The notes under the pieces: model-generated
What the model was told of the DNA's origin: nothing
Seen by the model: the letters and a program-made list of their open reading frames with translations, nothing else
Databases searched by the model: none
In this document: positions 1 through 64,000 of the stretch, piece by piece
Layout: the number at the start of each line of letters is the position of its first letter
Numbering within the stretch: position 1 is the first letter of the stretch
Assembly: GCF_053078305.1 (NCBI RefSeq)
Contig: NZ_CP166879.1
Length of the DNA: 64,000 nt
Reading direction: 5' to 3' (one strand)
Program-made: the position numbers and the translations under genes

Positions 1-222
1 CTGTGGGTCCCCAATTTCGGTGTCCAGGAATACATGGGTTATTCCGAACAAATGCTCGAAGTCTTCCCGCACAACTGGACTTTCGATAACGGCTATATGC
101 ATCCGGGAGACAAACCGGGTCTTGGCATCGAATTCGATGAAAAGCTGGCGGCGAAATATCCCTATGAACCTGCTTATCTGCCAGTCGCACGTCTGGAAGA
201 TGGCACGCTGTGGAACTGGTAA
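1..222 (+). CDS. rspA: RspA starvation-sensing protein (enolase-superfamily dehydratase), C-terminal part; 5' end outside window
   Basis: Frame open to window start; C-terminus ...[34 protein letters not shown]; immediately followed by rspB as in E. coli. Confidence 0.8.
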
Positions 223-233
223 GGAGTAAGATA

Positions 234-1253
234 ATGAAAAGCATATTAATTGAAAAACCGAATCAACTGGCGATTGTCGAACGTGAAATACCCACCCCGT
301 CAGCGGGTGAAGTTCGAGTAAAAGTAAAACTTGCCGGAATTTGTGGTTCAGATAGCCATATTTATCGTGGGCATAATCCTTTTGCGAAATATCCGCGCGT
401 CATTGGACATGAATTCTTTGGCGTCATTGATGCGGTGGGTGAAGGTGTGGCAAGCGCCAGAGTCGGTGAACGTGTTGCTGTCGATCCGGTGGTCAGCTGT
501 GGTCATTGCTATCCGTGCTCTATAGGTAAGCCGAACGTTTGTACGACACTGGCTGTATTAGGTGTGCACGCTGACGGTGGTTTCAGTGAATATGCCGTGG
601 TTCCGGCAAAAAATGCGTGGAAAATTCCTGAAGCAGTGGCCGATCAATATGCGGTGATGATCGAACCTTTTACCATTGCGGCTAACGTAACCGGTCATGG
701 TCAACCGACTGAAAATGATACCGTTCTGGTTTACGGTGCCGGTCCAATCGGCCTGACGATCGTTCAGGTATTAAAAGGCGTCTATAACGTTAAAAATGTG
801 ATTGTTGCCGATCGCATTGATGAACGACTGGAAAAAGCGAAAGAGAGCGGGGCTGACTGGGTGATTAATAACAGCCAGACACCGCTTGGCGAGATTTTCG
901 CTGAAAAAGGCATCAAGCCGACATTAATTATCGATGCGGCTTGTCATCCTTCTATCTTGAAAGAGGCCGTAACGCTGGCTTCTCCAGCGGCACGTATTGT
1001 ATTGATGGGGTTCTCCAGTGAACCGTCTGAAGTGATTCAGCAAGGAATTACCGGAAAAGAACTCTCTATTTTCTCTTCACGCTTAAATGCAAATAAATTT
1101 CCGGTCGTTATCGACTGGTTAAGTAAAGGGTTAATTAAACCAGAAAAATTAATTACCCATACGTTTGATTTTCAGCATGTTGCTGATGCCATTAGTTTAT
1201 TTGAACAGGATCAAAAACATTGCTGCAAAGTCTTACTCACTTTTTCTGAATAA
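234..1253 (+). CDS. rspB: RspB zinc-dependent alcohol dehydrogenase-family protein
   Basis: MKSILIEKP... with GxCGSD/GHE zinc-ADH motifs; AGGAG RBS before ATG at 234. Confidence 0.85.
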   Translation: MKSILIEKPNQLAIVEREIPTPSAGEVRVKVKLAGICGSDSHIYRGHNPFAKYPRVIGHEFFGVIDAVGEGVASARVGERVAVDPVVSCGHCYPCSIGKPNVCTTLAVLGVHADGGFSEYAVVPAKNAWKIPEAVADQYAVMIEPFTIAANVTGHGQPTENDTVLVYGAGPIGLTIVQVLKGVYNVKNVIVADRIDERLEKAKESGADWVINNSQTPLGEIFAEKGIKPTLIIDAACHPSILKEAVTLASPAARIVLMGFSSEPSEVIQQGITGKELSIFSSRLNANKFPVVIDWLSKGLIKPEKLITHTFDFQHVADAISLFEQDQKHCCKVLLTFSE

Positions 1254-1310
1254 TACCAATAACGGCGAGTAAGTAGTACGCATCTTACCTCTTTTTTAGA
1301 GATAACCATT

Positions 1311-1418
1311 ATGACAATAGAAAAACACGAAAGAAGCACTAAGGATTTGGTGAAAGCAGCGGTATCGGGATGGCTGGGCACTGCGCTTGAATTTATGGAT
1401 TTCAAGAGTCATGCATAG
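1311..1418 (+). pseudogene. 5' fragment of a host transporter-like gene (ydfJ-like) cut off by prophage integration
   Basis: 35-codon ORF MTIEKHERSTKDLVKAAVSGWLGTALEFMDFKSHA ends where prophage starts; identity to ydfJ is from memory. Confidence 0.35.
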
Positions 1419-1446
1419 TAACCATTTGATAAATATTAAATTAATT

Positions 1447-2721
1447 TTACCCCGCCTTGTTATGGGGCATGGTTGGGGCAAACTCGCTTAGCTGTGTATT
1501 TAACAGCGTTACCTGTGCATTATTATTTTCTGACATCCATTTTCCGTACACCTGAAACACCATTTGCGCATCGGCATGCCCCATCTGGTTTGCTATGAAT
1601 GCAGGATTAGCACCAGCTGTTAGCGACCAGCAGGCATAAGTATGTCTCGACTGATATGATTTTCGGTGGCGGAGTCCTGCTCGTTTTATTGCTGCGTCCC
1701 ACATCTGTCTTATTGAGTCAACAGTAAAATGGTCACCATAATTTTTTACTCTCGCTGACACTTCAGGTTGAAAAACAAAGGTGCATTTTTGTTTTTCTGT
1801 TCTGCCATACTCTCTGAGGTGAACATCAATGATATGCTCTTTGCTCAGTCTCGTTAGTGTCATCTGATTCTGGAGGGCCTCGATTGCTGGCTTAATAAGG
1901 TGAATTACACGATTAGTCCCCGCCTGTGTTTTTGGTACCGTAAAATGGTCTTTTGCTAAATTTCTCCTGATCATCATTGTTCCATTTTTCAGATCTATGT
2001 CCTCCCATCCAAGTGCACACAACTCACCAGGGCGAACGCCAGTATAAACAGAAACACACCACAAATTTTTGGCTTGCTGATTTCTGCACGCATCTATAAG
2101 GCGGATAAATTCCTCCCGCGAAAGAGGATCTGGAATGGTTCTTGATTCCTTTAATGGCGATATCCCCTTAAACGGATTATCTGCCAGGTAGCTGTTATCA
2201 ACACCAAACTGGAACACGGCGTTAAGATTTGTCATGTAATTATTTACGGTAACAGCCGATCTCCCGGGTTGTGTAACAATATAGTTACTTTTGGGGATCT
2301 GGTATCCAGTCAGTAACTCTTTACGAACCTCCAGTAATTTTTCTTTATTAATCGATGAGGCAAGATTTTTTTCACCGATTATGCTCAGGATATTTTTGAT
2401 GACGGCACGGTATGTATTGAGTGAACTTCTGGCAACTTCGGCCTCTTTTAGTGCCAGAAATTTTTCGGCCAGTTCACCTATAGTCAAATTTTGTCTGGCT
2501 TCCCCAAATTTTTCCAGATTGTGGGAGTAGGGGAACTGTTTTGCGTAGTCAAAAATCCCCGTTTTTATTGCGTAACAAACAGAAGCGCGTAGTTCACCAG
2601 CGATGCGTCTGTTTTTTACTGTGTCAGGGACACCGAGGTTTTCCCTGACTCTTACGCCTTTATAAACAAACCAGATGCGTAATGTCCCCCCGTGTTTTTC
2701 TACGCCTGTCGGATATTTCAT
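1447..2721 (-). CDS. int: Tyrosine-type phage integrase
   Basis: 424 aa with C-terminal catalytic region (...HTYACWSL...); sits at prophage/host junction. Confidence 0.8.
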   Translation of the reverse strand: MKYPTGVEKHGGTLRIWFVYKGVRVRENLGVPDTVKNRRIAGELRASVCYAIKTGIFDYAKQFPYSHNLEKFGEARQNLTIGELAEKFLALKEAEVARSSLNTYRAVIKNILSIIGEKNLASSINKEKLLEVRKELLTGYQIPKSNYIVTQPGRSAVTVNNYMTNLNAVFQFGVDNSYLADNPFKGISPLKESRTIPDPLSREEFIRLIDACRNQQAKNLWCVSVYTGVRPGELCALGWEDIDLKNGTMMIRRNLAKDHFTVPKTQAGTNRVIHLIKPAIEALQNQMTLTRLSKEHIIDVHLREYGRTEKQKCTFVFQPEVSARVKNYGDHFTVDSIRQMWDAAIKRAGLRHRKSYQSRHTYACWSLTAGANPAFIANQMGHADAQMVFQVYGKWMSENNNAQVTLLNTQLSEFAPTMPHNKAG

Positions 2722-2755
2722 GCCAGCTTCTCTCGTTGATTAGTGTTGTTTTGGA

Positions 2756-3007
2756 TTAAGCAAGGTGACGTCTTGGCCTTGCCGATGCCTGACGCTCGAT
2801 CCAGCGATCAATTTCTTCCAGATTGTAAAAACATGGGCTGTTATCCCACGGCATGCCGTCATGAGCGACATGTTTATACTCTCTCCCTTCCATAAATGAT
2901 TTTTCCCTGGCTTTTTTCAGTGTTCCTTTTTTTATTCCTTTCAGCGCAATTAACTGCTCTTCAGATACCCATTTGCCGGGAGAGACAATCATGATTACTT
3001 CACTCAT
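2756..3007 (-). CDS. Putative excisionase / small DNA-binding protein
   Basis: 83 aa ORF immediately upstream of int on same strand; position-based call. Confidence 0.45.
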   Translation of the reverse strand: MSEVIMIVSPGKWVSEEQLIALKGIKKGTLKKAREKSFMEGREYKHVAHDGMPWDNSPCFYNLEEIDRWIERQASARPRRHLA

Positions 3008-3077
3008 CGCTTTTTATCTCTTACATCAGATGAGCGCCGGTTGCAGAATACCAGTCACAACCGGCGACGGTTGAACA

Positions 3078-5597
3078 TTAAAAATCAGCCTGATTCGGGA
3101 ACAGTTTTTGCCAGATAACTGAAACGTATTTTGCCTGGTAACGCGCATCGTGCAGGGCATTATGGCGTTCACCCTCAAATGTGATGACGTTGCGGGCATC
3201 GAAATCCATCACCAGTCCCAGGGCAACAATCGTTCTTACATCACGATCGTTGTAGTGACGCCACGGGCAGGGGATTTCTTGTCGTTTATATGAACGGCTT
3301 AAAATTACGTTGTCGAAGTTGGCTCCATTTCCCCAGACCTGAACAAAAAACTCACCGGAGTTTTCGTCTATAAATTCCCGTAATTGTAAAAGCGCATCAT
3401 CAAGCGGTATTCGATCAGCTAAAATGGCGGCACGGGCTTCGCCAGAGCGTTGAAGCCACCATTCGATGGTGCTTATGTCTACAGTGCCACCACATGTATC
3501 CATATCAATTATTTTGCTGAATTCTGGCCCCAGTTCTCCGGTTTGCGGATCGAAAAAGACTGCGCCTATTGAGGCTATTGGTGCGTCAGGATTTTTGCCC
3601 ATCGTTTCAAGGTCAATCATCAGGTGATCCCACATTCTGCTGGTGGATGTGCTTTCACGATGACCGTTCACCTTAATTAAGGGATTTGCTGTCTCGCCTG
3701 TTTCATTATTGCCATTGGCATGTTGATCGCCTTCGGTGCACTCCTTGTTCGGGTGTCCGGCACTTTCCATTTCCTCCAGATCTTTTTCCCGGGCTTCATC
3801 CTGGCTTTCTTCGTTGAATGTCTCCTGGTATGTTGCGTCGCCCATCACCGCGCCACAGTCAGGACAGTTGCCGCCACCGCTCTGACCGCAGGCGGTGCAG
3901 ACTTTTTCCTCTTCCTGTTGCGCTACTGGTTCGGATTGTTTCGTTTCTGGCTCGTCTTGTAACGCATTTTGGCTGTTTTGTTCTGCTTTCTGGTCGTTCT
4001 GTTCCGTTTCTTGCTGGTTCTGGTTCACAGAATCGCAGGTTTCAATCCCCTTAACCCATTTCGAATCATTCGGGTCGCTAATCCCTTCAACAAACTCACC
4101 ACGGGAAGCGGCAAGCAATTTGTCGGCATCTGGTCGACTGATGTCTGCTGCCTCCATAATTTTATTTACTTCTTCAGCAGTAACTTTTACCTGTGACTTG
4201 TCATCCAGCGGCTGCGGGTCCTGATGATGTTCAACTGTATCCGCTGCCATTGTTTCAGCCGTTGCCTGTTCATCTGCCATTGCGCCAGATGGCTGCGGTT
4301 TTTCTTCATCATCCTGTTTTCCTTCTTTTGTTACACGCTGAGGGATAGGGGCAGAGGAGCGACCGCAGGCAATATCCACGATTTCCGGATCAGGGTTGGC
4401 ATGATCGGTTTCGGTCAGTACTTTGTTCAGATATTCGGTAACACGGTGGGGAGTAGCCTCGATACCAATTGGTGCTTCTTTCACGGACGCAACTACTATC
4501 GCGCGGGAATAATCCAGGTGACCAGGCATGGCGATGAATTTGTCACGAAAAACAGAAAAGGGCGGCTTATTCTCTGAAACGATTTCTTCAATGCGTTTGG
4601 CGTGTGCCGGATGTGGATTGTAAATATCGATGTCCATTGAACGGGCCAGAACGCCAGCGGCAACGTCACGTTCCACTGACGCATCATCGTGGACAAAACC
4701 TTCACCGCGATCGGTAAGAATTCCTCCGCCAGCATTAGCGCCGGACGGGGTGCGATTGATTTCAGATACGCAATTTCCCTTTGCCCACTCTTTTGTCAAC
4801 AGCCCCTGATCAAGGTAGTCAGTCTTCATCCAGGTGGAAATGAACTTGTCGAATTCTGCCGGGCTGATACGGCGTGTTGTTGCGTGAGTGAATGCCTTTT
4901 CCACCGAATGCGCCAGTCTTCCAAGATGATGGTTTGTCAGCTTATCCAGCTCAGGATGCGAACGTACTGCAGTAAGCAGGCTCTGTATGTTTCCATCTTC
5001 CATATCCATTTCGATGCGGATCACGTCCTTGCGTTGTTCTGGTGTGGCGTGATGTTTGTATTTCTCGTCGAACTCCTGACCAAAGAAGTAGAGGTGCAGG
5101 AAGCGATGGGTAAGACTCAGGGTGGAGACGGGGATTTCACATTCAGGGCAGTCATCGTTGCTGTCCGGGGATTCGCTTTTATCTGCGTTCTCTGTCTGAG
5201 AGTCACTTTGTTCATCGCAGTCACGGCTGACACCTGTAACAGCTTCGCCGCTGGTATTGTCAGTGCTGGCAGGTTTGTCCTGAGCTGAAGGGGAAGGAGC
5301 TATAAATATCATTGTGATACCATCTTCCCCGCCTTTTTCGTAACGGTTGCAGAATTCAGTATCAAACACGCCTTCTGGAGGAAGGTCATTCACAACGGGT
5401 AAATGGACGCGAACAGGTTTTTTAAAGTCGTCCTCGTCATAATCATTATCATCCATTGCGGTAATGCAGCGGGAGATGGCAACAGATAATTTTTTTGCTG
5501 TAGTCCAGTAAAAACCACCTTTAATCCCAAGGCGTTTTCTGACCTTGTCATTTTTTGCTTCGCAATATAGTGCAAAAGTTTCTTTATCAGTGCTCAT
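3078..5597 (-). CDS. Large phage exonuclease with C-terminal DnaQ-like 3'-5' exonuclease domain
   Basis: 839 aa; C-terminus MIDLETMG...FDNVIL...HNALHDARY (DEDDh-like); acidic low-complexity linker and a Cys4 motif CTACG..CPDCG. Confidence 0.6.
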   Translation of the reverse strand: MSTDKETFALYCEAKNDKVRKRLGIKGGFYWTTAKKLSVAISRCITAMDDNDYDEDDFKKPVRVHLPVVNDLPPEGVFDTEFCNRYEKGGEDGITMIFIAPSPSAQDKPASTDNTSGEAVTGVSRDCDEQSDSQTENADKSESPDSNDDCPECEIPVSTLSLTHRFLHLYFFGQEFDEKYKHHATPEQRKDVIRIEMDMEDGNIQSLLTAVRSHPELDKLTNHHLGRLAHSVEKAFTHATTRRISPAEFDKFISTWMKTDYLDQGLLTKEWAKGNCVSEINRTPSGANAGGGILTDRGEGFVHDDASVERDVAAGVLARSMDIDIYNPHPAHAKRIEEIVSENKPPFSVFRDKFIAMPGHLDYSRAIVVASVKEAPIGIEATPHRVTEYLNKVLTETDHANPDPEIVDIACGRSSAPIPQRVTKEGKQDDEEKPQPSGAMADEQATAETMAADTVEHHQDPQPLDDKSQVKVTAEEVNKIMEAADISRPDADKLLAASRGEFVEGISDPNDSKWVKGIETCDSVNQNQQETEQNDQKAEQNSQNALQDEPETKQSEPVAQQEEEKVCTACGQSGGGNCPDCGAVMGDATYQETFNEESQDEAREKDLEEMESAGHPNKECTEGDQHANGNNETGETANPLIKVNGHRESTSTSRMWDHLMIDLETMGKNPDAPIASIGAVFFDPQTGELGPEFSKIIDMDTCGGTVDISTIEWWLQRSGEARAAILADRIPLDDALLQLREFIDENSGEFFVQVWGNGANFDNVILSRSYKRQEIPCPWRHYNDRDVRTIVALGLVMDFDARNVITFEGERHNALHDARYQAKYVSVIWQKLFPNQADF

Positions 5598-5689
5598 TGA
5601 TAAACCTCATTACTATTTTAAGGTTGTGCGAATCCCTGCCATTGCTGGCATTTTTAATCCGTTTGTATGGCGTTAATATGGCTGGTGGG

Positions 5690-5878
5690 TTATCCAGCCG
5701 GTATTTCGTTATTCAGGTACAGCGATACTTTTTTTAACGGGAGGCATTCGCCAGAAATTTTTTGCTCGTCTCTTGCACGGAGGCATGATTCTTTACTGGC
5801 ATAAATTCCGGTAATCACATTCTGTGGCTCACCCGTTATAAGAAAAACAGTCATTACCAGTGCAAATGCAGAAGTCAC
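5690..5878 (-). CDS. ydfD: YdfD-like small membrane/lysis protein
   Basis: 62 aa, hydrophobic N-terminus, sits directly downstream of dicB as in Qin. Confidence 0.5.
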   Translation of the reverse strand: MTSAFALVMTVFLITGEPQNVITGIYASKESCLRARDEQKISGECLPLKKVSLYLNNEIPAG

Positions 5879-6063
5879 TGCTGCCCCCCGAAAATACCAA
5901 GTTTAAGAAGGGCAATTCTGGAGAGTATGGAATTATCATTGAGAAGATAAGGCTCATATTTTCTCATCTTAATGGCATCTTCAGTAAACTCCCGGTTACT
6001 GAGCAGAACACCAATATCAAAACACCCTTCAGACGTATTAACGTTTGGTAATAACGTTTCCAT
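5875..6063 (-). CDS. dicB: DicB-like cell division inhibitor
   Basis: 62 aa METLLPNVNTSEGCFDIGV... closely matches DicB as I recall it. Confidence 0.75.
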   Translation of the reverse strand: METLLPNVNTSEGCFDIGVLLSNREFTEDAIKMRKYEPYLLNDNSILSRIALLKLGIFGGQQ

Positions 6064-6073
6064 TATCGCGTCC

Positions 6074-6631
6074 TCAACAATGAATTTTTAGTAATTGCTC
6101 CACAGTCATATTTTTAATTGCGCTCCGGTTTACAAGAGTCCAGCCTTGTTTCTCCAGATAAAACTGGAAGGTATCCAGGGTGCAGACCATTGCGCCGTCC
6201 GGAACGGTTTCAGTGAATTTGATATTGCCGTGTTCGTCGAGACGGATAACCAGGGTACGTCCGTCCCCGTGAATCATTTTGTCGGGAGACGGGGCGTTAT
6301 TCTGGCGCAGTTCTTTCTCCATGCGATCGAACTCAGCGATGTAGGCTTCTTTAAATGCAGCGGCTTTTTTGCCGGTGAAGCCCATCACCAGGAAAACGAA
6401 GCCGTTTTTGGTGATTTGGTACATGGGGCGTTTTTCGCCTTTGGCATCGGTGTAGGTAACCGACACAAAATTGTGTTCGTTAAAATTTGATGAGCAGTCT
6501 AAATTGCGAATTTTATCCAGTACTCGCTCGTGACGCTTACCAAAGAACTCTGCAATTGCAACAGACGTAGTGACAGCGCGACCATTTTTGATGGTTACGT
6601 CAGGGTGAGAAAGGGTAGGGATAGTAGCCAT
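6074..6631 (-). CDS. rha: Rha-family phage regulatory protein
   Basis: Internal start MATIPTLSHPDV... with AGAGG RBS; the N-terminal extension of the tracked ORF overlaps a terminator hairpin and is rejected. Confidence 0.6.
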   Translation of the reverse strand: MATIPTLSHPDVTIKNGRAVTTSVAIAEFFGKRHERVLDKIRNLDCSSNFNEHNFVSVTYTDAKGEKRPMYQITKNGFVFLVMGFTGKKAAAFKEAYIAEFDRMEKELRQNNAPSPDKMIHGDGRTLVIRLDEHGNIKFTETVPDGAMVCTLDTFQFYLEKQGWTLVNRSAIKNMTVEQLLKIHC

Positions 6632-6930
6632 AATGGCAGCCTCTTGGTTGAGTATTAATAACTCACCACCAAGGTTTTCCACGACCATAAGGGTGGTGAG
6701 ACGTACAGGGGTGGAAATACCGGTCAACCAAGAATCCGGCCAGCCTTGCGGCTGCCCTGCACGCCCCACCATAATCTGAATGTGGCTGTGCATTACGCAT
6801 AAAAAAACCGCCTGAGCGCGGTTATGCGCTTGATTGAATTCCGGGTTTCCACGCCCGGCACCCGCTTTATGAGGTGCAGATGAACTATAATTCCACCCGT
6901 TCTGGTTTTCAATAGCTACATTCAACATTT
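6632..6930 (-). promoter_or_regulatory. Structured leader with intrinsic-terminator hairpin upstream of rha; homologous to satellite leader at 35684-36045
   Basis: Hairpin ACCGCgctcagGCGGT plus U7 near 6795-6825; conserved blocks shared with second copy. Confidence 0.45.
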
Positions 6931-7119
6931 TCTCTTACCCTTCATCACCGAAGTGAACTTTGTTGATGCAGTGCCTGGTGCCTCCAGGTGACGTTAACCA
7001 GTTAACAATTAACGCCGGAATACAGAAGTATGCCCGTTACGCCCCGTAAAAGACCACTTTACGGTTTTAACTGTTCCGCGTGCGCTTAGCCGCATTCACC
7101 GCATCACAAAATTCACTTT

Positions 7120-7178
7120 AAAAAGGGTGGCAGAGCAGTCACGGAGTAGAACTGATGCCACCAAAGACTACACATGGG
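7120..7178 (-). ncRNA. dicF: DicF-like small RNA
   Basis: Minus strand reads ...ggtggcatcagttctactccgtgactgctctgccaccctttttaaagtgaattttgtgatg, matching recalled DicF core and downstream flank. Confidence 0.6.
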
Positions 7179-7428
7179 TATTGTGGCGGGGCTGTCACTT
7201 AAGCGTATGGTCAACCTGACAACCCGGTGCATTTTCTGGAGCAATGGAGGAAACCCCAGCCATACTTACCGCCGCGCCATTTCGCGGAGTGCCACAACCG
7301 GAAGCGCACGTTCGAAGAAATCTAACGACAAGCCTTCTAAGGGAAAGAGCTTCGCCGTACGCTTTCGCGTTATGCCCTGACTTTTCAGGGTAAATTAACC
7401 AGTGGCAACCTGTTTTTACTGGTGCTAA

Positions 7429-7581
7429 TCAGTTAGTGTTTCTTGCTAACCAGCGACGCGCGCCAGCTTCGGTTTTAAACTTTTTACTTTTGGTATACGT
7501 CATCGCGGTAAACGTGCCGTCCTGGTTAGGGAACACACCGCATACCAGAGATTCGTTGTTGCCAAGATTGAGCGTATCCAT
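7429..7581 (-). CDS. Small ydfA-like protein
   Basis: 50 aa from internal Met (MDTLNLGNNESLV...); first gene of dicB-type operon; identity tentative. Confidence 0.4.
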   Translation of the reverse strand: MDTLNLGNNESLVCGVFPNQDGTFTAMTYTKSKKFKTEAGARRWLARNTN

Positions 7582-7771
7582 GTTGACCTCATTTCCCCTT
7601 AACGCCGGGGTAGCGGAACTGTTTGCTGAGAACACCGTGCGGTGTCTTGATGGATGGTAATTTAGTTTTCTCATTGCGCTTGGTCAAATGTTTTTGATGA
7701 GAAATCTCAATATTTAATACAAAACAAAGCCAATACATTGAAATGTAAGGCTTTAAATTTTGTGAAGGGGG

Positions 7772-8179
7772 TTATTGATGTTTGTTACGTTTGCGAGCTT
7801 CTAGTAGCTCGGTGAATAGGCGATTAAAATTCTCAACGCGGGCACGGAGTTCGCTGATCTGTGCTTGCTGCTCTGATTTTGGAAGTGCGCGATACAATCG
7901 CAACATCTCCAACTCATCTTCCGATAAGTCTAAGGCGCTGTTGAGTGCAACTGGTGGATCTGGTGTTTTATCCTCGTCACCAAACAGTATCCAAGTTGGT
8001 GAACATTGCAATACCTCAGCTAGGCGATGCAAATTTTGCCCGCGCGGGGCTGTATGGTCGCTTTCCCATAGTGAAATTGATGAGCCAGATACGCCAGCAG
8101 CTTTGCTTAAATCGTTTTGACTTAAACCAACCTGTTTGCGTCTTTCTCTAATTCGTTGACCTAAAGTTTTCTCGTTCAT
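7772..8179 (-). CDS. dicA: DicA-like HTH (XRE) repressor
   Basis: 135 aa, N-terminal HTH, ...LQCSPTWILFGDEDK... as in DicA. Confidence 0.8.
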   Translation of the reverse strand: MNEKTLGQRIRERRKQVGLSQNDLSKAAGVSGSSISLWESDHTAPRGQNLHRLAEVLQCSPTWILFGDEDKTPDPPVALNSALDLSEDELEMLRLYRALPKSEQQAQISELRARVENFNRLFTELLEARKRNKHQ

Positions 8180-8256
8180 ATTTAGATATCTTAATAACCC
8201 TTGACTTGAGATTCCTTGAGTGATTACTATTGAGAAAACTCAAGCCTGGAGGGGTG

Positions 8257-8484
8257 ATGTTTAAATCAGACGTAATTAATTTTTATGGGACGAAAGCCAA
8301 AGTAGCGAAAGCTGCTGGTGTTGATCCATCTGCTGTTTCTCAATGGGGGGAACTGGTCCCTGAAGGTCGCGCGATGCGCCTGCAAGAGGCATCCGGCGGG
8401 GAGCTTCAGTATGACCCCAAAGTTTATGACGAATATCGTAAGACGAAGCGGGCGGGGCGGGTGAACAATGAAAATCACTCCTGA
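8257..8484 (+). CDS. dicC: DicC-like Cro-type regulator
   Basis: Divergent from dicA; ...LVPEGRAMRLQEASGGELQYDPKVYDEY...; GGAGGGG RBS. Confidence 0.7.
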   Translation: MFKSDVINFYGTKAKVAKAAGVDPSAVSQWGELVPEGRAMRLQEASGGELQYDPKVYDEYRKTKRAGRVNNENHS

Positions 8485-8989
8485 ACAGGTTTGCGAGGCT
8501 CTGGATGCCTGGGTATGCAGACCAGGAATGACACAGGAGCAGGCGACGATATTAATCACCGAAGCATTCTGGGATCTGAAAGAGCGCCCGAACATCGATG
8601 TTCAGCGTGTCACGTTTGATGATGGCGCGGTTGATCAACGGGCGCTTGGCGTTAACCGGGTGAAGATATTCGAACGCTGGAAGGCTATCGACACCAGGGA
8701 TAAGCGTGAAAAATTCACGGCGCTGATTCCGGCAATTATGGAGGCTATCCGGATTAGTGATTTCAGGTTGTACCGCGAAATTACTGACGGAAAAAGCATT
8801 ACGTACATGATTGCCGGGTTAAACAAAGAATATGGCGATGTGGTGGAGTCCGGGCTGCTTTTTGCAGATCCAGCTGTTGTGGAACGTGAGACAGACGAGC
8901 TTATAGAAAAAGCAATCGCTTTCAAGCGTGCCTATCGTCACCAGTACCAACAAAAAGCCGGATGGAATTATGAGCCTTCTTTTTGCTGA
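8468..8989 (+). CDS. YdaT-like (CII-like) regulatory protein
   Basis: 173 aa directly after Cro-like gene; resemblance to YdaT is from memory. Confidence 0.4.
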   Translation: MKITPEQVCEALDAWVCRPGMTQEQATILITEAFWDLKERPNIDVQRVTFDDGAVDQRALGVNRVKIFERWKAIDTRDKREKFTALIPAIMEAIRISDFRLYREITDGKSITYMIAGLNKEYGDVVESGLLFADPAVVERETDELIEKAIAFKRAYRHQYQQKAGWNYEPSFC

Positions 8990-9935
8990 ACGCCCGCTGG
9001 TTATAAACACACAGCTGGCGATGAAGATTGGTTTAAACGAAGCCATTGTGTTGCAGCAACTGCATTACTGGTTAAGGGATACCAGTTCCGGCATGGAATG
9101 TGATGGCGTTCGCTGGATTTACAACACAACGGAACAATGGCTGGAACAGTTTCCGTTCTGGTCAGAGTCAACGTTAAAGCGTGCGTTTGCAAGTCTGAAA
9201 GCGCTGGGGCTTTTGCGTAGCGAAAAGCTCAATAAATCGAAGCGTGATATGACTAATTTTTACACAATTAACTACGATAGCGCGCTTTTAGATGATGGCA
9301 AAGTGAACGAATCCATCGGGGCAAAATGCGCCACTCCATCAGGTCAAAATGACACGATGGAAGAGGTCAAAATGAAACGTTCCATTGGTTCAAAACGGCC
9401 CAATGTCATCAGGTCAAAATGGCCCGATGATCCTACAGAGAATACAACAGAGAATACAACAGAGAATAAAAAACTCTCTTGTCCGGACGCTTCGCAACCG
9501 GACGAGTTGACGGCTGAACAGGCGTTTTTAACCCGCCATCCTGATGCAGTTGTGTTCAGCGTGAAAAAACGCCAGTGGGGAACCCGGGAGGATTTGACAT
9601 GTGCGCAGTGGATCTGGGGGCGGGTTGTAAACCTGTACGAACAGGCTGCCAGTGACGATGGTGAGATCACGCGACCGAAAGAGCCCAACTGGACGGCGTG
9701 GGCCAATGACGTGCGCACAATGCGGATGCTGGATGGAAGAAGTCACAGACAAATTTGCGAAATGTTCAGTCGGGCACAACGGGATCCGTTCTGGATAAAA
9801 AACATCAAGAGCCCGGAAAAACTCCGTGAGAAATGGGATGAACTGGTTATTCGACTGTGGCGTGGTCCCGCGCAGCGTTGCGTGAATCATATTTCTGAAC
9901 CGGATACCGAAATTCCGCCGGGTTTCAGGGGGTAG
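8970..9935 (+). CDS. Replication initiator (O-like / replisome organiser)
   Basis: Precedes DnaC-like gene; internal 15-bp tandem repeats typical of ori inside O; start may be 8928. Confidence 0.6.
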   Translation: MSLLFAERPLVINTQLAMKIGLNEAIVLQQLHYWLRDTSSGMECDGVRWIYNTTEQWLEQFPFWSESTLKRAFASLKALGLLRSEKLNKSKRDMTNFYTINYDSALLDDGKVNESIGAKCATPSGQNDTMEEVKMKRSIGSKRPNVIRSKWPDDPTENTTENTTENKKLSCPDASQPDELTAEQAFLTRHPDAVVFSVKKRQWGTREDLTCAQWIWGRVVNLYEQAASDDGEITRPKEPNWTAWANDVRTMRMLDGRSHRQICEMFSRAQRDPFWIKNIKSPEKLREKWDELVIRLWRGPAQRCVNHISEPDTEIPPGFRG

Positions 9936-9941
9936 CGCACC

Positions 9942-10682
9942 ATGAAAAACATTACGTCAGGTGGTGTTCTGGCAAGAGTCAGCAGATTTGTGCCGCAGGA
10001 TGCAATCCCTCCGTACCGTACGGTGGCGGAGTGGCGGGAATGGCAGCTTGCTGAAGGGCGTAAGCGAAGCGAGGAGGTTAATCGTCTGAATCATCAGACG
10101 CGGGTTGAAAAAATCATTAACCGCTCCGGTATCCAGCTGCTTCACCGGAAGTGTACGTTCGGTAACTACCGGGTGCAGAACGATGGTCAGCGCCATGCCC
10201 TGAGTCAGGCGAAATCCATTGTGGCAGAGCTGGAAGGCGGCTGTACGAATTTTGTTTTCAGTGGCAGGCCTGGCACAGGAAAAAACCACCTGGCGGCGGC
10301 TATTGGCAACCACCTTCTGGCGAAAGGTCGCAGTGTGATTGTGATAACAGTGGCGGATGTGATGCTGGCGTTACATGGCAGCTACGACAACAAAAACTCG
10401 GGCGAAAAATTTTTGCAGGGATTGTGTGGCGTTGACCTGCTGGTACTGGATGAAATTGGCATGCAACGGGATACGCGTAATGAGCAGGTCACGCTTAATC
10501 AGATTGTTGACCGCAGAACGGCATCGTTACTCAGTGTGGGGATGCTGACAAATCTTAATCATGCAGCGATGAATACACTTCTCGGCGAGCGGGTAATGGA
10601 CCGCATGTCCATGAACGGTGGTCGCTGGGTGACTTTTAACTGGGAGAGCTGGCGTCCGAACGTCAGCCAGCACAGGAACTGA
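9942..10682 (+). CDS. DnaC-like helicase loader (P-like, IstB-type ATPase)
   Basis: Walker [16 protein letters not shown] and LLVLDEIG box. Confidence 0.8.
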
Positions 10683-10711
10683 GAAGTAATTTTTATCCGG
10701 AGGAAATTTTA

Positions 10712-11473
10712 ATGGAAACCGTATTGCATGCACTGAAAGCGATGGGTAAAGCCAATTCTGTTGAACTGGCGGCGCGGCTTGATATCAGCCGTGAAGAAGT
10801 TCTCAACGAACTGTGGGAACTCAAAAAAAATGGCGTTGTTGATAAAACGGGTCACACCTGGTTTCTGGCTGGTGAAGGTGAATCCGGGGTAACCGAAGAG
10901 CAGCCAGCACAGTCTGAAGTACCGGATGTGCTGACCGGGGAGGTCGAACAAAAAGTTACCGCGGACATGATGATTGAGTTTATCTGTCAGGATGGGGCTA
11001 AAACGTGTGAGGAACTGGCGGATAAGTTCGGTGTTAGCATTCGCAAGGTTGCTTCCACGTTGGCGGTCGTAACAGCAACGGGGCGCCTGGCACGCGTAAA
11101 TCAGAACGGTAAATTTCGTTACTGCATACCGGGCGCTGATTTACCGGCAGAGCCGGAAGCTGCATCCGTAGCGGAAACCGATGGTAAAGCCTTTCCTCAG
11201 CCAGCAGGTGTTGCGTTACCAGTCCGGGAAGCTGCAACACAGGAAGAAATAAAAACGGAAAGTGTGGCGGTCACAGTGCAGTCACAGCCGTCGTTCACCA
11301 GAAAGCATCCGGATGGTCTGATTTTACCATCGCTGCATGTGGCTAACCGCGAGCTGCGCCGGGCAAAAGGTCAGGTTCAGAAGTGGGAGCGAGTCTGCGC
11401 CGCGCTGCGGGAGCTGAACAAGTGCCGGGATATTCTCCGGGATATTACCGCCACCAGAGAACACCAGCGGTGA
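10712..11473 (+). CDS. Hypothetical phage protein
   Basis: 253 aa ORF with RBS, codon usage consistent with neighbours. Confidence 0.5.
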
Positions 11474-11532
11474 GTGGGTGGAAGACGTGGTGCCGGGCTG
11501 AAATTCTGATACTCCGGCAGTGCGCGGGAACA

Positions 11533-11787
11533 ATGAAGGTAAAAAGCATTGGCGCACTTATCGGACGAACTGAAGCGGCAGTGAGAACGAAGGCACGGGA
11601 GTTGGGCATCAGCATGATGTTACGTGGTGATTTTCACCCGTCGGCAAAATATTCACAACGTGATATTGAGCTGGCGCGGCAACTGCATCAGCGCGGTGTA
11701 CCCCGACGGGAAATTGCCGAAAAGTTCGGAATGAAGTTGCGCACAGTGAATAACTACGTTTATTTCGACAGGAGGGTTCAGGCGTGA
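11533..11787 (+). CDS. Small HTH-domain protein
   Basis: Start uncertain (ATG 11533 or upstream GTG). Confidence 0.4.
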   Translation: MKVKSIGALIGRTEAAVRTKARELGISMMLRGDFHPSAKYSQRDIELARQLHQRGVPRREIAEKFGMKLRTVNNYVYFDRRVQA

Positions 11788-12080
11788 GGGTGAGAATTTA
11801 TATCGCCGGTCCGATGACGGGATATGAAAATTTCAACCGCGAGGCGTTTCACAGGGCGGAAGAAGCACTGAAACGGGAAGGGCATACCGTTTTAAACCCG
11901 GCAGTACTTCCGGACGGGCTGACTCAGCCGCAGTACATGGATATTTGCATGGCAATGATTCGTTGTGTGGATGCGGTTTATATGCTGAAAGGCTGGCAGC
12001 GGTCGGCAGGCGCTAAGGCAGAGCTGGCACTGGCGGAGAAACTGGGGCATGCGGTGATTTATCAGGAGGTGGCTCAATGA
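11784..12080 (+). CDS. DUF4406 / nucleoside 2-deoxyribosyltransferase-like protein
   Basis: 98 aa, N-terminal RIYIAGPMTG motif. Confidence 0.55.
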   Translation: MRVRIYIAGPMTGYENFNREAFHRAEEALKREGHTVLNPAVLPDGLTQPQYMDICMAMIRCVDAVYMLKGWQRSAGAKAELALAEKLGHAVIYQEVAQ

Positions 12081-12538
12081 GAGAGGTTAACTATGAGGCG
12101 CTTCGTGAGGCAGCACAAAACTATCAGTCGACGCTGGCGTGGTATCAGGCTATCCCGGACAGCCCAAATGCTGAACGGGATTGTGATGCGGCTCTTGCTG
12201 CGTTTAAGCGTCACATCCGTCATCGGGAAGCGGATATTATCGCTGATTTGCTGGATGGACTGGAAGAAGCAAAATCACAACTCAACGAGCAACGTGAGTA
12301 TTACGAAGGTGTTATCTCGGATGGGAGTAAGCGCATTGCTGAACTGGAAGCGCGGGAAGTTCAATTACCGACTCGCTACGACCTTCGATATGGACACCCG
12401 ATAAATGCAGATGAGCGACAAGTCATGATACCTAAAGAAAATGGCAGTTGGCTTTACCTGATTGACCTAGAACACGCATTACGCGTCGCTGGCATTCGCA
12501 TCAAAGGAGAGGAGCATGGAAATAAAACCAGAGGATGA
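12077..12538 (+). CDS. Hypothetical phage protein
   Basis: 153 aa, start overlaps previous stop. Confidence 0.45.
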   Translation: MREVNYEALREAAQNYQSTLAWYQAIPDSPNAERDCDAALAAFKRHIRHREADIIADLLDGLEEAKSQLNEQREYYEGVISDGSKRIAELEAREVQLPTRYDLRYGHPINADERQVMIPKENGSWLYLIDLEHALRVAGIRIKGEEHGNKTRG

Positions 12539-12872
12539 GTTAAGCAATATCGTTTTATTTCCGGTAAAAGAGGATGACCCTCGTAATCAGGTTAATTTTC
12601 TTTATGAGCCATCGGAAAGACCATATTGTCATCACGCCTCTGTTCGGGTTGACGAAAAAGAGCGTCAGGTCCGCTGTAAAATCTGCGGTGCAGTTGTGGA
12701 GCCGTTTGACTGGATGCTCTCTGTGGCGAAAAGAGAAACCAGACTGGCAGATGATGTAAGGCTATTGCACCAGGAGGAACAGGAAAGGCGGAAAAATATA
12801 GAAAAGTTAATTCAGATTGAGCGTAACGCGAAAGCGCGGATACGCAGGGCGACAAAATCCAGAACTGAATAA
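12516..12872 (+). CDS. Hypothetical protein with Cys/His zinc-ribbon-like motif
   Basis: 118 aa; CHH...CKICG. Confidence 0.45.
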   Translation: MEIKPEDELSNIVLFPVKEDDPRNQVNFLYEPSERPYCHHASVRVDEKERQVRCKICGAVVEPFDWMLSVAKRETRLADDVRLLHQEEQERRKNIEKLIQIERNAKARIRRATKSRTE

Positions 12873-12922
12873 ATAAATTTAGCGCTGTAAATAAAATCTA
12901 ATCCTTAACTGGAGGTATATTT

Positions 12923-13135
12923 ATGTTAAATACACAGAAATCCATTAATGCGGAAAAATATAACGAGTGGGCAAGAAAATTCTCTGAGCAGATTTTTAAA
13001 ATTACTGGCGATGAGAATGCGGCAAAAAATGAATTAGAACCGTGGACGCCTGAAGGAGCCGACCCAAATTATTGCTGGAGGGAGGTTGATCCAGTTGATG
13101 CTGCAAATGAAGCTATGAGTTATCACAACGATTAA
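12923..13135 (+). CDS. Hypothetical protein
   Basis: 70 aa, GGAGG RBS. Confidence 0.35.
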   Translation: MLNTQKSINAEKYNEWARKFSEQIFKITGDENAAKNELEPWTPEGADPNYCWREVDPVDAANEAMSYHND

Positions 13136-13167
13136 TGTCAGGAGGCCGCCCGAAAGGGCGGTAATGA

Positions 13168-13386
13168 ATGGTCACATTATTTAGAAAAAAATATCCGCGA
13201 AAGAGTAGAACAACAGAATTTCTGTTTCTCATTCTGTTTATCGTGTTGATGATACCGATATCCCCGTTAATCCTAGTCTGGATAATCGGAAAAATAATTG
13301 AGCCAGTTATTGAATTGTATAACGACGTGGTATGGGCGTCATTCAACACACTGCACAATAAAATTAATCCGTATAAGGAAAGCTGA
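13168..13386 (+). CDS. Small membrane protein
   Basis: 72 aa with hydrophobic core. Confidence 0.3.
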   Translation: MVTLFRKKYPRKSRTTEFLFLILFIVLMIPISPLILVWIIGKIIEPVIELYNDVVWASFNTLHNKINPYKES

Positions 13387-13387
13387 T

Positions 13388-13753
13388 ATGGCACTGACGA
13401 AAAAACAACGCGCAGAACTGCGCATGAAGTTCGGTGGTCGCTGTGCTTATTGCGGCTGCGAACTTGGCGAAAAGTGGCATGCAGACCATGTAAAACCGGT
13501 CATTCGTTTTGATGGAAATATGCTTCACCAGGAACGTGACGATATATCCAACATGGTTCCGGCATGCCACCCATGCAATCTGCACAAGCATTGCAGTAGT
13601 CTGGAAGATTATCGGCGAATTATCAGTGATGGTCGTCGTGAATTCCTTGCGTCCGGGAAAGGCAAAGCGCTGGTTCGTATGGGATTGGTTGAAATGAAAT
13701 CTGACCCGGTTGTGTTCTGGTTTGAAAAATATCAAGAAGGGGCTACGGCATGA
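13388..13753 (+). CDS. HNH endonuclease
   Basis: CAYCG...HADHVKP...CHPCNLHK; AAGGAAAG RBS. Confidence 0.7.
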
Positions 13754-14094
13754 CGACTTTTACCAGAGAGCAGTTAATAGCTCACGCAGAGGAGACTATT
13801 GAAGCACAGAGACTGTGCATACCGGGCACAATCGACCATGACATCATCCGCACATATAAGATGGATATTGCTGTTCTGGAAATCGCACTGGTATCGCTGG
13901 CAGCAGAGCCAGCCGGTAAATTGCATGAATACAAACCAGTGGGATATCAGCGTCTGGTCGATGAGTTAACCATGCTGGTAAAGCAGTTAACCTGGCAACT
14001 GAGGAAAGCGAAGCCAGACTGCAAATTACCGGATAAGGCGATGAGTTATCTGGAGCGGAACGGACTGATAAGCGTGGAGGATATTTTACGATGA
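13750..14094 (+). CDS. Hypothetical phage protein
   Basis: 114 aa, translationally coupled. Confidence 0.45.
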
Positions 14095-14385
14095 CCTGGC
14101 CTGAAGCATTAACAACGGTAGGAATTGCGATGGCGGTGGCGCTGGTGGTGTATTCGATTTGCCGCTGGGGATAAAAACGGTTTGCGGGAAAAGGAGAGTT
14201 AAGTAGAATTGCAGCGGGTGCTTGAGGCTATCTGTCTCAGGCATGAACACCAAAAGGCAGATAGAGAAAAGCCCCAGTTAACATTACGCGTCCGGCAAGA
14301 CGCTTAACATTAATCTGAGGCTCAATCTGTGAACGGCAAATCTAGGTTAGCCTCTTACGCGCCGAAAGGCAAGGAGAAGCAGGCT

Positions 14386-14541
14386 ATGAAGCAGCAAAAG
14401 GCGATGTTAGTCGCCCTGATCGTCATCTGTATTACCGTCATTGTGACGGCACTGGTAACGAGGAAAGACCTCTGCGAGGTACGAATCCGAACCGGCCAGA
14501 CGGAGGTCGCTGTCTTCACAGCTTACGAACCTGAGGAGTAA
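14386..14541 (+). CDS. hok: Hok/Gef-family type I toxin
   Basis: 51 aa MKQQKAMLVALIVICITVIVTALVTRKDLCEVRIRTGQTEVAVFTAYEPEE; upstream in-frame extension resembles mok. Confidence 0.7.
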   Translation: MKQQKAMLVALIVICITVIVTALVTRKDLCEVRIRTGQTEVAVFTAYEPEE

Positions 14542-14643
14542 GAGACCAGGCGGGGGAGAAATCCCTCGCCACCTCTGATGTGCCAGGCATCCTCAACGCA
14601 CCCGCACTTAACATGCTTCGGCGGGTTTTGTTGTATTAGAATA

Positions 14644-14961
14644 TCAGGATATTACCTGGATCCCGTTTTTCTCGACAACTGAAAGAAGCCGAAGAGCTGC
14701 ACCTCCCGGGCGTTTCACTCCTCGTTCCCAGTCTGATATCAGGTTTTTACTGACGTTGAGGTATCTGGCAAAAACAGGTTGAGACAGATGCTCTCGTTCT
14801 CGCAGTGCACGGATCCTTTCTGGAGACATTACCGGCGCAGGCTGAAGACAAGTTTCATCGAATTCGCGCATAGTTTGTTTTGTGATTGCACCGATATCAT
14901 GGAGTGACTCCATCATTTCATGTACAGATGCAAGTGCATCACTGCGGTAATTTTTACTCAT
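14644..14961 (-). CDS. HTH (XRE-type) antitoxin of type II TA pair
   Basis: 105 aa, C-terminal HTH; overlaps upstream toxin gene by 8 nt. Confidence 0.65.
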   Translation of the reverse strand: MSKNYRSDALASVHEMMESLHDIGAITKQTMREFDETCLQPAPVMSPERIRALREREHLSQPVFARYLNVSKNLISDWERGVKRPGGAALRLLSVVEKNGIQVIS

Positions 14962-15325
14962 TGGGTACCTCCGTGAACTGGCCTTGTTGAATCAATTGTG
15001 CCAGCTGTTCATCAGTAAGATTGAGGACATGGGGAGCGGCTTTTCGAAAAGCATTTTCCTCTATAGCAGTGATATTCTCTCGTTCATTCTTTGCGTATGC
15101 GTAGATGAAAAAGGCTTTTTCTGCAACGCGGTAAAAAATTATTGTCCGGTAACCGCCTGATTTTCCGCCACCACTTCGGGCTAATCTTTGTTTAATGACA
15201 CCACTACCCAAATTTGCGGATATGATCCCCTTATCGGCCAGCTCCACGATTTTGCGCAGCGATTTATCGGAAATCCGATGTTTTCGGGCGAAACGTTCAA
15301 ACCAGGCGTTTTTGAAAATTCGCAT
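14954..15325 (-). CDS. RelE/ParE-superfamily toxin (HigB-like)
   Basis: 123 aa; ...GGYRTIIFYR...FIYAYAKNEREN...; toxin-first gene order. Confidence 0.65.
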   Translation of the reverse strand: MRIFKNAWFERFARKHRISDKSLRKIVELADKGIISANLGSGVIKQRLARSGGGKSGGYRTIIFYRVAEKAFFIYAYAKNERENITAIEENAFRKAAPHVLNLTDEQLAQLIQQGQFTEVPNE

Positions 15326-15503
15326 ACCTGCCTCTGCATTTTATATAACACATAGTGTTACACCATGTGGACTATGGAGGCAATCTTTATTTGAGAATGC
15401 TTGCTGATTTATCGGTGTTCAAAAAACAGACGTAATTCAGATTGTATAAACGGCAGACAGAAAAAGTCATTGTTCTTGCGCATAAAATCCTCAGATTTAC
15501 TGA

Positions 15504-15776
15504 GTGAAATGCGTCTCTTTTCATGGTTATAGTCCGAGAGAAGCGATAATGCATTTCATTTCCTTTACGTCAGGAGGTGTTGTGAAAATCCCAGCCAGTT
15601 TGATCCCGGGGTTTTATGAGAGCACGCGCCCGGTTGTTGTTTACAGAAACAGTGATGGTTCTTTTCAATGTGGTTTTGTTATGCGAAGTAATGAGGTTGT
15701 TGTAAGCCTTTCTCTTCTTTCTGAGGTAAGAGAGTTGGCAGGATTACCTGTTGATGATATTCAGAAGCAGCTATAA
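15504..15776 (+). CDS. Hypothetical protein
   Basis: 90 aa ORF, weak support. Confidence 0.3.
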   Translation: MKCVSFHGYSPREAIMHFISFTSGGVVKIPASLIPGFYESTRPVVVYRNSDGSFQCGFVMRSNEVVVSLSLLSEVRELAGLPVDDIQKQL

Positions 15777-15811
15777 AATCAGGCTGACTTGAACCGTCGC
15801 TGAGAAACACC

Positions 15812-16102
15812 GTGCCACCGGAGATCCCGATGGCGCACGATATCAAACATCACAATTCTGATACCGGCCCTGCCAGCAGGCACGGGCGGCGTTCTCACAC
15901 ATTCAAATCTGACTGGTTCCTGCATGACCCATGCACTGAAGAACAGGCCGAATGGCTGATTCAGTGCTACCGCAGACGCGGGTATAAGTTTGAGAAAGCC
16001 CTCAGTCTTGACCGTCGCCACTGGATAATCTCCGTCAGGCTCCCTTATTCCGAACGCCCACCGCGTCCGTCCCGTACATTCCAGCAGCGCATCTGGAGGT
16101 AA
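15812..16102 (+). CDS. Hypothetical protein
   Basis: 96 aa preceding the DUF968 gene. Confidence 0.35.
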   Translation: MPPEIPMAHDIKHHNSDTGPASRHGRRSHTFKSDWFLHDPCTEEQAEWLIQCYRRRGYKFEKALSLDRRHWIISVRLPYSERPPRPSRTFQQRIWR

Positions 16103-16103
16103 C

Positions 16104-17153
16104 GTGCGGGTATTACTTCGACCTGTTCTGGTACCGGAACTCGGGATGGTGCTCCTAAAGCCGGGCCGTGAATCAATGTCAGCATTCCATAACGGCAGAA
16201 TATTGGTGGAGCCGGAACCGAAAAACATGCGCGGTCTGCCGTCCGGAGTCGTTCCTGCCGTTCGACAGCCGCTGGCAGAGGATAAAACATTACTGCCATT
16301 TTTCAGCAACGAACGGGTGATTCGTGCTGCGGGTGGCGCTGGTGCACTGTCTGACTGGTTATTACGTCACGTGAAATCCTGCCAGTGGCCACACGGTGAT
16401 TATCATCACAGCGAAACTGTCATTCACCGTTACGGTACCGGCGCGATGGTGTTGTGCTGGCACTGCGACAACCAGCTGCGCGACCAGACATCAGAATCAC
16501 TCGATCAACTTGCTCAGCAGAATCTGGTTGCCTGGATGATTGACGTTATCCGTCACGCAATAAGCAGTACGCAGGAGAGGGAGTTATCGCTGGCCGAATT
16601 ATCCTGGTGGGCGGCCTGCAATCAGGTGGTGGATGCACTACCTGAGGCAGTAGCGCGTCGTTCGCTGGGATTACCAGCGGAAAAAATCCGCTCCGTATAC
16701 CGTGAGAGTGACATCGTACCGGGAGAACAGACAGCCATCAGCATACTGAAGCAGCGCACAAAAAATATTGCGCTGCCACTTCACGTCCACCAGCAACAAA
16801 ATCCACCACAGAAAAAAACGGTTGTCAGTATCGCCGTTGATCCGGAGTCTCCTGAATCGTTCATGAGGCGGCCTAAACGTCGCCGTTGGGTTAATGAGAA
16901 ATACACGCGCTGGGTAAAGACACAGCCGTGTGCGTGTTGTGGTAAGCCTGCTGACGATCCGCATCACCTGATTGGTCATGGTCAGGGGGGAATGGGGACA
17001 AAGGCCCACGATATTTTCACGCTACCGTTGTGCCGGGAGCACCACAACGAACTTCATGCAGACCCGCTGGAGTTTGAGAAAAAGTACGGCTCTCAGATTG
17101 AGTTAATTTTTCGTTTTCTTGATCACGCCTTTGCGACTGGCGTGCTCGGGTAA
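16104..17153 (+). CDS. DUF968-like phage protein with C-terminal HNH-like Cys/His cluster
   Basis: C-terminus CACCGKP..DPHH...LCREHHNELH. Confidence 0.6.
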   Translation: MRVLLRPVLVPELGMVLLKPGRESMSAFHNGRILVEPEPKNMRGLPSGVVPAVRQPLAEDKTLLPFFSNERVIRAAGGAGALSDWLLRHVKSCQWPHGDYHHSETVIHRYGTGAMVLCWHCDNQLRDQTSESLDQLAQQNLVAWMIDVIRHAISSTQERELSLAELSWWAACNQVVDALPEAVARRSLGLPAEKIRSVYRESDIVPGEQTAISILKQRTKNIALPLHVHQQQNPPQKKTVVSIAVDPESPESFMRRPKRRRWVNEKYTRWVKTQPCACCGKPADDPHHLIGHGQGGMGTKAHDIFTLPLCREHHNELHADPLEFEKKYGSQIELIFRFLDHAFATGVLG

Positions 17154-17165
17154 AAGAGGTGACTG

Positions 17166-17525
17166 ATGCTCATAGATTTGGTTTTACCTTACCCGCCGAC
17201 GGTGAACACTTACTGGCGACGCCGTGGCAGCACATATTTTGTATCAAAAGCAGGGGAGCGTTATCGCCGGGCAGTGGCACTTATTGTTCGCCAGCAGCGG
17301 CTGAAATTAAGCCTGTCCGGACGGCTGGCAATAAAAATTATTGCAGAGCCACCGGATAAGCGTCGTCGTGACCTGGACAATATTCTGAAAGCACCGCTGG
17401 ATGCGCTGACGCATGCGGGAGTGCTCATTGATGACGAGCAGTTTGATGAAATCAATATTGTACGTGGTCAGCTTGTTCCTGGTGGTCGGTTGGGTGTGAA
17501 GATTTACAAAATTGAGAGTGAGTGA
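17166..17525 (+). CDS. rusA: RusA Holliday-junction resolvase
   Basis: 119 aa; ...DLDNILKAPLDALTHAGVLIDDEQ... Confidence 0.8.
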   Translation: MLIDLVLPYPPTVNTYWRRRGSTYFVSKAGERYRRAVALIVRQQRLKLSLSGRLAIKIIAEPPDKRRRDLDNILKAPLDALTHAGVLIDDEQFDEINIVRGQLVPGGRLGVKIYKIESE

Positions 17526-18094
17526 GCGTAAATATGATATATCCGGAAATTACAGGCAAAAGCGGCGAACATTTACGCCTGAACACGCTGGAAGCAGTCT
17601 GGATCCAGGGGAAATTACGGATGTGGGGGCGGTGGTCGTATATCGGTGGGGGTAAATCCGGAAATATGTTTAACCGGTTACTGGTTTCGAAGAAGCTGAC
17701 GAAAACAGCAGTTAATGAGGTTTTACGCAGAATGAAGAAATCCGGGCTGGAAAAACCGGAACTTGAGGCATTTTTTCGGGATATGACCAGAGGGAAGCAG
17801 AAGAGCTGGTTGTCACATTGTACAGACACAGAGGCGTTGATTATTGATCGCGTTATCAGTGAGGTGCTTGGGGAATATCCCGGGCTAATCAATATTCTCC
17901 GGCAAAGGTACGAAGGACGGGGAATGAGCAAACTGAAAATGGCCGAAAGGTTAAATGCAGATCATCCTGAGTGGACGTTGGTTACGTGCAGACGCCGAAT
18001 TGATCAGTGGTTGGGGATATCTGAATTTATGTTACATGCCCCCATGCGTATGGCTTTTGTTACAGAGAAAAAAATGTTGCAAACTGATCAATAA
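17522..18094 (+). CDS. Putative late antiterminator Q
   Basis: Position after rusA and before a strong terminator and the late genes; call is positional. Confidence 0.5.
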   Translation: MSVNMIYPEITGKSGEHLRLNTLEAVWIQGKLRMWGRWSYIGGGKSGNMFNRLLVSKKLTKTAVNEVLRRMKKSGLEKPELEAFFRDMTRGKQKSWLSHCTDTEALIIDRVISEVLGEYPGLINILRQRYEGRGMSKLKMAERLNADHPEWTLVTCRRRIDQWLGISEFMLHAPMRMAFVTEKKMLQTDQ

Positions 18095-18162
18095 ACTGCT
18101 TCAATCCGTATAAGCTTCGCAAGGCTGTATCGCGAGGCGAAACGCAAGTTTTTTCGCACAAG

Positions 18163-18188
18163 GAAGCCACCGGAAGGTGGTTTTTTTG
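18163..18188 (+). terminator. Intrinsic terminator (tR'-like) downstream of Q
   Basis: GCCACCggaaGGTGG followed by U8. Confidence 0.5.
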
Positions 18189-18310
18189 TGTCCGTAATAT
18201 ACAGCAGCGCAATAAATTCGCTGGTGGTTATTAATACCGTTCTTTCAGCTTGCTGGCTTGTTCGACAAGAGTTATTGGTGTGTCACGTTAACCGGAAAAA
18301 GGAAAAAGAC

Positions 18311-18508
18311 ATGCTGAAACAGCAGGATATGACCGAAACCGCCAGAGTGGTGTTTAATGAATTAAGCGTCACAGAACCGGCGACAGTCGGGGAGATTGCG
18401 CAGAATACTTACCTTTCACGCGAACGCTGTCAGTTAATACTGACCCAGCTGGTTATGGCGGGTCTGGCAGACTATCAGTTCGGTTGTTACAGACGCCTTC
18501 AGTCCTGA
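18311..18508 (+). CDS. Small hypothetical protein
   Basis: 65 aa from internal Met of tracked ORF. Confidence 0.3.
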   Translation: MLKQQDMTETARVVFNELSVTEPATVGEIAQNTYLSRERCQLILTQLVMAGLADYQFGCYRRLQS

Positions 18509-18658
18509 AGGCTTTTTTATTTGTGGTAAATGGGCGGCTGGTGGGTGTTAGGGGCACTCACCAGCCATCTGCTCATGCGTCCGGATCACAAGCAAACCTC
18601 AGGCCCACTGCTTTGCGCAAAAGCAGAATGAGCCTATCAGAGACAGGCTTAATGATCC

Positions 18659-28227: not shown

Positions 28228-28454
28228 GCGACCTTATTATCCATGCGCGGTATTGTCGCCGTATTCCTGCATTAACAGAGACCGCAGCCCGACAGGGAGA
28301 CTCCTCTGCGCGAGTGTGCGGGGATAATCAAAAACGATACACACCGGGGTTTACCGCGTTAACGGAGCGCGGCGTTGTCCCCTCATGGTCGCTGGTCCGG
28401 TGCGATGGTGGAAGAAACTGGATTTTGTTGCAACTGATAATCATTATCATTTTC

Positions 28455-28530
28455 TCGGGTCCTTTCCGGCATATGGACCCGTTACGGGGCGGCGACCTCG
28501 CGGATTTTCACTATTTATGAAAATTTTCCG
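28455..28530 (+). other. Lambdoid cos site (cosN GGGCGGCGACCT at 28487-28498 plus flanks)
   Basis: ACGGGGCGGCGACCTCGCGG..TTTATGAAAATTTTCC matches lambda cos; CCGGACATG repeats downstream. Confidence 0.65.
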
Positions 28531-28681
28531 GGATCCATGTCCGGTTTCTCTGCAAGTTAACCATATGAAAAATATAAAAACATGCTTTCCATGAACCGGA
28601 CATGCGCAAAAAATAGACACTAAAACCGGACATGACCGGTTTTGTTGTGATTGTGAGGTGAGAGTTTTTGCGAGGTGAGGA

Positions 28682-29191
28682 GTGGCTACGCAGACTGAAG
28701 TTGCCAGGCATTTAAGTCTGACCGATCGCCAGCTTCGCAGATTGCAGAAATTGCCGGGTGCCCCGATATCGAATAAGCGAGGGCAACTGGATCTGGATGC
28801 CTGGCGCGATTTTTACATATCGTATCTGAGAAGAAGTAAAAACGATGTGCCTGATGGCGATAGCGAAGACGACTATGAGGAGAAATTGCTTATTGCCAGA
28901 TGGGAACTGACAGCAGAACAGGCTGTTACACAGCAGTTAAAAAATGAGGTGTCAAAAGGAAAACTTATTGACACCGGGTTCTGTATTTTTGCCCTCAGCA
29001 AGCTGGCAATGGCGTTATCCAGTACGCTTGATTCCATCCCTTTATCCATGCAGCGACAGTTTCCTGATTTAACACCGCGCCATCTTGACCATCTGAAAAC
29101 CCTTATTGCGAAGGGGGCAAATCAGTGTGCGCGGGCGGGGGATAAATTACCGGATTTACTCGATGAATATATCAGAGCAACAACTGAATAA
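28682..29191 (+). CDS. Terminase small subunit (Nu1-like)
   Basis: ...FCIFALSKLAMALSSTLDSIPLSMQRQFPDL... resembles lambda Nu1. Confidence 0.8.
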   Translation: MATQTEVARHLSLTDRQLRRLQKLPGAPISNKRGQLDLDAWRDFYISYLRRSKNDVPDGDSEDDYEEKLLIARWELTAEQAVTQQLKNEVSKGKLIDTGFCIFALSKLAMALSSTLDSIPLSMQRQFPDLTPRHLDHLKTLIAKGANQCARAGDKLPDLLDEYIRATTE

Positions 29192-31091
29192 TATGATGAG
29201 CGCTGTCACAACAGCATTACAGCCCCTGATAAGGGCATTGCCGGTGACGCCAGTTGAATGGGCTGATCAAAATTATTATCTGCCTAAAGAATCTTCATAT
29301 GGTGAGGGAGAATGGAAAACGCTGCCGTTCCAGATCGCCATCATGAACAGCATGGGGAATGATCAGATCCGGACTGTTAATCTGATTAAATCTGCCCGTG
29401 TTGGCTATACAAAGATGTTGCTGGGAGTCGCCGGGTATTTTATTGAGCATAAATCCCGAAACAGTCTGCTTTTTCAGCCCACGGATTCTGCCGCTGAAGA
29501 TTTTATGAAGTCTCACGTGGAGGCGACGATTCGCGATGTTCCCTGCCTGAAAAAACTTTCTCCCTGGCTGGGACGTAAACATCGTGATAATACCATCACG
29601 CTGAAACGCTTTTCATCGGGTGTGGGTTTCTGGTGCCTGGGTGGTGCGGCAGCAAAAAACTACCGTGAAAAATCCGTGGATGTGGTCTGCTATGACGAGC
29701 TTTCCTCGTTCGAGCCGGATGTTGAAAAAGAGGGCTCGCCAACCCTGCTGGGGGATAAGCGTATTGAGGGCTCGGTATGGCCAAAATCCATTCGCGGCTC
29801 GACGCCAAAAATAAAAGGTTCCTGCCAGATCGAAAAAGCGGCCAACGAGTCGGCGCATTTTATGCGTTTTTATGTGCCCTGCCCACACTGCGGGGAGGAG
29901 CAGTATCTGAAATTTGGCGATGAGTCCACGCCTTTTGGCCTTAAATGGGAGAAGGACAGCCCCGAAAGCGTTTTCTACCTCTGTGAACATCATGGCTGCG
30001 TGATCCATCAGTCTGAGCTTGACCAGAGCAACGGGCGGTGGATCTGTGAAAACACGGGGATGTGGACCCGTGATGGTCTGACGTTTTTCAGCGCTGCGGG
30101 TAATGAAATTCCACCGCCGCGCTCCATCACGTTCCACATCTGGACGGCGTACAGTCCGTTCACCACCTGGGTACAGATAGTCTATGACTGGCTGGATGCA
30201 CTGAAAGATCCCAACGGCGTGAAAACCTTTGTGAACACCACGCTGGGCGAGACCTGGGAAGAGGCCGTGGGCGAAAAACTCGATCACCAGGTGCTGATGG
30301 ATAAGGTTGTGCGTTACACAGCGGCGGTGCCTGCCCGGGTGGTTTATCTGACGGCGGGTATTGACTCGCAGCGAAACCGTTTTGAGATGTATGTCTGGGG
30401 ATGGGCTCCGGGAGAGGAAGCCTTTCTGGTGGATAAAATCATCATTATGGGGCGTCCCGATGAGGAAGAGACGCTGTTACGTGTGGATGCGGCGATCAAC
30501 AAAAAATACCGCCATGCAGACGGAACCGAAATGACCATTTCCCGTGTCTGCTGGGACACAGGGGGGATCGATGGCGAAATTGTCTATCAGAGGTCAAAAA
30601 AACACGGTGTTTTCCGGGTGCTGCCGGTAAAAGGTGCATCTGTTTATGGCAAGCCGGTGATCACCATGCCAAAAACCCGCAATCAGCGGGGCGTGTATCT
30701 GTGCGAAGTGGGGACGGACACCGCAAAAGAAATTCTCTATGCCCGTATGAAAGCCGATCCCACGCCTGCGGATGAAGCCACGTCGTATGCCATCCGTTTT
30801 CCTGATGATCCGGAGATTTTTTCGCAGACAGAGGCGCAGCAACTGGTGGCGGAAGAGCTTGTGGAGAAGTGGGAAAAAGGAAAGATGCGTCTGCTGTGGG
30901 ATAACAAAAAGCGGCGTAACGAAGCGCTGGACTGCCTGGTGTATGCCTACGCGGCATTACGTGTGTCCGTGCAACGCTGGCAGCTTGATCTGGCTGTACT
31001 GGCAAAATCCCGGGAAGAAGAGACGACCCGGCCAACCCTTAAAGAACTGGCAGCGAAGCTGTCCGGAGGAGTGAATGGTTACAGTCGCTGA
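29163..31091 (+). CDS. Terminase large subunit (gpA-like)
   Basis: MNISEQQLN...VEWADQNYYLPKES... collinear with lambda gpA. Confidence 0.85.
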   Translation: MNISEQQLNNMMSAVTTALQPLIRALPVTPVEWADQNYYLPKESSYGEGEWKTLPFQIAIMNSMGNDQIRTVNLIKSARVGYTKMLLGVAGYFIEHKSRNSLLFQPTDSAAEDFMKSHVEATIRDVPCLKKLSPWLGRKHRDNTITLKRFSSGVGFWCLGGAAAKNYREKSVDVVCYDELSSFEPDVEKEGSPTLLGDKRIEGSVWPKSIRGSTPKIKGSCQIEKAANESAHFMRFYVPCPHCGEEQYLKFGDESTPFGLKWEKDSPESVFYLCEHHGCVIHQSELDQSNGRWICENTGMWTRDGLTFFSAAGNEIPPPRSITFHIWTAYSPFTTWVQIVYDWLDALKDPNGVKTFVNTTLGETWEEAVGEKLDHQVLMDKVVRYTAAVPARVVYLTAGIDSQRNRFEMYVWGWAPGEEAFLVDKIIIMGRPDEEETLLRVDAAINKKYRHADGTEMTISRVCWDTGGIDGEIVYQRSKKHGVFRVLPVKGASVYGKPVITMPKTRNQRGVYLCEVGTDTAKEILYARMKADPTPADEATSYAIRFPDDPEIFSQTEAQQLVAEELVEKWEKGKMRLLWDNKKRRNEALDCLVYAYAALRVSVQRWQLDLAVLAKSREEETTRPTLKELAAKLSGGVNGYSR

Positions 31092-31281
31092 ACTGCAGGC
31101 GCTGCGTCAGGCGCGCCTTGATTTATTAACCGGTAAACGGGTGGTGTCTGTCCAGAAAGATGGTCGCAGAATTGAATATACGGCGGCCTCTCTGGATGAG
31201 CTTAACCGTGCGATCAATGATGCTGAGTTGGTACTGGGGACAACCCGCCGTCGCCGTCGTCCGCTGGGAGTGAGGTTATGA
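31075..31281 (+). CDS. Head-tail joining protein (gpW-like)
   Basis: 68 aa; ...LTGKRVVSVQKDGRRIEYTAASL... Confidence 0.8.
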   Translation: MVTVAELQALRQARLDLLTGKRVVSVQKDGRRIEYTAASLDELNRAINDAELVLGTTRRRRRPLGVRL

Positions 31282-32150
31282 AACGAACGCCTGTCCTGAT
31301 TGATGTGAACGGCGTTCCGCTTCGGGAGAGCCTAAGCTACAACGGGGGCGGCGCAGGATTTGGCGGGCAAATGGCAGAGTGGTTGCCACCCTCGCAGAGT
31401 GCCGATGCGGCCCTGCTGCCCGCGTTGCGTCTGGGGAATGCCCGTGCAGATGATCTGGTGCGCAATAACGGAATAGCGGCCAATGCGGTGGCCCTGCATA
31501 AGGATCACATTGTCGGGCATATGTTTCTGATTAGCTACCGTCCGAACTGGCGCTGGCTGGGGATGCGGGAGACCGCGGCAAAAAGTTTTGTCGATGAGGT
31601 GGAGGCGGCCTGGTCAGAATACGCAGAAGGGATGTTTGGTGAGATCGACGTGGAAGGGAAACGCACGTTTACGGAATTTATCCGTGAAGGTGTGGGCGTT
31701 CATGCGTTTAACGGCGAAATCTTTGTGCAGCCGGTCTGGGATACGGAGAGCACGCAACTGTTTCGTACGCGTTTTAAAGCCGTGAGTCCGAAACGGGTGG
31801 ACACGCCAGGACACGGTATGGGGAACCGTTTTCTGCGGGCCGGTGTGGAGGTCGATCGATATGGTCGTGCCGTTGCGTACCATATCTGTGAGGATGATTT
31901 TCCTCACTCCGGGAGTGGACGATGGGAACGGATCCCGCGTGAACTTCTCACCGGGCGTCCGGCCATGCTGCATATTTTCGAGCCGGTGGAGGACGGGCAG
32001 ACCCGTGGGGCCAATCAGTTTTACAGCGTCATGGAACGGCTGAAGATGCTCGATTCCCTGCAGGCAACACAGCTTCAGTCGGCCATTGTTAAAGCCATTT
32101 ATGTCTATCATCTCCCCGTAGTTGTCCGCATCGTTCGCCAACTCCACTGA
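31278..32150 (+). pseudogene. Portal protein (gpB-like), N-terminal ~275 codons, interrupted near 32102
   Basis: Portal homology stops at ...QSAIVKAIY; the last 16 codons are read-through into inserted DNA. Confidence 0.75.
32091..32103 (+). repeat. Left att core AAAGCCATTTATG
   Basis: Direct repeat of 43930-43942 (one mismatch). Confidence 0.5.
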
Positions 32151-32225
32151 AACCCTTGCTGCGGCTGGAATGTCGTTTTCCATACTTTTGATGACCGTTC
32201 ATCACACTTCCAGGTTTTCGCGGTT

Positions 32226-32285
32226 TTGTGTATTGCAATGTGTATTGCAAATTGGCGATCGGGATGGGTGTGTATTGCAAATCTC
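32226..32285 (+). repeat. Three TGTGTATTGCAA repeats (putative integrase arm sites)
   Basis: Same motif occurs twice at 43838-43862 near the other junction. Confidence 0.4.
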
Positions 32286-32298
32286 TTGAGGGCTGTTA

Positions 32299-33540
32299 AT
32301 GGCTATTGAAAACAAACTCAGTGACAAACTGTTAAAGAGTCTTGTCGGAAAACGGCAGGACAAACAAAAAACAATAGCGGATGGGCGCGGGTTGTCTGTG
32401 CGTGTAAGCATGGTTGGGGGGATCAGCTTTGTTTTTTACTATCGTCTTGGTGGCAGGGAATCCCCTCCGGTATGGCTTACACTTGGGCGCTATCCTGATA
32501 TGTCTCTTGCAACAGCCAGGCGCATGCGTGATCAGTGCCGTGAGTGGCTGGCTGAAAATCTGGACCCCCGCAGGCAAATAAAACTTGCCGCCGAAAAAAC
32601 CATGCAACCAGTGACCGTAAGGGATGCGCTGTTTTACTGGTACGACAATCACGCCACAACAGCCAGAAAAGAGCATGAATATTTAATAAAACGATTTGAA
32701 AAGCATATCTTCCCCTATATCGGTGATATGGCTATAGAACAGTGCAAATTACACACATGGCTTGCCGTCTTTGACAGGATCAAAAAAAATGCGCCTGTTA
32801 TGTCTGGTGCAATTTTTCTTGATATCAAACAGGCGTTGCGTTTTTGTCGCGTCAGGCAATACATCGCGTGCGATCCCTTTGGCGATATTAACGTAAGTTA
32901 TGTCGGGCGCTCATCCGGTATAAGGGATCGCGTTCTTAATATCAATGAAACAGCGGATGTATGGTCTTATGCTTACGGTAATAATTTGCTGACACTGTCA
33001 TCAATACATAACAGAAGAATAATGGTTATCTGCCTGGTGTTTGGTTGCCGTCAGCAGGAGGCGAGGTTATCCACATGGGACGAATGGGATTTAAAAAACT
33101 GGGTATGGACAGTCCCAAAAGAGCACAGCAAAAACAAGGAGGCCATAGTAAGGCCTGTTCCTGACGGCATAAAACAATGGCTCGTTAATCTTTACGCAGA
33201 AACAAAAAATCGCGGTTATGTTGTCGGTTGTGCTTTGCAAAGGGCGACAATAACAGGGGCTGCAAACAGAATATGCAGGCGTCTTGGTCATGATATTAAT
33301 GGCTTGTGGTGCATACATGATTTCAGGCGCACATTTTCCACTGCGCTTAATGATATGGGGGCGGATCCTTATATTGTCGAACTTCTTTTAGGTCATAAAG
33401 TGAAAGGGGTTGCCGGTGTTTACAATAAAAGCAGGCATATAAAGAAAAAACTTGAGGTGCTTAATATGTGGGTTAATTACCTTAATACGATAGCAGGATT
33501 TAACAACAACGTTATCGAGCTTAATAAAGAGGTGGTGTGA
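32299..33540 (+). CDS. int: P4-type tyrosine integrase
   Basis: 413 aa; N-terminal LSDKLLKSL...GRGLSVRV arm-binding domain; C-terminal ...LLGHK...VYNKS. Confidence 0.85.
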   Translation: MAIENKLSDKLLKSLVGKRQDKQKTIADGRGLSVRVSMVGGISFVFYYRLGGRESPPVWLTLGRYPDMSLATARRMRDQCREWLAENLDPRRQIKLAAEKTMQPVTVRDALFYWYDNHATTARKEHEYLIKRFEKHIFPYIGDMAIEQCKLHTWLAVFDRIKKNAPVMSGAIFLDIKQALRFCRVRQYIACDPFGDINVSYVGRSSGIRDRVLNINETADVWSYAYGNNLLTLSSIHNRRIMVICLVFGCRQQEARLSTWDEWDLKNWVWTVPKEHSKNKEAIVRPVPDGIKQWLVNLYAETKNRGYVVGCALQRATITGAANRICRRLGHDINGLWCIHDFRRTFSTALNDMGADPYIVELLLGHKVKGVAGVYNKSRHIKKKLEVLNMWVNYLNTIAGFNNNVIELNKEVV

Positions 33541-33541
33541 T

Positions 33542-33799
33542 ATGGCAATTTATTCTCTTGTTGATGAAAACGATTTGCGCACAATGAAGGACATTGATCG
33601 GTTCATTCGTGAAAAAGAGTGCATAGCACTTACCACGCTGGCAAACTCAACACGCTGGAAAATGGAGCAGGCAGGTAAATTCCCGCGACGTATCAAGATC
33701 GGTGAACGTGCGGCAGGGTATCGACTTTCAGAGGTTCAGGCATGGATCCGTGGTGAGTGGCATCCTGGATGGAAACCTGGAAAAACAAAACAGCAATAA
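33542..33799 (+). CDS. alpA: AlpA-family regulator / excisionase
   Basis: 85 aa; directly after int. Confidence 0.7.
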   Translation: MAIYSLVDENDLRTMKDIDRFIREKECIALTTLANSTRWKMEQAGKFPRRIKIGERAAGYRLSEVQAWIRGEWHPGWKPGKTKQQ

Positions 33800-33853
33800 C
33801 CAGTAAATAACGCCCCTCATCAAGAGGGGTTTTTGTCTATAGGGTAAAACGCG

Positions 33854-34432
33854 ATGAATAAAAATATTGCCGTGACGGGCAAGGGGTACGCTCGTCCAGT
33901 GAAAAAATTCTGTGATATTCGTGATCTTGTCGTTCTGCGCTTTGATGGTGTGAGCGTTCGCGTGGTGTATGTGAACGGCGATCCGTGGTTTGTTGCCGTT
34001 GACGTGTGCGCTGCGCTGGAAATTGTTGATCACAAGGTTGCGTTACGCCGTCTCGATGATGATGAAAAGGGGGAGTGTTTAATACCCACCCCAGGTGGAA
34101 ATCAAACAATGCGAACGGTATGCGAGTCAGGGTTCTACAAACTAATCGCCAGAAGTCGGAAAGCTGTTACTCCTGGCACGTTCGCCCGTCGTTTCAGTAA
34201 CTGGGTATTCAGAAATGTGATACCAGGTATCAGAAAAACGGGGGCTTATGGTATCCCGTGGGGGGCATTACAGGATTTTTCCCGCCGTAAAGAGCAATAT
34301 CAAATAAGTGCCAGCGAGAAGGGGAGGGAGCTACAGGCATGTAAGCGCAAAAAACGTGAACTGGAGGAAGAAGAAAAAAGGCTGATACGTGAATATCAGC
34401 CTGAGTTTTACTTTGGTGAGCGTATTCAGTAA
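33854..34432 (+). CDS. Bro-N-domain protein (antirepressor-like)
   Basis: ...VVYVNGDPWFVAVDVCAALEI... Bro-N signature. Confidence 0.65.
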   Translation: MNKNIAVTGKGYARPVKKFCDIRDLVVLRFDGVSVRVVYVNGDPWFVAVDVCAALEIVDHKVALRRLDDDEKGECLIPTPGGNQTMRTVCESGFYKLIARSRKAVTPGTFARRFSNWVFRNVIPGIRKTGAYGIPWGALQDFSRRKEQYQISASEKGRELQACKRKKRELEEEEKRLIREYQPEFYFGERIQ

Positions 34433-34895
34433 CCACACGCGGTGCTGATTATACGGTACATCGTGTTAACCGAGAAGCTACCCACCAGCAAGGCAAAATC
34501 TTCTGCTAAAAAATGACATATGGCCAGTCGTCCGGAAAGCATGAAATTTTACAAAAATGGAAAATGAAGATTTTTATTGTGCTGGTGGGTAAAAACAAAA
34601 AGCGCCCCGTTGCCGGAGCGCCCTTGTGAACAATTAACCTGCTGCGAAAAAATTGGATCAGTGCAGGGAAATTATATCAACTGTGTGAAGAAGCGCCACA
34701 ATTGCCAGTTTAGCTTTGCGGCGAACGCGTCAATAAAGAATATTCTTTCTTTAAATTCTGTTTGTGTATTTTTTCGTAGTTTTTCGTAGTTTTTCGTAAG
34801 GAGAAAGAGCGGCGCGTATGCACCGCTAAGGAGTTTATTTTCATGACTTATGCAGCTTTCAATCTTAGCACCGCCGTAGCTGGTGGACAAGGCTA

Positions 34896-35123
34896 TCAGC
34901 CAGGCGGTCGGTTTTTAGTGGCTTTTAACCGCCGTGGGTATTTCTCGACAAAATCTTCAAGGGCAAATTTTTCTGGTGGCACTAAGCGCGGCGCTGGTGG
35001 TGGTATTTTTGTTCTGGTTAGTTCTTCCTCAAGTCTGGCGCAGGCTTCTAACTGCCTTTGCCGGATGATTTCATCATCTTGCGTTTGCGTGTCTTGTATT
35101 GGTGATAGTGTGTTGTTGGTCAT
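34896..35123 (-). CDS. Hypothetical protein
   Basis: 75 aa ORF downstream of putative repressor; weak. Confidence 0.3.
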   Translation of the reverse strand: MTNNTLSPIQDTQTQDDEIIRQRQLEACARLEEELTRTKIPPPAPRLVPPEKFALEDFVEKYPRRLKATKNRPPG

Positions 35124-35180
35124 GATACTGCCCTGTAAAGCAATGCGCCGGAGTACCTCACGCCACGGCGCTGATAGTGA

Positions 35181-35501
35181 TTATTCTGATTCTTGGGTCT
35201 TGCGACGCTGGAGTTCTTCGCGTGCAACGGTGACAAGTTGCCCGATTTCTTCCGCTGCTTTGATGCCGATTTGTTCGACCTTAGCCAGAGCATCCAGTGA
35301 AGACACAAGGGGATTTTCTCCGCTGCCTTCTGCCTGGCGGCGGGCGATTTCACCGCGCATGGCGGTTACTATGAATCCGGCGTTGCTTTCACCGTCCAGT
35401 TTTACGGATTCCATGCCTTCAATAACATCATGCGGGATCCGAGCTGTCAGTGATTGTGATTTTGCGTTTTTTGAACCTGTAGCCATCTGTAATCCTCTCA
35501 A
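35181..35501 (-). CDS. Putative satellite regulator/repressor
   Basis: 106 aa, divergent from operator-like region. Confidence 0.4.
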   Translation of the reverse strand: MRGLQMATGSKNAKSQSLTARIPHDVIEGMESVKLDGESNAGFIVTAMRGEIARRQAEGSGENPLVSSLDALAKVEQIGIKAAEEIGQLVTVAREELQRRKTQESE

Positions 35502-35683
35502 TGAAAGTGTAAGACAATATACACATAAAAAGTCTTACATAAAAGCATTGACATGTAAGCCACCTATAAATAAAGTTACTTACACCTTGTTAATGCAAGG
35601 TGCAGAAACGACGAAACCCGGCAGTGCGCTAACACTAACCGGGCTTCTAACCACCAACGATAGAAAGCGTATCGAGGTAGCTA
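35502..35683. promoter_or_regulatory. Divergent control region with palindromic TGTAAGAC/GTCTTACA operators
   Basis: tgtaagacaatatacacataaaaagtcttaca and ttgacatgtaagcc...agttacttacac. Confidence 0.4.
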
Positions 35684-36045
35684 TGAGAAATCATACCACA
35701 CACCCGCAAGGGCGGGACTCGCACAACCTGAATAAATACATCTGGCGTTTTCTGGCCCGAAAAAACCAGTTGATCGCCAGTGTCGAAAATAGCTATGATT
35801 CCCGCGCACCTCATAAAACGGGTGCCGGGATTGGCGTCCTGGGCAAAACTGAAGCGCATAACACGCGCCCCGCGTGTTTTTTTGTGCCGCATAGTCACAC
35901 CTTATCAATGGTGGGCTGTACGGGGGCGGAGCAATCCGCGCCGGTTTCTTCAGTGTCCGGTTACGCCAACCCTGTACAGTCCGCCACCAGCGAAATTGGC
36001 GTTTCCGGTGGCGGTTATCTTAACCACACTGAGGAGGCTGCCAAC
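35684..36045 (+). promoter_or_regulatory. Structured leader with terminator hairpin; homologue of rha leader at 6632-6930
   Basis: Conserved blocks plus hairpin ACACGCGccccGCGTGT followed by U7. Confidence 0.45.
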
Positions 36046-36237
36046 ATGGCTACTATCCCTACCCTTGTACATTCTCAAACCGCCTTTCTCTGGCGCTTTA
36101 TCATCTTTGGCGCGTCAGACCATCAAATCATCCACGTCACCGCCTGGACGGAACGCGAAGCGCGTAGCCGTTGCCCGTCCGGTTGTGTTGCTGTATTCGC
36201 CGCCCGTATTCGTCAGGAGGTGTGCCATGTGCAATAA
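36046..36237 (+). CDS. Small ORF sharing its first seven codons (MATIPTL) with rha
   Basis: GAGGAGG RBS; 63 aa; N-terminal nucleotides identical to rha start. Confidence 0.3.
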   Translation: MATIPTLVHSQTAFLWRFIIFGASDHQIIHVTAWTEREARSRCPSGCVAVFAARIRQEVCHVQ

Positions 36238-36484
36238 AACCACACCGGACGCAGCCGCCGCGCTCACTACACTGATGCACGCGCTGATTGATATTTCTGT
36301 TATTGCTGACAGGGCGCATAAGCACGCCACCAGTGAAACAGAATATGCCGGGGCTTTCGTTCCTCATTCGCTGGCGGTTATGCAACTTAGTGCTGATATG
36401 GCGCTGAATGAGGCCAAAGCTATCCTGATTTCTGATTGTGAAAATGGGGGGGGGTTATGCGTGATGATCGTTTTAATGCCCTGA
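36227..36484 (+). CDS. Hypothetical protein
   Basis: 85 aa, CAGGAGG RBS. Confidence 0.35.
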   Translation: MCNKTTPDAAAALTTLMHALIDISVIADRAHKHATSETEYAGAFVPHSLAVMQLSADMALNEAKAILISDCENGGGLCVMIVLMP

Positions 36485-36678
36485 AACAGGAGTTTGATGG
36501 TGCGCCTGATGATGCAGGTGATGCGCTTTCGTCAATATCCGAACTGATAAGAGTGGCCTTTTTCTTACTTGGCACGAAAGAATATAAATCAACTGGAATA
36601 GACGTACTGAATATTACTGCTGATTATGCGGAATATATGGCAGAAGTGGATTTAAGAAAGATAACGGACAGGGGGTAA
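36457..36678 (+). CDS. Hypothetical protein
   Basis: 73 aa, coupled. Confidence 0.35.
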   Translation: MRDDRFNALKQEFDGAPDDAGDALSSISELIRVAFFLLGTKEYKSTGIDVLNITADYAEYMAEVDLRKITDRG

Positions 36679-36679
36679 T

Positions 36680-36913
36680 ATGCGTGATATTTACCACGAA
36701 ACAATAGACCGCGCATTTAGTGCCCTTGCTTACGCTGAAGGTATGTACGAAATATTGCAAATGTGTCTGGAAACATTTGGCGATAATGAGCGTGATGTAA
36801 AGAAGGCGCGGATTATTAAATCACTGATAACTCTCCTTGAACCTGTAATAACAGAGTTGCAGGAAATAGACTTATTGCACGACAGATATAACGAACAGCA
36901 CACCGGAGAATAA
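36680..36913 (+). CDS. Hypothetical protein
   Basis: 77 aa, coupled. Confidence 0.4.
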   Translation: MRDIYHETIDRAFSALAYAEGMYEILQMCLETFGDNERDVKKARIIKSLITLLEPVITELQEIDLLHDRYNEQHTGE

Positions 36914-36918
36914 AAATA

Positions 36919-37218
36919 ATGAAACTTAAATATCCTGGCTTAACTGCCAGTGGCAACACTCACCCTAAATTTACGCGCGGTGATATTTACCGCGACCAGT
37001 ACGGCGGCACGGTAATGATTAAGGGCGTGGCGGGACGGTGCGTAACTTACCGCCGTGAAGGCTACGAATATGATTGCGTGATGCCTGTTTATCAGTTCCG
37101 GCGTGATTTTTCTCTGGTACAGACCGCGCCGCATAACGTGCCCACCAGCAACGCCAGGGCACGGGCAAACATCCAGAAGCTGAAAACCATGATTAACGGA
37201 TTCAGGGGTAAAAAATGA
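36919..37218 (+). CDS. Hypothetical protein
   Basis: 99 aa, stop overlaps helicase start. Confidence 0.4.
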   Translation: MKLKYPGLTASGNTHPKFTRGDIYRDQYGGTVMIKGVAGRCVTYRREGYEYDCVMPVYQFRRDFSLVQTAPHNVPTSNARARANIQKLKTMINGFRGKK

Positions 37219-38624
37219 AACTGGCACCGAACGTAAAACGATTACCGAAAGATAAATACACCGAAGCGGTTATTTTTGCGGGTATTGATGCTCACTCATT
37301 CGCAGAGCATTACATCATTGCACAGGCCAAAAAAGCAGGCGATCCAGTCCCTCCCGTTTATCTGGGGCGTTATCAGTTAAGCGAACTGGATAACCTCCAG
37401 ATTGTTGATGATGGGCGATACAGGGCGACGGTGATACGCGCCGGAAATATTGAAGAGCCGCAGCTGTTAACCATCGCCACGAAACTGGCGAGCGCCGGAG
37501 TCCAGGAGGCGCGGCTACTTTCTGAAAATTTCGAATTGCTGGAGGAATGGAGCGACCAGCTTCCACGGCTTAGGGAGGCATGGGAACGCGGGGAAAGCCT
37601 GGTCATGAAAAAAATTCCCCAGCGAAAAACCACGCTACCGATGAGCGTTGGATCTACCGGATACGACACACAGCTTGATTACGTGGTAAAGGGGATTATT
37701 CCGGCATCGTCGCTTTGCAGCATATACGGGGCGAGCGGTTCCTATAAATCATTCCTTGCCGGATCGTGGGCGTGTCACGTTTCCACGGGCCGCCAGTGGG
37801 GAGGCCGCAGGGTGGCGCATGGCGCTGTTCTCTATGTGGTTGGTGAAGGCGGTATCGGCGTTCCGCGTCGTGTAAAAGCCTGGGAGGTTGTGCACGGTGA
37901 GCAGGTGAAAAATCTGTATCTGGTAAACCGTCCCATCTTTCCGGCTGTCCCGCTTGATGTTGATGAACTGGTTATTGCTGCCAGTCAGGTGGAGAGGGAA
38001 ACGGGTAAACCTGTTCGCATGATTATTCTGGACACGCTGGCGCGTTGCTTTGGCGGCAATGATGAAAATGACTCCCGCGACATGGGGGCATTTATCCGTG
38101 GTTGTGACGAGCTTAAACGGCGCACAGGGGCTACGGTGCTGGTGGTTCACCATTCCGGCAAGGATGAAACAAAGGGGGCGCGTGGTTCCAGTGCATTTCG
38201 TGCATCACTGGACGCTGAATACCGGATACGCAGGGAGGACGCAGGAAGCGAAGCGCTGGTTATCTCATGCACCAAAATGAAGGACGCGGAGGAACTCAAA
38301 GAGGCTGCCTATGATTTGCGGGTGGTGGAGCTTTTTACCGACGCTGACGGGGAGTTAATTACGTCGCTGGTGGTGGTGGATAAGCCGCGCCCTCCCGTTG
38401 AACTGGAGCGCATCGAGGAGGCAGGCAACAAGACGGAAAACCATACCGCGCTATGGGGGTGCATCCGTTCACGCACACAGAACGGCGACAAGTGCACGAT
38501 CCCGCTGTTACGTGACGATATGAAAAAGCTGGGGTATGACACAAAACACCTTAAACGATGGTTAGCCAAACTGGAAAAAGACGACGTGATCTACATTGAC
38601 GGTGATGATGTAGGACCACTGTAA
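37215..38624 (+). CDS. Replicative ATPase/helicase (RecA/DnaB-like NTPase domain)
   Basis: 469 aa; Walker A GASGSYKS, Walker B ILDTL, ...VVHHSGKDETKGARGSSA... Confidence 0.75.
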   Translation: MKLAPNVKRLPKDKYTEAVIFAGIDAHSFAEHYIIAQAKKAGDPVPPVYLGRYQLSELDNLQIVDDGRYRATVIRAGNIEEPQLLTIATKLASAGVQEARLLSENFELLEEWSDQLPRLREAWERGESLVMKKIPQRKTTLPMSVGSTGYDTQLDYVVKGIIPASSLCSIYGASGSYKSFLAGSWACHVSTGRQWGGRRVAHGAVLYVVGEGGIGVPRRVKAWEVVHGEQVKNLYLVNRPIFPAVPLDVDELVIAASQVERETGKPVRMIILDTLARCFGGNDENDSRDMGAFIRGCDELKRRTGATVLVVHHSGKDETKGARGSSAFRASLDAEYRIRREDAGSEALVISCTKMKDAEELKEAAYDLRVVELFTDADGELITSLVVVDKPRPPVELERIEEAGNKTENHTALWGCIRSRTQNGDKCTIPLLRDDMKKLGYDTKHLKRWLAKLEKDDVIYIDGDDVGPL

Positions 38625-38826
38625 AAAGTGGGCATTAAAAGTGGGAAAGGTGGGCGATTTAACGTAATTTTAACAAAATCACCCACTTTCCCACGTGTAT
38701 ATATCCCAAAAAGTGGGCACTAAAAAAATACCTATGAAACAAGATGATATAAATCCCAAACTTCCCACGTTGGACGAAGTGGGAAAACGTAAAAAGTGGG
38801 CGAAAAAAGTGGGTAGAGGTGGGCGA
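38625..38826 (+). repeat. Iteron array (AAGTGGG-type repeats), putative satellite ori
   Basis: About nine AAGTGGG / CCCACTT copies immediately downstream of helicase gene. Confidence 0.5.
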
Positions 38827-39078
38827 ATGACTCAAAAACACAGAGACAGAACAGAGCCAAAATATAAAGCGTTAGACATGACAGAGCACGCTTTAAAGGT
38901 GGCAATCAGGGTAATAGACCGCCACACGCGGGAAGGATACGCGAAGGAACATCCCGACCTGATAAGCGCATTCATGACCACAGCGGCGGCAAACTTTGCC
39001 ACGCTGACAGAACGGGAGATAGCCGAAGCGGAACAGGTAACAACCATCAACGTTAAAACCGGAGAGGTGGAATCATGA
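38827..39078 (+). CDS. Hypothetical protein
   Basis: 83 aa from MTQKHRDR; upstream part of tracked ORF lies on iterons and is rejected. Confidence 0.35.
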   Translation: MTQKHRDRTEPKYKALDMTEHALKVAIRVIDRHTREGYAKEHPDLISAFMTTAAANFATLTEREIAEAEQVTTINVKTGEVES

Positions 39079-39485
39079 CAGCACAGATAGCCGCTTACGG
39101 GCGGCTGGTGGACGACCCGCAGGTAAAACAAACCAGCAAGGGCACACCGATGACGCTGGCGCGTATGGCGGTATCTCTGCCATGCAGCCAGGCACAGGAC
39201 GGGCAGGCTACGTTATGGCTATCAGTGATGGCATTTGGTAAGCAGGCCGACTTCCTGGCTAAACATCAAAAAGGCGATGTTGCCAGCGTATCCGGCACGA
39301 TGCAGGTAAGCCAGTGGACCAGACAGAACGGGGAAACGCGGCAGGGTTATCAGGTTATTGCAGACAGTGTAATCAGTGCCCGTGCTGCCCGTCCTGGCGG
39401 GAGCAGACGTACAACCACAGGCACACAGGGTAATCAGCCACCAGCGGGAGGCGATGACCCTTACGGTGACGGTATTCCGTTCTGA
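39075..39485 (+). CDS. SSB-like single-strand DNA-binding protein
   Basis: OB-fold-like N-terminus, Gly/Pro-rich tail ending DDPYGDGIPF. Confidence 0.55.
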   Translation: MTAQIAAYGRLVDDPQVKQTSKGTPMTLARMAVSLPCSQAQDGQATLWLSVMAFGKQADFLAKHQKGDVASVSGTMQVSQWTRQNGETRQGYQVIADSVISARAARPGGSRRTTTGTQGNQPPAGGDDPYGDGIPF

Positions 39486-39495
39486 GGGGGTGACG

Positions 39496-39768
39496 ATGGT
39501 ACATGACCGCATAGCGGAGGAACTCGAGGCAAAAGGCTTTTACCGGAGGGCGGCGGCGCGATGGGGTGAAGTTATGCAGCTGGTGGAGACAGACAAGGAA
39601 CGGCATCAGGTTACGATGCGACGGCTGGAATGTTCCAGGAAGGCACAGAGGCCACCGGAGCCGCCGGATAACTTCGGAGACCTGAAAAAAGCAGTAGATC
39701 GCACTTATGCCGAAATGGGTATGGATGGTGTAAGCGATGAAATATGGCGTAATTACCCAGACAGCTAA
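39496..39768 (+). CDS. Hypothetical protein
   Basis: 90 aa, GAGGGGG RBS. Confidence 0.35.
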   Translation: MVHDRIAEELEAKGFYRRAAARWGEVMQLVETDKERHQVTMRRLECSRKAQRPPEPPDNFGDLKKAVDRTYAEMGMDGVSDEIWRNYPDS

Positions 39769-39774
39769 TCAACA

Positions 39775-39846
39775 GCCGGAGAAATCCGGCTTTTTTGTAC
39801 CCAAAAAAAGCCCGATAAGTACAGGAGGCATCTTATCGGGCTTTTG
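39775..39846 (+). terminator. Two tandem intrinsic terminators ending the replication operon
   Basis: GCCGGAGAAATCCGGC+U6 and GCCCGATAAG...CTTATCGGGC+U4. Confidence 0.5.
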
Positions 39847-40007
39847 CATATGAGGTTTTTTTGGTGCACTGACACACATGATCGGGGTAATCATTTCATA
39901 ATTTGCAACACAACTCAACATCATTGCACAAAATGCAATCCTGATTATAATCAGAGCTGGATGAACATCCAGTTCTGATTTTTTAAGTCAAAGAGGAATT
40001 TCTTACT

Positions 40008-40214
40008 ATGGCTGAAGAGAAAAAAGGCGGTGTTTCGGTGTACATAAGCCCCGAAATCGTGGAGGTGCTCAAGCAGCGCCACAAAAAAAACTATGAGGCT
40101 GGCGTAGCGGCTGGACTGGATCCGCTGATGACGCCGGAGCCGTCGATAGGTTCACTTGTGCGCTCTTATTTACTTGCGGCGCTTGGGATGCATAAAAATT
40201 ATGGTGGTGAATAA
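40008..40214 (+). CDS. Hypothetical protein preceding capsid gene
   Basis: 68 aa, AGAGGAA RBS. Confidence 0.4.
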   Translation: MAEEKKGGVSVYISPEIVEVLKQRHKKNYEAGVAAGLDPLMTPEPSIGSLVRSYLLAALGMHKNYGGE

Positions 40215-41269
40215 TGACAGTAAAAGCAATGGCACTTACAACTAACCAGCTTTTCGCGTACCTGAATCGCGGGGATATTGCAGAATTTAAATTCAGTCCG
40301 CTGTTTACCACGCTGTTTTTCCCGAACGTGGCGACCTTCAACACCCAGAACATCATGCTGGACACCCTGGACATTGAAGAGGTTACGATGTCAGCGTTCT
40401 GTTCGCCTATGGTGGGTAGTCAGGTCCAGCGCGATAAAGGGTACGAAACCAGCACGATTAAACCAGGCTACATGAAACCCAAACACGAAATCGATCCAAC
40501 AAAAACCATCATGCGCATGGCTGGAGAAGATCCGGCACAGCTTAACGACCCTACCTACCGCCGTATGCGCCTGATTACTGGCAACATGCGCCGCCAGATA
40601 AACGCCATTAAAGCGCGCGTGGAATGGCTGGCGGTGAATGCGATAACGACCGGAAAAAACATCATTGAGGGCGAAGGCATAGAACGCTATGAAATCGACT
40701 GGAAAATACCGGAAAACTGCATCATAGAGCAGGCCAAGGGTAAAAAATGGTCCGAGCATGATAAAGATATTTACGATCCAATCTATGACATCGAACTATA
40801 CGCAGATCAGGCAGGTTGCCCCGCCAACGTCATGATTATGGGCGCTGAGGTATGGCGCACGTTACGCAGCTTTAAAAAATTCCGCGAACTGTACGATCTT
40901 TCCCGTGGTTCAGAATCCGCCGCAGAACTGGCCTGTAAAAACCTGGGTGAAGTAGTGAGCTTTAAAGGCTATCTGGGCGATATTGCCCTTATCGTCTATT
41001 CCGGCAAATACACTGACAGCGACGGTACCGAAAAATATTTCCTTGAGCCTGATTTGCTGGTCCTGGGTAACACCAACAATAAAGGGCTGGTGGCCTATGG
41101 TGCGATTATGGATCAGGAAGCGGTAAGAACGGGCGCAACGCAAAACATGTTCTACCCGAAAAACTGGATTGAAGACGGCGATCCGGCGATTGAGTACGTT
41201 CAGACGCACAGCGCACCGCAGCCGGTACCGGCAGATATTCGCAAATTTGTTACCGTCAAAATTGCTTAA
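40214..41269 (+). CDS. Major capsid protein paralog (gpE-like) encoded by satellite
   Basis: Shares blocks PGYMKPKHE, GEDPAQLNDP.YRR, VVSFKGY.GD.A.VV, DGTEKY with prophage E at 46646. Confidence 0.8.
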   Translation: MTVKAMALTTNQLFAYLNRGDIAEFKFSPLFTTLFFPNVATFNTQNIMLDTLDIEEVTMSAFCSPMVGSQVQRDKGYETSTIKPGYMKPKHEIDPTKTIMRMAGEDPAQLNDPTYRRMRLITGNMRRQINAIKARVEWLAVNAITTGKNIIEGEGIERYEIDWKIPENCIIEQAKGKKWSEHDKDIYDPIYDIELYADQAGCPANVMIMGAEVWRTLRSFKKFRELYDLSRGSESAAELACKNLGEVVSFKGYLGDIALIVYSGKYTDSDGTEKYFLEPDLLVLGNTNNKGLVAYGAIMDQEAVRTGATQNMFYPKNWIEDGDPAIEYVQTHSAPQPVPADIRKFVTVKIA

Positions 41270-41280
41270 CGGGGGATTCT

Positions 41281-41616
41281 ATGGACACTCCATACATTGA
41301 GTTATTTGCAGGCAGTCAGCAGGTATCCACGACGCTGGTACATTTTGCCGCTGATGCTGGCGTTATTCAGGAATTTACCCCGCTGATGCTGGCGGACAAT
41401 GGCGAGTTTAAGCCGTGGGATGGTCAGGAATCTGGCAAGGCTGTTTATCTGACCTCGTACCCCGTGGACACGTCAAAGCAGAAATCAGCACAGTGTTACA
41501 AGACGGGGATATTTAATATCGCCGCCGTAAACTGGCCTGAGAGCGCCGACACTGACGCGAAAAAATGCGCCGCCTTTGCGGGTTCTGGCGTATCCGTTCA
41601 GCCGCTGGCGCGATAA
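41281..41616 (+). CDS. Head decoration protein paralog (gpD-like)
   Basis: 111 aa; TPLMLADNG..KPWDGQ and YKTGIF motifs shared with prophage D. Confidence 0.7.
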   Translation: MDTPYIELFAGSQQVSTTLVHFAADAGVIQEFTPLMLADNGEFKPWDGQESGKAVYLTSYPVDTSKQKSAQCYKTGIFNIAAVNWPESADTDAKKCAAFAGSGVSVQPLAR

Positions 41617-41628
41617 GCAGGGGAAACG

Positions 41629-42042
41629 ATGGCAACGAATGAAAGCATCATGGCGCTACCGCTGGCGAGTAAATTTAAAGCAGAAGCGCGGGCAATGGCT
41701 GACAGAGGTTTATCAACCTACGAGGCCGTATATCAACTCAACAAACTGGAAGAGCAGGACAAGCCGCGCGCTGATGCGATTATGGCGCTTCATGAACATA
41801 ACGACTATCAGCCGCTGTTACGTGCAATGGCAAACGTGCCATGTATTAGCGTCGATAATGCTCGTGAAATCCTGAACATGACCATAGAGCAGGAGCGCCC
41901 AAAGGTTGCGCCGGAGCTTACCGCAGCCTTTGAAAACTTTATGGACATGCACAGCCCGAAAGCCGTATCACCCGGCATGGCATACGACGGCAGAAACCAG
42001 GGCGATGAAGGCGACGTCGATCGCATACTGAAAACCATCTGA
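41629..42042 (+). CDS. Scaffold-like protein (Nu3-like C-terminus)
   Basis: C-terminus ...AAFENFMDMHSPKAV... parallels prophage C/Nu3 tail ...ALFEHFMANHSPAAV... Confidence 0.5.
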   Translation: MATNESIMALPLASKFKAEARAMADRGLSTYEAVYQLNKLEEQDKPRADAIMALHEHNDYQPLLRAMANVPCISVDNAREILNMTIEQERPKVAPELTAAFENFMDMHSPKAVSPGMAYDGRNQGDEGDVDRILKTI

Positions 42043-42072
42043 CATAAGGCCGGAGAAATCCGGCTTTTTTTA

Positions 42073-42150
42073 CGGGTCCTTTCCGGCATATGGACCCGTT
42101 ACGGGGCGGCGACCTCGCGGTTTTTCGCTATTTATGAGCTTTTTTCGGGT
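42073..42150 (+). other. Satellite cos site (cosN 42104-42115)
   Basis: About 48 bp identical to prophage cos (GGGTCCTTTCCGGCATATGGACCCGTTACGGGGCGGCGACCTCGCGG), then divergent. Confidence 0.65.
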
Positions 42151-42236
42151 GCTGGTGGTGGTTTTGTTGTTCGCTCTATCTCTATGAATAAAAAGGGAAA
42201 GATAAAACCAATACACCAACCTGAAACATTACTTAA

Positions 42237-42791
42237 GTGGGGATATTGATGAAATCGCACCTGATGAACAAAAAAAACATGGCGCAAAGCTGCCGTGTAA
42301 GTGCGACAGCGTTCGACAAGTGGGGAGTGACTCCCGTTGAACGTAAAGGACGCGAGGCTTTTTACGATGTTGCCAGCGTGATAGACAATCGGGTAAGCAA
42401 TGCAATTAACCAGGTTACAAACGACAAAGGCGAGATTGATGATGATGAACTCTTACGAGTCAGGATCAGATTACTGACCGCCCAGGCTGAGGCGCAGGAA
42501 CTTAAAAACGAGCGCGATCGCGGTGACGTAATTGATACTGAGTTTTGCCTGTACGCGCTTTCAAAGCTGGCGAGTCAGATTTCTTCAATCATGGACAGTT
42601 TGCCGCTTACCATGCAAAGGCGCTTCCCGCAGATTACTCCCGCTATGCTGGATGGGCTTAAAAGGGAAGTGGTTAAAGCCTGTAATGCCAGTGCCACAGT
42701 TGCCGACAACCTCCCGAAGATACTGGCTGATTACCTGATGGAAACTACCGGAGACGTACCGGAGAAGTTGCTACAGAAGAAAGGCGAGTAA
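42237..42791 (+). CDS. Terminase small subunit homolog (Nu1-like; possible packaging redirector)
   Basis: ...FCLYALSKLASQISSIMDSLPLTMQRRFPQI... parallels Nu1. Confidence 0.65.
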   Translation: MGILMKSHLMNKKNMAQSCRVSATAFDKWGVTPVERKGREAFYDVASVIDNRVSNAINQVTNDKGEIDDDELLRVRIRLLTAQAEAQELKNERDRGDVIDTEFCLYALSKLASQISSIMDSLPLTMQRRFPQITPAMLDGLKREVVKACNASATVADNLPKILADYLMETTGDVPEKLLQKKGE

Positions 42792-42959
42792 CAGACGCGC
42801 AATTATTGAACAAAAGTAAGGCCCGACATGAAATCACCCAAAAATGCCTTTTTCATGCGTTTGTATGTCTGACCTTTTACGGTTTCGATATTATAAAAAA
42901 CAAATAGTTACGCTCGAGAGGTACCGACACGCATTTTTCAGGAAAATTTTCATAAACAG

Positions 42960-43020
42960 ATAAAAACCGCGAGGTCGCCGCCCCGTAACGGGCCATAATT
43001 CCAGGAAGGACCCGACGACA
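42960..43020 (-). other. Second, inverted cos-like site (cosN complement 42972-42983)
   Basis: Minus strand reads CCCGTTACGGGGCGGCGACCTCGCGG...TTTATGAAAATTTTCC. Confidence 0.5.
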
Positions 43021-43047
43021 CCAGGCTATCAGAACGATGAGGGCACA

Positions 43048-43329
43048 ATGACAGAAGCCGAACTACTGGGATTAATCCGCTACGTTACCGGAATCAGCCA
43101 GCAGCATGACGAACAGGCCACGCAGCCGGACAGCGTGACCGCTGAAAATTATGCGCGTGTTGTTGCTGAGGTGATGCGCCGTGATGGTATCCAGCTTAAT
43201 GATGCAGATATGCGCGACATACGGATCCGCGTTCTTGAAATGCTGGCCTACCGTCGCCGCGTGCAGACGTACAGGGAAAAAGCAAAAATAACGTACCAGT
43301 GGAAGAAGCCGGAGCGATTACGGCGGTAA
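43048..43329 (+). CDS. Hypothetical protein
   Basis: 93 aa. Confidence 0.35.
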   Translation: MTEAELLGLIRYVTGISQQHDEQATQPDSVTAENYARVVAEVMRRDGIQLNDADMRDIRIRVLEMLAYRRRVQTYREKAKITYQWKKPERLRR

Positions 43330-43929
43330 CTTGCTGATATTCCCGATAACGCAAAATTGCGCTCTGTCCTAACCCGTTGATATTTTCGGGAACAGCCAAC
43401 GGCTGAGGCCGGAACAACGATTATCTTTCAGATAGTCAGAGCTACGAAATTTTCGTAGTTTAATTACTCGCCAGTTTATCGTTAACTCGTTGATATTTTC
43501 GGTAACCTCAATTTGAGGAGATCGGAAACATAACCCTTCACATTCTGAATGGTTATAATGACCACTCAGACCATCAAGGCAACCATAACGAACATCGTTA
43601 CGGTTGGAGCTTTTACCCCACTGGGGGGAAGGTGCACATCTGGATCATCATTACCGTGATCAAGGGTATGTAAAACCCACCAGCCTGATTAACTGTTAAC
43701 CGGAAAAAAGCCAGGTAGCCAATCTCGATATGGGGATCCCCATATCGACATTAACGCCCCCTAGAACTGCGCATATCTGCATATAAAAACATCCACCAGC
43801 TTTATGACGGATGCCGCTCATCTGATAAATAATCGTGTATTGCAATGTGTATTGCGACTCCTTTAAACGATAGGTTTGAGCATTCGTAATGTACTGTTTT
43901 TAAATTTTATTTTTTCCTGTCTTTTCATA

Positions 43930-43942
43930 AAAGCCATGTATG
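43930..43942 (+). repeat. Right att core AAAGCCATGTATG
   Basis: Direct repeat of 32091-32103. Confidence 0.5.
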
Positions 43943-44709
43943 CAGCGACGATTGAAAGTGAACTTGATACCGAAAAGGCCTTTGAATATATCGCCGGTGC
44001 GCCGCAGGGGCAGAAGGATAATCCGCTTATTAATATTCTGGATAAGTTCTCCACCTGGTATGACACGAATATCGTGACGCTGGGCGGTGTCAAAATTCCG
44101 CACCTTTTCCCCGGTGATGATCTGAAACTTCAGACCGCGCAGGATTCAGACAATGGATTTTCGGCGCTTGAACAGGCGCTGCTGCGGTATATCGCCGCCG
44201 GTCTTGGCGTTTCCTACGAACAGTTGTCCCGTGATTACTCGAAGGTCAGTTATTCAAGTGCCCGCGCCTCCGCCAATGAGTCGTGGCGCTATTTTATGGG
44301 ACGACGAAAATTTATTGCAGCCCGGCTGGCCACGCAGATGTTTTCCTGCTGGCTGGAAGAGGCACTTCTTCGGGGGATTATCCGTCCGCCACGGGCACGT
44401 TTTGATTTTTATCAGGCGCGTTCAGCCTGGTCGCGGGCAGAGTGGATTGGCGCAGGAAGAATGGCCATTGACGGGCTCAAGGAGGTCCAGGAATCAGTGA
44501 TGCGCATTGAGGCCGGACTGAGCACGTATGAGAAAGAGCTGGCGCTGATGGGTGAGGATTATCAGGACATTTTCCGCCAGCAGGTCAGGGAATCCGCAGA
44601 GCGGGAAAAAGCCGGACTCTCACGTCCGGTGTGGATAGCGCAGGCGTATCAGCAGCAGATAGCAGAGAGCCGCAGGCCGGAAGAGGAGACAACACCACGT
44701 GAGACGTAA
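43930..44709 (+). pseudogene. Portal protein (gpB-like), C-terminal ~256 codons
   Basis: Resumes at ...AATIESELDTEKAFEYIAGAPQGQ...; the tracked ORF start at 43876 lies in inserted DNA. Confidence 0.75.
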
Positions 44710-46204
44710 TCTTTCACACATTATTGCCGCAGCATTCAATGAACCGCTGCTTCTGGAGCCCGCCTATGCGCGGGTTTTCTTTTGCGCGCTCGGGCGCGAG
44801 ATGGGGGCAGCAAGTCTTTCGTTACCACAACAGCAGGTACAGCTTGATGCTCCCGGGATGCTGGCTGAAACGGACGAGTACATGGCCGGAGGTAAACGAC
44901 CGGCCCGTGTTTACCGGGTGGTGAACGGTATTGCGGTACTGCCGGTGACCGGCACGCTGGTGCACCGGCTGGGTGGTATGCGGCCATTTTCCGGAATGAC
45001 AGGCTATGACGGCATTGTTGCCTGTCTTCAGCAGGCAATGGCGGACACCTCTGTCCGGGGCGTACTGCTGGATATTGACAGTCCGGGCGGGCAGGCCGCC
45101 GGTGCGTTTGACTGCGCTGACATGATTTACCGCCTCCGGCAGCAGAAGCCGGTCTGGGCACTGTGTAATGACACGGCCTGTTCTGCGGCCATGCTGCTGG
45201 CGTCGGCCTGCTCCCGACGGCTGGTTACCCAGACATCCCGTATCGGCTCCATTGGCGTGATGATGGGCCATGTCAGCTATGCCGGTCATCTGGCGCAGGC
45301 CGGAGTGGATATCACGCTGATTTATGCCGGGGCGCATAAGGTGGATGGCAATCAGTTTGAAGCGTTGCCGTCAGAGGTTCGCCAGGACATGCAGCAGCGG
45401 ATTGATGCGGCGCGCCGGATGTTTGCCGAAAAAGTGGCGATGTATACGGGGCTGTCTGTGGAAGCTGTCACGGGGACAGAGGCTGCCGTTTTTGAAGGTC
45501 AGTCCGGTATTGAAGCCGGGCTGGCGGATGAATTAATCAATGCGTCGGATGCCATCAGTGTGATGGCTGCGGCGTTGAACACACATGATACAGGAGGCAC
45601 TATGCCGCAATTAACTGCAACGGAAGCCGCCGCGCAGGAGAACCAGCGAGTGATGGGGATCCTGACGTGTCAGGAAGCGAAAGGACGTGAACAGCTTGCC
45701 ACGATGCTGGCAGGACAACAGGGCATGAGCGTTGAACAGGCCCGGGCGATTCTGGCCGCGGCGGCACCACAGCAGCCGGTGGCATCCGCGCAGAGTGAAG
45801 CCGATCGCATTATGGCGTGTGAAGAAGCTAAAGGTCGTGAACAACTGGCGGCAACGCTGGCGGCGATGCCGGATATGACGGTGGAAAAAGCCCGCCCGAT
45901 CCTGGCGGCTTCACCGCAGGTGGATGCCGGCCCCTCACTCCGTGATCAGATTATGGCTCTGGATGAGGCAAAAGGGGCTGAGGCGCAGGCTGAACAGCTG
46001 GCTGCCTGCCCGGGAATGACAGTGGAGAGCGCCCGGGCTGTGCTGGCTGCGGGATCAGGTAAGGCAGAACCGGTTTCTGCATCAACAACCGCCCTGTTTG
46101 AACATTTCATGGCGAACCATTCACCGGCAGCCGTGCAGGGTGGCGTGTCACAGACGTCGGCAGACGGTGATGCGGACGTGAAAATGCTCATGGCCATGCC
46201 ATGA
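44699..46204 (+). CDS. Head protease/scaffold (gpC with in-frame Nu3-like C-terminus)
   Basis: S49-type peptidase region ...DIDSPGGQAAG...; three ~36-aa tandem repeats near C-terminus. Confidence 0.8.
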   Translation: MRRNLSHIIAAAFNEPLLLEPAYARVFFCALGREMGAASLSLPQQQVQLDAPGMLAETDEYMAGGKRPARVYRVVNGIAVLPVTGTLVHRLGGMRPFSGMTGYDGIVACLQQAMADTSVRGVLLDIDSPGGQAAGAFDCADMIYRLRQQKPVWALCNDTACSAAMLLASACSRRLVTQTSRIGSIGVMMGHVSYAGHLAQAGVDITLIYAGAHKVDGNQFEALPSEVRQDMQQRIDAARRMFAEKVAMYTGLSVEAVTGTEAAVFEGQSGIEAGLADELINASDAISVMAAALNTHDTGGTMPQLTATEAAAQENQRVMGILTCQEAKGREQLATMLAGQQGMSVEQARAILAAAAPQQPVASAQSEADRIMACEEAKGREQLAATLAAMPDMTVEKARPILAASPQVDAGPSLRDQIMALDEAKGAEAQAEQLAACPGMTVESARAVLAAGSGKAEPVSASTTALFEHFMANHSPAAVQGGVSQTSADGDADVKMLMAMP

Positions 46205-46240
46205 AGTCAGTGCTGACCATCAATATGAGGTTTTTACAAT

Positions 46241-46588
46241 ATGGTAACGAAAACCATCACTGAACAACGTGCGGAAGTACGTATTTTTGCCGGTAATGAT
46301 CCGGCTCATACCGCCACAGGCAGCAGCGGGATTTCTCAGGCAACACCGGCACTGACGCCCCTGATGCTGGATGAAGCCAGCGGGAAACTGGTGGTCTGGG
46401 ACGGACAGAAAGCCGGTAATGCGGCTGGCATACTGGTACTGCCGCTTGAAGGCACAGAGACGGTGCTGACGTATTACAAGTCGGGGACCTTTGCGACGGA
46501 GGCAATCCGCTGGCCTGAAAGTGTGGATGAACACAAAAAGGCCAACGCCTTTGTCGGCACAGCCCTGAGTCACGCGGCGCTGCCGTAA
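46241..46588 (+). CDS. Head decoration protein (gpD-like)
   Basis: 115 aa; ...NDPAHTATGS...TPLMLDEASGKLVVWDGQ...YKSGTF... Confidence 0.8.
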   Translation: MVTKTITEQRAEVRIFAGNDPAHTATGSSGISQATPALTPLMLDEASGKLVVWDGQKAGNAAGILVLPLEGTETVLTYYKSGTFATEAIRWPESVDEHKKANAFVGTALSHAALP

Positions 46589-46645
46589 CACGTTATCAGG
46601 CCACCGCGTTGGCCTGACTGATTTCTGAATGAAAGGAACTGATTT

Positions 46646-47674
46646 ATGGGATTGTTTACGACCCGCCAGTTACTCGGTTATACCGAACAAAAAGTGAAAT
46701 TTCGTGCGCTGTTTCTGGAGCTGTTTTTCCGCCGTACGGTGAATTTCCACACCGAAGAGGTGATGCTGGATAAAATTACCGGAAAAACGCCGGTGGCAGC
46801 CTATGTCTCCCCGGTTGTTGAAGGAAAAGTGCTGCGTCATCGTGGTGGTGAAACCCGCGTGTTGCGTCCGGGCTACGTCAAGCCGAAACACGAATTTAAT
46901 TACCAGCAGGCGGTGGAGCGCCTTCCCGGTGAAGATCCGGCGCAACTGAACGACCCGGCCTACCGTCGTCTGCGTATCATCACTGATAACCTCAAACAGG
47001 AAGAGCATGCCATTGTCCAGGTGGAGGAAATGCAGGCGGTGAATGCCGTGCTGTATGGCAAATACACCATGGAAGGGGAGCAGTTTGATACTGTCGAGGT
47101 GGATTTCGGGCGCTCTGAAGGAAATAACATTGAGCAGGCTGACGGTAAAAAATGGTCTGAGCAGGACCGTGATACGTTTGATCCGACGCATGATATTGAC
47201 CTCTACTGCGATCAGGCCAGCGGTCTTGTGAATATCGCCATTATGGACGGTACGGTCTGGCGTCTGCTGAATGGCTTTAAGTTGTTCCGCGAAAAACTGG
47301 ATGCCCGTCGCGGCTCAAATTCACAACTCGAAACAGCAGTGAAAGACCTGGGGTCGGTGGTGTCCTTCAAGGGGTATTACGGCGATCTGGCCATTGTGGT
47401 GGCGAAAACGTCTTATGTGGCAGAGGACGGTACCGAAAAACGTTATCTGCCGGAGGGCACGCTGGTCCTGGGAAATACGTCAGCGGAGGGCATCCGTTGC
47501 TATGGTGCCATTCAGGATGCGCAGGCGTTGTCCGAAGGTGTGGTGGCCTCTTCCCGTTATCCGAAACACTGGATGACCGTGGGCGATCCGGCCCGTGAAT
47601 TCACCATGACGCAGTCCGCGCCGCTGATGGTGCTGCCGGATCCGGATGAGTTTGTGGTGGTACAGGTGAAATAA
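46646..47674 (+). CDS. Major capsid protein (gpE-like)
   Basis: 342 aa collinear with lambda gpE. Confidence 0.9.
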   Translation: MGLFTTRQLLGYTEQKVKFRALFLELFFRRTVNFHTEEVMLDKITGKTPVAAYVSPVVEGKVLRHRGGETRVLRPGYVKPKHEFNYQQAVERLPGEDPAQLNDPAYRRLRIITDNLKQEEHAIVQVEEMQAVNAVLYGKYTMEGEQFDTVEVDFGRSEGNNIEQADGKKWSEQDRDTFDPTHDIDLYCDQASGLVNIAIMDGTVWRLLNGFKLFREKLDARRGSNSQLETAVKDLGSVVSFKGYYGDLAIVVAKTSYVAEDGTEKRYLPEGTLVLGNTSAEGIRCYGAIQDAQALSEGVVASSRYPKHWMTVGDPAREFTMTQSAPLMVLPDPDEFVVVQVK

Positions 47675-47725
47675 TCCGGGAGCGGGGGCGAAATGCCCCC
47701 GTGTCTTTTTTCACAGGGGGCTGAG

Positions 47726-48109
47726 ATGGCAACAAAAGAAGAAAATCTGAATCGTCTTCGTCAACTGGCTGGTCTGCTGGGGCGCGAGGCGGATATGTCG
47801 GGGAGTGCTGCGGATATTGCTCTGCGTGTGTCTGAGTGGGAAGAGGAGCTTGCAGCTTCCCGGGAGGGCATTATGCACTCTGATGAGAGCGGGTCTGATC
47901 AAAATGACACAGACGATGGTGAGCAGTTGAACAACACGGATTCTCCGGATGATGTTAAAGCCGTCCGGGTACGGAAGTGCCTGCAAGTGATGGGGTATTG
48001 CCCGGAGACAGGTCGTCCCGTTGAGCTGGCGTTACGGGGTATGCGTGTTCTGGTGCCATCATCACTGGCAACGGCCATGATACAGCACGGAACGGCTGAA
48101 TATGCGTGA
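47726..48109 (+). CDS. gpFI-like DNA packaging protein
   Basis: Start at MATKEENLNRLRQLAG; upstream extension rejected. Confidence 0.7.
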   Translation: MATKEENLNRLRQLAGLLGREADMSGSAADIALRVSEWEEELAASREGIMHSDESGSDQNDTDDGEQLNNTDSPDDVKAVRVRKCLQVMGYCPETGRPVELALRGMRVLVPSSLATAMIQHGTAEYA

Positions 48110-48455
48110 TTTTCAGAATGCCTTTGATGCTGCCCTCGCCGGGGTGGACAGTACGATCGTTGAAGTGATGGGGATCCGTGCGCAGTTCACCTCCGGTGCA
48201 CAGCGTGGCGGCGAAGTTCAGGGGGTTTTTGACGATCCGGAGTCGCTGGGTTTTGCCGGTGGCGGGGTCCGTATTGAAGGAAGCAGCCCGTCATTATTTG
48301 TGCGGACGGATACGGTGCGTGCTGTGCGGCGTGGTGACACGCTGACCATTAACGGCGAGATGTTCTGGGTGGATCGTGTTTCTCCGGATGACGGGGGCAG
48401 CTGTTATCTCTGGCTCAACCGTGGGCAACCACCCGCTGTTAACCGGCGACGATAA
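48102..48455 (+). CDS. gpFII-like head-tail connector
   Basis: ...GSSPSLFVRTD.VR..RRGDTLTI....FWVDRVSPDDGGSC.LWL.RG.PPAVNRRR. Confidence 0.8.
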   Translation: MRDFQNAFDAALAGVDSTIVEVMGIRAQFTSGAQRGGEVQGVFDDPESLGFAGGGVRIEGSSPSLFVRTDTVRAVRRGDTLTINGEMFWVDRVSPDDGGSCYLWLNRGQPPAVNRRR

Positions 48456-48470
48456 ACGCAGGGTGAAATT

Positions 48471-48953
48471 ATGGCGATAAAAGGGCTTGATCAGGCGATT
48501 GATAATCTGAGCCGGGTTCGTAAAAACGCCATTCCTGCTGCTTCAGCAATGGCCATTAACCGCGTGGCCACAACGGCAATAAATCAGTCTGCGTCACAGG
48601 TTGCCCGTGAGACAAAGGTACGCCGGAAACTGGTAAAGGAAAGGGCCAGGCTGAAAAGGGCCACGGTAAAAAATCCGCAGGCCAGAATCAAAGTTAACCG
48701 GGGGGATTTGCCTGTAATCAGGCTGGGTAATGCGCGGGTTGTCCTGTCCCGACGCAGGCGACGTAAAAAGGGGCAGCGTTCATCCCTGAAAGGTGGCGGC
48801 AGTGTGCTTGTGGTGGGTAACCGTCGCATTCCCGGCGCGTTTATTCAGCAACTGAAAAATGGGCGGTGGCATGTCATGCAGCGTGTGGCCGGGAAAAACC
48901 GTTACCCCATTGATGTGGTAAAAATCCCGATGGCGGTGCCTGTAACCAGGTAA
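48471..48953 (+). pseudogene. Minor tail protein Z-like, truncated at codon ~157
   Basis: Near-identical to lambda gpZ up to ...VVKIPMAVP then diverges and stops; lambda gpZ is ~190 aa. Confidence 0.75.
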
Positions 48954-49245
48954 ATCATTTGATACCGACAAGGGTTTTAGTGAAAGGAGGTGAAATCACC
49001 TGTAAGATACTGAAATAAAACAGGTGATCGATGATTCTGGAGGTTGTTTAGTTTTGATACTGATTAAATAAAATCCGGTATAAAATTAAGGTATCGGCAA
49101 CAAATTTGATACTGCACATACTGCTTATGGACGTTTTTAAAAGTACTTAAAATGTCTTTTATGCTAAAAAGTTTATATCAATATCGATCTGGTCACAAAT
49201 CAAGTTGAAAGTGCTCGCTAAGTGCATAGCCTGGGCTTCATGGGG
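48941..49245 (+). repeat. Putative Mu-like left end (attL) with repeated TTTGATACYG motifs
   Basis: Motif at least four times in about 200 bp; begins 5'-TG where Z homology ends. Confidence 0.45.
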
Positions 49246-49764
49246 TTACGCTTTGGCTTCTTTATGGGTTAAATTGAAATGATGCTCCTTGGTTTCATCT
49301 CCCTCGAAAATCTCTCTAACCTTTTGATCTGATAAATTATTAAGGCTCAATGCTGCCAGGCGTCGAATACCTGTTAAAGCGATCAACTCTTGATTCTCTT
49401 GATTGCAGAATTCCAGCAATTTTTCTACCCCTTTCCTTCTCAAGGTGTAAATAACTAATTCTTGCTCTTCTTGGCTCAAAGTGTCGATGAGTTCGAGCAA
49501 CTCGCTATTGCCACCGTTCTTTTGAGGGGGCTGGTGTTTTATTTCTGCACTACCTGTAATGATGGAAACAACATGTGCAGGTAAGTCGCTTAAACGGTAG
49601 GCAAATGCTCTCCCTCTGATACCAGGTGTAGTTACCGAACGTTTTTCCCATCCTTCATTTTTTGCTCGTTTATGAAGCCCAGCCAGAGATGAAGGAAGAC
49701 CTCCAACCCCCAACAAGTCACTGGCAAGGATCCATTCTTGGTCAAGGATCATATCAAACTCCAT
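49246..49764 (-). CDS. Mu c-like repressor
   Basis: N-terminal ...LPSSLAGLHKRAK... domain shared with the transposase N-terminus. Confidence 0.7.
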   Translation of the reverse strand: MEFDMILDQEWILASDLLGVGGLPSSLAGLHKRAKNEGWEKRSVTTPGIRGRAFAYRLSDLPAHVVSIITGSAEIKHQPPQKNGGNSELLELIDTLSQEEQELVIYTLRRKGVEKLLEFCNQENQELIALTGIRRLAALSLNNLSDQKVREIFEGDETKEHHFNLTHKEAKA

Positions 49765-49981
49765 TTGATATTAACTTTTGTTTATATCTTTTATGCGGTT
49801 TATTTCAAAAATAACTCAATAAAAAACAAATAGATACAGAGCAAATTTAAAAATTTGAAATTAACCAGTTGATATTTACTAAGTTAATATCTAACATATC
49901 AAACATACACTAGTGAGTAACTCAATAGAGTAGCACACATGAGTAATAAAGTTTGCCATAGAAAGTACACAGGGGGCCATT

Positions 49982-50227
49982 GTGAGTCTTATTGAAGATT
50001 GGTCTTCCGCCGATATAAAGGCAGCCTTAGAAAAACGCGATACCAATTTGTCACGTTTATCAAGGGAAAATAATTTGCAGCCTAGGACTTTGGGTAATGC
50101 TTTGCGAGTTCCCTACCCTAAAGGTGAAAAGATAATTGCTAGGGCTATAGGTGTAGAGCCACAGGTTATTTGGCCTACTAGATATGAACGACGTGCGCGG
50201 AGGAAATATGTGGGTTGCAATGACTGA
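49982..50227 (+). CDS. ner: Ner-like DNA-binding regulator
   Basis: 81 aa; ...LSRLSRENNLQPRTLGNAL...KGEKIIARAIGVEPQVIWPTRY. Confidence 0.7.
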   Translation: MSLIEDWSSADIKAALEKRDTNLSRLSRENNLQPRTLGNALRVPYPKGEKIIARAIGVEPQVIWPTRYERRARRKYVGCND

Positions 50228-52292
50228 ATTGATTTCATTCAGTGACCTACCTAGTTCTTTGGCAGGTCTGCACAAAAAAGCAAAGAGGGAAGCGTGGAAA
50301 ACGCGGCTAAAACCAGGGGTAAAAGGGAAAGTTTTAGAGTGTGAAATAGGAGCTTTGCCTTTAACTGTTCAGCAGGCAGTACGCGAACGCCATGCCCTGC
50401 AACTGATGACGCAAAAAGCCGATGAATCACCGGCTCCGGTGGTGACAAAGGCCAGACGCTCACCTGCCGTGGTTGATGCGGTGGAGGCATATCGCGGATC
50501 ACCCCAACTGATGGTCGAACGCCTCAATGCCCTGACTGAAAATCAGCGCCAGGTGGCTGATGCACGAATCGCGATCGTCAGCGAAGTTCTGAAAGTCGCG
50601 CAACAACCTGGTTTCAGCTGTGCGAAGGCTATCCGGTTTATCGTTGACAACCTGGCACGTTCGCAGTTGGACGAGCGCATTGTGGCAATGGTTGAGACGG
50701 CGAACGCCAAAAAGGGAAACAGCCGCGCGTTAAGTGAAATCACGCTGAAACGCTGGATTGCGGCCTTTAACAAGGCGCAGAACGCCGCTGAACGCCTGCT
50801 TTTACTGGCACCGGGTAAGCGCCAGGAAATAAAAGCCGAAGATATTAACTGGCTGCCCGAATTTCTGGCGCAGTATCGCCAGTCAAACGGCCGACCAATG
50901 ACCGAGGCTTACGAGGATTTTGTCGCTGAATGGCAGCACCGGCACGCCGATGAGCCTTATATGCTCGATATCATGCCGTCTTATGACACCATTCGCCGCG
51001 CAATGAAGAAACTGCCGGAAGTGGTGAAACAAAAAGGCCGGGTGACCGGCAGTGAATACCGCCAGCTTGAGGGATTCACGCGCCGCGACTGGTCAAAAAT
51101 GCCGGTGAATTATGTCTGGATTGGTGACGGTCACGGCATGAAGCTGAAATGCGCACACCCGGTTCACGGTCGGCCATTTGCACCGGAAGTGACCTTTGTT
51201 ATCGACGGTGGCACGCGCTTTGTGGTGGGCTGGAGCCTTGACCTGGCTGAAAATGTTTTCGCCGTAGCCGGTGCCATACAGCACGGCATTCGCCATCACG
51301 GCAAACCGTTTCTGTATTACTCGGATAACGGCTCCGGGGAAACCGCCGACATCCTGGATAAGGAGGTTGTGGGGATACTGCCGCGACTGGGGATTAATCA
51401 CCCGACCGGGATTGCCGGTAATCCGCAGGGACGAGGCATTATCGAACGGCTTAACCGCACATTACCGATGCGCATAGCCCGTAAATACCGCACCTATTTC
51501 GGGAAAGGTGCAGATCGCGAGACGTTACGCAAAACCAACCGCGATTTACGCTCGGCATTTACTGCCCTGCAACAGGGCAAACGGCTGAACGCCCGGCAGC
51601 AGTCAGCGATGCGTGATTTACCGTCCTGGTCTGAACTGATTGATGCCATTCGTGACGGTGTTGAGTGGTACAACAACCGGCCGCACGATGAATTACCGGT
51701 GAAGCCGAACGGCAAGCATTACAGCCCGGCGGAGTTCAGAAAAAAACGCCTGGCGGAAGAGGACACGGAAATTGAATGGCTGTCCGATGTTGAGCTGCGG
51801 GATATGTTCCGGCCGATGGTGGAACGCCCTGTAAGACGCTGTGAAATACGCTGGCTGAATAATATTTACTACGCGCCCGAGCTGCGTGACGAGCATGGTC
51901 GTAAGGTGCTTATCAGCTATGACATTCATGATGCCGAACGAATTACCGTACGTCGCCTGGATGGCAGCGTGATTTGCGAGGCGGTATGGGACGGTAATAA
52001 ACGCGAAGCCTTCCCGGTTAGCGCGGAATACTACAAACAGCAGCAACGCCTTAAAGGCATGCGTAAACGCGCAGAGGAAAAAATCCGTGATGCCGAGGAT
52101 GAGGTTGTCAACGTGCTGGAGCACAAGCCGCAGGAGCCCTGGCTGGAAAACATATACCGCCCTGTGGGTAATACGGTGACCGTTCAGCAACCGGTCGCTG
52201 ACGATGAACCTGATGAAGAATACGAGCGTAATTTCCAGCGGGGATTGCAGTTGCTGGAAGCGAAATTAAAAGAAAATGACCCGCTGGCCTGA
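50208..52292 (+). CDS. MuA-like DDE transposase
   Basis: About 695 aa; repressor-like N-terminal domain; GGAGG RBS; start overlaps ner. Confidence 0.85.
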   Translation: MWVAMTELISFSDLPSSLAGLHKKAKREAWKTRLKPGVKGKVLECEIGALPLTVQQAVRERHALQLMTQKADESPAPVVTKARRSPAVVDAVEAYRGSPQLMVERLNALTENQRQVADARIAIVSEVLKVAQQPGFSCAKAIRFIVDNLARSQLDERIVAMVETANAKKGNSRALSEITLKRWIAAFNKAQNAAERLLLLAPGKRQEIKAEDINWLPEFLAQYRQSNGRPMTEAYEDFVAEWQHRHADEPYMLDIMPSYDTIRRAMKKLPEVVKQKGRVTGSEYRQLEGFTRRDWSKMPVNYVWIGDGHGMKLKCAHPVHGRPFAPEVTFVIDGGTRFVVGWSLDLAENVFAVAGAIQHGIRHHGKPFLYYSDNGSGETADILDKEVVGILPRLGINHPTGIAGNPQGRGIIERLNRTLPMRIARKYRTYFGKGADRETLRKTNRDLRSAFTALQQGKRLNARQQSAMRDLPSWSELIDAIRDGVEWYNNRPHDELPVKPNGKHYSPAEFRKKRLAEEDTEIEWLSDVELRDMFRPMVERPVRRCEIRWLNNIYYAPELRDEHGRKVLISYDIHDAERITVRRLDGSVICEAVWDGNKREAFPVSAEYYKQQQRLKGMRKRAEEKIRDAEDEVVNVLEHKPQEPWLENIYRPVGNTVTVQQPVADDEPDEEYERNFQRGLQLLEAKLKENDPLA

Positions 52293-52363
52293 AATAAAAA
52301 AATAACCCGAGCGGCGACTCAGGTTATTTGATTAAACAAGGTATCAAATGAAAGGTTAATAAT

Positions 52364-53296
52364 ATGACTGATATTAACGATGTAATCAAGACCATTGATG
52401 AACTTATTGATGGCGGCGTACTGACGCAGTATGCCATCGCCAGAGAGGCGGGAATTTCCGACGGCACATTATCGGCTTTCCGTAAGGGAAAATATAAAGG
52501 CGATAACGCTGCTGTGGCTGCTTCCCTGCGTTCCTGGTATGAGAACTGGAATAAACAAAGCGCACTGCCGGAACCGCCGCAGTTTGTGGAAACGCAGACA
52601 GTCCAGGAGCTGCGCACACTGTTTCAGGCGGTTCGTCTGATGGGCTGTATTAACGTTATTGTGGGCGTACCGGGTGTGGGTAAAACGGCCACTGCCCGTA
52701 ATTACTGCCAGGAGCAACCAAACACCTGGATGATCACCCTGTCACCCGCGCACTCCAGCGTCACGGAGTGTCTGCTGGAGCTGGCCGATGCGCTGGGGAT
52801 TGATTACACCCGCGCGAACAAAGGGGCATTATCCCGCGCCATCCGCCGTCGCCTGATGGGAACGCGTGGACTGGTGATTGTGGATGAGGCGGATCATCTT
52901 GGTATTGACGGTCTGGAGCAACTCCGGGCAATTCAGGACGCCACGGGGATCGGGATGGTGCTTATTGGTAACCCGCGCGGATTGTTTAAAGGTGGACGCC
53001 GCGCCTTTGATGATTTATCGCGCCTGTTCAGCCGTCTTGCCCGTACAAAACAACTTCGCAAGGCCAAAAAGGCGGATGTGCTGGCCATTGCCAGTGCGTG
53101 GGGGATCAGTGGTGAGGCCGAGCTGGCCGTCATGCAGGCTATCGCTGAAAAGCCGGGAGCGTTACGCGTTCTGACACATACGCTTAACCAGGCGTGGCTC
53201 ACCGCCAGCGGTGAAGGCGCGGCGCTGACAGAAAAACATATTAATGCGGCCTTTAAAGAGGTTTATACCAACCCTGAATTACTCTCACAGGTGTGA
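52364..53296 (+). CDS. MuB-like AAA+ ATPase
   Basis: Walker A VGVPGVGKT, Walker B VIVDEADHL. Confidence 0.85.
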   Translation: MTDINDVIKTIDELIDGGVLTQYAIAREAGISDGTLSAFRKGKYKGDNAAVAASLRSWYENWNKQSALPEPPQFVETQTVQELRTLFQAVRLMGCINVIVGVPGVGKTATARNYCQEQPNTWMITLSPAHSSVTECLLELADALGIDYTRANKGALSRAIRRRLMGTRGLVIVDEADHLGIDGLEQLRAIQDATGIGMVLIGNPRGLFKGGRRAFDDLSRLFSRLARTKQLRKAKKADVLAIASAWGISGEAELAVMQAIAEKPGALRVLTHTLNQAWLTASGEGAALTEKHINAAFKEVYTNPELLSQV

Positions 53297-53520
53297 TTAT
53301 GGCGGTATTTAATATTCCTGATATTTACGGACGCTTTTACCTGGTTAATTTCGATAACGTGAAGGTGATTTCACTGGCCGAAAATAAAGAATGTGGCGAT
53401 TTACTTTTTGAATTTAATGACCGCACACGAATGGTGATATCTGCCGGACTTGATCGCGAAGGTGCGACAGACGTTTACAGCGGAATATGCCGTTCTGTTG
53501 GTGCGAAACAAGTCAGCTAA
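53293..53520 (+). CDS. Small early protein (kil position)
   Basis: 75 aa immediately after B; positional. Confidence 0.35.
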   Translation: MIMAVFNIPDIYGRFYLVNFDNVKVISLAENKECGDLLFEFNDRTRMVISAGLDREGATDVYSGICRSVGAKQVS

Positions 53521-53787
53521 ATGAGGTGTTATATGAATATGCAATCCTGCGGTAACAAAATGAATTTATTCGACTCCCTGAACAGCGCGCGCCGTCTGAC
53601 CGAACTTGCCGGTGCGGTACTGGAACGCAGTAAGCGCTATCCGCAACGTTTTGCACTGAAAACCACGCCGCCGGTAGGCAACGTGCAGGGAACCGGTGAA
53701 ATTGAAATCACCATACAGACCAACGGCCTGCGCCGCCGTGTGAAGGCCACCCGCATCAGCGGCTGCACGGTTTACTGGGAGGTGTGA
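53521..53787 (+). CDS. Hypothetical early protein
   Basis: 88 aa. Confidence 0.3.
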   Translation: MRCYMNMQSCGNKMNLFDSLNSARRLTELAGAVLERSKRYPQRFALKTTPPVGNVQGTGEIEITIQTNGLRRRVKATRISGCTVYWEV

Positions 53788-53864
53788 GGTGAAAAAAAAA
53801 TCTCATTGCATGGGCGTGGTCGAGTGGTCTTATTGAGTTTGGTTACGTCCTGCCGGAAGGTGCA

Positions 53865-54071
53865 TTGCCGATAGTTGCCGGAAAGCCTGCCACGGTACGG
53901 CATGTGATTGAGGTTATGGCGCGTCATGGACGTGATGAACAGGAGCAGTTACTGGTTCCGGGGATACCGGAAGCGGTGACGGAGGAAGAAGCCTTTAATG
54001 CCATGATTCGGTTCTGCCGTGAGGTCAGACGCCGGGTCAGTTATCCAAACAGAACGAGGACCAGAGGATGA
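53865..54071 (+). CDS. Hypothetical early protein
   Basis: 68 aa. Confidence 0.3.
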   Translation: MPIVAGKPATVRHVIEVMARHGRDEQEQLLVPGIPEAVTEEEAFNAMIRFCREVRRRVSYPNRTRTRG

Positions 54072-54340
54072 GTAAAGTCGTACGCATTATTTTCGAATAC
54101 AAGGAGCACGTTATCCATAAAAACGCGGATGGAACAGTGCGCATGGGGATAAGTCTGGACATACGTTCAACCGGGATAAAGCAGAAAGGTGATGGACCTG
54201 CCATGATTTTTGGGGTGGTTATGCTCGCGGAAAGCAGAGACTTTGCTGAACTTGTGGCAATGAAAGCCAGTGCGCTCATGAAAGATATGAGCATGCGTTC
54301 CGGGGTTATTAAAGGTAATGAATTTAATCAGCAGGGGTAA
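54068..54340 (+). CDS. Hypothetical early protein (paralog A)
   Basis: MSKVVRIIFEYKEHV... Confidence 0.4.
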   Translation: MSKVVRIIFEYKEHVIHKNADGTVRMGISLDIRSTGIKQKGDGPAMIFGVVMLAESRDFAELVAMKASALMKDMSMRSGVIKGNEFNQQG

Positions 54341-54344
54341 TTCC

Positions 54345-54638
54345 ATGAGCAAAGTACGCGTTATTTTTGAATTTAAGCATGTTTCGCATGACGAAAAACC
54401 GGCAGGCAATGACTGTGTTGAAGTGCATGAAAAGATTGGTGTGGATGTAAAAACAGAACGTGATACGAATAACAGGCCGACGTCACTCTGTGACGTTTAT
54501 GTAAGTATTCTCCAGTATCACAGTCCTGAAATTATTCAGTTTCTCTCAGCGGAATTTCAGGCATCTGTACAGGCTTTTGGGGCGGATGCCATCATTAAAC
54601 GCCACCGCGTGCATAAAGCATCAGGCACACTGCAATAA
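54345..54638 (+). CDS. Hypothetical early protein (paralog B)
   Basis: MSKVRVIFEFKHVSH...; same N-terminal signature as previous gene. Confidence 0.4.
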   Translation: MSKVRVIFEFKHVSHDEKPAGNDCVEVHEKIGVDVKTERDTNNRPTSLCDVYVSILQYHSPEIIQFLSAEFQASVQAFGADAIIKRHRVHKASGTLQ

Positions 54639-54649
54639 GGAAAAACAAA

Positions 54650-55180
54650 ATGGCAAAACGCGTTACAAAATTAAAGGCCGCAGCAGAGGCGGCACCGCAG
54701 ACCCGTGAAGAGGTCAGCCGCGATATCCGCACCCTGGGCGATATTCAGCGAGAGGCGCTGCGCCTGGAAACAGCGATGAATGATGAAGTGGCAGAAATCA
54801 CCGCCCGTTATACGCCGCAGATTGAAAACCTTAAAAAAGAAATCAAAGTGCTTTTTAAGGGGATTCAGGACTGGTGCAAAACCAACCGTGATGAGCTGAC
54901 GAACGGCGGCAAAACCAAAACTGCCAATCTGACCACCGGAACAGTGTCATGGCGGCTGGGAAATCCATCATGCAGCGTCAGCCGTGATGTGGAAGGTGTG
55001 ATTGAAATGCTGCGCCGTATGGGGCTTGAGCGATTCATCCGCACGAAAGAGGAAGTGAACAAGGAAGCGGTCCTGGCGGAGCCGGATGCAGTGAAAGGCA
55101 TTGCCGGTATTAAGGTGAATAAAGGCGCTGAAAGTTTTTATGTCGAGCCTTTTGAACAGGACGCCGGACTGAATAAATAA
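54650..55180 (+). CDS. gam: Gam-like host-nuclease inhibitor
   Basis: ...IGDIQREALRLETAMNDEVAEI...ANRDELTNGGKTKTANL...RFIRTKEEVNKEA... matches Mu Gam. Confidence 0.85.
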   Translation: MAKRVTKLKAAAEAAPQTREEVSRDIRTLGDIQREALRLETAMNDEVAEITARYTPQIENLKKEIKVLFKGIQDWCKTNRDELTNGGKTKTANLTTGTVSWRLGNPSCSVSRDVEGVIEMLRRMGLERFIRTKEEVNKEAVLAEPDAVKGIAGIKVNKGAESFYVEPFEQDAGLNK

Positions 55181-55277
55181 CACCGCATTAAATCTTTAAA
55201 TATCACATCGTTTTAAGTATGGCGCTCGCGTCAGGGGACTGTCTGCGCCTGTAAACTGAAAATAAGGAACAGGATAT

Positions 55278-55820
55278 ATGGCATATTTTTATTTCAAATT
55301 AGACCGTGTGCAGACAAATAAATATTTCACCAAATATCAACAGACTGTTTTACCGCTACGCAACAGTATTCTTCGGGCATTACTGAAAAATACAGGCGCT
55401 GCCGGATTGCGCTTAAAGCCGTTTGCCATGGACGTAATCAGTGAGTTTTATTTTTCTGGTACTCTGCCTGCGGGCTGGCGTAAGCGCGATGATGTGGCTT
55501 TTATCGGGGACGGACCGTGCTTTATTGCCAGACCTGATGAGTCATGCCCTGAAGGACCGGCGATTGCCGCAATGATTGAAGCCGCTGAACGCGAGTTAAG
55601 AAAGCGTCCTGATTTCCTTGTCTGGCTCTGTGAAAAGCTGGGGGTAATGAGAATCCCCTCCATGTTTAACATGGACTCCTGGTGGACCCCGTCGCTCTCC
55701 CGTGATGCCCTGTGCGTGGTGTTTAAAGTAGGCGCTTATGGCAGGGAAATAAAAGGGGGTATTCCTGAAGAATGCCAGGAGATTAAACATTCTGAATATG
55801 TGGCGCTGACGGAGGAATAA
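55278..55820 (+). CDS. Hypothetical early protein
   Basis: 180 aa. Confidence 0.4.
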   Translation: MAYFYFKLDRVQTNKYFTKYQQTVLPLRNSILRALLKNTGAAGLRLKPFAMDVISEFYFSGTLPAGWRKRDDVAFIGDGPCFIARPDESCPEGPAIAAMIEAAERELRKRPDFLVWLCEKLGVMRIPSMFNMDSWWTPSLSRDALCVVFKVGAYGREIKGGIPEECQEIKHSEYVALTEE

Positions 55821-55823
55821 TTC

Positions 55824-56357
55824 ATGATTGATGCAAAAGTGCTTGAAGGGGTTAAAAACTGGCTGAGTATTTACGGGCGTCTGACCTGCGGAGTTCTGGC
55901 TGAAAAAATGAATATGCCGCCATCCTCGATGGTTTATTTTCTGCGTGATGCGGTTGATGCCGGGGTGCTGACGGAATGTAACGGTTTTTATGATATTCCG
56001 CGTCCCCGCCCGGTGCAGCCGGTTCGTCGCAAATGCAGCCAGGAGTCTGCGGCTGATGATGTTCAGTGGTGCAGCTTCAGAAAATCCCTGCCGTGGATTG
56101 AGGGGCATGATATTCCGTCGATGGCGTGGGAATTTGCTCAGGGCATACTGACCTGTGAAACCGTTTATGTGGTGGCTGAAGTTGATGAGCAGGCCATGAA
56201 AGAAGGCGTGCCCCAGTTTGTGATGGCGTATATCGACATACGCCTGGGTGTCATTATCTGCGGTTTAAGCGGCTGGAATATCACCTCGCGCGTTCTGCGT
56301 TACCTGATTGTTGACCGGACGGCCGCGCCTGCCGGGATATCTGCGGAGGTGGCGTAA
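55824..56357 (+). CDS. Hypothetical early protein
   Basis: 177 aa. Confidence 0.4.
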   Translation: MIDAKVLEGVKNWLSIYGRLTCGVLAEKMNMPPSSMVYFLRDAVDAGVLTECNGFYDIPRPRPVQPVRRKCSQESAADDVQWCSFRKSLPWIEGHDIPSMAWEFAQGILTCETVYVVAEVDEQAMKEGVPQFVMAYIDIRLGVIICGLSGWNITSRVLRYLIVDRTAAPAGISAEVA

Positions 56358-56872
56358 TGTTCTTTAAAACATCAAACCCTTCCGCGCTGGCCGCGTGGCA
56401 AAAATATCAGCAGGACTGCCAGAAAGTTAAGGATGAGGCAAAACGCCTTGAGGCCGTGCTGAATGTTGCGTGCCGGTCGGTATTTGTATCCGGTATCAGT
56501 GGCTTTTGTTTTAAAGGGCTGCGCTTTATGGATGACAAATATCCTTTTCATCGCGACTTATGGCGAAAACCGACTGCGTCGAATGGCTGGAGCTGCACAC
56601 CGCGCACATCACGTATTCCCAAAGCCCTGCGCGTTGCCTCTGACGAACTTAACAGTCTGTGGCGTGAATATTCGCCCGTCACGTATGCCAGAACCGATGC
56701 ACTGTTGTTCTGGCTGGGTATTGATTTCTCGGCAATCATGTTTGGCCCTGTGAAGTGGTTCTGCGTTGACGATGTGATTTACCTTGAGTGCGGCGTAAAA
56801 CCCGCAAATCAGAAAATGACCGAAATTCTGTCTGATGAGTTTTATGCTGCTGAAAAGCGAGTCAGGGGGTGA
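56357..56872 (+). CDS. Hypothetical early protein
   Basis: 171 aa, coupled. Confidence 0.4.
   Translation: MFFKTSNPSALAAWQKYQQDCQKVKDEAKRLEAVLNVACRSVFVSGISGFCFKGLRFMDDKYPFHRDLWRKPTASNGWSCTPRTSRIPKALRVASDELNSLWREYSPVTYARTDALLFWLGIDFSAIMFGPVKWFCVDDVIYLECGVKPANQKMTEILSDEFYAAEKRVRG

Positions 56873-64000: not shown

Follow-up and report, generated by a model that had tools for sequence, protein, structure and literature searches.

The window, by which we mean the whole 64-kb stretch of DNA analysed here, opens in host genes and passes, beyond a short ORF, into a lambdoid prophage that is itself interrupted by a Mu-like one (Table 1). The near-identical locus of FHI_NMBU_10 has rspB annotated at matching coordinates, and the gene is annotated also in TW10690 and RM10466. 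The short ORF has an ATG start and 35 codons plus stop, and is translated as MTIEKHERSTKDLVKAAVSGWLGTALEFMDFKSHA; exactly 28 bp (1419-1446) separate its stop codon from that of the integrase gene. An earlier, sequence-only reading had described this arrangement, and its coordinates and description agree with the ORF list and the Pfam results. A promoter and terminator scan of 1150-1550 returned no terminator and a single weak promoter-like site, located within int, a yield not above that expected from shuffled sequence.

Table 1. Features of the window and the four att sites compared (coordinates are window positions)
Feature	Position	Strand	Description and basis
rspA 3' end (rspA')	1-222		Host gene, opens the window
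rspB	234-1253	+	Zn-dependent oxidoreductase; host gene 5' of ydfJ; ORF list
Fusion ORF	1311-1418	+	31 ydfJ codons, 4 phage codons (KSHA) and stop
Host-derived ydfJ 5' fragment	1311-1403	+	Codons 1-31; alignment to intact TW10690 ydfJ, translations agree
Common att sequence of attL, TGAATTTATGGATTTCAAG	1388-1406	.	attB/attL/attR/attP four-way comparison
Exact 11-bp core, TTATGGATTTC	1393-1403	.	Common to attB and attP; includes ydfJ codon Met29
Phage P' arm of attL	1404-1480	.	Sequence common to phage attP
Lambdoid prophage body, uninterrupted part	1404-48940	.	Early region, replication genes, tRNAs, lysis, head genes up to truncated gene Z
Tyrosine integrase (int)	1447-2721	-	424 aa, apparently full length; Pfam
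Excisionase (xis)	2756-3007	-	83 aa; Pfam DUF1233 'putative excisionase' PF06806, 1.6e-31
Mu-type repressor-like gene	49246-49764	-	Mu-like prophage; Pfam
MuA-like transposase	50184-52292		Mu-like prophage; Pfam
MuB-like ATPase	52364-53296		Mu-like prophage; Pfam
attB			…cgcttGAATTT ATGGATTTC CAGttatattcgc…
attP			…acctgTGAATT ATGGATTTC AAGagtcatgcg…
attL (window, FHI_NMBU_10, K-12)			Left arm from attB, right arm from attP
attR (FHI_NMBU_10, K-12)			Left arm from attP, right arm from attB

In the prophage-free genome TW10690 the gene order is ynfA, rspA, rspB, ydfJ, ydfI, ydfZ, and the intact YdfJ is an MHS-family MFS transporter of 455 aa, encoded by a gene of 1368 nt. Window positions 1-1403 align to the rspA-rspB-ydfJ segment of this genome at 98.4% identity with synteny kept; from 1300 to 1403 the window is identical to the rspB-ydfJ region, and past 1403 the similarity collapses. 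The ORF and YdfJ agree throughout residues 1-31 (31/31 aa; 93/93 nt), which, with the rspA-rspB synteny, bears out the earlier impression of a credible host-protein N-terminus. Of the ORF, the 31 codons up to 1403 are host sequence; the last four codons and the stop (to 1418) are phage, their sequence AAGAGTCATGCATAG being part of the phage P' arm and found also in the attP of mEp460_ev081 and HannyBb. A small gene in its own right, or an ORF that resembles a host N-terminus by chance, would likewise have an ATG start and an uninterrupted frame, but the perfect match to the start of a 455-aa protein, the host synteny upstream and a point of divergence that coincides exactly with the att core leave that explanation a negligible probability. 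By alignment, the 35-codon ORF is the cut-off start of E. coli ydfJ, split by integration of a lambda-like prophage; annotation should enter it not as a gene but as a pseudogene fragment, the 5' part of ydfJ at an attL.

The integrase combines an N-terminal arm-type DNA-binding domain (Arm-DNA-bind_2, PF12167, residues 4-66, 1.2e-22) with a C-terminal tyrosine recombinase catalytic domain (Phage_integrase, PF00589, residues 201-392, 1.3e-18), both above the Pfam cut-offs. The excisionase gene adjoins int; a site-specific integrase of equal length and an excisionase family protein are annotated in the RM10466 and FHI_NMBU_10 loci. At the DNA level the integrase region is ~91.5% identical to those of the GenBank phages mEp460_ev081, HannyBb, Tritos and PhiR42_1. 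The best PDB match of the protein is 6emy Int (E = 2e-10, catalytic-domain alignment), and this single pairwise alignment displays the box I Arg (TGVRPGE), a Lys (PKTQ), the Arg-His pair (SRHT) and a GH…VY near the C-terminus. At about residue 356 the same alignment places a Tyr opposite the first His of the 6emy HxxR (SYQSRHT vs TPHAMRHT). This Tyr is probably a tolerated variant of the family, since the ~91%-identical integrase regions stem from isolated temperate phages, and it is from those regions that we assume the window integrase to be active.

The att sites were compared four ways, with attB from TW10690, attP from two phages (mEp460_ev081 and HannyBb), attL from the window, FHI_NMBU_10 and K-12 MG1655, and attR from the latter two genomes, all lined up on the motif ATGGATTTC. 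The common att sequence can be written as TGAATT(T)ATGGATTTC(C/A)AG, which is one base longer in attB (19 bp) than in attP (18 bp). Its window copy has the host form on the left (TTT) and the phage form on the right (A at 1404). Identity to the host (TW10690) stops at 1403 and the match to free-phage attP starts at 1388; between these breakpoints, TTATGGATTTC is the sole ungapped stretch identical across attB, attP, attL and attR, and strand exchange is for that reason placed within it. The alignment to a prophage-free reference that had been proposed earlier identifies the gene as ydfJ, intact in TW10690; the core comes from the four-way comparison. In K-12 and FHI_NMBU_10 the flanks of attL and attR overlap on attB at TW10690-locus positions 3189-3204 (BLAST), with zero host bases lost.

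The P' arm holds a pair of TGGGGCA motifs, at 1463-1469 and 1474-1480, 11 bp apart, and a repeat search found a similar TGGGGCA pair in the P arm of the HannyBb attP. We infer that these pairs are candidate arm-type binding sites of the integrase; as a family of two copies they could be due to chance. Within the 3' end of int, at 1511-1531, the sequence ACCTGTGCATTATTATTTTCT resembles the left half of attP plus the core (ACCTGTGAATTATGGATTTCA), and HannyBb has an equivalent core-like copy, 86% identical to the HannyBb core and 127 bp away. Such a copy, again a two-member family, could be a secondary site or a chance resemblance in AT-rich DNA.

With a probability of about 0.97, we read 1388-1406 as the attL formed when a lambda-like prophage entered E. 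coli ydfJ near its 5' end. The structure of the junction is exactly that expected for recombination of attP with attB by a tyrosine integrase within ydfJ. Prophage-free genomes have ydfJ intact, flanked by rspB and ydfI, and the switch from host to phage falls inside the att sequence, in keeping with the earlier proposal of integration within a host coding sequence. The left boundary of the prophage can be placed at 1404, and the att sequence at 1388-1406. In the reconstruction that we favour, the integrase would have recombined attP (…TGAATT-ATGGATTTCAAG…) with the chromosomal attB (…TGAATTTATGGATTTCCAG…, spanning ydfJ codons 26-32), with crossover inside the identical 11-bp core; we infer that the reaction was catalysed by the window's own integrase. 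The ydfJ promoter and codons 1-31 stayed at attL, where the P' arm to which they are joined supplies KSHA and a stop and so completes the 35-codon ORF. The gene from Met29, which lies in the core, onward would now lie at the other prophage end, beyond the window, without its promoter and its first 28-31 codons, and the attR of this strain would read phage P arm, TGAATTATGGATTTCCAGTTATATTCGC, ydfJ codons 32-455 and ydfI.

No attR and no remaining part of ydfJ occur in the window: the intact TW10690 locus, compared by BLAST with the full 64 kb, aligns to 1-1403 only. Since the other junction lies outside these 64 kb, and inversions between prophages at ydfJ and ompW are on record (PMC8112680), one might suppose that ydfJ was truncated by a deletion or other rearrangement and that the integrase, for example of a non-phage island, stands alongside by coincidence. 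We consider this highly improbable: the breakpoint falls exactly within a sequence common to attB and to the attP of free phages with a ~91%-identical integrase region, the 47 kb downstream make up a typical lambdoid genome, and an identical attL recurs across thousands of genomes (see below). Moreover, the reciprocal attR is seen in the related genomes K-12 and FHI_NMBU_10, where it carries the complete ydfJ remainder with nothing deleted. A later rearrangement of attR in this strain is possible and would leave the nature of the attL junction unchanged.

We searched 5426 complete E. coli genomes by megablast with window positions 1200-1500, and 5139 of them gave matches. All 301 bases match in 2691 genomes, which have annotated rspB plus integrase and so the same attL. 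Among sampled matches limited to the first ~204-207 bases, most carry the annotation 'ydfJ: MHS family MFS transporter YdfJ'. A second 301-bp probe, centred on attB, found the ydfJ site uninterrupted in 2009/5426 genomes; in the others, as sampled, the ydfJ 3' match starts at probe base 136 (TW10690-locus position 3189), which is the first att base. Homologues of the ORF in prophage-free genomes, on whose existence the earlier suggestion depended, are therefore present, both as the 455-aa gene of TW10690 and at these uninterrupted sites. Judged by the probe matches, most complete E. coli genomes, roughly 60%, have the ydfJ site occupied or bear a remnant there.

The genomes closest to the window are from STEC or bovine isolates, and none of the complete genomes compared equals the window from end to end. 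Over the first 25 kb FHI_NMBU_10 comes nearest (87% coverage, 96.5% identity), while RM10466 is 100% identical over 1200-1500 and only 94% identical over the first 4.2 kb.

The junction is an already known, published site and offers nothing new on mechanism or biology; ydfJ is a long-known integration hotspot, and in STEC it is home to effector-carrying prophages and clusters. Several known systems can be set beside it. (i) The cryptic prophage Qin (Kim) of K-12 lies in ydfJ with an attL identical to that of the window (rspB-ydfJ', ATGGATTTC, P' arm AAGAGTCATGC…) and with an integrase of the same lineage, the two loci being 96% identical across 1200-1500. The likeness to ydfJ and Qin that had been proposed for this locus is a matter of the same junction, which in K-12 stands beside a degraded integrase. 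Qin is a decayed remnant of ~20 kb whose integrase pseudogene is cut by IS2 and whose head and tail genes are lost; in the window element int and xis are full length and lambdoid genes extend over ~47 kb, yet the element is interrupted by a Mu-like prophage. In K-12, ydfJ 'missing N-terminus' is annotated about 20 kb from the Qin attL junction. According to Ramisetty and Sudhakari 2019 (PMC6379469), Qin is integrated at the 5' end of ydfJ and deprives the gene of its promoter and of 28 N-terminal codons; this count for K-12 ydfJ is explained by the core, whose ATG is Met29.

(ii) Lambdoid prophages of STEC at ydfJ ('PPydfJ') share with the window the locus and the att sequence, which was defined by the same comparison of attP, attB, attL and attR; an '18- or 19-bp att sequence' is given for prophages at ydfJ, the locus is reported as occupied by phages in many strains, K-12 included, and attP was recovered by PCR for the prophage at ydfJ of strain 11368 (Nakamura et al. 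2021, PMC8112680, S7 Fig). PPydfJ elements often bear type III effector loci or form tandem clusters, whereas the effector-bearing end of the present prophage falls beyond the 64 kb. (iii) The phages mEp460_ev081, HannyBb, Tritos and PhiR42_1 have an int-xis module at the same ~91.5% identity and an attP (…CCTGTGAATTATGGATTTCAAGAGTCAT…) that matches the phage half of the window attL; these are free, not integrated, phage genomes of 45-49 kb, and the comparison with them covers the int-xis module. (iv) As in phage lambda, a tyrosine integrase with an arm-binding N-terminal domain has an adjacent excisionase, a short core lies between phage arms, and int is beside attP. The core and attB are unlike those of lambda, however, and the window site is in coding sequence, in contrast to the intergenic gal-bio site of lambda. 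The window integrase is only distantly related to integrases with solved structures, and its arm sites are candidates.

It is conceivable, as a long shot, that one of the integration products has gained a function of its own, be it the 35-aa YdfJ(1-31)-KSHA behind the ydfJ promoter or a YdfJ without residues 1-28, promoterless and starting at Met29, that is expressed from a promoter at the phage end. If so, such an acquired function might help to explain why the site is occupied in most sequenced E. coli.

From its start to position 27750 the window is collinear with the prophage at ydfJ of FHI_NMBU_10, which is ~53.5 kb long and is followed by ydfJ ('missing N-terminus') and ydfI. Beyond ~27.7 kb the head genes differ from those of FHI_NMBU_10 and are of lambda type, with Pfam matches to an S49 protease, major capsid protein E, a head-tail attachment protein and gpZ. 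In the stretch 48471-64000, similarity to lambdoid phages stops at 48940, inside the tail gene Z, whose Pfam match covers positions 1-157 of 190, and from 48941 to the end of the window the sequence matches Mu-like prophages. The left end of this second element, at 48941, starts TGTAACC… (TGTAACCAGG) and has three TTTGATAC repeats. The Mu-like insertion in gene Z runs past the end of the window, so that attR, the tail genes of the lambdoid element and the remainder of ydfJ must fall outside the 64 kb; it should leave the lambdoid prophage tail-defective. In a deposited Stx1a prophage (record LC727895.1), a comparable insertion is annotated as 'inserted Bacteriophage Mu-like phage'.

Some further features of the lambdoid part may be recorded. 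Three phage-borne tRNA genes, with anticodons CAT, TCG and TCT, lie at 19758-20009, 3' of a DNA methyltransferase gene, and the first tRNA of the collinear FHI_NMBU_10 cluster is labelled tRNA-Ile. Stx phages carry stx at the position of this tRNA cluster. We considered whether the element is an Stx phage, since its int and that of the EH1535 Stx2a phage are 99% identical, and rejected this: judged by ORF size, nothing that could encode an A subunit lies from the tRNA cluster to the esterase gene, and no stx is annotated in the collinear FHI_NMBU_10 region. An 839-aa protein encoded at 3078-5597 has an N-terminal RecE/exonuclease VIII-like segment and a C-terminal Rv2179c-like 3'-5' exoribonuclease domain, and in FHI_NMBU_10 the homologous region consists of two pieces, an exonuclease gene and a RecE pseudogene. 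On the minus strand at 14644-15325, a 105-aa and a 123-aa ORF overlap; their counterparts in the collinear FHI_NMBU_10 prophage are annotated as a pair of an HTH protein and a RelE/ParE-family toxin. Near that toxin pair the FHI_NMBU_10 prophage has a hokD homologue, an echo of relBE and hokD in K-12 Qin.

What the first reader, a model, noticed from the sequence alone, without database searches (positions are those of the whole stretch)
5690..7200. dicF-rha-dicB-ydfD division-control cluster with rha inserted between DicF and dicB
A DicF-like sRNA (7120-7178, minus) with its terminator-like 3' hairpin precedes the structured leader, rha, dicB and a ydfD-like gene. In the Qin arrangement I recall, dicF lies directly upstream of dicB; here a Rha regulator and its leader are in between, so division inhibition, an antirepressor-like protein and an sRNA share one transcript.
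Basis: partly seen in the sequence, partly recalled or inferred. Interest (0 to 1): 0.45.

Follow-up and report, generated by a model that had tools for sequence, protein, structure and literature searches.

The report
RNA-gated Rha cassette inside dicBF operon
A prophage at the E. coli Qin site carries, between the division-inhibitor sRNA DicF and the division-inhibitor gene dicB, a self-contained P4/P1-type RNA-immunity cassette (own promoter, IsrK, C4 antisense RNA, Rha regulator); every part is of a known kind, but I found no paper describing this placement.

Summary
On the minus strand lie DicF (7176-7125, Rfam 61 bits), a Rha-family gene, dicB (6063-5875) and a ydfD-like gene (5878-5690). 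Compared with K-12 Qin, about 870 bp (6953-6081) sit 17 nt upstream of the dicB start, flanked by AAAGTTCA/AAAATTCA.

The "structured leader" is not a plain 5' UTR. It is a complete P4/P1/Gifsy-1-type riboregulator:
- a strong sigma-70-like promoter (6912-6884);
- IsrK with its own terminator (6877-6801);
- C4 antisense RNA (6776-6689);
- C4 target boxes lying on the rha Shine-Dalgarno sequence.

The C4 loops co-vary with both the IsrK boxes and the SD boxes across ten modules. The 284-aa ORF that PGAP annotates starts upstream of the internal promoter and reads in frame through both RNAs into rha, as P4 eta does into kil. Its frame is kept open, but its amino acids are barely constrained (dN/dS about 0.8, against about 0.2 in Rha).

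So "one transcript" is only partly right. The same DicF-cassette block occurs in 384 of 5426 complete E. coli genomes, upstream of dicB (268) or kilR (118).

Verdict: a new arrangement of known modules, of moderate interest.

The parts
7772..8179 (-). DicA-like short HTH repressor (135 aa), upstream of and co-oriented with the operon
   Evidence: HTH_3 E=1e-16. 57% identical to K-12 DicA and 28% identical to the Gifsy-1 repressor.
7659..7687 (-). dicBp-like promoter (TTGACC-17-TAAATT) upstream of ydfA
   Evidence: Consensus scan. It lies just upstream of, and overlaps the start of, the 90%-identical K-12 block (window 7652-7438) that covers the region upstream of ydfA and ydfA itself. Function is inferred from K-12 (PMC10448788).
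7429..7584 (-). ydfA (DUF1391). ydfB and ydfC are absent here.
   Evidence: PF07151 E=2e-29. The K-12 alignment lacks 3152-3655.
7125..7176 (-). DicF sRNA with a 3' terminator hairpin. The 5' 12-15 nt differ from K-12.
   Evidence: RF00039 61.1 bits; fold; alignment with K-12 and four other loci.
6954..7124 (-). Conserved structured spacer shared with K-12 (dicF-dicB intergenic). A long-range helix of about 20 bp has its 3' strand ending at the cassette junction.
   Evidence: 80% identical to K-12. The folded stretch was 7124-6929, which runs about 25 nt into the cassette; MFE -69.3 kcal/mol, z=-4.7.
6081..6953 (-). Block absent from K-12 Qin (cassette), bounded by AAAGTTCA (6961-6954) and AAAATTCA (6088-6081)
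   Evidence: blastn breakpoints. The left junction is identical in five E. coli loci. Right junction.
6074..6928 (-). Long nested ORF (284 aa; 'Ash' region plus Rha). Its start codon and an AAGGGTAAGAG SD-like sequence lie upstream of the internal promoter. It is an analogue of P4 eta.
   Evidence: ORF list. Phage_ASH aa 14-109 plus Rha. P4 Eta hits the same Pfam family over the stretch that encodes seqA and CI. The frame is open in 13 of 14 modules. dN/dS is 0.6-1.1, with one closely related pair at 2.06.
6884..6912 (-). Internal promoter (PisrK-like) TTGAAA-17-TATAGT, 6 nt upstream of the first base of IsrK
   Evidence: Best sigma-70 match in 5400-8400, 10 of 12. Conserved in five E. coli loci. 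The -10 aligns with that of the experimentally shown Gifsy-1 PisrK region (PMC4825925).
6801..6877 (-). IsrK sRNA (the a1b1 region): a1 GTGGAAA 6852-6846, b1 TCAATCAAGCG 6837-6827, intrinsic terminator 6823-6806 plus a U7 run
   Evidence: RF01394 68.4 bits; terminator scan; covariation with C4.
6689..6776 (-). C4-type antisense RNA: b' loop 6735-6724, a' 6717-6711. The AUG at 6772 is the homologue of the Gifsy-1 orf45 start.
   Evidence: RF01695 79.8 bits; box extraction; covariation.
6640..6682 (-). C4 target region: a2 GTGGAAA 6682-6676; b2 TCAACCAAGAG 6651-6641, overlapping the rha SD AAGAGG 6645-6640
   Evidence: 11 contiguous pairs with the cognate b' loop. 98% of cells paired and 8 of 11 pairs compensatory across ten modules.
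6074..6631 (-). Short rha ORF (185 aa) from the conserved GAGGCTGCCAnnATGGCTAC start. Its stop TGA lies inside the dicB SD.
   Evidence: PF09669 aa 21-106. The start motif is shared with the second copy in the window and with P4 kil, whose cargoes are unrelated to Rha. PHROG antirepressor and regulator families match.
5875..6063 (-). dicB (62 aa), 10 nt after the rha stop
   Evidence: PF05358 E=1.4e-36; 62% identical to K-12 DicB.
5690..5878 (-). ydfD-like DUF1482 gene; its GTG start overlaps the dicB stop (GTGA)
   Evidence: PF07358 E=7e-16; 47% identical to K-12 YdfD.
3078..5597 (-). Downstream exonuclease (exonuclease VIII N-terminal region plus a 3'-5' exonuclease domain), next gene of the leftward operon
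   Evidence: Pfam; annotated 'exonuclease' in homologous loci.

Best explanation
The window holds a full-length lambdoid prophage at the Qin attachment site (rspAB/ydfJ). Its leftward DicA-controlled operon reads dicBp - ydfA - DicF - [cassette] - dicB - ydfD-like - exonuclease.

The cassette (6953-6081) is a portable RNA-immunity unit of the P4 (seqA-CI-seqC, eta/kil), P1/P7 (a1b1-c4-a2b2-icd) and Gifsy-1 (isrK-orf45-anrP) kind. Here its cargo is a Rha-family, antirepressor-like protein.

Proposed working, with shown and inferred steps separated:
1. The internal promoter makes IsrK, which ends at its own terminator. Read-through transcripts contain C4. (Sequence features are shown here; activity is inferred from Gifsy-1 and P4.)
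2. C4 pairs through its a' and b' boxes with a2 and b2. Box b2 covers the rha Shine-Dalgarno sequence, so pairing blocks the short Rha start. By polarity or Rho-dependent termination it probably also limits dicB and ydfD expression from this promoter. (The pairing is shown by covariation; the repression and polarity are inferred from P1 and P4.)
3. IsrK carries decoy boxes a1 and b1. These pair with the same C4 loops in cis (the silent fold) or in trans, giving an anti-antisense switch. (The pairing is shown by covariation; the outcome is inferred from Gifsy-1.)
4. When DicA-type repression is lifted, dicBp transcripts that pass the DicF terminator include ATG 6928. Ribosomes translating the 284-aa nested ORF run through IsrK, C4 and a2b2. 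This makes expression of Rha, DicB and YdfD insensitive to C4, as shown for P4 eta. (The nested-ORF geometry and open-frame conservation are shown; the effect is inferred.)
5. Rha may act as an antirepressor of the DicA-like repressor. (Speculative.)
For: Module identity:
- Rfam hits for DicF, isrK and C4 are all above their gathering scores.
- The same isrK and C4 hits occur in Gifsy-1 and in P4, and an RF03163 'a1, b1 targets of C4' hit overlaps IsrK in Gifsy-1 above its gathering score (in P4 it scores 44.1 bits against a gathering score of 46.7).

Promoter and terminator:
- TTGAAA-17-TATAGT, matching 10 of 12 consensus positions, and the IsrK terminator.
- The promoter is conserved in five E. 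coli loci.

RNA-RNA pairing:
- b'-b2: 98.2% of cells paired, 8 of 11 pairs with changes on both sides, covariation score 0.84 against 0.25 in shuffles (0 of 500 reach it), and at most 0.14 when the partner is slid.
- a'-a1 plus b'-b1: 94.4% paired, 14 of 18 pairs compensatory.
- Cognate b'-b2 helices have 8-12 contiguous pairs; non-cognate ones average 5.9.
- The MFE fold of 6877-6615 pairs the IsrK boxes with the C4 loops.

Nested ORF:
- The cargo frame has no stop codon in 13 of 14 modules; the other two frames have 31 and 57 stops in total.
- The C4-AUG lies 138 or 141 nt from the cargo AUG, in frame, in 12 of 13 modules.
- dN/dS is 0.56-1.08 (one closely related pair 2.06) in the 'Ash' part and 0.10-0.39 (one closely related pair 0.61) in Rha. 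dS is also depressed in the Ash part.
- P4 Eta matches Pfam Phage_ASH exactly over the stretch that encodes seqA and CI, and P4 Kil starts with the same QEAAIMAT motif.

Literature:
- P4 eta, kil and internal-promoter logic, as summarised in PMC10111431.
- Gifsy-1 IsrK, orf45 and AnrP experiments (PMC4825925).
- DicA is a short Gifsy-type repressor that is relieved by an antirepressor (PMC10448788).

Context:
- Breakpoints relative to K-12.
- No Rem homologue in the window.
- The block recurs in 384 genomes, upstream of dicB in 268 or kilR in 118.
Against: - No expression data exist for this locus. Promoter, terminators, C4 processing, repression and polarity are all inferred from sequence and from homologous systems.
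- Gifsy-1, the only experimentally dissected lambdoid example, uses a separate orf45 with a UGA/AUG overlap, not an in-frame fusion. The translation logic may therefore differ here.
- The open frame could in part be inherited from a conserved sequence rather than selected.
- dicB keeps its own SD and could be translated independently of rha.
- The DicF terminator may leave few read-through transcripts.
- The antirepressor role of Rha is untested. The Rha cargo is unrelated to AnrP in its N-terminal domain (ORF6N against pRha).
Confidence: 0.7

Rival explanations
1. There is one dicBp-driven polycistronic transcript. The region upstream of rha is merely a cis-acting structured 5' leader, and DicF, Rha and DicB are produced together.
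For: All genes are co-oriented and closely packed. In K-12, dicBp drives ydfABC-dicF-dicB-ydfD and no internal promoter was found (PMC10448788). Read-through transcripts are expected here too.
Against: The inserted block brings its own 10-of-12 sigma-70-like site at the correct distance from the first base of IsrK, plus an intrinsic terminator. The homologous Gifsy-1 promoter is experimentally active. The 'leader' matches two trans-acting RNA families and shows three-way covariation.
Confidence: 0.15
2. The 284-aa ORF is an ordinary single protein, as PGAP annotates it ('Rha family phage regulatory protein' with an N-terminal Ash domain). The Rfam hits would be by-products of a conserved coding sequence.
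For: The ORF is open and is annotated in every homologous locus. Pfam Phage_ASH and PHROG 995 profiles cover the N-terminal part. The frame is free of stop codons in 13 of 14 modules.
Against: dN/dS is about 0.8 with depressed dS in the Ash part, which indicates nucleotide-level rather than protein-level constraint. A promoter and a terminator lie inside the 'gene'. Compensatory changes link three separate boxes. The conserved SD and ATG sit at the junction with unrelated cargoes: Rha, Icd-like and Kil. In Gifsy-1 the frame is broken, yet the system works.
Confidence: 0.05
3. The cassette is functional but autonomous. Its position next to dicB would be a neutral outcome of mosaic recombination at a permissive junction. 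dicB would be controlled as in K-12, with no meaningful gating by C4, IsrK or Rha.
For: The same cassette sits in unrelated positions elsewhere: between cII and O in mEp460, ST64B and Stx phages; downstream of Q in Gifsy-1; and in a satellite. dicB retains its K-12 SD and the 17-nt upstream sequence.
Against: The DicF-spacer-cassette block is found upstream of two unrelated septation inhibitors, dicB (268 genomes) and kilR (118). P1 and P4 C4/CI modules also directly control division inhibitors (icd, kil). The rha stop lies inside the dicB SD, 10 nt from the dicB ATG, a geometry that favours coupling or polarity.
Confidence: 0.3

Closest known systems
E. coli K-12 Qin dicBF operon (dicA/dicC, ydfABC, DicF, dicB, ydfD)
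   Same: Same chromosomal site (rspAB/ydfJ flank). Same order dicC/dicA - ydfA - DicF - spacer - dicB - ydfD. The dicBp region is 90% identical and the DicF-plus-spacer region 80% identical. A DicA-type short repressor is present.
   Different: ydfB and ydfC are missing. About 870 bp with IsrK, C4 and rha are inserted 17 nt before the dicB start. The DicF 5' 12-15 nt are replaced. There is no Rem homologue in the window. The prophage is not a remnant: replication, lysis and head genes are present.
Satellite phage P4 immunity region (PLL/PLE, seqA - CI RNA - seqC, nested eta/kil)
   Same: isrK and C4 Rfam hits in the same order inside one long ORF. The long ORF starts upstream of an internal promoter. 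The short nested gene starts at the conserved QEAAIMAT motif, with its SD inside the b2/seqC box. The Pfam Ash region equals the RNA-coding stretch.
   Different: The cargo is Rha (185 aa), not the 65-aa Icd-like Kil. The host element is a lambdoid prophage, and the upstream promoter would be dicBp preceded by DicF. The spacer between seqA and CI is longer in P4.
Gifsy-1 isrK-orf45-anrP-isrJ locus (Salmonella)
   Same: The promoter, IsrK with its terminator, the C4-like STnc1160 and an antirepressor-type cargo occur in the same order. IsrK and C4 boxes are complementary. The host prophage repressor is of the same short DicA/GfoR type (PMC10448788).
   Different: In Gifsy-1, orf45 is a separate 45-codon ORF whose UGA overlaps the anrP AUG. 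Here the same AUG is in frame with rha. AnrP has an ORF6N domain, not pRha. The Gifsy-1 locus lies downstream of antQ, not in the early-left operon. No isrJ is present here.
P1/P7 immI operon (c4 - icd - ant)
   Same: A C4 antisense RNA is processed from the same transcript it regulates. Its a'/b' loops pair with a2/b2 over the SD of the first gene. Specificity is set by a few loop bases. One RNA gate serves a division inhibitor plus an antirepressor.
   Different: The gene order is reversed and the proteins are not homologous (Rha then DicB, against Icd then Ant). An IsrK-type terminated sRNA and a nested long ORF are present here.

Membership tests
DicF RNA (RF00039) | Covariance-model score at or above the gathering score | tested here: met
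   61.1 bits against 48, full model 1-52. K-12 DicF scores 76.7.
DicF RNA (RF00039) | 3' Rho-independent terminator hairpin, and location in a dicBp/ydfA...dicB operon | tested here: met
   Hairpin plus U-run. Compensatory stem change relative to K-12. Synteny with K-12.
DicF RNA (RF00039) | 3' region pairs with the ftsZ translation-initiation region | tested here: inconclusive
   RNAduplex gives -33.3 kcal/mol against -38.5 for K-12 DicF. Neither is clearly better than shuffled sequences (46 of 300 and 20 of 300 shuffles do as well). One U-to-C change lies in the pairing stretch.
DicF RNA (RF00039) | 5' region that pairs with xylR (K-12; PMC5069750) | tested here: not met
   The 5' 12-15 nt are replaced: CAUGUGUAGUC here, UUUCUGGUGACG in K-12. 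This is sequence only; pairing with xylR was not computed.
IsrK / c4-a1b1 (RF01394, RF03163) | Model score; own promoter; own intrinsic terminator | tested here: met
   68.4 bits against 50. TTGAAA-17-TATAGT and the terminator at 6823-6806. Activity was not tested.
IsrK / c4-a1b1 (RF01394, RF03163) | a1 and b1 boxes complementary to the C4 a' and b' boxes | tested here: met
   94.4% of cells paired, 14 of 18 pairs compensatory, 0 of 500 shuffles reach the score.
C4 antisense RNA (RF01695) | Model score and fold | tested here: met
   79.8 bits against 45, full model, no non-canonical pairs flagged.
C4 antisense RNA (RF01695) | Loops pair with a2 and b2, which overlap the ribosome-binding site of the downstream gene | tested here: met
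   b2 (6651-6641) overlaps the SD AAGAGG. 11 contiguous pairs. 98.2% paired, 8 of 11 pairs compensatory.
C4 antisense RNA (RF01695) | Processed from the precursor transcript; represses translation and causes premature termination | not testable with these tools
   Needs Northern blots, RNase P assays, reporter fusions and Rho inhibition.
P4 eta/kil-type nested gene | A long ORF in frame with the short regulated gene, spanning the immunity RNAs, with its start upstream of the internal promoter | tested here: met
   ATG 6928 lies upstream of the -35 hexamer, whose first base is 6912. The frame is open from just upstream of ATG 6928 (in-frame stop TAA 6937-6935) down to 6074, and in 13 of 14 modules. 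P4 shows the same geometry.
P4 eta/kil-type nested gene | Translation of the long ORF makes expression insensitive to immunity | not testable with these tools
   Known for P4 (Forti 1999, as summarised in PMC10111431). No data exist for this locus.
Gifsy-1 isrK-orf45-anrP | A separate upstream ORF (orf45) whose stop overlaps the cargo start; ORF6N-type AnrP cargo | tested here: not met
   The homologous AUG (6772) is in frame with rha and has no intervening stop. The cargo is pRha; BLASTP against AnrP finds only a weak C-terminal match, E=0.006.
Rha family (PF09669 / TIGR02681) | pRha domain above the curated cut-off | tested here: met
   107 bits against 29.9; TIGR02681 111 bits against 46.
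DicB (PF05358) | Full-length DicB domain; position upstream of and overlapping a DUF1482 gene | tested here: met
   124 bits, residues 1-62 of 62. The GTGA overlap with the ydfD-like gene is visible in the sequence.

The most novel reading that the evidence does not exclude
The DicF - spacer - [PisrK-IsrK-C4-Rha] block may be a portable, RNA-gated 'division-inhibitor switch'.

- It has been recruited as a unit, with an identical left junction, upstream of two unrelated septation inhibitors: dicB in about 5% and kilR in about 2% of complete E. coli genomes.
- This repeats the pairing of C4/CI RNAs with icd (P1) and kil (P4).
- In prophages that have a DicA-type repressor but lack Rem, the C4-gated Rha would be the missing antirepressor.
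- An IsrK/C4 decision would then trigger DicA inactivation. That would release dicBp, giving DicF plus C4-insensitive translation of the nested ORF, DicB and YdfD. The result is an RNA-triggered positive-feedback loop coupling prophage derepression to a block in cell division.
Probability: 0.25. Interest if true: 0.6.

Novelty: new variant of a known kind. Interest (0 to 1): 0.4.

Why it matters
DicF and DicB are the standard examples of cryptic-prophage products that control host division, metabolism and phage resistance. How they are switched on is still being worked out, and only in K-12.

About 7% of complete E. coli genomes, including many STEC, carry a different version. In it a second, DicA-independent promoter and a three-RNA switch sit directly in front of dicB or kilR. 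If the gate works as in P4, P1 and Gifsy-1, then:
- conclusions about dicBF regulation drawn from K-12 do not transfer to these strains;
- a candidate antirepressor for DicA-type repressors becomes available for testing.

There is also a practical annotation point. The 'Ash' Pfam family and the N-terminal third of many 'Rha family' or 'antirepressor' CDSs are translations of the IsrK/C4 RNA genes. These are probably translated through, but they are not protein domains in the usual sense.

Tried and rejected
- Whole-molecule RNAduplex matrices (C4 against all targets or all IsrKs) were too noisy to show specificity. The cognate pair was not always the best. I replaced them with box-level helix lengths and column-wise covariation.
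- DicF-ftsZ duplex energies did not separate from shuffled controls, so retention of ftsZ targeting is left open.
- a'-a2 covariation could not be counted by column, because the a2 register shifts by one base between the 138-nt and 141-nt spacer classes. It is supported only by box inspection.
- The mechanical 45-aa ORF at 6800-6663 looked at first like Gifsy-1 orf45. It is in a different frame and position and was rejected. The true homologue of the orf45 start is the AUG at 6772.
- BLASTP of Rha against AnrP found only a weak C-terminal match, so Rha is not filed as an AnrP orthologue.
- Forti et al. 1999 (PMC94026) is not held in the library. The P4 mechanism is cited through PMC10111431 and checked against the P4 sequence.
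- Literature searches for DicF with IsrK, and for dicB with Rha or antirepressor, found no description of this arrangement. The library is incomplete, so this is absence of evidence only.
- The direction of the event (insertion here or deletion in Qin) cannot be decided from the 8-bp repeats alone.
Full report
**1. What is there**

On the minus strand the window reads as follows.

| Feature | Coordinates | Evidence |
|---|---|---|
| DicA-like repressor | 8179-7772 | |
| dicBp-like promoter | 7687-7659 | |
| ydfA | 7584-7429 | |
| DicF | 7176-7125 | RF00039, 61.1 bits, |
| Conserved spacer | to 6954 | |
| Block absent from K-12 | 6953-6081 | |
| dicB | 6063-5875 | |
| DUF1482 ydfD-like gene | 5878-5690 | |
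| 839-aa exonuclease | 5597-3078 | |

Divergently, a DicC/Cro-like gene and replication genes follow. The left flank is rspA-rspB next to ydfJ, which is the Qin site of E. coli.

**2. The breakpoints**

blastn against K-12 Qin aligns K-12 3655-4092 with window 7393-6954 and K-12 4085-4214 with window 6088-5959.

- The extra DNA sits 17 nt upstream of the dicB ATG.
- It is bounded by AAAGTTCA (6961-6954) and AAAATTCA (6088-6081).
- The rha stop codon falls inside the K-12-type dicB Shine-Dalgarno sequence, 10 nt before the dicB ATG.
- ydfB and ydfC are missing.
- The spacer between DicF and the block is strongly structured (the folded stretch was 7124-6929; z = -4.7). A long-range helix of about 20 bp has its 3' strand ending exactly at the junction.

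**3. What the 'leader' is**

Rfam finds isrK (6877-6801, 68.4 bits) and C4 antisense RNA (6776-6689, 79.8 bits).

- Six nucleotides upstream of the first base of IsrK lies TTGAAA-17-TATAGT. It is the best sigma-70 match in the 3-kb region scanned.
- IsrK ends in a GC hairpin followed by a U7 run.
- The same order (promoter, IsrK, C4, then an SD/ATG in a conserved GAGGCTGCCAnnATGGCTAC motif) occurs in several other elements:
  - Gifsy-1, where it is the experimentally studied isrK-orf45-anrP locus;
  - P4, where the isrK hit is seqA and the C4 hit is the CI immunity RNA;
  - phages mEp460, ST64B, phiP27 and many Stx phages, between cII and O;
  - a second copy in this window (35806-35991, plus strand), followed by an Icd-like division inhibitor.
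- Rfam's 'a1, b1 targets of C4' family (RF03163) overlaps IsrK in Gifsy-1 and, just below its gathering score, in P4.

**4. RNA-RNA logic**

The C4 hairpin loop b' (6735-6724) is complementary to b2 (6651-6641), which overlaps the rha SD, and to b1 inside IsrK (6837-6827). The single-stranded a' (6717-6711) is complementary to a2 (6682-6676) and to a1 (6852-6846).

Across ten distinct modules:

| Pairing | Cells paired | Pairs with changes on both sides | Covariation score | Controls |
|---|---|---|---|---|
| b'-b2 | 98.2% | 8 of 11 | 0.84 (shuffles 0.25) | 0 of 500 shuffles reach it; slid partners at most 0.14 |
| a'-a1 plus b'-b1 | 94.4% | 14 of 18 | 0.83 (shuffles 0.22) | 0 of 500 shuffles reach it |

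Specificities differ even between otherwise 94%-identical E. coli loci. The window has b = TCAACCAAG; strains 2012EL-2448 and STEC434 have TGACTAyCG. The two copies within the window also differ (a: GTGGAAA against TTGGCGT; b: TCAACCAAG against ACACTGAAG). This is the behaviour described for P1/P7 C4 heteroimmunity (from my own knowledge). The minimum-free-energy fold of the full 263-nt RNA pairs the IsrK boxes with the C4 loops. That corresponds to the 'structure A' silent fold of the Gifsy-1 paper.

**5. Is the region one protein?**

Mechanically, a 284-aa ORF (6928-6074) runs through IsrK and C4 in frame with rha. PGAP annotates exactly this in homologous loci. Pfam 'Phage_ASH' matches its residues 14-109.

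Three results qualify this.

1. dN/dS over the RNA-coding part is 0.56-1.08 (one closely related pair 2.06), against 0.10-0.39 (one closely related pair 0.61) in the Rha domain. Synonymous divergence is also depressed there. The constraint is on nucleotides, not amino acids.
2. The frame is nevertheless kept open. There are no stops in 13 of 14 modules, against 31 and 57 stops in the other two frames. The AUG at the C4 5' stem lies 138 or 141 nt from the cargo AUG, in frame, in 12 of 13 modules.
3. P4's eta ORF has the same anatomy. It hits the Ash family precisely over seqA and CI, and its nested 65-aa Kil starts at the same QEAAIMAT motif.

In P4, eta starts upstream of the internal constitutive promoter and is translated only from the upstream late promoter. 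Its translation prevents immunity-dependent termination. The short Kil is the form controlled by immunity (PMC10111431, summarising Forti et al. 1999).

In the window, ATG 6928 and an SD-like AAGGGTAAGAG lie inside the inserted block and just upstream of the -35 hexamer (first base 6912). The geometry is the same as in P4.

Gifsy-1 is the exception. A 4-nt loop deletion puts orf45 out of frame, and its UGA overlaps the anrP AUG. The 45-aa ORF at 6800-6663 in the window is an unrelated coincidence.

**6. Transcription units**

'One transcript' is only part of the picture. Two units are predicted.

- dicBp - ydfA - DicF (terminator or processing), with read-through into the nested long ORF, dicB and ydfD.
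- PisrK - IsrK (terminator), with read-through into C4, the short rha, dicB and beyond.

The activity of both promoters is inferred from K-12 (PMC10448788) and from Gifsy-1 (PMC4825925).

**7. Distribution**

Among 5426 complete E. coli genomes:

| Arrangement | Genomes |
|---|---|
| K-12-type dicF-dicB stretch (at least 80% coverage) | 3838 |
| DicF-IsrK-C4 contiguous | 384 |
| rha-dicB junction | 268 |
| rha-kilR junction (Rac-type septation inhibitor, PHROG 294) | 118 |

The left junction is identical in all five loci inspected, including the kilR one. The right junction differs between contexts. None of the phage records listed in the megablast search of the phage collection covers more than 53% of the 2.1-kb stretch. 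I found no paper describing IsrK/C4/Rha within dicBF.

**8. DicF itself**

- The 3' two-thirds are conserved, apart from a compensated stem change and one U-to-C change in the stretch that pairs with ftsZ.
- The 5' 12-15 nt are replaced. In K-12 this part is needed for xylR regulation (PMC5069750).
- Duplex predictions with ftsZ are not discriminating.

**9. Role of Rha**

- The cargo has a pRha domain and matches PHROG regulator and antirepressor families.
- The prophage repressor is a short DicA/Gifsy-type protein. In K-12 this type is relieved by the antirepressor Rem.
- No Rem homologue is in the window.
- Rha as the antirepressor is a reasonable hypothesis, but it is untested.

**10. Verdict**

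- Every component belongs to a known family, and the mechanism can be borrowed from P4, P1 and Gifsy-1.
- What is new is the composite. An RNA-immunity cassette with a nested eta-like ORF is embedded between DicF and a septation inhibitor. It recurs in about 7% of complete E. coli genomes and is not described in the literature I could search.
- I rate it a new variant of a known kind, with interest 0.4.

Noticed in passing
window 31278-44709: The lambda-family portal gene is split: 31278-32150 matches Pfam profile positions 2-241 and 43876-44709 matches positions 235-354. An element of about 11.7 kb lies between the halves. It encodes a tyrosine integrase (32299-33540), a Bro-N protein, a YlcI/YnfO protein, IsrK/C4/Icd-like, an AAA_25 protein, SSB, a capsid-E protein and a Nu1-like protein. 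This looks like a helper-embedded PICI of the kind described in PMC10111431.
   Followed up: partly
window 35806-36237: A second IsrK (35806-35882) plus C4 (35904-35991) module has its own promoter. It is followed by a 63-aa Icd-like host division inhibitor (NF033153, E=4e-16) that starts with the same seven codons (MATIPTL) as rha. Its a and b boxes differ from those of the copy at 6877-6689, so the two systems are predicted not to cross-talk.
   Followed up: yes
window 6632-6928, and Pfam PF10554 in general: The Pfam 'Ash protein family' and the N-terminal part of PHROG 995 correspond to the translation of the IsrK/seqA and C4/CI RNA genes in the eta frame. dN/dS is about 0.8. Many 'Rha family' or 'antirepressor' CDSs in RefSeq and GenBank include this stretch.
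   Followed up: yes
window 7125-7176 versus L003, L015, L016: DicF comes in at least two 5'-end types: CAUGUGUAGUC (window type) and UUUCUGGUGAC (K-12 type). The 3' part is conserved. The 5' end is the xylR-pairing region in K-12, so target sets may differ between prophages.
   Followed up: partly
window 6929-7124: The dicF-dicB spacer shared with K-12 is very strongly structured (z=-4.7). It contains a nearly invariant core (CCGGCGTTAATTGTTAACTGGTTAACGTCACCTGGAGGCACCAGGCAC) and a long closing helix. It could be an RNase III substrate, but its function is not established here.
   Followed up: partly
L015 (E. coli 2013C-4830), 2499-3841: In a Rac-like prophage the same DicF - IsrK - C4 - Rha block precedes kilR-ydaE-recE instead of dicB. 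This version is present in 118 complete genomes.
   Followed up: partly
window 50184-53296: Mu-type transposase A (Mu DNA-binding domain and Mu-transposase C-terminal domain) and a MuB-like ATPase. This suggests a Mu-like element inserted in or next to the late region of the lambdoid prophage.
   Followed up: no
window 14216-14391, 19758-20006, 20837-21049: A sok antitoxin RNA (hok/sok-type module), three phage tRNA genes and STnc100 lie in the nin/Q-to-lysis part of the prophage. All score above their Rfam gathering scores.
   Followed up: no
window 34843-36237: A mechanical 464-aa ORF runs in the Icd frame through the second IsrK/C4 module and further upstream, antisense to the YlcI/YnfO gene. 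Where the real eta-like start of this copy lies was not determined.
   Followed up: no

What the first reader, a model, noticed from the sequence alone, without database searches (positions are those of the whole stretch)
6632..6930. Conserved ~300-nt structured leader shared between prophage rha and the satellite (second copy 35684-36045), with covarying terminator hairpin
The minus-strand region upstream of rha and the plus-strand region upstream of a small satellite ORF share blocks (GCACCTCATAAARCGGGTGCCGGG, AAGCGCATAAC, a hairpin followed by U7, a ribosome-binding region and the first seven codons MATIPTL). The hairpin stems differ in sequence but stay paired (ACCGC/GCGGT versus ACACGCG/CGCGTGT), and a 1-nt indel breaks any common reading frame. 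That favours RNA structure over coding, for example an attenuator or antisense-target leader, possibly analogous to C4/IsrK-type control of antirepressor operons.
Basis: seen in the sequence. Interest (0 to 1): 0.7.

Follow-up and report, generated by a model that had tools for sequence, protein, structure and literature searches.

The report
Known IsrK–C4 phage RNA immunity switch
Both copies of the leader are the well-known phage immunity module in which a small antisense RNA (C4/CI), cut from the leader, blocks the ribosome site of the next gene, so the finding is real but already described, including in prophages and satellites of this type.

Summary
The shared blocks are real and far beyond chance. 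Each copy is a tandem of two curated Rfam families: isrK (RF01394; P4 "seqA") at 6877..6801(-) and 35806..35882(+), and C4 antisense RNA (RF01695; P4 "CI") at 6776..6689(-) and 35904..35991(+). All four match full length above the gathering score.

In 61 distinct homologous leaders, two unpaired C4 segments (a', b') covary with copies inside IsrK (a1, b1). They also covary with copies after C4 (a2, b2), and b2 covers the Shine-Dalgarno of rha or the Icd-like gene.

The two window copies have different a/b sequences. Cognate b'/b2 duplexes are -14.6 and -15.0 kcal/mol; cross duplexes are -7.1 and -3.7. They should therefore be heteroimmune, with no crosstalk.

One frame (Pfam Phage_ASH; P4 eta, Gifsy-1 orf45) has no stop codon in any of the 61 homologs and usually starts upstream of the isrK promoter.

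The P1/P7, P4 and Gifsy-1 literature, and a 2023 paper on helper-embedded PICIs, already describe this architecture. The satellite here is such an embedded PICI, splitting the helper's portal gene.

Verdict: already known, low interest.

The parts
6884..6912 (-). Prophage isrK promoter: -35 TTGAAA, 17-nt spacer, -10 TATAGT; the predicted start is G at 6877
   Evidence: Consensus scan, 10 of 12 matches. The Rfam isrK model begins at 6877.
6801..6877 (-). Prophage IsrK/seqA-type RNA (77 nt). It has a 5' hairpin at 6877..6858, a second hairpin with a1 (GUGGAAA, 6852..6846) in its loop, single-stranded b1 (UCAAUCAAG, 6837..6829), and an intrinsic terminator at 6823..6806 followed by U7.
   Evidence: RF01394, 68.4 bits against a gathering score of 50, model positions 1-77 of 77. 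Fold; terminator. a1-a' and b1-b' covary.
6689..6776 (-). Prophage C4/CI-type antisense RNA. It has a 17-bp closing stem and two hairpins. The b' loop AUUCUUGGUUGA is at 6735..6724 and the a' junction AUUUCCAC at 6718..6711. The AUG at 6772 opens the Ash/orf45 frame.
   Evidence: RF01695, 79.8 bits against 45. MFE -47.3 kcal/mol, z = -4.97. Stem covariation.
6640..6682 (-). Prophage target sites: a2 GUGGAAA (6682..6676) and b2 UCAACCAAGAGG (6651..6640), which includes the Shine-Dalgarno AAGAGG of rha
   Evidence: Duplex b'/b2 -14.6 kcal/mol and a'/a2 -8.3 kcal/mol. Cognate versus non-cognate test; b'-b2 covariation.
6074..6631 (-). rha (Rha-family phage regulatory protein, 185 aa, starting MATIPTL). 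The Ash-frame ORF beginning at ATG 6928 runs into it in phase.
   Evidence: TIGR02681, 113 bits against a cut-off of 46. ORF 6074..6928.
35548..35576 (+). Satellite upstream promoter-like site (TTGACA, 17 nt, TAAAGT). It lies before the Ash-frame start ATG at 35683 (SD GAGG) and is a candidate late or bypass promoter like P4 PLL.
   Evidence: Consensus scan, 10 of 12 matches. ORF frame. The function is inferred, not shown.
35770..35799 (+). Satellite isrK promoter: -35 TTGATC, 18-nt spacer, -10 TATGAT; predicted start at 35806
   Evidence: The Rfam isrK model begins at 35806.
35806..35882 (+). Satellite IsrK/seqA-type RNA: a1 UUGGCGU (35831..35837), b1 AAACUGAAG (35846..35854), terminator 35860..35878 followed by U7
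   Evidence: RF01394, 66.0 bits against 50, model positions 1-77 of 77. Folds and terminator.
35904..35991 (+). Satellite C4/CI-type antisense RNA: b' loop UUUCUUCAGUGU (35945..35956), a' UACGCCAA (35962..35969)
   Evidence: RF01695, 77.6 bits against 45. MFE -46.9 kcal/mol, z = -5.18.
35996..36037 (+). Satellite target sites: a2 UUGGCGU (35996..36002) and b2 ACACUGAGGAGG (36026..36037), which covers the Shine-Dalgarno of the Icd-like gene
   Evidence: Duplex b'/b2 -15.0 kcal/mol and a'/a2 -10.0 kcal/mol. Columns covary.
36046..36237 (+). Icd-like small protein gene (63 aa, starting MATIPTLVHSQ), the first gene of the satellite's replication-side operon
   Evidence: NF033153, 58.9 bits against a cut-off of 25. 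RefSeq homologs are annotated 'host cell division inhibitor Icd-like protein'.

Best explanation
Each copy is an IsrK-C4 (P4: seqA-CI) RNA immunity module embedded in an Ash/Eta-type reading frame.

Immune mode (steps inferred from P1/P7 and P4 unless marked as shown):
- A constitutive promoter inside that frame starts transcription at the IsrK 5' end. Most transcripts stop at the IsrK terminator.
- Read-through transcripts contain the 88-nt C4 fold, which in P1 and P4 is cut out as a stable small RNA (RNase P makes its 5' end).
- Two unpaired C4 segments, a' and b', pair with a2 and b2 just downstream on the mRNA. The complementarity is shown here.
- b2 includes the Shine-Dalgarno of rha in the prophage and of the Icd-like gene in the satellite. 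Pairing would block translation, and the untranslated message would be cut short by Rho-type polarity. That would keep rha and the dicB-like gene, or the satellite replication genes, silent.
- The same C4 segments pair with a1 and b1 inside IsrK (complementarity shown). This would reinforce termination at the IsrK terminator, as with P4 t1. It would also let free short IsrK act as a decoy that relieves repression, as in Gifsy-1.

Bypass mode (inferred from P4 eta):
- When transcription comes from an upstream promoter, the leader is translated from an upstream AUG (6928 or 35683) in the Ash frame. The candidates are the prophage early operon and the satellite site at 35548.
- Ribosomes would melt the terminator and the target sites, so expression escapes C4.

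Relation between the two copies:
- Their a/b sequences differ, so they are predicted to be orthogonal (heteroimmune) rather than a helper-satellite communication channel.
For: - Rfam hits: isrK 68.4 and 66.0 bits (gathering 50); C4 79.8 and 77.6 bits (gathering 45). All are full length, in the same order and spacing in both copies.
- C4 folds: -47.3 and -46.9 kcal/mol, z = -5.0 and -5.2.
- Covariation in 61 distinct homologs from 120 IMG/VR loci: 98.5% of cells paired, covariation score 0.416 against 0.129 shuffled (0 of 500), and 36-43% paired when partners are slid. The a1-a' helix is 99.8% paired with 6 of 7 pairs changed on both sides. The b1-b' helix is 96.7% paired with 8 of 9. The C4 closing stem has 10 of 17 and hairpin 1 has 5 of 5.
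- b'-b2 over the RBS: 91.5% paired, 8 of 11 pairs changed on both sides, score 0.651 against 0.162 (0 of 500).
- Register-free test: 13 a' types and 30 b' types. Cognate a'/a2 gives 7-8 Watson-Crick bp in 49 of 49 cases; non-cognate reaches 7 in 1 of 2128.
- Within the window, cognate b'/b2 is -14.6 and -15.0 kcal/mol; cross pairs are -7.1 and -3.7.
- The only stringent two-site targets in 64 kb are in the cognate leaders, apart from a few G-U-rich coincidences.
- Promoters and terminators are predicted at the expected places. A hairpin plus a 6-8 U run is predicted in nearly all homologs, with several different stems.
- The full leader's MFE pairs a1/b1 with a'/b' in cis, as in Gifsy-1 'structure A' (PMC4825925).
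- The Ash frame has 0 stops in 61 of 61 homologs, against 86 and 115 in the other frames. It has an in-frame ATG upstream of the IsrK start in 60 of 61 and a Pfam Phage_ASH hit at E = 3e-14.
- Downstream genes: Rha family and Icd-like.
- Literature: IsrK = seqA and C4 = CI, present in lambdoid prophages and P4-likes (PMC3632133). The eta/internal-promoter/CI/seqA model and hits in GN-PICIs and HE-PICIs are in PMC10111431. The P1 c4-icd-ant operon is in PMC8198154.
Against: - Nothing here shows the RNAs exist. Processing of C4, termination at the IsrK hairpin, Rho polarity and translation of the Ash frame are all inferred from P1, P4 and Gifsy-1.
- IsrK alone does not fold better than shuffles (z = -0.7 and -0.9). 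Its support is the covariance model and the covariation.
- Terminator covariation rests on few independent stem types, and the alignment is mis-registered there (89.8% paired).
- All homologs were collected with the invariant IsrK 5' hairpin as bait. That hairpin's conservation is therefore uninformative, and the sample is biased to enterobacterial prophages.
- In the two window copies the Ash-frame ORF has no stop before rha or icd. The Gifsy-1 orf45 coupling model therefore cannot apply literally.
- Satellite a' also has a -9.9 kcal/mol duplex with the prophage IsrK segment. It lies partly in a stem and in another register, but slight cross-reaction is not excluded.
Confidence: 0.85

Rival explanations
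1. The region is simply protein-coding. It would be the N-terminal 'Ash' domain of long Ash-Rha and Ash-Icd proteins, and the apparent RNA structure would be incidental.
For: - ORFs 6928..6074(-) and 34843..36237(+) read through the leader.
- That frame has zero stops in 61 of 61 homologs.
- It has an in-frame upstream ATG in 60 of 61.
- Pfam PF10554 matches at E = 3e-14.
- RefSeq annotates 'ash family protein' there.
Against: - Compensatory double changes keep 98.5% of the predicted pairs. These include long-range a1/a'/a2 and b1/b'/b2 sets that no protein constraint explains.
- The conserved residues of the translation coincide with the conserved RNA stems.
- A promoter and an intrinsic terminator sit inside the ORF.
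- Both Rfam models match full length.
- The evidence fits a dual-use sequence, as described for P4 eta (PMC10111431), not a purely coding one.
Confidence: 0.05
2. The leader is a purely cis-acting attenuator. It would switch between alternative folds (a1b1:a'b' versus the C4 fold and a2b2 pairing) with no diffusible RNA, so it would confer no immunity in trans.
For: - The MFE of the whole leader pairs a1/b1 with a'/b' in cis in both copies.
- Gifsy-1 mutants map to exactly this helix (PMC4825925, read).
Against: - The isolated C4 fold is very stable and well supported by covariation.
- In P1/P7 and P4 the homologous RNA acts in trans and defines immunity specificity (cited in PMC8198154, PMC6906374, PMC3632133).
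- The diversification into 13 x 30 specificity types is what selection on trans specificity would produce.
- Cis and trans action are not mutually exclusive.
Confidence: 0.07
3. The shared leader is a helper-satellite communication device. Helper C4 or IsrK would regulate the satellite operon, or the reverse, allowing the satellite to sense helper induction.
For: - Both elements lie in one composite: the satellite is embedded in the helper's portal gene.
- They share identical 5' hairpins and RBS/start blocks.
- Barquist et al. speculated that prophage IsrK-C4 systems may relate to satellite conflict (PMC3632133).
Against: - The specificity segments differ at both sites: a' is AUUUCCAC versus UACGCCAA, and b' is AUUCUUGGUUGA versus UUUCUUCAGUGU.
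- Cross b'/b2 duplexes are -7.1 and -3.7 kcal/mol, against -14.6 and -15.0 for cognate pairs.
- No stringent two-site target for either C4 lies in the other element.
- The shared start-codon block shows synonymous changes among homologs, so it is explained by peptide conservation.
Confidence: 0.03

Closest known systems
Satellite phage P4 immunity: seqA - terminator t1 - cI (CI RNA, seqB) - seqC inside the eta/kil reading frame, transcribed from the internal promoter PLE
   Same: - Same order of parts: an internal constitutive promoter, a seqA/IsrK segment with an intrinsic terminator, a C4-family RNA, then a second target copy.
- All of this lies inside an Ash/Eta-type ORF that starts upstream of the promoter (model summarised in PMC10111431 and PMC3632133).
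- In the satellite the module sits ahead of the replication genes (RepA-type helicase at 37215..38624).
   Different: - The satellite here is not P4-like. It is a PICI-type island with its own major head protein and small terminase, embedded in a lambdoid portal gene.
- Here b2 lies directly on the Shine-Dalgarno of an Icd-like gene.
- Termination sites equivalent to P4 t4 and timm were not examined.
Phage P1/P7 immI operon (c4 - icd - ant1/2) with C4 antisense RNA, Rfam RF01695
   Same: - The C4 fold, with two unpaired segments complementary to sites that cover the RBS of the next gene.
- An Icd-like protein as that gene in the satellite.
- An antirepressor-network gene under control in the prophage.
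- Heteroimmunity through small loop/target differences (PMC8198154, PMC6906374).
- P1-like loci were recovered in the same alignment (L012, L017, L043, L112).
   Different: - No ant1/2 follows icd in the satellite.
- The prophage has no separate icd. Rha itself carries the shared MATIPTL start.
- The P1-like leaders have an extra 38-41-nt insert with a TATAAT between IsrK and C4.
Salmonella Gifsy-1 isrK - orf45 (STnc1160) - anrP locus, Rfam RF01394
   Same: - A lambdoid prophage context: a 77-nt IsrK with its own promoter and a leaky terminator.
- A C4-like processed RNA downstream.
- An ORF opening at about +106/107 in the C4 5' strand, and an antirepressor-type gene after it.
- In the full transcript the IsrK middle part pairs with the C4 region in cis (PMC4825925).
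   Different: - In Gifsy-1, orf45 has its own stop and is translationally coupled to anrP. Here the same frame runs into rha without a stop.
- The antQ toxicity circuit of Gifsy-1 was not looked for.
- I could not align the Gifsy-1 sequence itself.
Helper-embedded PICIs (HE-PICIs) of Enterobacteriaceae (Mageeney et al. 2023, PMC10111431)
   Same: - An 11.6-kb island with the zones Integration (int, AlpA), Bro (Bro-N antirepressor, Ash), Replication and Late.
- It is inserted in a helper late gene, the lambda B-type portal gene.
- That paper reports Rfam C4 and isrK hits in HE-PICI Bro zones.
   Different: None of substance. I did not check whether this exact att site is one of the portal sites they list.

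Membership tests
Rfam RF01695 C4 antisense RNA (P1/P7 C4, P4 CI) | Covariance-model score at or above the curated gathering score, full-length match | tested here: met
   79.8 bits (6776..6689, minus) and 77.6 bits (35904..35991, plus) against a gathering score of 45; model positions 1-87 of 87
Rfam RF01695 C4 antisense RNA (P1/P7 C4, P4 CI) | Long closing stem enclosing two hairpins, supported by compensatory changes | tested here: met
   The MFE equals the Rfam structure, z about -5. The closing stem has 10 of 17 pairs, and hairpin 1 has 5 of 5, with double changes; 99.9-100% paired. Hairpin 2 is invariant and so uninformative.
Rfam RF01695 C4 antisense RNA (P1/P7 C4, P4 CI) | Unpaired segments complementary to two sites in its own mRNA, one covering the RBS of the next gene | tested here: met
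   a'/a2 and b'/b2 complementarity in both copies. Cognate versus non-cognate test. b'-b2 covariation score 0.651 against 0.162 shuffled.
Rfam RF01695 C4 antisense RNA (P1/P7 C4, P4 CI) | Stable small RNA released from a longer transcript by RNase P (5' end) and acting in trans | not testable with these tools
   Needs Northern blots, RNA-seq or an RNase P mutant. Inferred from my knowledge of P1 and P4.
Rfam RF01394 isrK / P4 seqA | Covariance-model score at or above the gathering score, full-length match | tested here: met
   68.4 and 66.0 bits against 50; model positions 1-77 of 77
Rfam RF01394 isrK / P4 seqA | Own promoter and an intrinsic terminator giving a ~77-nt RNA | tested here: met
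   Sequence-level prediction only. Sigma-70-like sites end 7 nt before the model start, and hairpins followed by T7 are present. A hairpin plus a 6-8 U run is predicted in nearly all homologs.
Rfam RF01394 isrK / P4 seqA | Middle part complementary to the downstream C4/CI RNA | tested here: met
   a1-a' is 99.8% paired with 6 of 7 pairs covarying. b1-b' is 96.7% paired with 8 of 9 covarying.
Rfam RF01394 isrK / P4 seqA | Hfq binding and trans-activation of the read-through mRNA | not testable with these tools
   Shown experimentally only for Gifsy-1 (PMC4825925)
P1/P7 immI operon (c4-icd-ant1/2) | An icd gene immediately after c4, with its RBS in the b2 site | tested here: met
   Met for the satellite only: the Icd-like gene (NF033153, 58.9 bits) starts at 36046 and b2 lies at 36026..36037. 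The prophage copy has rha in that position and shares only the first seven codons.
P1/P7 immI operon (c4-icd-ant1/2) | ant1/ant2 antirepressor genes overlapping or following icd | tested here: not met
   In the satellite, icd is followed by small unknown ORFs, DUF4222 and a RepA-type helicase. In the prophage the gene is Rha family, not Ant. Neither copy is therefore filed as an immI operon.
P4-type immunity inside an eta/Ash ORF | Immunity RNAs lie inside an Ash/Eta-type ORF that starts upstream of the internal promoter | tested here: met
   Pfam Phage_ASH at E = 3e-14 on the translated leader. The frame is stop-free in 61 of 61 homologs. An upstream in-frame ATG is present in 60 of 61; in the window these are at 6928 and 35683.
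P4-type immunity inside an eta/Ash ORF | The element is a P4-like satellite (alpha primase, sid, psu, delta, epsilon) | tested here: not met
   The satellite encodes a RepA-type helicase, SSB, a major head protein and a small terminase. No P4 capsid-size or transactivation genes were seen among the ORFs scanned. It works like P4 immunity but is not a P4-like element.
Gifsy-1 isrK-orf45-anrP | A short ORF opening in the C4 5' strand, with its own stop, translationally coupled to the antirepressor gene | tested here: not met
   The AUG at 6772 and the open frame are present. However, the frame continues into rha without a stop, and likewise into icd in the satellite.
Helper-embedded PICI | An int-AlpA-Bro-replication-late island flanked by direct repeats inside a helper prophage late gene | tested here: met
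   21-bp direct repeats at 32228 and 43835. The portal gene is split into 31278..32150 and 43876..44709. Gene content.

The most novel reading that the evidence does not exclude
The IsrK-C4 module may be a combinatorial two-site RNA 'lock' that diversifies by recombination. In only 61 leaders I found 13 a-types and 30 b-types assorting into 39 combinations. A helper prophage and the satellite embedded in it may be selected to carry orthogonal combinations, so that neither silences the other. A systematic map of specificity types across helper-satellite pairs could then predict which elements are mutually immune. As far as I could find, the literature records P1/P7 heteroimmunity and the presence of the module in PICIs, but not this breadth or the pairing rule.
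Probability: 0.25. Interest if true: 0.4.

Novelty: already known. Interest (0 to 1): 0.15.

Why it matters
It matters little as a discovery. The module, its parts and its presence in lambdoid prophages, P4-like satellites and helper-embedded PICIs are all published, and Rfam detects both RNAs automatically.

Its practical value is for annotation:
- 'ash family protein' calls, and over-long Rha or Icd ORFs, in E. coli genomes mark an RNA immunity switch. They should be annotated with isrK and C4.
- The a/b loop sequences can be read directly as immunity-specificity labels. Here they predict that the helper prophage and its embedded satellite do not cross-repress.

Tried and rejected
1. Crosstalk between helper and satellite through the shared leader. 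Rejected because the a/b segments differ and cross duplexes are weak. No stringent two-site target for either C4 lies in the other element. Earlier, looser scans gave only noise.

2. Rejected because one frame is stop-free in all homologs.

3. A purely coding leader. Rejected on covariation.

4. A first Pfam scan used the wrong frame (35780-36046) and found nothing. The correct frame hit Phage_ASH.

5. NCBIfam has no model for the Ash-frame translations.

6. Column-based counting of a'-a2 is only partly usable. a2 sits in three different registers relative to the flanking anchors, so 11 prophage-type rows appear 'unpaired'. The register-free test covers this.

7. Terminator covariation in the big alignment is blurred by mis-registration of the satellite and P1-like rows (89.8% paired). 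Per-sequence folding was used instead.

8. I tried to read the primary P4 paper (PMC176756) but it is not held. P4 details therefore rest on summaries in PMC10111431, PMC3632133 and PMC4825925, and on my own memory.

Full report

Yes, for the sequence similarity.
- The minus strand upstream of rha and the plus strand upstream of the small satellite ORF align at 74% mean column identity.
- The 24-nt block GCACCTCATAAARCGGGTGCCGGG and the 33-nt RBS/start block GAGGCTGCCANNATGGCTACTATCCCTACCCTT each occur exactly twice in the 64-kb window. Shuffles give no matches.
- Both copies have a G+C-rich hairpin followed by T7, with different but fully paired stems.

One statement is wrong. The 1-nt indel in the terminator is compensated about 26 nt later by a 4-nt indel, and the only later indel is 3 nt. 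The distance from the conserved 5' G to the start codon is 246 nt in the prophage and 240 nt in the satellite. Long ORFs (6928..6074 minus, 34843..36237 plus) read through both leaders in phase with the downstream gene.

**2. What is it?**

A scan of the whole window against Rfam at gathering thresholds resolves each copy into two curated families in tandem (alignments):

| Family | Prophage | Satellite | Gathering score |
|---|---|---|---|
| isrK (RF01394) | 6877..6801 (-), 68.4 bits | 35806..35882 (+), 66.0 bits | 50 |
| C4 antisense RNA (RF01695) | 6776..6689 (-), 79.8 bits | 35904..35991 (+), 77.6 bits | 45 |

- All four matches are full length.
IsrK alone is not better than shuffles, z = -0.7 and -0.9.
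- Sigma-70-like promoters end 7 nt before each IsrK start: TTGAAA-17-TATAGT at 6912..6884, and TTGATC-18-TATGAT at 35770..35799.
- The downstream genes are a Rha-family regulator (TIGR02681, 113 bits) and an Icd-like protein (NF033153, 58.9 bits).

**3. Anatomy and test with homologs**

By eye, two unpaired C4 segments are complementary to two sites after C4. The segments are the 12-nt loop of hairpin 2 (b') and the 8-nt junction after it (a'). The sites are a2 and b2, and b2 includes the Shine-Dalgarno. The same segments are also complementary to copies inside IsrK: a1 in the loop of its second hairpin, and b1 in the single-stranded stretch before the terminator.

To test this I collected 120 IMG/VR loci with the IsrK 5' hairpin, reduced them to 61 distinct leaders and aligned them.

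Counts on the named structure:
- 98.5% of cells are paired, and the covariation score is 0.416 against 0.129 shuffled (0 of 500 shuffles as high). Pairing falls to 36-43% when partners are slid by 1-3 columns.
- a1-a': 99.8% paired, 6 of 7 pairs changed on both sides.
- b1-b': 96.7% paired, 8 of 9 pairs changed on both sides.
- C4 closing stem: 10 of 17 pairs changed on both sides. Hairpin 1: 5 of 5.

For the RBS site I used the 29 leaders that share the GAGGCTGCC anchor. There, b'-b2 is 91.5% paired with 8 of 11 pairs changed on both sides, and the score is 0.651 against 0.162 (0 of 500).

A register-free comparison avoids alignment problems:
- There are 13 a' types and 30 b' types in 39 combinations.
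- Cognate a'/a2 gives 7-8 contiguous Watson-Crick pairs in 49 of 49 cases. Non-cognate pairs reach 7 in 1 of 2128.
- Cognate b'/b2 averages 8.0 contiguous pairs, against 4.3 for non-cognate.

A terminator hairpin followed by 6-8 U is predicted in nearly all homologs, with several different stems.

**4. The two window copies are orthogonal**

| | a' | b' |
|---|---|---|
| Prophage | AUUUCCAC | AUUCUUGGUUGA |
| Satellite | UACGCCAA | UUUCUUCAGUGU |

- Cognate b'/b2 duplexes are -14.6 and -15.0 kcal/mol. Cross duplexes are -7.1 and -3.7 kcal/mol.
- In the whole window, stringent two-site targets are found only in the cognate leaders, plus a few G-U-dependent coincidences.
- The shared leader therefore reflects common descent of a module, not helper-satellite signalling.

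**5. Coding as well as RNA**

- The frame opened by the AUG in the C4 5' strand (AUGGUGGGG, at 6772 and 35908) has 0 stop codons before the downstream start in 61 of 61 distinct homologs. The other two frames carry 86 and 115 stops, at 12 and 10 alignment columns.
- The same frame is open back to the IsrK 5' end in every sequence.
- It has an in-frame ATG upstream of the IsrK start in 60 of 61 loci, against 26 and 9 for the other frames, across several unrelated upstream contexts. In the window these ATGs are at 6928 and 35683.
- Its translation matches Pfam Phage_ASH (E = 3e-14). RefSeq genomes annotate 'ash family protein' over the homologous stretch.
- The first seven codons shared by rha and icd (MATIPTL) show synonymous changes among homologs: ACT/ACG/ACA, CCT/CCA, CTT/CTC/TTA. 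That block is therefore conserved as peptide.
- The RNA-versus-coding dichotomy does not hold. The sequence is used both ways.

**6. Mechanism**

Shown here: the two RNA folds, the four sets of complementary sites, their position on the RBS, the internal promoter and terminator motifs, and the open frame with an upstream start.

Inferred from P1/P7, P4 and Gifsy-1:
- Transcripts from the internal promoter mostly end at the IsrK terminator.
- Read-through yields C4, which is processed to a stable RNA.
- C4 pairs with a2/b2, blocks translation of rha or icd, and provokes premature termination of the operon.
- Pairing with a1/b1 strengthens termination at the IsrK hairpin (P4 t1).
- Free IsrK can titrate C4 and derepress. 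This is a possibility raised in the Gifsy-1 paper, which itself attributes activation to IsrK binding the read-through mRNA.
- Transcription from an upstream promoter allows translation of the whole Ash frame, which overrides termination (P4 eta).
- The MFE of the full leader pairs a1b1 with a'b' in cis in both copies. This matches the inactive 'structure A' mapped genetically in Gifsy-1 (PMC4825925).

**7. Comparison with what is known**

- The Gifsy-1 paper states that IsrK is a structural homolog of P4 seqA and that a processed RNA (STnc1160) lies downstream.
- Barquist et al. 2013 equate IsrK with seqA and C4 with CI. They note the 'IsrK-C4 immunity system' in P4-like elements and in lambdoid prophages.
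- Mageeney et al. 2023 describe the P4 eta model: an internal constitutive promoter, CI/seqA termination, and eta translation from a late promoter preventing termination. They list Phage_ASH among the Bro-network domains. They report that the Rfam C4 and isrK models hit GN-PICIs and helper-embedded PICIs.
- The P1 c4-icd-ant operon and P1/P7 heteroimmunity are summarised in PMC8198154 and PMC6906374.

Membership conclusions:
- Both copies are members of Rfam isrK and C4.
- They work like P4 immunity.
- Neither is an immI operon, because ant1/2 is absent.
- The satellite is not P4-like.
- The Gifsy-1 orf45 coupling does not apply literally, because the frame has no stop before rha or icd.

**8. 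Context**

- The satellite is an 11.6-kb island between 21-bp direct repeats at 32228 and 43835.
- It splits the helper prophage's portal gene into 31278..32150 and 43876..44709.
- It carries int, AlpA, a Bro-N antirepressor, YlcI/YnfO, Ash-Icd, a RepA-type helicase, SSB, a major head protein and a small terminase.
- It is therefore a helper-embedded PICI. Portal-gene sites are already reported for this class.
- The prophage copy sits between DicF (7176..7125) and a dicB-like ORF (6063..5875).

**9. Verdict**

The finding is real and correctly sensed as C4/IsrK-like, but it is an already described system that standard Rfam annotation identifies. Interest is low.

The only possibly new angle is the breadth and independent assortment of the a/b specificity types, and the question of whether co-resident helper-satellite pairs are selected to be orthogonal.

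Noticed in passing
window 32228-43855 (repeats at 32228-32248 and 43835-43855); portal gene halves at 31278-32150 and 43876-44709: The 'satellite' is an 11.6-kb island flanked by a 21-bp direct repeat (GTGTATTGCAATGTGTATTGC) that splits the lambdoid helper's portal gene. It is therefore a helper-embedded PICI in the same prophage that carries the rha leader. Its gene content is int, AlpA, a Bro-N antirepressor, YlcI/YnfO, Ash-Icd, a RepA helicase, SSB, a major head protein and TerS.
   Followed up: yes
window about 35794-36042 (+) and 6928-6632 (-): Pfam Phage_ASH (PF10554) matches the translation of the satellite isrK-C4 leader, and RefSeq calls homologous stretches 'ash family protein' (often as a pseudogene). 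The conserved residues coincide with RNA stems, so this protein family is largely a shadow of two RNA genes inside a translated frame. The prophage translation (6928-6632) was scanned only against NCBIfam, without a hit.
   Followed up: partly
window 7176-5875 (-): Gene order on the minus strand is DicF sRNA (7176..7125), isrK, C4, rha (6631..6074), then a dicB-like 62-aa ORF (6063..5875). The rha immunity module thus sits between the two parts of a dicF-dicB division-inhibitor operon. The C4-controlled message may extend into dicB, a parallel to icd in P1.
   Followed up: no
IMG/VR loci, alignment A2 (61 leaders): The a and b specificity segments assort independently: 13 a' types and 30 b' types give 39 combinations. 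For example, a' AUUUCCAC occurs with 7 different b' loops. This suggests recombination between the two sites.
   Followed up: partly
L117:5193-5492 (+): A natural chimera. Its a1 (AUUCUCACC) does not match its own a' and a2 (GUGGAAA type). It is the single cognate a1-a' failure in the set.
   Followed up: no
L056:8754-9100 (+): Two tandem IsrK copies 238 nt apart with no recognisable C4 behind either. They may be orphan decoys or a rearranged locus.
   Followed up: no
L012, L017, L043, L112 (P1-like leaders), alignment A2 columns 103-140: The P1-like versions carry a 38-41-nt insert containing TATAAT between the IsrK terminator and C4. This may be a second promoter dedicated to C4.
   Followed up: no
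window 6829-6806 (-) and homologs: The conserved block AAGCGCAUAACCGCGC can form a GCGC/GCGC hairpin that overlaps the 5' arm of the terminator, and RNAfold prefers it in a few homologs. It lies next to b1 and could be an anti-terminator that C4 pairing disfavors.
   Followed up: no
window 38623-38808, 39775-39796 and 42049-42070: Three copies of AAAAAGTGGGCATTAAAA spaced 83-85 nt apart lie just after the RepA helicase gene; they are candidate origin iterons. Separately, an identical 22-nt terminator-like hairpin GCCGGAGAAATCCGGCTTTTTT occurs twice in the satellite.
   Followed up: no
window 14216-14391, 19758-20006 and 20837-21049: Other Rfam hits in the prophage: sok antitoxin RNA (109.7 bits), three tRNA genes, and STnc100 (140.9 bits). 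These are typical features of a lambdoid or Stx-type late region.
   Followed up: no

What the first reader, a model, noticed from the sequence alone, without database searches (positions are those of the whole stretch)
9430..9480. 15-bp tandem repeats inside the O-like gene, likely the prophage replication origin
ACAGAGAATACAACA is repeated about three times and followed by an A-rich stretch; it translates to the PTENTTENTTEN peptide repeat. Lambdoid origins lie inside the initiator gene as iterons plus an AT-rich segment.
Basis: partly seen in the sequence, partly recalled or inferred. Interest (0 to 1): 0.35.

Follow-up and report, generated by a model that had tools for sequence, protein, structure and literature searches.

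The report
Conserved 12-mer repeats in phage origin
The repeat is real (12 bp, not 15 bp) and most likely forms the easily opened half of a lambda-style replication origin buried inside a prophage initiator gene; the likely initiator-binding sites are six 23-bp repeats just upstream, and the same 12-bp DNA motif sits next to unrelated binding sites in phages of very different bacteria.

Summary
There is a perfect tandem repeat at 9435-9468, but its unit is 12 bp (ACAGAGAATACA, 2.8 copies), not 15 bp. It does encode TENTTENTTEN in an O-like initiator gene (8970-9935).

Six 23-bp dyad-symmetric repeats (9291-9429) lie immediately upstream and resemble lambda iterons. The 12-mer array is the adjacent A-rich, purine-skewed, low-stability segment.

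- **DNA-level constraint:** synonymous differences fall from about 0.5 to about 0.1 across 9291-9506, while amino-acid differences do not fall.
- **Protein context:** this stretch encodes a segment predicted to be disordered.
- **Modular inheritance:** Klebsiella phages keep the N-domain, the 23-mers and the 12-mers but carry a different C-domain.

Unexpectedly, ACAGAGAnTAC arrays (2-5 units in relatives with a regular 12-bp array) occur 5-15 bp downstream of iterons of quite different sequence. This holds in many phage initiator genes from Proteobacteria and Firmicutes. In Bacillus phages the units fall in different reading frames, so the motif is DNA, not peptide.

No experiment supports origin activity. 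What reads the 12-mer is unknown.

The parts
8970..9935 (+). O-like replication initiator gene (321 aa); the candidate origin lies inside it
   Evidence: ORF listing. PHROG 391 'replication initiation O-like', E = 8e-91. The same 966-nt CDS is annotated in relatives. There is no Pfam hit; lambda O's PF04492 is not matched.
8970..9290 (+). Coding region of the N-terminal winged-helix domain (aa 1-107), the presumed iteron-binding domain
   Evidence: AF2 model pLDDT is 70-87 for aa 10-105, with an H-H-beta-beta-H-H-beta-beta layout. Foldseek top hits are wHTH regulators and plasmid initiator N-domains (5kbj, 4pql, 4pt7), with weak E of about 0.04. The domain is conserved in phages of many genera.
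9291..9429 (.). Six 23-bp iterons (9291, 9314, 9337, 9360, 9383, 9407), each with 10+3+10 dyad symmetry around AAA; core GGTCAAAATG
   Evidence: the repeat finder families D1/D2, spacing 23, 23, 23, 24. Dyad arm matches are 5-8 of 10. Four core matches with <=2 mismatches cluster within about 105 bp, against six scattered over the other 64 kb. Conserved out to Klebsiella phages. Relatives carry equivalent arrays.
9435..9470 (.).
   Evidence: TRF period 12, 2.8 copies, 100%. Copy number is 3 to 5 in 87 E. coli-type loci. The motif is conserved across genera and across reading frames.
9430..9474 (.). A-rich, purine-skewed, low-stability segment (candidate DNA-unwinding element) containing the 12-mers and the A-run
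   Evidence: GC 0.31 and top-strand purine 0.71, against 0.24 and 0.69 for lambda's AT-rich tract. Window 9433-9473 is one of the two least stable 40-nt windows of the gene: -1.154 vs a mean of -1.422 kcal/mol per step. GC minimum. Both strands are structure-free as ssDNA.
9478..9506 (.). Conserved inverted repeat CTTGTCCGG / CCGGACGAG on the right edge of the constrained zone
   Evidence: the repeat finder I9. GTCCGG and CCnGAC are invariant in 10 relatives. DNA hairpin -8.4 kcal/mol, z = -2.4. Synonymous suppression extends to about 9505.
9483..9935 (+). Coding region of the C-terminal domain, homologous to the lambda O C-terminal half, ending in a DnaT-like tail (aa 299-321, nt 9864-9932)
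   Evidence: BLASTP to lambda O: aa 140-294 vs 144-270, 35% identity, E = 6e-25. The tail matches DnaT: NCBIfam NF002770 positions 158-179, and PDB 6aep, 2ru8, 9zbt.
9942..10682 (+). DnaC-like helicase loader gene, the presumed partner of the initiator
   Evidence: NCBIfam PRK12377, E = 4.5e-141; DnaC equivalog model, E = 1e-89 but below its curated cut-off. Pfam IstB_IS21. PHROG 50.
7772..8989 (.). Immunity and early-right region feeding transcription into the origin: repressor (7772-8179, -), Cro (8230-8484, +), cII/YdaT-like (8468-8989, +)
   Evidence: Pfam HTH_3, P22_Cro and YdaT_toxin. PHROG 163 cII-like. A near-identical prophage in E. coli O26 RM10386 is annotated with dicC and dicB.

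Best explanation
Window 9291-9506 is a lambda-type replication origin embedded in the linker-coding part of a prophage initiator gene.

Shown by sequence:
- Six 23-bp dyad-symmetric iterons occupy 9291-9429.
- They are followed at once by three 12-bp ACAGAGAATACA units and an A-run (9430-9474).
- A conserved inverted repeat follows at 9478-9506.
- The whole stretch is constrained at the DNA level, while the peptide it encodes is variable and predicted to be disordered.

Inferred mechanism:
- Dimers of the initiator's N-terminal winged-helix domain bind the iterons and distort the DNA, like the lambda O-some.
- The adjoining 12-mer array is the strand-opening and helicase-entry site.
- The C-terminal domain (lambda-O-like, with a DnaT-like tail) brings in host DnaB through the DnaC-like loader encoded next door.

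The 12-mers are therefore the unwinding side of the origin, not the specificity iterons. The motif ACAGAGAnTAC is kept unchanged next to unrelated iterons in many phages. I therefore infer that its sequence, and not only its A+T content, is read by a conserved surface of this initiator superfamily or by a universal host replication protein. The most likely form is one melted strand. This last step is the least certain.
For: 1. **Position.** Only the C-terminal half aligns with lambda O, and the alignment starts in the linker. The repeats therefore sit where ori-lambda sits (lambda iteron annotation).
2. **Design match to lambda.** Lambda iterons ATCCCTCAAAACGAGGGA are spaced 20-24 bp and followed by an A-rich, strand-asymmetric tract (PMC7466680; PMC5043065). 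Here the iterons are CATCAGGTCA-AAA-TGACCTGATG-like and spaced 23-24 bp. They are followed by 45 bp with GC 0.31 and purine 0.71.
3. **DNA-level selection.** Synonymous differences among clade representatives are 0.09 inside 9291-9506 and 0.45 elsewhere. For three disjoint pairs the values are 0.10 and 0.54 (Fisher 1e-22). Amino-acid differences are equal or higher inside.
4. **Disordered product.** The encoded aa 109-178 have pLDDT of about 30.
5. **Modular inheritance.** Klebsiella phages share the N-domain, the 23-mers and the 12-mers but have an unrelated C-domain. The joint lies just after the inverted repeat.
6. **Conserved architecture.** The same two-part layout occurs in Erwinia, Pseudomonas, Klebsiella, Providencia, Bacillus and Staphylococcus phages (weaker in a Listeria phage), in a 16.4-kb Bacillus plasmid, and with degenerate units in a 15-kb alphaproteobacterial plasmid.
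7. **The 12-mer is DNA, not peptide.** All 30 Thr-Glu dipeptides in the units are ACA-GAG, against 1 of 19 elsewhere in the same genes. In Bacillus phages the units are 10-13 nt apart and fall in frames 0 and 2.
8. **Independence from iteron type.** An IMG/VR pattern scan returned 120 arrays. Of these, 118 lie mid-ORF. In 87% there are at least 3 chained repeats at 18-30 nt spacing in the 158 nt upstream, against 1% of control windows. At least eight visibly different iteron sequences were seen by inspection of the contexts, and the N-domains fall into 3 BLASTP groups.
9. **Stability.** Window 9433-9473 is among the two least stable 40-nt windows of the gene. Both strands are unstructured as ssDNA.
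10. **Copy number.** It changes only by whole units (3, 4 or 5) and is never below 3 in 87 E. coli-type loci.
Against: - There is no experimental evidence of origin activity or of protein binding for this element or for any close relative that I could find.
- The N-domain is not the lambda O N-domain: PF04492 is not matched. Binding to the 23-mers is therefore inferred from architecture only.
- The array is not uniquely unstable. An equally A+T-rich stretch lies at 9231-9271.
- At 31% GC the array is less A+T-rich than lambda's tract.
- A strongly conserved sequence is not required for a simple unwinding element, so a role other than melting (a binding site for a second factor) is possible.
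- The IMG/VR sample was selected by the motif itself and capped at 120 rows. It shows association, not frequency.
- The related sequences are not independent observations.
Confidence: 0.75

Rival explanations
1. One reading: the 12-bp (called 15-bp) repeats are the iterons that the O-like protein binds, and only the short A-run after them is the AT-rich segment.
For: They are tandem, perfectly repeated and inside an O-like gene. Copy number varies among relatives as iteron number does in Stx phages (PMC7466680).
Against: The units have no dyad symmetry, and they are short and contiguous. They are identical next to initiators whose N-domains and 23-bp repeats are entirely different, so they cannot carry initiator specificity. 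A better iteron candidate, with lambda-like dyad design and about 23-bp phasing, lies directly upstream. Its arm sequence differs between N-domain clades (GGTCA, GGGCA, GGACA).
Confidence: 0.07
2. The 12-mers belong to the origin, but as double-stranded sites or start signals for a second, universal factor rather than as an unwinding or ssDNA-capture element. Candidates are RNA polymerase (GAGAnT resembles a weak -10 hexamer, with A at position 2 and T at position 6) and primase (CTG on the bottom strand of every unit).
For: Nine or ten positions of the unit stay invariant across Gram-negative and Gram-positive phages while everything phage-specific changes. This is more than melting alone needs. 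Lambda replication needs transcription near ori, and O contacts RNA polymerase (abstract of PMC3017604, as listed; PMC5043065).
Against: The promoter scan finds nothing in the array. From general knowledge, primase trinucleotide preference differs between Firmicutes and Proteobacteria, whereas the motif does not. No data bear on this directly.
Confidence: 0.13
3. The repeat is only a slippage-prone, low-complexity peptide linker (TENT repeats) with no function as DNA. The origin, if any, consists of the 23-mers alone or lies elsewhere.
For: It encodes a segment predicted to be disordered. Unit number is polymorphic.
Against: Codon choice is fixed: 30 of 30 ACA-GAG against 1 of 19 elsewhere. 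The variable position is a non-synonymous one, giving N, I, T or S. In Bacillus phages the same DNA units are read in two frames and give different peptides. Synonymous differences reach their minimum (0.00-0.05) in the sliding windows covering the last iteron, the array and the A-run.
Confidence: 0.04

Closest known systems
ori-lambda inside gene O of phage lambda, and the six-iteron origins of Stx phages 933W and P27
   Same: - The origin lies in the middle of the initiator gene, in the linker between a DNA-binding N-domain and a C-domain.
- There are 4-6 dyad-symmetric iterons with an A-tract centre, spaced 20-24 bp.
- An A-rich, purine-skewed tract follows immediately, then an inverted repeat.
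- The C-terminal half of the protein is homologous (35% identity).
- Iteron number varies among relatives.

   Different: - The N-domain is not Phage_rep_O (PF04492), and the iteron sequence differs.
- The partner is a DnaC-like AAA+ loader rather than lambda P, and the protein ends in a DnaT-like tail.
- The A-rich tract is built of a sequence-conserved 12-bp repeat. Lambda has only one CAGAGAAT, at 39164.
DNA-unwinding elements with repeated sequence motifs: oriC and RK2 13-mers, and DnaA-trios
   Same: Short repeats lie directly beside the initiator-binding sites. Their sequence matters, not just their A+T content, and initiators hold one melted strand (PMC5043065, citing Wegrzyn 2014; the DnaA-trio comparison is from my own knowledge of Richardson et al. 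2016).
   Different: The motif, period (12) and initiator class differ. Here the motif is shared by origins with different initiator specificities. According to that review, the RK2 and oriC 13-mers are not interchangeable. No binding data exist for the 12-mers.
RepA_N-type plasmid replicons of Gram-positive bacteria
   Same: - The N-terminal domain is a winged helix.
- The origin repeats lie inside the central part of the initiator gene, and the C-terminal domains vary (from my own knowledge of Weaver 2009 and Schumacher 2014).
- The AF2 N-domain gives weak Foldseek hits to 'Rep-DNA complex' and 'initiator' N-domains 5kbj, 4pql and 4pt7.
   Different: There is no sequence-level match. The Foldseek E-values are only about 0.04. 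Membership was not established.
Lactococcus phage TP901-1 rep (ORF13) with its internal origin repeats
   Same: The rep gene is annotated as experimentally characterised, and direct repeats followed by an A-rich tract lie in the middle of the gene.
   Different: The N-domain is different and there are no CAGAGAnTA units. The 12-mer is therefore specific to one initiator superfamily and is not a general property of in-gene phage origins.

Membership tests
lambda-type origin (ori inside the initiator gene) | Located within the coding sequence of the initiator, between its two domains | tested here: met
   The repeats occupy codons 108-168 of the 321-codon gene. The N-domain ends at about aa 105 and the C-domain starts at about aa 179.
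lambda-type origin (ori inside the initiator gene) | Array of at least four iterons with internal dyad symmetry | tested here: met
   Six 23-bp repeats, with 5-8 of 10 arm matches, spaced 23-24 bp.
lambda-type origin (ori inside the initiator gene) | Adjacent A+T-rich, strand-asymmetric tract | tested here: met
   9430-9474: GC 0.31, purine 0.71, low nearest-neighbour stability.
lambda-type origin (ori inside the initiator gene) | Iterons are bound by the initiator, and the segment supports replication when the initiator is supplied in trans | not testable with these tools
   Needs EMSA or footprinting and a two-plasmid origin assay.
lambda O protein family (Pfam PF04492 Phage_rep_O) | N-terminal Phage_rep_O domain | tested here: not met
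   Lambda O scores 5.7e-36 for PF04492. The window protein and its isolated N-domain score nothing. BLASTP aligns no N-terminal residues.
lambda O protein family (Pfam PF04492 Phage_rep_O) | C-terminal domain homologous to lambda O | tested here: met
   35% identity over 155 aa, E = 6e-25.
lambda O protein family (Pfam PF04492 Phage_rep_O) | Works with a lambda-P-type helicase loader encoded downstream | tested here: not met
   The downstream gene is a DnaC/IstB-like AAA+ protein. In Qin-like relatives it is a DUF977 gene.
PHROG 391 'replication initiation O-like' | Full-length profile match | tested here: met
   E = 7.7e-91, aa 17-321 against profile positions 11-298 of 298.
Initiator superfamily carrying ACAGAGAnTAC arrays (defined here) | Winged-helix N-domain, then an iteron array, then at least 2 CAGAGAnTA units within about 15 bp, all in one ORF | tested here: met
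   Window. Relatives. IMG/VR scan: 85 of 120 arrays have a homologous N-domain upstream, and 118 of 120 lie mid-ORF.
RepA_N plasmid initiators | RepA_N N-terminal domain | tested here: inconclusive
   No Pfam hit. Only weak structural similarity of a medium-confidence model.

The most novel reading that the evidence does not exclude
The 12-bp unit ACAGAGAnTAC(T/A), repeated 2-5 times directly beside the last iteron, is a previously undescribed, sequence-specific origin element. It is shared by a large superfamily of phage, phage-plasmid and small-plasmid initiators across Proteobacteria and Firmicutes. It is independent of iteron specificity, C-terminal domain and helicase or loader partner. 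It would therefore be a phage counterpart of the oriC 13-mers or DnaA-trios, read either by a conserved surface of the initiators or by a universal host replication protein.
Probability: 0.35. Interest if true: 0.7.

Novelty: new variant of a known kind. Interest (0 to 1): 0.55.

Why it matters
- **Annotation of a common gene.** The gene is present in 2459 of 5426 complete E. coli genomes, usually annotated as 'hypothetical protein'. No origin feature appears in any relative's annotation that I retrieved. Locating the likely origin helps interpret prophage induction, phage-plasmid maintenance and origin-based interference.
- **A handle on origin opening.** A fixed 12-bp motif that accompanies many different iteron sets is a rare, directly testable handle on how strand opening and helicase entry are specified once the initiator has bound. 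The review read here calls origin opening 'still an open question' (PMC5043065).
- **A search tag.** The motif could serve to find in-gene origins in unannotated phage genomes.
- **An example of dual coding.** A disordered protein linker appears to be shaped by the DNA signals it carries rather than by its peptide sequence.

Tried and rejected
- **Pfam and NCBIfam on the initiator.** No domain hit apart from the DnaT-like tail.
- **PDB sequence search.** Only the tail matched.
- **Rfam on 8900-10000, both strands.** Nothing at E <= 1, so a known structured RNA is not the explanation.
- **Promoter and terminator scan.** No site in the array, and counts at the shuffle expectation.
- **DnaA box, IHF and GATC scan.** One relaxed DnaA box lies at 9258, in conserved codons. 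There is none in the array and no IHF site.
- **Full-text search for the 12-mer and iteron-core strings.** Only unrelated primer or guide sequences were found. Three further literature searches found no description of this origin family. The pIGRK/pHW126 plasmid origin (iterons plus a family-wide 'conserved region') is an interesting parallel, but its sequence could not be compared.
- **blastn of a synthetic 12-mer array against the phage collection.** No match, probably because of low-complexity masking.
- **TP901-1, whose rep gene and internal repeats are experimentally characterised.** It has iterons plus an A-rich tract but no CAGAGA units. I did not check P22, SPP1, phi80 or 80alpha.
- **The first codon-usage test was circular.** Units had been chosen by the DNA motif. 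I redid it selecting by the Thr-Glu dipeptide.
- **Recent recombination as the cause of low synonymous divergence.** Rejected, because amino-acid differences in the same segment are not reduced.
Full report
**1. The observation**

The sequence at 9430-9480 reads ATCCT ACAGAGAATACA ACAGAGAATACA ACAGAGAATA AAAAAC. Tandem Repeats Finder reports one array at 9435-9468, with period 12, 2.8 copies and 100% matches. The repeat finder gives the same 12-nt spacing. A 22-mer spanning two units occurs nowhere else in the 64-kb window, and never in 100 shuffles.

There are five copies of a 23-bp repeat at 9314-9429, spaced 23, 23, 23 and 24 nt. A sixth, weaker copy lies at 9291-9313.

**2. The gene and its neighbours**

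- ORF 8970-9935 (321 aa) matches PHROG 391 'replication initiation O-like' at E = 8e-91. It has no Pfam domain.
- BLASTP against lambda O aligns only the C-terminal half: aa 140-294 against 144-270, 35% identity, E = 6e-25. The alignment begins in the linker.
- Lambda O's N-terminal Pfam domain PF04492 is not matched.
- The last 23 residues (..ISEPDTEIPPGFRG) match the C-terminal tail of the host primosomal protein DnaT.
- The next gene (9942-10682) is a DnaC-like AAA+ loader.
- Upstream lie a repressor, a Cro and a cII/YdaT-like gene.
- A 99.7% identical gene lies in a lambdoid prophage with DicB/DicC-type immunity in E. coli O26 RM10386.
- The gene occurs in 2459 of 5426 complete E. coli genomes. 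It also occurs in the isolated phages mEp460, HannyBb and PhiR42_1.

**3. Anatomy compared with ori-lambda**

Lambda's annotated iterons (ATCCCTCAAAACGAGGGA and variants) start 20, 24 and 23 bp apart. They are followed by an A-rich tract and then a palindrome. The iteron plus AT-rich organisation inside gene O is described in PMC7466680. The strand asymmetry of the AT-rich tract is described in PMC5043065.

The window shows the same design:

- **Iterons.** Each 23-mer is a 10+3+10 dyad around AAA, for example CATCAGGTCA AAA TGACACGATG, with 5-8 of 10 arm matches. It shares the central TCAAAAYG with lambda.
- **A-rich tract.** The 45 bp after the last iteron, which contain the 12-mers, have GC 0.31 and top-strand purine 0.71. 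Lambda's tract has 0.24 and 0.69.
- **Stability.** Window 9433-9473 is one of the two least stable 40-nt windows of the gene. Both of its strands are unstructured as single strands.
- **Inverted repeat.** A conserved inverted repeat follows at 9478-9506.

The layout therefore matches lambda: iterons, then the A-rich tract, then an inverted repeat.

**4. Evidence that the DNA, not the peptide, is under selection**

I built a codon alignment of six clade representatives: the window, two E. coli prophages, two IMG/VR clades at about 67% protein identity, and a Klebsiella phage.

| Segment | Synonymous differences, 15 pairs | Synonymous differences, 3 disjoint pairs | Amino-acid differences, 15 pairs | Amino-acid differences, 3 disjoint pairs |
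|---|---|---|---|---|
| 9291-9506 | 0.09 | 0.10 | 0.28 | 0.30 |
| Rest of the gene | 0.45 | 0.54 | 0.22 | 0.28 |

Synonymous differences are counted per codon that encodes the same amino acid in both sequences. Fisher's test for the three disjoint pairs gives 1e-22. Amino-acid differences are equal or higher inside the segment. Recent recombination would lower both kinds of difference, so it does not explain the pattern.

An AlphaFold model built on 18 homologues gives three parts:

- a winged-helix N-domain (aa 10-105, pLDDT 70-87);
- a helical C-domain (aa 179-297);
- a linker at aa 109-178 with pLDDT of about 30, which is exactly the part encoded by the repeats.

Foldseek places the N-domain among wHTH regulators and plasmid initiator N-domains, but only weakly.

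**5. Relatives**

- **Copy number.** Among 87 E. coli-type loci the 12-mer array has 3 units in 83 (one of them with a variant unit), 4 units in 2, and 5 units in 2. It is never absent.
- **Modularity.** Klebsiella phages Kp4882-3 and ST147-VIM1phi7.2 keep the N-domain, the 23-mers and the 12-mers, yet have an unrelated C-domain. The joint lies just after the inverted repeat. The N-domain and the repeats therefore travel as one module, as expected for an initiator and its origin.
- **More distant N-domain homologues.** The same two-part layout occurs in Erwinia PEp14, Pseudomonas AF and USP_25, Klebsiella SopranoGao, Providencia PSTCR8lys, Staphylococcus phage 96 and two Bacillus phages. It is weaker in a Listeria phage. 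The arrays have 22-24-bp dyad iterons with cores such as GGGCAAAWTGCCC, GGTCAAAATGACC or GGACAAAATGGCC. They are followed within about 15 bp by one to four [A/C]CAGAGAnTA units. No such units were evident in Stenotrophomonas phage StM171, and only a weak unit-like match in Vibrio phage F23s1.
- **Small plasmids.** A 16.4-kb Bacillus plasmid shows the layout too. A 15-kb alphaproteobacterial plasmid, where the gene lies close to parA, has degenerate units.

**6. The 12-mer is a DNA motif**

- Selecting by peptide rather than by DNA, all 30 Thr-Glu dipeptides in the units of 11 genes are ACA-GAG. Only 1 of the 19 Thr-Glu dipeptides elsewhere in those genes is.
- The variable position of the unit is a second codon position, giving N, I, T or S. 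Synonymous third positions are fixed.
- In Bacillus phages the units are 10-13 nt apart, fall in frames 0 and 2, and give different peptides.

**7. The 12-mer does not track iteron specificity**

- Of these arrays, 118 lie inside a long ORF (median 313 aa), at about residue 155, in the same codon phase.
- In 85 there is a recognisable homologue of the window's N-domain upstream.
- In 87% of testable cases at least three chained repeats at 18-30 nt spacing lie in the 158 nt upstream. The figure for control windows is 1%.
- The iterons are of many unrelated sequences. Examples are CCGCAAACAnGnnTGCGGAAA, TTACGTTGAAACGTAAnAGGGG, GTACCACCCTCCTACGTT, CCCAATTTCGCGGAG and AGGTAAAAATACCTCATCGTC.
- The N-domains fall into three BLASTP groups, and none has a Pfam family.
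- Over 105 distinct contexts the consensus is (C/T)TT-ACAGAGAnTAC(T/A). The third unit, which the search pattern did not select, is unit-like in 78 of them.

Lambda itself has a single CAGAGAAT, at 39164 in the palindrome to the right of its AT-rich tract. BLASTP aligns lambda's Ser-Glu-Asn there with a Thr-Glu-Asn unit of the window. TP901-1 has a different N-domain and lacks the motif.

**8. Mechanism**

What the sequence shows: the anatomy, the DNA-level constraint, the joint inheritance of N-domain and repeats, and the conservation of the motif.

What I infer:

- N-domain dimers bind the six dyad iterons and form an O-some-like complex.
- The adjoining 12-mer array opens.
- The C-domain and its DnaT-like tail recruit DnaB through the DnaC-like loader. 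In Qin-like relatives that lack this gene, the host loader would do this.

The unit sequence is invariant while every phage-specific part changes. I therefore think it is read specifically, most likely as one melted strand. This would parallel the RK2 and oriC 13-mers (PMC5043065) and the DnaA-trios (my own knowledge). RNA polymerase (GAGAnT as a weak -10) and primase (CTG on the bottom strand) are alternatives that I could not test.

**9. Known or new**

A lambda-type origin inside an O-like gene is textbook, so the finding as written is an ordinary new member of a known kind, with a miscounted period and the wrong repeat called the iteron.

Three things go beyond that:

- The initiator N-domain is not the lambda O family and has no curated family.
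- The unwinding side of the origin is built from a sequence-conserved 12-bp repeat.
- That repeat is shared by many origins with unrelated iterons, in phages of distant hosts.

Full-text searches for the motif strings and for this origin family found no description. Older subscription literature was not searchable, so prior description cannot be excluded. I rate it a new variant of a known kind.

**10. Verdict**

- The repeat is real, with a corrected period of 12 bp.
- 'Part of the prophage origin' is well supported by comparative evidence (confidence 0.75) but not by experiment.
- 'These are the iterons' is not supported.
- The conserved 12-mer is the interesting part and is directly testable.

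Noticed in passing
window 9864-9932 (aa 299-321 of the O-like protein): The C-terminal tail ..ISEPDTEIPPGFRG matches the C-terminal tail of the host primosomal protein DnaT (NCBIfam NF002770 positions 158-179; PDB 6aep, 2ru8, 9zbt). A similar (I/V)PxGFR(G/S) ending also closes the Klebsiella-phage variant, which has an unrelated C-domain. The gene pair O-like + DnaC-like mirrors the host dnaT-dnaC pair. This suggests a shared helicase or loader docking peptide.
   Followed up: partly
window ~9500-9510; L002, L003, L227: There is a mosaic joint immediately after the origin. Klebsiella phages and a 41.7-kb Klebsiella plasmid keep the N-domain and the origin but carry a different C-terminal domain ('conserved phage C-terminal domain'). 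The following gene is a Dam methylase instead of a DnaC-like gene.
   Followed up: partly
window 9478-9506: The conserved inverted repeat CTTGTCCGG/CCGGACGAG (DNA hairpin -8.4 kcal/mol, z = -2.4) lies where lambda has its palindrome to the right of the AT-rich tract. In the enterobacterial relatives examined, TCTTGTC follows the 12-mer array and encodes a conserved Cys.
   Followed up: partly
window 9231-9271: A second low-stability segment lies on the left side of the iterons. It contains an exact match to the relaxed DnaA-box consensus (TTTTACACA at 9258-9266). It lies in well-conserved codons (NFYTINY), so it may be coincidental.
   Followed up: no
L010 665-672 (lambda 39164-39171): Lambda ori contains a single CAGAGAAT in the EcoRI-site palindrome just right of its AT-rich tract. 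BLASTP aligns lambda's Ser-Glu-Asn there with a Thr-Glu-Asn unit of the window protein. It may be a remnant of the same motif.
   Followed up: partly
L001, L004, L005, L007, L009 (mEp460 and Qin-like E. coli prophages): In the 88%-identical relatives the O-like gene is followed by a DUF977/LygF gene rather than a DnaC-like loader. The loader gene is therefore an exchangeable accessory of this initiator.
   Followed up: no
L225 (Bacillus weihaiensis 16.4-kb plasmid) and L226 (Paracaedibacter 15-kb plasmid): The same initiator N-domain with internal iterons occurs in small plasmids. The units are clear in L225 (CCAGAGAATA, ACAGAGAATT, ACAAAGATTA) and degenerate in L226, where the gene lies close to parA. 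This is consistent with the gene plus its internal repeats forming a self-contained replicon.
   Followed up: partly
window 9429-9432: A GATC (Dam) site straddles the junction between the last iteron and the 12-mer array. Three more GATC sites lie in the C-domain coding part.
   Followed up: no
window 19758-20009: A cluster of three tRNA genes (Met-type CAT anticodon, Arg-TCG, Arg-TCT) lies downstream. The near-identical RM10386 prophage has three tRNA genes, annotated Ile, Arg and Arg, downstream of its antitermination-protein gene. No ORF of 150 aa or more, other than a 167-aa one at 20107-20610, follows them before 21647.
   Followed up: no
window 8970-8989: The cII/YdaT-like ORF (8468-8989) overlaps the start of the initiator gene by 20 nt. 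The same overlap is annotated in all E. coli relatives fetched except strain JNE070796 (L008), where the two genes do not overlap.
   Followed up: no

Follow-up and report, generated by a model that had tools for sequence, protein, structure and literature searches.

A DUF4406 protein encoded in a lambdoid prophage has the predicted fold of a minimal NDT-superfamily member and a candidate nucleotide 5'-phosphate pocket

The 2'-deoxynucleoside 5'-phosphate N-hydrolase DNPH1 (Rcl), a nucleotide pool sanitiser, has an active-site triad composed of Y24, D80, and E104; crystal structures have shown that E104 forms the covalent glycosyl-enzyme intermediate and that the phosphate is held by S98 together with S128', which is supplied by the helical extension of the partner subunit (PMC10603095). 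In the rat enzyme, the phosphate is contacted by Ser87 and by the backbone nitrogens of Ile18, Arg19, Gly20, and Gly89 (PMC3834327). In nucleoside deoxyribosyltransferases (NDTs), an Asp or Asn holds the 5'-OH of the substrate, whereas the hydrolases have small uncharged residues that leave room for a phosphate; furthermore, a Pro after strand 2, present in all known transferases and not in hydrolases, helps to exclude water from the active site (PMC12884076). The role of the triad Tyr has been described for both DNPH1 (PMC10603095) and the phage enzyme DmtZ (PMC12884076).

DmtZ, reported in 2026, is the nearest characterised phage enzyme to the protein considered here, although it belongs to a different family. 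It is an NDT-superfamily enzyme of Z-genome phages (Gordonia phage Ghobes, AOE44404.1; Poubanne et al., NAR 2026, PMC12884076) that acts on dNMP, hydrolysing dAMP and transferring deoxyribose-5-phosphate to 2-aminoadenine, and it occurs in a pair or a fusion with a dNTP pyrophosphohydrolase. A further group, the CMP N-glycosidases MilB, BlsM, and BcmB, comprises proteins of approximately 160 aa that act on ribonucleotides in antibiotic biosynthesis. DUF4406 (PF14359) is one of the larger uncharacterised phage families, with more than 12,000 clusters at 50% identity (12,381 cluster representatives at E ≤1e−3), and it was detected by tblastn in 534 of 50,697 phage genome records. No functional study of any DUF4406 protein emerged from a literature search on DUF4406, PF14359, and NDT-like anti-defence proteins of phages.

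The DUF4406 gene examined here lies on the plus strand of a 64,000-nt stretch of NZ_CP166879.1 (hereafter, the window), at positions 11784..12080. The initial annotation had placed a DUF4406 gene at exactly these positions, and the ORF listing contains the same plus-strand ORF of 98 aa, whose translation begins MRVRIYIAGPMTG and reads in full MRVRIYIAGPMTGYENFNREAFHRAEEALKREGHTVLNPAVLPDGLTQPQYMDICMAMIRCVDAVYMLKGWQRSAGAKAELALAEKLGHAVIYQEVAQ. The coding sequence starts with GTG and is preceded, 8 nt upstream, by a Shine–Dalgarno-like AGGAGG (11770..11775, plus strand), as the sequence itself shows. This start codon shares bases with the stop codon of the upstream gene (GTGA, 11784–11787), and the DUF4406 stop codon overlaps the ATG of the downstream gene (ATGA, 12077–12080), an arrangement typical of translational coupling. 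Translation may instead begin at a second in-frame GTG, at 11790, to give a 96-aa product beginning MRIYIAGP, which resembles many homologues, whereas the PGAP annotation of a 98%-identical copy uses the 297-nt form.

Profile searches placed the protein in the DUF4406 family and in no unrelated one, as had been proposed in the initial annotation; its RIYIAGPMTG motif corresponds to residues 4–13. The match to PF14359 (E = 4.4e−37; 126.8 bits against a cutoff of 22) runs from residue 4 to 93 and covers positions 2–91 of the 91-position profile, so the protein is a full-length, typical member with no difference from the family; phrog_355 was also matched (E = 7.5e−48), and NCBIfam gave no match. 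The family signature is complete (Y-I-A-G-P-M-T-G; N-P-x-x-L-P-x-G-L; Y51; and G-W-x-x-S-x-G-A-x-x-E), and its residues are conserved at 92–100% among 251 DUF4406 members. NCBI and UniRef list an identical protein, which occurs on 21 contigs, under the name “DUF4406 domain-containing protein [Escherichia coli]”, and the exact sequence sits in a 90% cluster with 1,272 members. PGAP also labels the 98%-identical copy as a DUF4406 domain-containing protein. The protein is thus already known as an entity and is an ordinary member of its family. When the gene was compared with 46 distinct close homologues from IMG/VR loci (close enterobacterial relatives, retrieved with a 20-sequence alignment), dN/dS was 0.09–0.27. 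The ORF, supported by the ORF listing, PF14359, phrog_355, the NCBI match, and dN/dS, is a real, conserved gene under purifying selection and not a chance ORF.

The same motif had been taken as a sign of an NDT-like fold, and the AlphaFold2 model, the Foldseek search, and the PDB matches of the family profile agreed with that proposal. The model, built from a 79-sequence alignment, had a mean pLDDT of 94.2 and a pTM of 0.87, and its elements follow in the order strand 4–8, helix 15–31, strand 35–37, helix 48–60, strand 64–67, helix 75–87, and strand 90–93, matching the flavodoxin-like alpha/beta fold of solved NDT-superfamily members. When the model was compared with solved structures, the scores were 12.3 for 1T1J (PA1492, DUF1937), 11.6 for MilB, 10.7–11.2 for bacterial and kinetoplastid NDTs, and 9.1 for Rcl/DNPH1; TIR, ThsB, and SLOG domains scored about 7.8–10. 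PA1492 is a 125-aa protein sharing 18% identity with the DUF4406 protein; it is itself uncharacterised and adds no functional information. Foldseek against the PDB returned the Trypanosoma brucei NDT as the best match (E = 4.6e−5, TM 0.76), followed by the Chroococcidiopsis NDT, MilB, DNPH1, and BcmB. A single-sequence search of the PDB gave nothing but chance matches to Mediator subunit 29, whereas the family profile matched 2A0K first (E = 1.3e−4) and then 6QAI, BcmB, BlsM, 1T1J, and MilB; the scores of the CMP N-glycosidases against DUF4406 were marginal (E 0.09–1.6). The solved relatives have 125–165 residues, of which approximately 90–96 were aligned to DUF4406. Because the protein ends after strand 4 (residues 90–93), the last helix–strand–helix, which makes up the C-terminal third of the fold, is missing. 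As modelled, DUF4406 is a stripped-down NDT-superfamily fold. The relationship to this superfamily is already visible in the weak secondary matches of Pfam itself.

Residue roles in DUF4406 were mapped from alignments of sequences and profiles whose statistics are weak (hhalign E 0.06–0.16; hmmsearch E 1.3e−4) and are given here as predictions, and conservation was counted over the 251 family members. The family profile aligned collinearly with DNPH1 over 90 columns, with an E-value (0.063) that is not significant alone, and with DmtZ over 51 columns, at a similarly weak E of 0.16; the human DNPH1 sequence used was identical to the PDB chains over residues 20–162, engineered point mutations aside. 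Tyr6 (codon 11799..11801, plus strand), at the end of strand 1, was aligned by hhalign with the triad Tyr of DNPH1 (Y24) and is the counterpart of Y6 of DmtZ, and this position is Y in 231 members and F in 20 (8%). The loop after strand 1, G9-P-M-T-G13 (codons 11808..11822, plus strand), would correspond to the loop G27-S-I-R-G31 of DNPH1, which binds the 5'-phosphate through its backbone amides, and it is well conserved (G9 in 249/251, G13 in 242/251, and T or S at position 12 in 241/251). Glu80 (codon 12021..12023, plus strand), which opens the helix following strand 3, is the predicted covalent nucleophile, aligning with E104 of DNPH1, E103 of DmtZ, and the Glu of 2A0K, 6QAI, and BcmB; it is present in 249 of the 251 members. 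Six residues before it, Ser74 (codon 12003..12005, plus strand) is invariant (251/251) and aligns with the phosphate ligand S98 of DNPH1. In this column, Asp occurs in the NDTs 2A0K (...EPDCGTAFE...) and 6QAI (...EPDCGTAFE...), Ser in BcmB (...SPGTHIE...) and DNPH1 (...SLGVGYE...), and Thr in DmtZ (...TVGVPLE...).

The third triad position is occupied by Cys55 (codon 11946..11948, plus strand), in a column on which three independent alignments agreed (hmmsearch with the T. brucei NDT, and hhalign with DmtZ and DNPH1) and in which DNPH1 has D80, the T. brucei NDT an Asn, and DmtZ N77. Accordingly, the Asp or Asn that acts as the general acid of the triad is absent from the window protein, which has Cys55 in its place; across the family, this position is C in 206 members, D in 21, and N in 1, with T, A, G, S, and N together accounting for 24. 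The general acid of DUF4406 may be Cys55, the near-invariant Tyr51 (248/251), or neither. Further conserved residues are F22 (251 members), P39 (247), and P43 (246). P39 lies after strand 2 and aligns by hmmsearch with the Pro of the T. brucei NDT, and, by reading of the DmtZ sequence, it is positioned like P57 of that enzyme. Because P39 matches the transferase-type Pro, base exchange may also be an outcome. Judged from these alignments, the DUF4406 signature is a hybrid, in which a putative nucleotide-type phosphate pocket occurs together with the Pro of transferases and a third triad residue other than Asp.

DUF4406 thus resembles its nearest relatives only in part. The 5'-phosphate pocket of DNPH1 appears to be matched by Ser74 and the G9–G13 loop, but DNPH1 has D80 where DUF4406 has Cys55, an E55/H56 element after strand 2 where DUF4406 has N38-P39, and approximately 145 core residues against 98. 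DNPH1 also has the C-terminal helical extension that gives S128' in trans, whereas DUF4406 has no sequence beyond strand 4; because this helix–strand–helix is missing, the DUF4406 site is incomplete by DNPH1 standards. The part of this extension may be taken by the conserved N18/R19, or the subunits may dimerise in another way. With DmtZ, the protein shares a small uncharged residue in place of the NDT Asp, the Pro of transferases following strand 2, and a third triad residue other than Asp (Asn in DmtZ). DmtZ, however, has 161 aa and five strands, has no Pfam match according to its authors, and is tied to PurZ0/2-aminoadenine genomes. Among the ORFs scanned at positions 1–24,000 of the window, there was no PurA-like or dUTPase gene, and all were ordinary lambdoid genes. 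The possibility that the protein is a DmtZ homologue was therefore rejected, since the hhalign similarity is non-significant and there is no PurZ context in the scanned ORFs.

These alignments also bear on whether DUF4406 is a genuine nucleoside 2'-deoxyribosyltransferase that exchanges bases between free deoxynucleosides for salvage. The NDTs (PF05014; T. brucei 2A0K, Leishmania 6QAI, and Lactobacillus 1F8X/1S2D) share the aligned Tyr, Pro, and Glu with DUF4406 and are its best sequence and Foldseek matches in the PDB, phrog_355 and many phage records carry the transferase label, and P39 aligns with the Pro of all known transferases (PMC12884076). Against this, the protein scored 17.3 bits with PF05014, below the gathering cutoff of 28.8, the 5'-OH-binding Asp of NDTs is replaced by the invariant Ser74, and the C-terminal third, including the segment that serves the active site of the neighbouring subunit, is absent. 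In lactobacillal NDTs, the C-terminal segment carries a second 5'-OH ligand (Asn) and the C-terminal carboxylate. The phage labels for DUF4406 are, moreover, mutually inconsistent and non-experimental. We consider nucleoside exchange improbable, and “nucleoside 2-deoxyribosyltransferase” is probably wrong in detail as a name for these proteins.

Our preferred reading, which we put forward tentatively, is that DUF4406, produced from the early-right operon, tunes or sanitises nucleotide pools as a free-standing (deoxy)nucleoside-5'-monophosphate N-glycosidase or phosphodeoxyribosyl transferase. Catalysis itself, the preference for a 5'-phosphate, the identity of the substrate, and the physiological role all share this tentative standing. 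Under such a mechanism, a minimal NDT-superfamily enzyme would be made from a pR-type operon during lytic replication of the prophage and would bind a (deoxy)nucleoside 5'-monophosphate, the phosphate being held by the G9-x3-G13 loop and Ser74. Glu80, oriented by Tyr6, would then attack C1' and expel the base, leaving (deoxy)ribose-5-phosphate covalently bound to Glu80; this intermediate could be resolved by water (the hydrolase outcome) or by another base (the phosphodeoxyribosyl-transferase outcome). Acting after whichever step supplies the monophosphate, the enzyme would adjust the pool from which phage DNA is made or “sanitise” it irreversibly; we favour pool tuning or the DNPH1-style irreversible clearance of a nucleotide that is unwanted while phage DNA is being made rapidly. 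Several features count against this interpretation: the Cys in place of the general-acid Asp (and Ala, Gly, or Thr in some members), the Phe in place of Tyr6 in 8% of members, the lack of a dNTP pyrophosphohydrolase partner in the window, and the apparent cost to a replicating phage of degrading dNMPs, unless the substrate is non-canonical.

The DUF4406 gene is part of a same-strand string of overlapping genes within a lambdoid prophage carried by the window. On the minus strand, the prophage has an integrase (1447–2721), a RecE-like ORF (3078–5597), and an HTH repressor-type gene (7772–8179), and on the plus strand, an O-like replication initiator (8928–9935), a DnaC/IstB-like loader (9942–10682), and a DUF1627 gene (10712–11473). 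A small HTH DNA-binding protein gene (11506..11787, plus strand; Pfam HTH matches, phrog_323), translationally coupled to DUF4406, comes immediately upstream, and at the equivalent place PGAP annotates a 282-nt “DNA-binding protein” gene. Downstream on the same strand are an Ead/Ea22-like gene (12077..12538; PF13935, E = 6.2e−12), whose start overlaps the DUF4406 stop codon, a 118-aa ORF (12516–12872; phrog_1621) with a sub-threshold Zn-ribbon match, and an HNH endonuclease (13298–13753). These are followed by a minus-strand pair of a RelE-family toxin and an HTH gene (14644–15325) and, again on the plus strand, by DUF968 (16104–17153), RusA (17166–17525), a Q-type antiterminator (17522–18094), and an N6/N4 DNA methylase (18659–19717). 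No sigma-70-like promoter and no intrinsic-terminator-like site was found on the plus strand between positions 9942 and 13000. The gene had been assigned to the early region, and it indeed lies between the replication genes and Q in a pR-type operon, a position from which its expression is predicted to be lytic and not lysogenic.

The immediate neighbours of the gene vary among 77 close relatives. Three gene types occur upstream, at 47, 22, and 4 loci, and the small HTH gene is the upstream neighbour in only 22 of the 77; the downstream neighbour is Ead/Ea22 in 42, a small membrane protein in 14, and various other genes in the rest. The DUF4406 gene is thus a mosaic module that stands alone, and for the same reason a fixed two-gene unit with the HTH or the Ead/Ea22 gene was rejected. 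We consider it very unlikely that DUF4406 serves the prophage in defence or exclusion, or as a toxin, by depleting the nucleotides of the host or of a superinfecting phage: the gene lies in a lytic early operon, as opposed to a lysogeny-expressed moron position, it has variable neighbours and no sensor or antitoxin partner, and the homologues extend to N4-like and many other phages. PADLOC returned no family for the protein at E ≤0.01. What speaks for such a function is that nucleotide-depleting NDT-like effectors exist and that the gene is common to many E. coli prophages.

Annotations of DUF4406 proteins in other phages conflict, the names including nucleoside deoxyribosyltransferase, deoxycytidylate deaminase, MazG-like pyrophosphatase, and hydrolase. 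The domain fusions suggested by such names in Daob (“deoxycytidylate deaminase”), Reedo (“MazG-like pyrophosphatase”), and NancyRae (“hydrolase”) were not borne out, since all three are plain DUF4406 proteins of 122–128 aa whose names are wrong or arbitrary. Likewise, when 20 longer homologues (182–358 aa) were compared with Pfam, DUF4406 was the only domain; their extensions resemble unrelated small phage ORFs or read-through gene calls and are therefore uninformative. Two BFVD proteins with the DUF4406 fold (A0A6J5LQ71 and A0A6J5S4N9 among the accessions; 43% and 33% identity; 216 and 462 aa) bear names derived from PF18909, which suggests that they may be DUF4406–PF18909 fusions. On the basis of these names, we searched for linkage between DUF4406 and PF18909/DUF5664.

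Such linkage was found in several phages. In the Mycobacterium phage DismalFunk, gp55 (DUF4406) overlaps the start of gp56 (PF18909, E = 2.6e−39), and in Wildcat, one small gene separates gp88 (DUF4406) from gp90 (PF18909, E = 8.7e−28). In Courthouse, gp159 (DUF4406) is followed by a 33-aa ORF, a protein with a near-match to the PRA-PH/MazG superfamily (21.1 bits, just below the cutoff of 21.3), an HNH endonuclease, and gp163 (PF18909, E = 3.2e−28). The gene order in WXIN is DUF4406, a MazG-annotated gene, and a DUF5664-like gene, and in the Gordonia phage HayZem, a MazG-like pyrophosphohydrolase is located 0.9 kb downstream of DUF4406. In total, DUF4406 adjoins PF18909 dATP/dGTP diphosphohydrolase and/or MazG-like genes, or lies within about 1.1 kb of them, in 5 of 13 sampled non-enterobacterial contexts, and these five come from four actinophage lineages, with Courthouse and WXIN, both Omegavirus, counted as one; because this sample is small and ignores kinship, the linkage is suggestive only. 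The contigs of the distant homologues P0248 and P0260 were too short, and lacked annotation, for their context to be read. The DUF5664 protein of phage Wayne converts dATP, dGTP, and dUTP to monophosphates, and the products of DUF5664-type enzymes appear to be the class of molecule for which the predicted DUF4406 pocket is built. By analogy, the arrangement of DUF4406 with PF18909 would parallel the DutZ–DmtZ pair (dATP to dAMP to adenine). A DUF5664 or MazG-like partner was absent from the window and from 80 enterobacterial loci; in E. coli prophages, the protein would need host enzymes, or monophosphates already present, to supply its substrate.

The linkage to dNTP pyrophosphohydrolases, rather than to known anti-defence genes, is also relevant to a counter-defence function, in which DUF4406 would be an enzyme destroying a nucleotide-derived immune signal or toxic analogue, or would lack catalysis and instead bind, or act as a decoy for, such molecules or host effectors of the NDT/TIR/SLOG type. 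The fold, small size, mosaicism, and early expression are all compatible with this, but the invariant phosphate Ser and the nearly invariant nucleophile Glu favour nucleotide catalysis over a sponge, and DUF4406 was not found mentioned in the anti-defence literature searched; we regard a counter-defence function as unlikely. A DNA-directed function, namely base removal or exchange at a 5'-phosphorylated end or nick, or aid to DNA modification, is brought to mind by the DNA methyltransferase genes that adjoin homologues in D14E, NancyRae, Daob, and HayZem, and nucleotide modification had been raised in the initial annotation. This adjacency is inconsistent, however, and the 98-residue single domain has no evident DNA-binding surface or domain. 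We know of no NDT-superfamily member that acts on polymeric DNA, and we hold a DNA-directed role to be very improbable.

What this analysis adds to the known protein is a testable prediction, based on the residue signature together with the pyrophosphohydrolase linkage, that DUF4406 is a 5'-monophosphate N-glycosidase or phosphodeoxyribosyl transferase. If this is true, many DUF4406 annotations would be corrected, and the DNPH1/DmtZ logic of irreversible nucleotide-pool editing would extend to ordinary phages with canonical DNA. In a bolder version, which we think rather doubtful, DUF4406 would be a distinct and very abundant group of minimal N-glycosidases of phages that combine a Tyr-Cys-Glu site with a 5'-phosphate pocket and act on a non-canonical or defence-derived substrate (such as dIMP or dXMP arising when a host deaminase attacks, ddhNMPs, or a different nucleotide that is toxic or serves as a signal). 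It would operate with dNTP pyrophosphohydrolases in a two-step sanitising or counter-defence pathway and, in E. coli prophages, alone with host first-step enzymes.

The phage records with tblastn matches to DUF4406 were dominated by phages of Arthrobacter (135), Vibrio (124), Gordonia (84), Mycobacterium (46), and Pseudomonas (33), and the others included N4-like roseophages. In the sampled contexts, the gene mostly had early or DNA-replication genes around it; the N4-like roseophage EE36phi1 carries it at the genome end, beside virion protein genes.

In the phage loci sampled around DUF4406 homologues (designated L004, L091, and so on, with coordinates internal to each locus), genes for the dATP/dGTP diphosphohydrolase family PF18909 (DUF5664) and/or MazG-like pyrophosphohydrolases adjoin the DUF4406 gene or lie within ~1.1 kb of it in four actinophage lineages. 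The clusters span L091 3048–4435, L094 2989–4314, L093 2974–4973, L097 2992–4366, and L095 2980–4716; in Courthouse, the cluster is interrupted by an HNH homing-endonuclease gene. A DNA methyltransferase gene was likewise found near the DUF4406 gene in four sampled phages, adjoining it in D14E and NancyRae and lying ~2–3 kb away in Daob and HayZem (L090 2056–4028; L006 2501–3597; L004 1–411 and 2468–2845; L095 2980–3345 and 6107–6234).

The GenBank product names of the phage proteins at L004 2468–2845, L005 2504–2872, L006 2501–2887, and L007 42692–43177 are unreliable. Daob gp55 is named "deoxycytidylate deaminase," Reedo gp27 "MazG-like pyrophosphatase," and NancyRae gp64 "hydrolase"; for each of these proteins, the sole above-threshold match was DUF4406, with the nucleoside 2'-deoxyribosyltransferase family PF05014 remaining sub-threshold. 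Similarly, "deoxyuridine triphosphatase" is the label attached to DmtZ of Gordonia phage Ghobes, a protein that has been characterized by experiment. Some DUF4406 proteins are also extended: certain mycobacteriophage members have ~150 residues at the N-terminus before the domain (e.g., DismalFunk gp55, L091 3048–3806), an extension for which a Pfam scan returned no match, and the protein of Pseudomonas phage D14E has a C-terminal extension of 85 residues.

Upstream of the DUF4406 gene in the window, a mechanically called ORF of 134 aa (11383–11787, + strand) shares 91 nt with the end of the DUF1627 gene. The true gene at this position probably encodes a 93-aa HTH protein starting at the ATG at 11506, and this shorter gene agrees with the 282-nt "DNA-binding protein" annotated by PGAP in E. 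coli O111 strain 11128. The HNH endonuclease gene at 13298–13753 (+ strand; PF01844; phrog_2118, E = 4e−57) showed a weak resemblance to the PtuB (Septu) models of PADLOC (best E = 3e−8), and its product is probably an ordinary phage HNH protein. A RelE-family toxin gene (14954–15325, − strand; PF06296, E = 5e−46) lies immediately upstream of, and overlaps, a gene encoding an HTH_3 domain protein (14644–14961, − strand), and together they constitute a toxin-antitoxin-like pair in which the toxin comes first (14644–15325). This pair is on the strand opposite to the surrounding early-right region of the prophage.

Elsewhere in the prophage, an 839-aa ORF (3078–5597, − strand) matched Exonuc_VIII (RecE-type) at residues 56–195 and carries a C-terminal Rv2179c-like 3'–5' exoribonuclease domain at residues 657–828 (E = 2.6e−63). 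Downstream of the Q-type antiterminator and DNA methylase genes, a 660-aa ORF (21647–23629, + strand) contains DUF1737, a SASA sialate-O-acetylesterase domain, and DUF6645, and presumably resembles the NanS-p-type esterases of Shiga-toxin-type prophages.

Follow-up and report, generated by a model that had tools for sequence, protein, structure and literature searches.

An intact HNH endonuclease gene in the early region of an Escherichia coli lambdoid prophage

Several small HNH endonucleases of phages have been described with which the present gene can be compared. Ten such phage or prophage proteins are site- and strand-specific nickases with a specificity of 3–7 bp, and a 76-aa HNH domain is sufficient (PMC3592412). 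In the same work zinc-ribbon proteins adjoining phage HNH genes were noted, and Xu and Gupta proposed small HNH-adjacent proteins as specificity subunits (PMC3592412). In the Mob proteins of T4 the HNH domain is accompanied by a separate domain at the C-terminus (PMC2988022); the gene for one of these, MobE, is promoterless, and its product nicks nrdB, the gene next to it, at the 5′ end (PMC2790892). The lactococcal I-HmuI-like HNH genes of Skunavirus cluster by insertion site (PMC12724721), and nuclease genes have been described at exchange boundaries (PMC10448857).

We examined a 64,000-nucleotide window (contig NZ_CP166879.1 of RefSeq assembly GCF_053078305.1), which is an E. coli lambdoid prophage integrated beside rspB. 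Its features around the HNH gene, with those of its left end, are:

1447-2721, (-), int
3078-5597, (-), xis and exonuclease
13168..13386, (+), gene for a DUF4014 small membrane protein of 72 aa (Pfam DUF4014, 4e-25)
13375..13379, (+), Shine-Dalgarno sequence AAGGA, 8 nt 5′ of the HNH ATG and within the 3′ end of the DUF4014 gene
13388..13753, (+), HNH endonuclease CDS, from the ORF reading
13442..13591, (+), HNH core, residues 19-68, from the Pfam match and the residues invariant in the alignment
13750..14094, (+), gene for a 114-aa protein, its ATG overlapping the HNH stop codon (ATGA)

The exonuclease at 3078-5597 has a counterpart annotated as RecE-family in a sister prophage. It is followed by the repressor, cro, YdaT, an O-like gene and a DnaC-like ATPase, and then by DUF1627, a DNA-binding protein, DUF4406, an Ea22-like gene, a 118-aa zinc-ribbon ORF and a 70-aa ORF. 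Next come DUF4014, the HNH gene, the 114-aa ORF, hok, a HigB/HigA-like pair, DUF968, RusA and a Q-like gene, and the order ends with a methylase, tRNAs, lysis genes and terminase. The HNH gene thus stands 3′ of the replication genes and 5′ of the stretch that runs from DUF968 through RusA to the Q-like gene, and the original prediction of an early, nin-like location is borne out. The order of the DUF4014 and HNH genes is reversed in HK225 and BIS08P22.

The HNH gene is tightly embedded among its neighbours. The DUF4014 stop codon lies 1 nt before the HNH ATG, and we found no promoter-like or terminator-like site on the plus strand near the gene. One terminator-like match nearby was set aside, being on the minus strand and within chance expectation, as was a regulatory hairpin in the 5′ region, whose fold was not significant (z = -1.55). 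Because no promoter or terminator was seen nearby on the plus strand, and because of the 1-nt gap on one side and the ATGA overlap on the other, we expect that the gene, having neither of its own, would be read from the delayed-early rightward transcript and that its translation would be coupled to that of the neighbouring genes.

Other small genes of the region may be mentioned. A Hok-family toxin ORF lies at 14329-14541 (+), followed by a convergent pair at 14644-15325 (-) annotated as a RelE/ParE-family toxin with an HTH antitoxin; this pair, between hok and DUF968, is present in the sister prophage (L002) and absent from a related prophage (L001). The DUF968 protein (16104-17153, +) has a C-terminal HNHc_6-like motif below cutoff (E = 7.4e-5), and RusA (17166-17525, +) adjoins it, so that the region encodes a second HNH-like protein together with a junction resolvase. 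The 118-aa ORF (12516-12872, +) gives a weak Zn_Ribbon_TF match, also below cutoff (E = 1.7e-4). It lies two genes 5′ of the HNH gene, inside a block missing from the sister prophage, and the linkage is loose. We rejected it as a partner of the HNH protein: the two are apart in Stx2 phage ArgO145, and a gene, matched by position alone, stands at the corresponding place in the HNH-minus locus L011.

The HNH gene is an ATG-started ORF of 121 aa plus stop. The N-termini of homologs (MALTKKQ) favour the start at 13388 over a longer TTG-started ORF (13298) that overlaps the upstream gene. The protein contains three HNH strings, CAYCG, HADHVKP and CHPCN. It matches Pfam HNH (PF01844) at E = 2.2e-6 and 28.2 bits over residues 19-68, above the cutoff of 21.4, and phrog_2118 ('HNH endonuclease') at E = 8.8e-57 over residues 1-120; 700 homologs were found in the databases. 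In an alignment of 32 sequences, from Escherichia, Salmonella, Klebsiella, Yersinia, Pantoea, Providencia, Comamonas and Aquabacterium and reaching down to 49% identity, C19, C22, H31, D33, H34, N55, C60, C63, N64 and K67 are invariant. C19/C22 and C60/C63 are the zinc ligands, D33-H34 are catalytic, and N55, N64 and K67 have metal or structural roles. The prediction of a full HNH motif in a free-standing 121-aa gene therefore holds, and the search for disrupted catalytic residues, which would have spoken against it, turned up none.

An AlphaFold2 model built from the 32-sequence alignment (mean pLDDT 90.8) has the beta-beta-alpha-metal fold; its top-ranked Foldseek matches are weak (E ~0.03). 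The HNH domain of Cas9 aligns to 82-86 of the 121 residues, so that the protein is essentially a bare HNH domain. Beyond the domain there is a family-specific C-terminal tail, PVVFWFE, and F110 and E113 are invariant. The HNH subtypes diverge most in the C-terminal helices, residues ~70-105. The 5′ third of the gene (13384-13500) is 92-94% nucleotide-identical to alleles whose protein is ~61% identical overall (HK225, L093-L098), an alignment pattern that indicates intragenic mosaicism between HNH subtypes.

Selection on the protein is strongly purifying. Pairwise dN/dS against the window copy (Nei-Gojobori) is 0.02-0.13 over synonymous divergences of 0.04 to >2; one outlying pair at ~0.54 looks like a frame misalignment. 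Of 80 related ORFs, 79 are intact; the remaining one runs off the end of its contig. A 2.9-kb contig of Shigella sonnei (P0002) carries a 194-aa protein annotated as a DUF4014+HNH fusion. This is probably a frameshift or assembly error, since the window has the two genes in different frames with 1 nt between them, and the fusion is a single case.

The HNH protein is already known: it is annotated in RefSeq, in PHROGs and in published Stx phages, and it is 100% identical to the annotated HNH endonuclease (gp11) of ArgO145. Of 5426 complete E. coli genomes, 384 contain the gene-specific interior (13410-13694), and in each E. coli record listed the gene is full length and annotated 'HNH endonuclease'. 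We found no account of the function of this protein in the literature on DUF4014, nin-region HNH genes and ArgO145.

Described HNH nucleases of several kinds resemble the protein in part. The genes of N.phiGamma, Gme HNH 4H9D and GVE2 HNH 5H0O lie beside terminase and cos, whereas the present gene is in the early region. Sequence similarity to them is marginal (E = 0.058), and the C-terminal 50 residues, made up of helices and the PVVFWFE tail, set the present family apart. EcoKMcrA (of the e14 prophage) and Cas9 achieve specificity via large extra domains or a guide RNA, in contrast to the bare domain seen here. A Septu or retron nuclease should match PtuB or TIGR02646 over its full length and have a gene for a PtuA ATPase or a retron RT beside it. 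The PADLOC PtuB models match only the HNH core (best 31.6 bits), and none of the HNH neighbours, among which a PtuA ATPase or retron RT partner was sought, gave a PADLOC match. Septu PtuB, retron HNH and IscB/Cas9 were likewise rejected on NCBIfam scores far below cutoffs; the resemblance is one of HNH cores, and there are no partner genes.

The nin-like location, with an exonuclease and RusA in the same prophage, suits a structure-selective recombination nuclease, akin to NinG/Rap or endonuclease VII, that would trim branched intermediates early in infection. The lambda NinG/Rap protein shares both the nin-region location and an HNH-type core, there is weak Pfam NinG similarity (E = 0.0024), phrog_1035 'endonuclease VII' matches at 2.8e-12, and some homologs carry a precomputed NinG match. 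We nevertheless consider this reading improbable. The match to NinG/Rap (PF05766) reaches 18.2 bits, below the family cutoff of 25.4, and covers profile positions 93-147 of 193; the HNH protein is itself ~60% of the profile length, and a member of its family co-occurs with a true NinG in a Klebsiella prophage (L010). We therefore rejected membership of NinG/Rap.

The gene had also been predicted to act possibly as a homing or packaging-associated nuclease, and the packaging half of this is contradicted by its position. From the end of the HNH gene (13753) to the start of terS (28682) the distance is 14.9 kb, and this interval contains the Q-like and lysis genes. The terminase is of the lambda type (Phage_Nu1 with GpA_ATPase/GpA_nuclease) and has its own endonuclease domain. 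Related prophage L001 carries both the HNH gene and a separate terminase-adjacent gene for a 121-aa HNH protein, and the two proteins are unrelated in sequence (BLASTP E = 0.17 over 11 residues). We looked at members of the family in 11 contexts beyond the close E. coli relatives; in ten of these the gene belongs to an early or replication module, namely:

Comamonas and Pantoea prophages, early-left operons near int
Klebsiella prophage and HK225, nin regions
P22-like phage and ArgO145, ea regions
RB49, directly after DNA ligase
eiAU, between DNA polymerase and helicase
Sasha, between C5 methylase and ParB
Caulobacter phage KcrB, among small early genes

A packaging-associated HNH protein of the HK97 gp74 type, aiding terminase in cos cleavage, would be of similar size (121 aa) and have the same HNH motif, and in one distant lineage (Bas79, 6947 and ZCEC08; 49% identity) the homolog does lie near a terminase gene, 0.76 kb upstream of terL. 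That terL is of the Terminase_3 type and has its own RNaseH-like nuclease domain. HK97 gp74 differs from the present case in being terminase-adjacent, the terminase here being of the lambda gpA type. From the gene position, the terminase type and the lack of similarity to the terminase-adjacent HNH protein, we rejected a packaging cofactor, and regard the gp74-like reading as scarcely credible.

The gene is present or absent among otherwise collinear genomes. The sister prophage L002, at the same rspB site, is the relative that most resembles the whole left half of the window (96.5% identity over 87% of 25 kb). In a blastn comparison of the window with L002 one block is absent:

12275..13749, (+), 1475-bp block absent from sister prophage L002

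The block takes in part of the Ea22-like gene (its 3′ end) and four whole genes: the 118-aa zinc-ribbon ORF, the 70-aa ORF, DUF4014 and the HNH gene. L002 has 148 bp in its place, and on the right the block stops precisely where the ATG of the 114-aa gene (13750) begins. The loss in L002 is therefore that of a multi-gene block and not of the HNH gene alone. Since a sister prophage at the same attachment site lacks the HNH gene, and only 384/5426 E. coli genomes carry it, the gene is dispensable.

Its boundaries were examined in 80 viral contigs with a homolog of 61-100% identity. In most of these loci the edges of the homology block are at 13375-13388 on the left and 13758-13771 on the right, no more than ~15 nt from the HNH start and stop codons. 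Clustering of the 300-nt flanks as DNA gave 44 clusters upstream and 38 downstream. The upstream neighbours belong to 20 protein families, with DUF4014 at 27 of 81 loci, Ea22-like at 22 and the rest scattered, and at least five upstream families occur beside HNH copies that are at least 97.5% identical. The junctions are stereotyped: the upstream gene ends ...GGAG..TGA(n)ATG, a layout that recurs in ~40 other contexts, and the HNH gene ends ...GAAGGGGCTACGGC-ATGA-CCACT....

The neighbours behave similarly. In 933W and many O157 genomes the DUF4014 gene is followed by other genes, in many genomes the 114-aa gene is preceded by genes other than HNH, and in the few comparisons made the DUF4014 and 114-aa genes were exchanged independently too. 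Within the 114-aa gene, ~70-80 nt at 13969-14038 are shared by the window and ArgO145 and missing from L001 (near 21060-21069), whose counterpart has a different C-terminus at an unchanged ORF length (345 nt). The claim that such genes are mobile in their own right is thus half sustained: the HNH gene is exchanged as a single-gene unit, but its non-nuclease neighbours, in the comparisons made, are exchanged likewise, so that the nuclease need not be the cause. As judged from these alignments, the HNH gene is a single-gene mosaic unit in a region where the compared neighbours are such units as well. Comparative papers on HK97/HK022 and HK620 reportedly give a picture of gene-boundary linkers in lambdoid phages, with which the cassette pattern here agrees.

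A further junction element lies just 5′ of the DUF4014 gene:

13145..13162, (+), intergenic GNRA hairpin GCCGCCC-GAAA-GGGCGGU (fold z = -3.56)

Copies of this hairpin bracket a 1046-bp insertion in ArgO145 (L005, near 3264 and 4311), and further copies are found at cassette junctions in two HNH-minus loci (L004 928-953, L011 1539-1569). The hairpin may act as a linker for recombination or else bear on RNA stability.

These observations are best accounted for, we think, by an accessory early nickase shuffled among phages as a cassette, an account that we hold with about even confidence. The protein is an intact single-domain HNH nuclease, zinc-stabilised and of the beta-beta-alpha-metal type. 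By analogy with the small phage HNH proteins it would be made early in lytic growth and would most likely nick or cut double-stranded DNA in a divalent-metal-dependent manner, with a sequence preference of a few bp. We infer the nicking activity, the low specificity and the biological role. The gene would serve phage early DNA metabolism as a dispensable accessory; the predicted nicks or breaks would probably feed phage recombination and replication, or damage unprotected rival DNA, both roles being suggested by the genomic context. The one-gene cassette would spread by recombination at short stereotyped junctions (the Shine-Dalgarno sequence and the stop/start overlap), which delimit the compared neighbours as well.

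The remaining half of the earlier claim, homing, finds no positive support: the flanks are variable and no empty site was seen. As query for an empty site we used a synthetic join of the DUF4014 flank and the 114-aa-gene flank, and among 60 rows sampled across 1240 matching E. coli records none showed an empty DUF4014/114-aa junction. In that sample the slot is always filled, by HNH or by other genes (an 87-aa + 55-aa pair, L0066-like, or a DUF551 gene). Two HNH-minus loci, L011 (2715-3156) and L004 (2110-2551), hold the 87-aa and 55-aa genes, in which 22 nt from the start and 58 nt from the end of the HNH gene survive. In both loci the 55-aa ORF is a chimera in which an MTTITKE...LASLEAEP module is fused to the HNH tail. 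On its sequence, this filling looks like replacement by recombination inside short shared sequences.

The gene downstream of HNH deserves description on its own account. Its product has a conserved N-terminal module (MTTxTKE...LA(S/A)LEAEPVA) and a highly variable C-terminus that is often DUF551-like. A module gene lies directly 3′ of the HNH gene in 25 of 38 dereplicated contexts, and in 3 more it follows one small gene further on, within ~300 nt; the ATGA overlap with the downstream gene is found in nearly all contexts. An HMM trained on the downstream proteins finds about one module gene per 10-kb locus, a background count that is a lower bound, and exactly one (the 114-aa gene) in the 64-kb window. 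Some HNH alleles themselves begin MTTITKKQ, and the 5′ leader ATGACCACTATTACCAAAGAG recurs at junctions. Most simply, the leader ATGACCACTATTACCAAAGAG would serve as a linker for recombination, though the HNH protein might instead target the module gene or work with its product.

A targeting relationship would be expected of a free-standing homing nickase like MobE, which would nick HNH-minus relatives close to where it is itself inserted, for instance where the genes of the downstream MTTITKE family begin, whereupon repair would copy the gene with adjacent DNA. Several features of the locus are in keeping with this. The gene is present or absent between near-identical prophages, and its homologs are scattered over unrelated phage types at 40-50% identity. 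Like the T4 mobE gene, whose product targets the 5′ end of a neighbour (PMC2790892), it is a promoterless, operon-embedded HNH gene of sporadic occurrence with a recurrent neighbour, the module family being so often directly 3′ though present about once per locus. Unlike the Mob proteins, the present one lacks a separate DNA-binding domain: no second Pfam domain was found in it, and most of its length is taken up by the part that aligns to the Cas9 domain. Nor are the upstream flanks conserved; with ~20 upstream gene families beside near-identical copies and with the flank clusters given above, a constant insertion site with homologous flanks is lacking, in contrast to the Skunavirus HNH genes (PMC12724721). 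In the one candidate target region compared, the first 150 nt of the downstream gene, there are 0-1 mismatches across three HNH-plus and three HNH-minus loci, and hence no MobE-style immunity polymorphism in that stretch across these six loci. Together with the failure to see an empty junction and the similar shuffling of the non-nuclease neighbours compared, this makes homing of the MobE kind unlikely in our view, if still deserving of some weight. On present sequence comparisons classical site-specific homing is unsupported, and the apparent mobility matches general junction-mediated cassette exchange rather than demonstrated homing, though some homing-like advantage stimulated by nicking is conceivable.

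A partner relationship would be expected of a two-component nuclease, in which the downstream protein would bind the HNH protein as a specificity or regulatory subunit. The proposal of Xu and Gupta for small HNH-adjacent proteins (PMC3592412) lends itself to this, as do the ATGA overlap, the frequent adjacency and the architecture of a conserved N-terminal module with a variable C-terminus. Against this, no module neighbour was found beside the distant homologs of Comamonas, Pantoea, RB49, eiAU, KcrB, Sasha and Bas79, module genes are common without HNH, and near-identical HNH genes pair with very different module proteins. The chance that the two proteins form one enzyme appears slim. Drawing the targeting and partner ideas together, the HNH protein might be a MobE-like nickase of minimal size, or else supply the catalytic half of an enzyme in two parts, preferring the ATGACCACTATTACCAAAGAG (MTTITKE) leader of EaA/DUF551-type genes, with its breaks helping to drive the shuffling; this we would put forward as a long shot.

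The reading as an accessory early nickase carried by a shuffled cassette has difficulties of its own. One gene family lies beside HNH more often than plain cassette shuffling would lead one to expect, unless the shared 5′ leader is the recombination site, and a sporadic spread over unrelated phages is also expected of a selfish endonuclease. RB49-like phages bear on both points of view. A 42%-identical homolog stands after DNA ligase in all 59 of 59 RB49-like (Krischvirus) records (L014 2950-3423 in RB49), and sequence variability begins just 3′ of it, which may be compared with the nuclease genes described at exchange boundaries (PMC10448857) and favours homing to that extent. The retention in these phages fits either a useful function in DNA metabolism or a fixed selfish element at an exchange boundary.

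The HNH gene is an ordinary one and carries little weight as a discovery. It is settled that the gene is intact and under purifying selection, and that it is not a phage HNH gene of the packaging type. Its recurrent position 5′ of one variable gene family, if it reflects targeting by the nuclease, would link the enzyme to lambdoid mosaicism. Were that so, HNH breaks at the MTTITKE leader would help to drive the single-gene shuffling of the ea and nin regions in lambdoid and P22-like phages.
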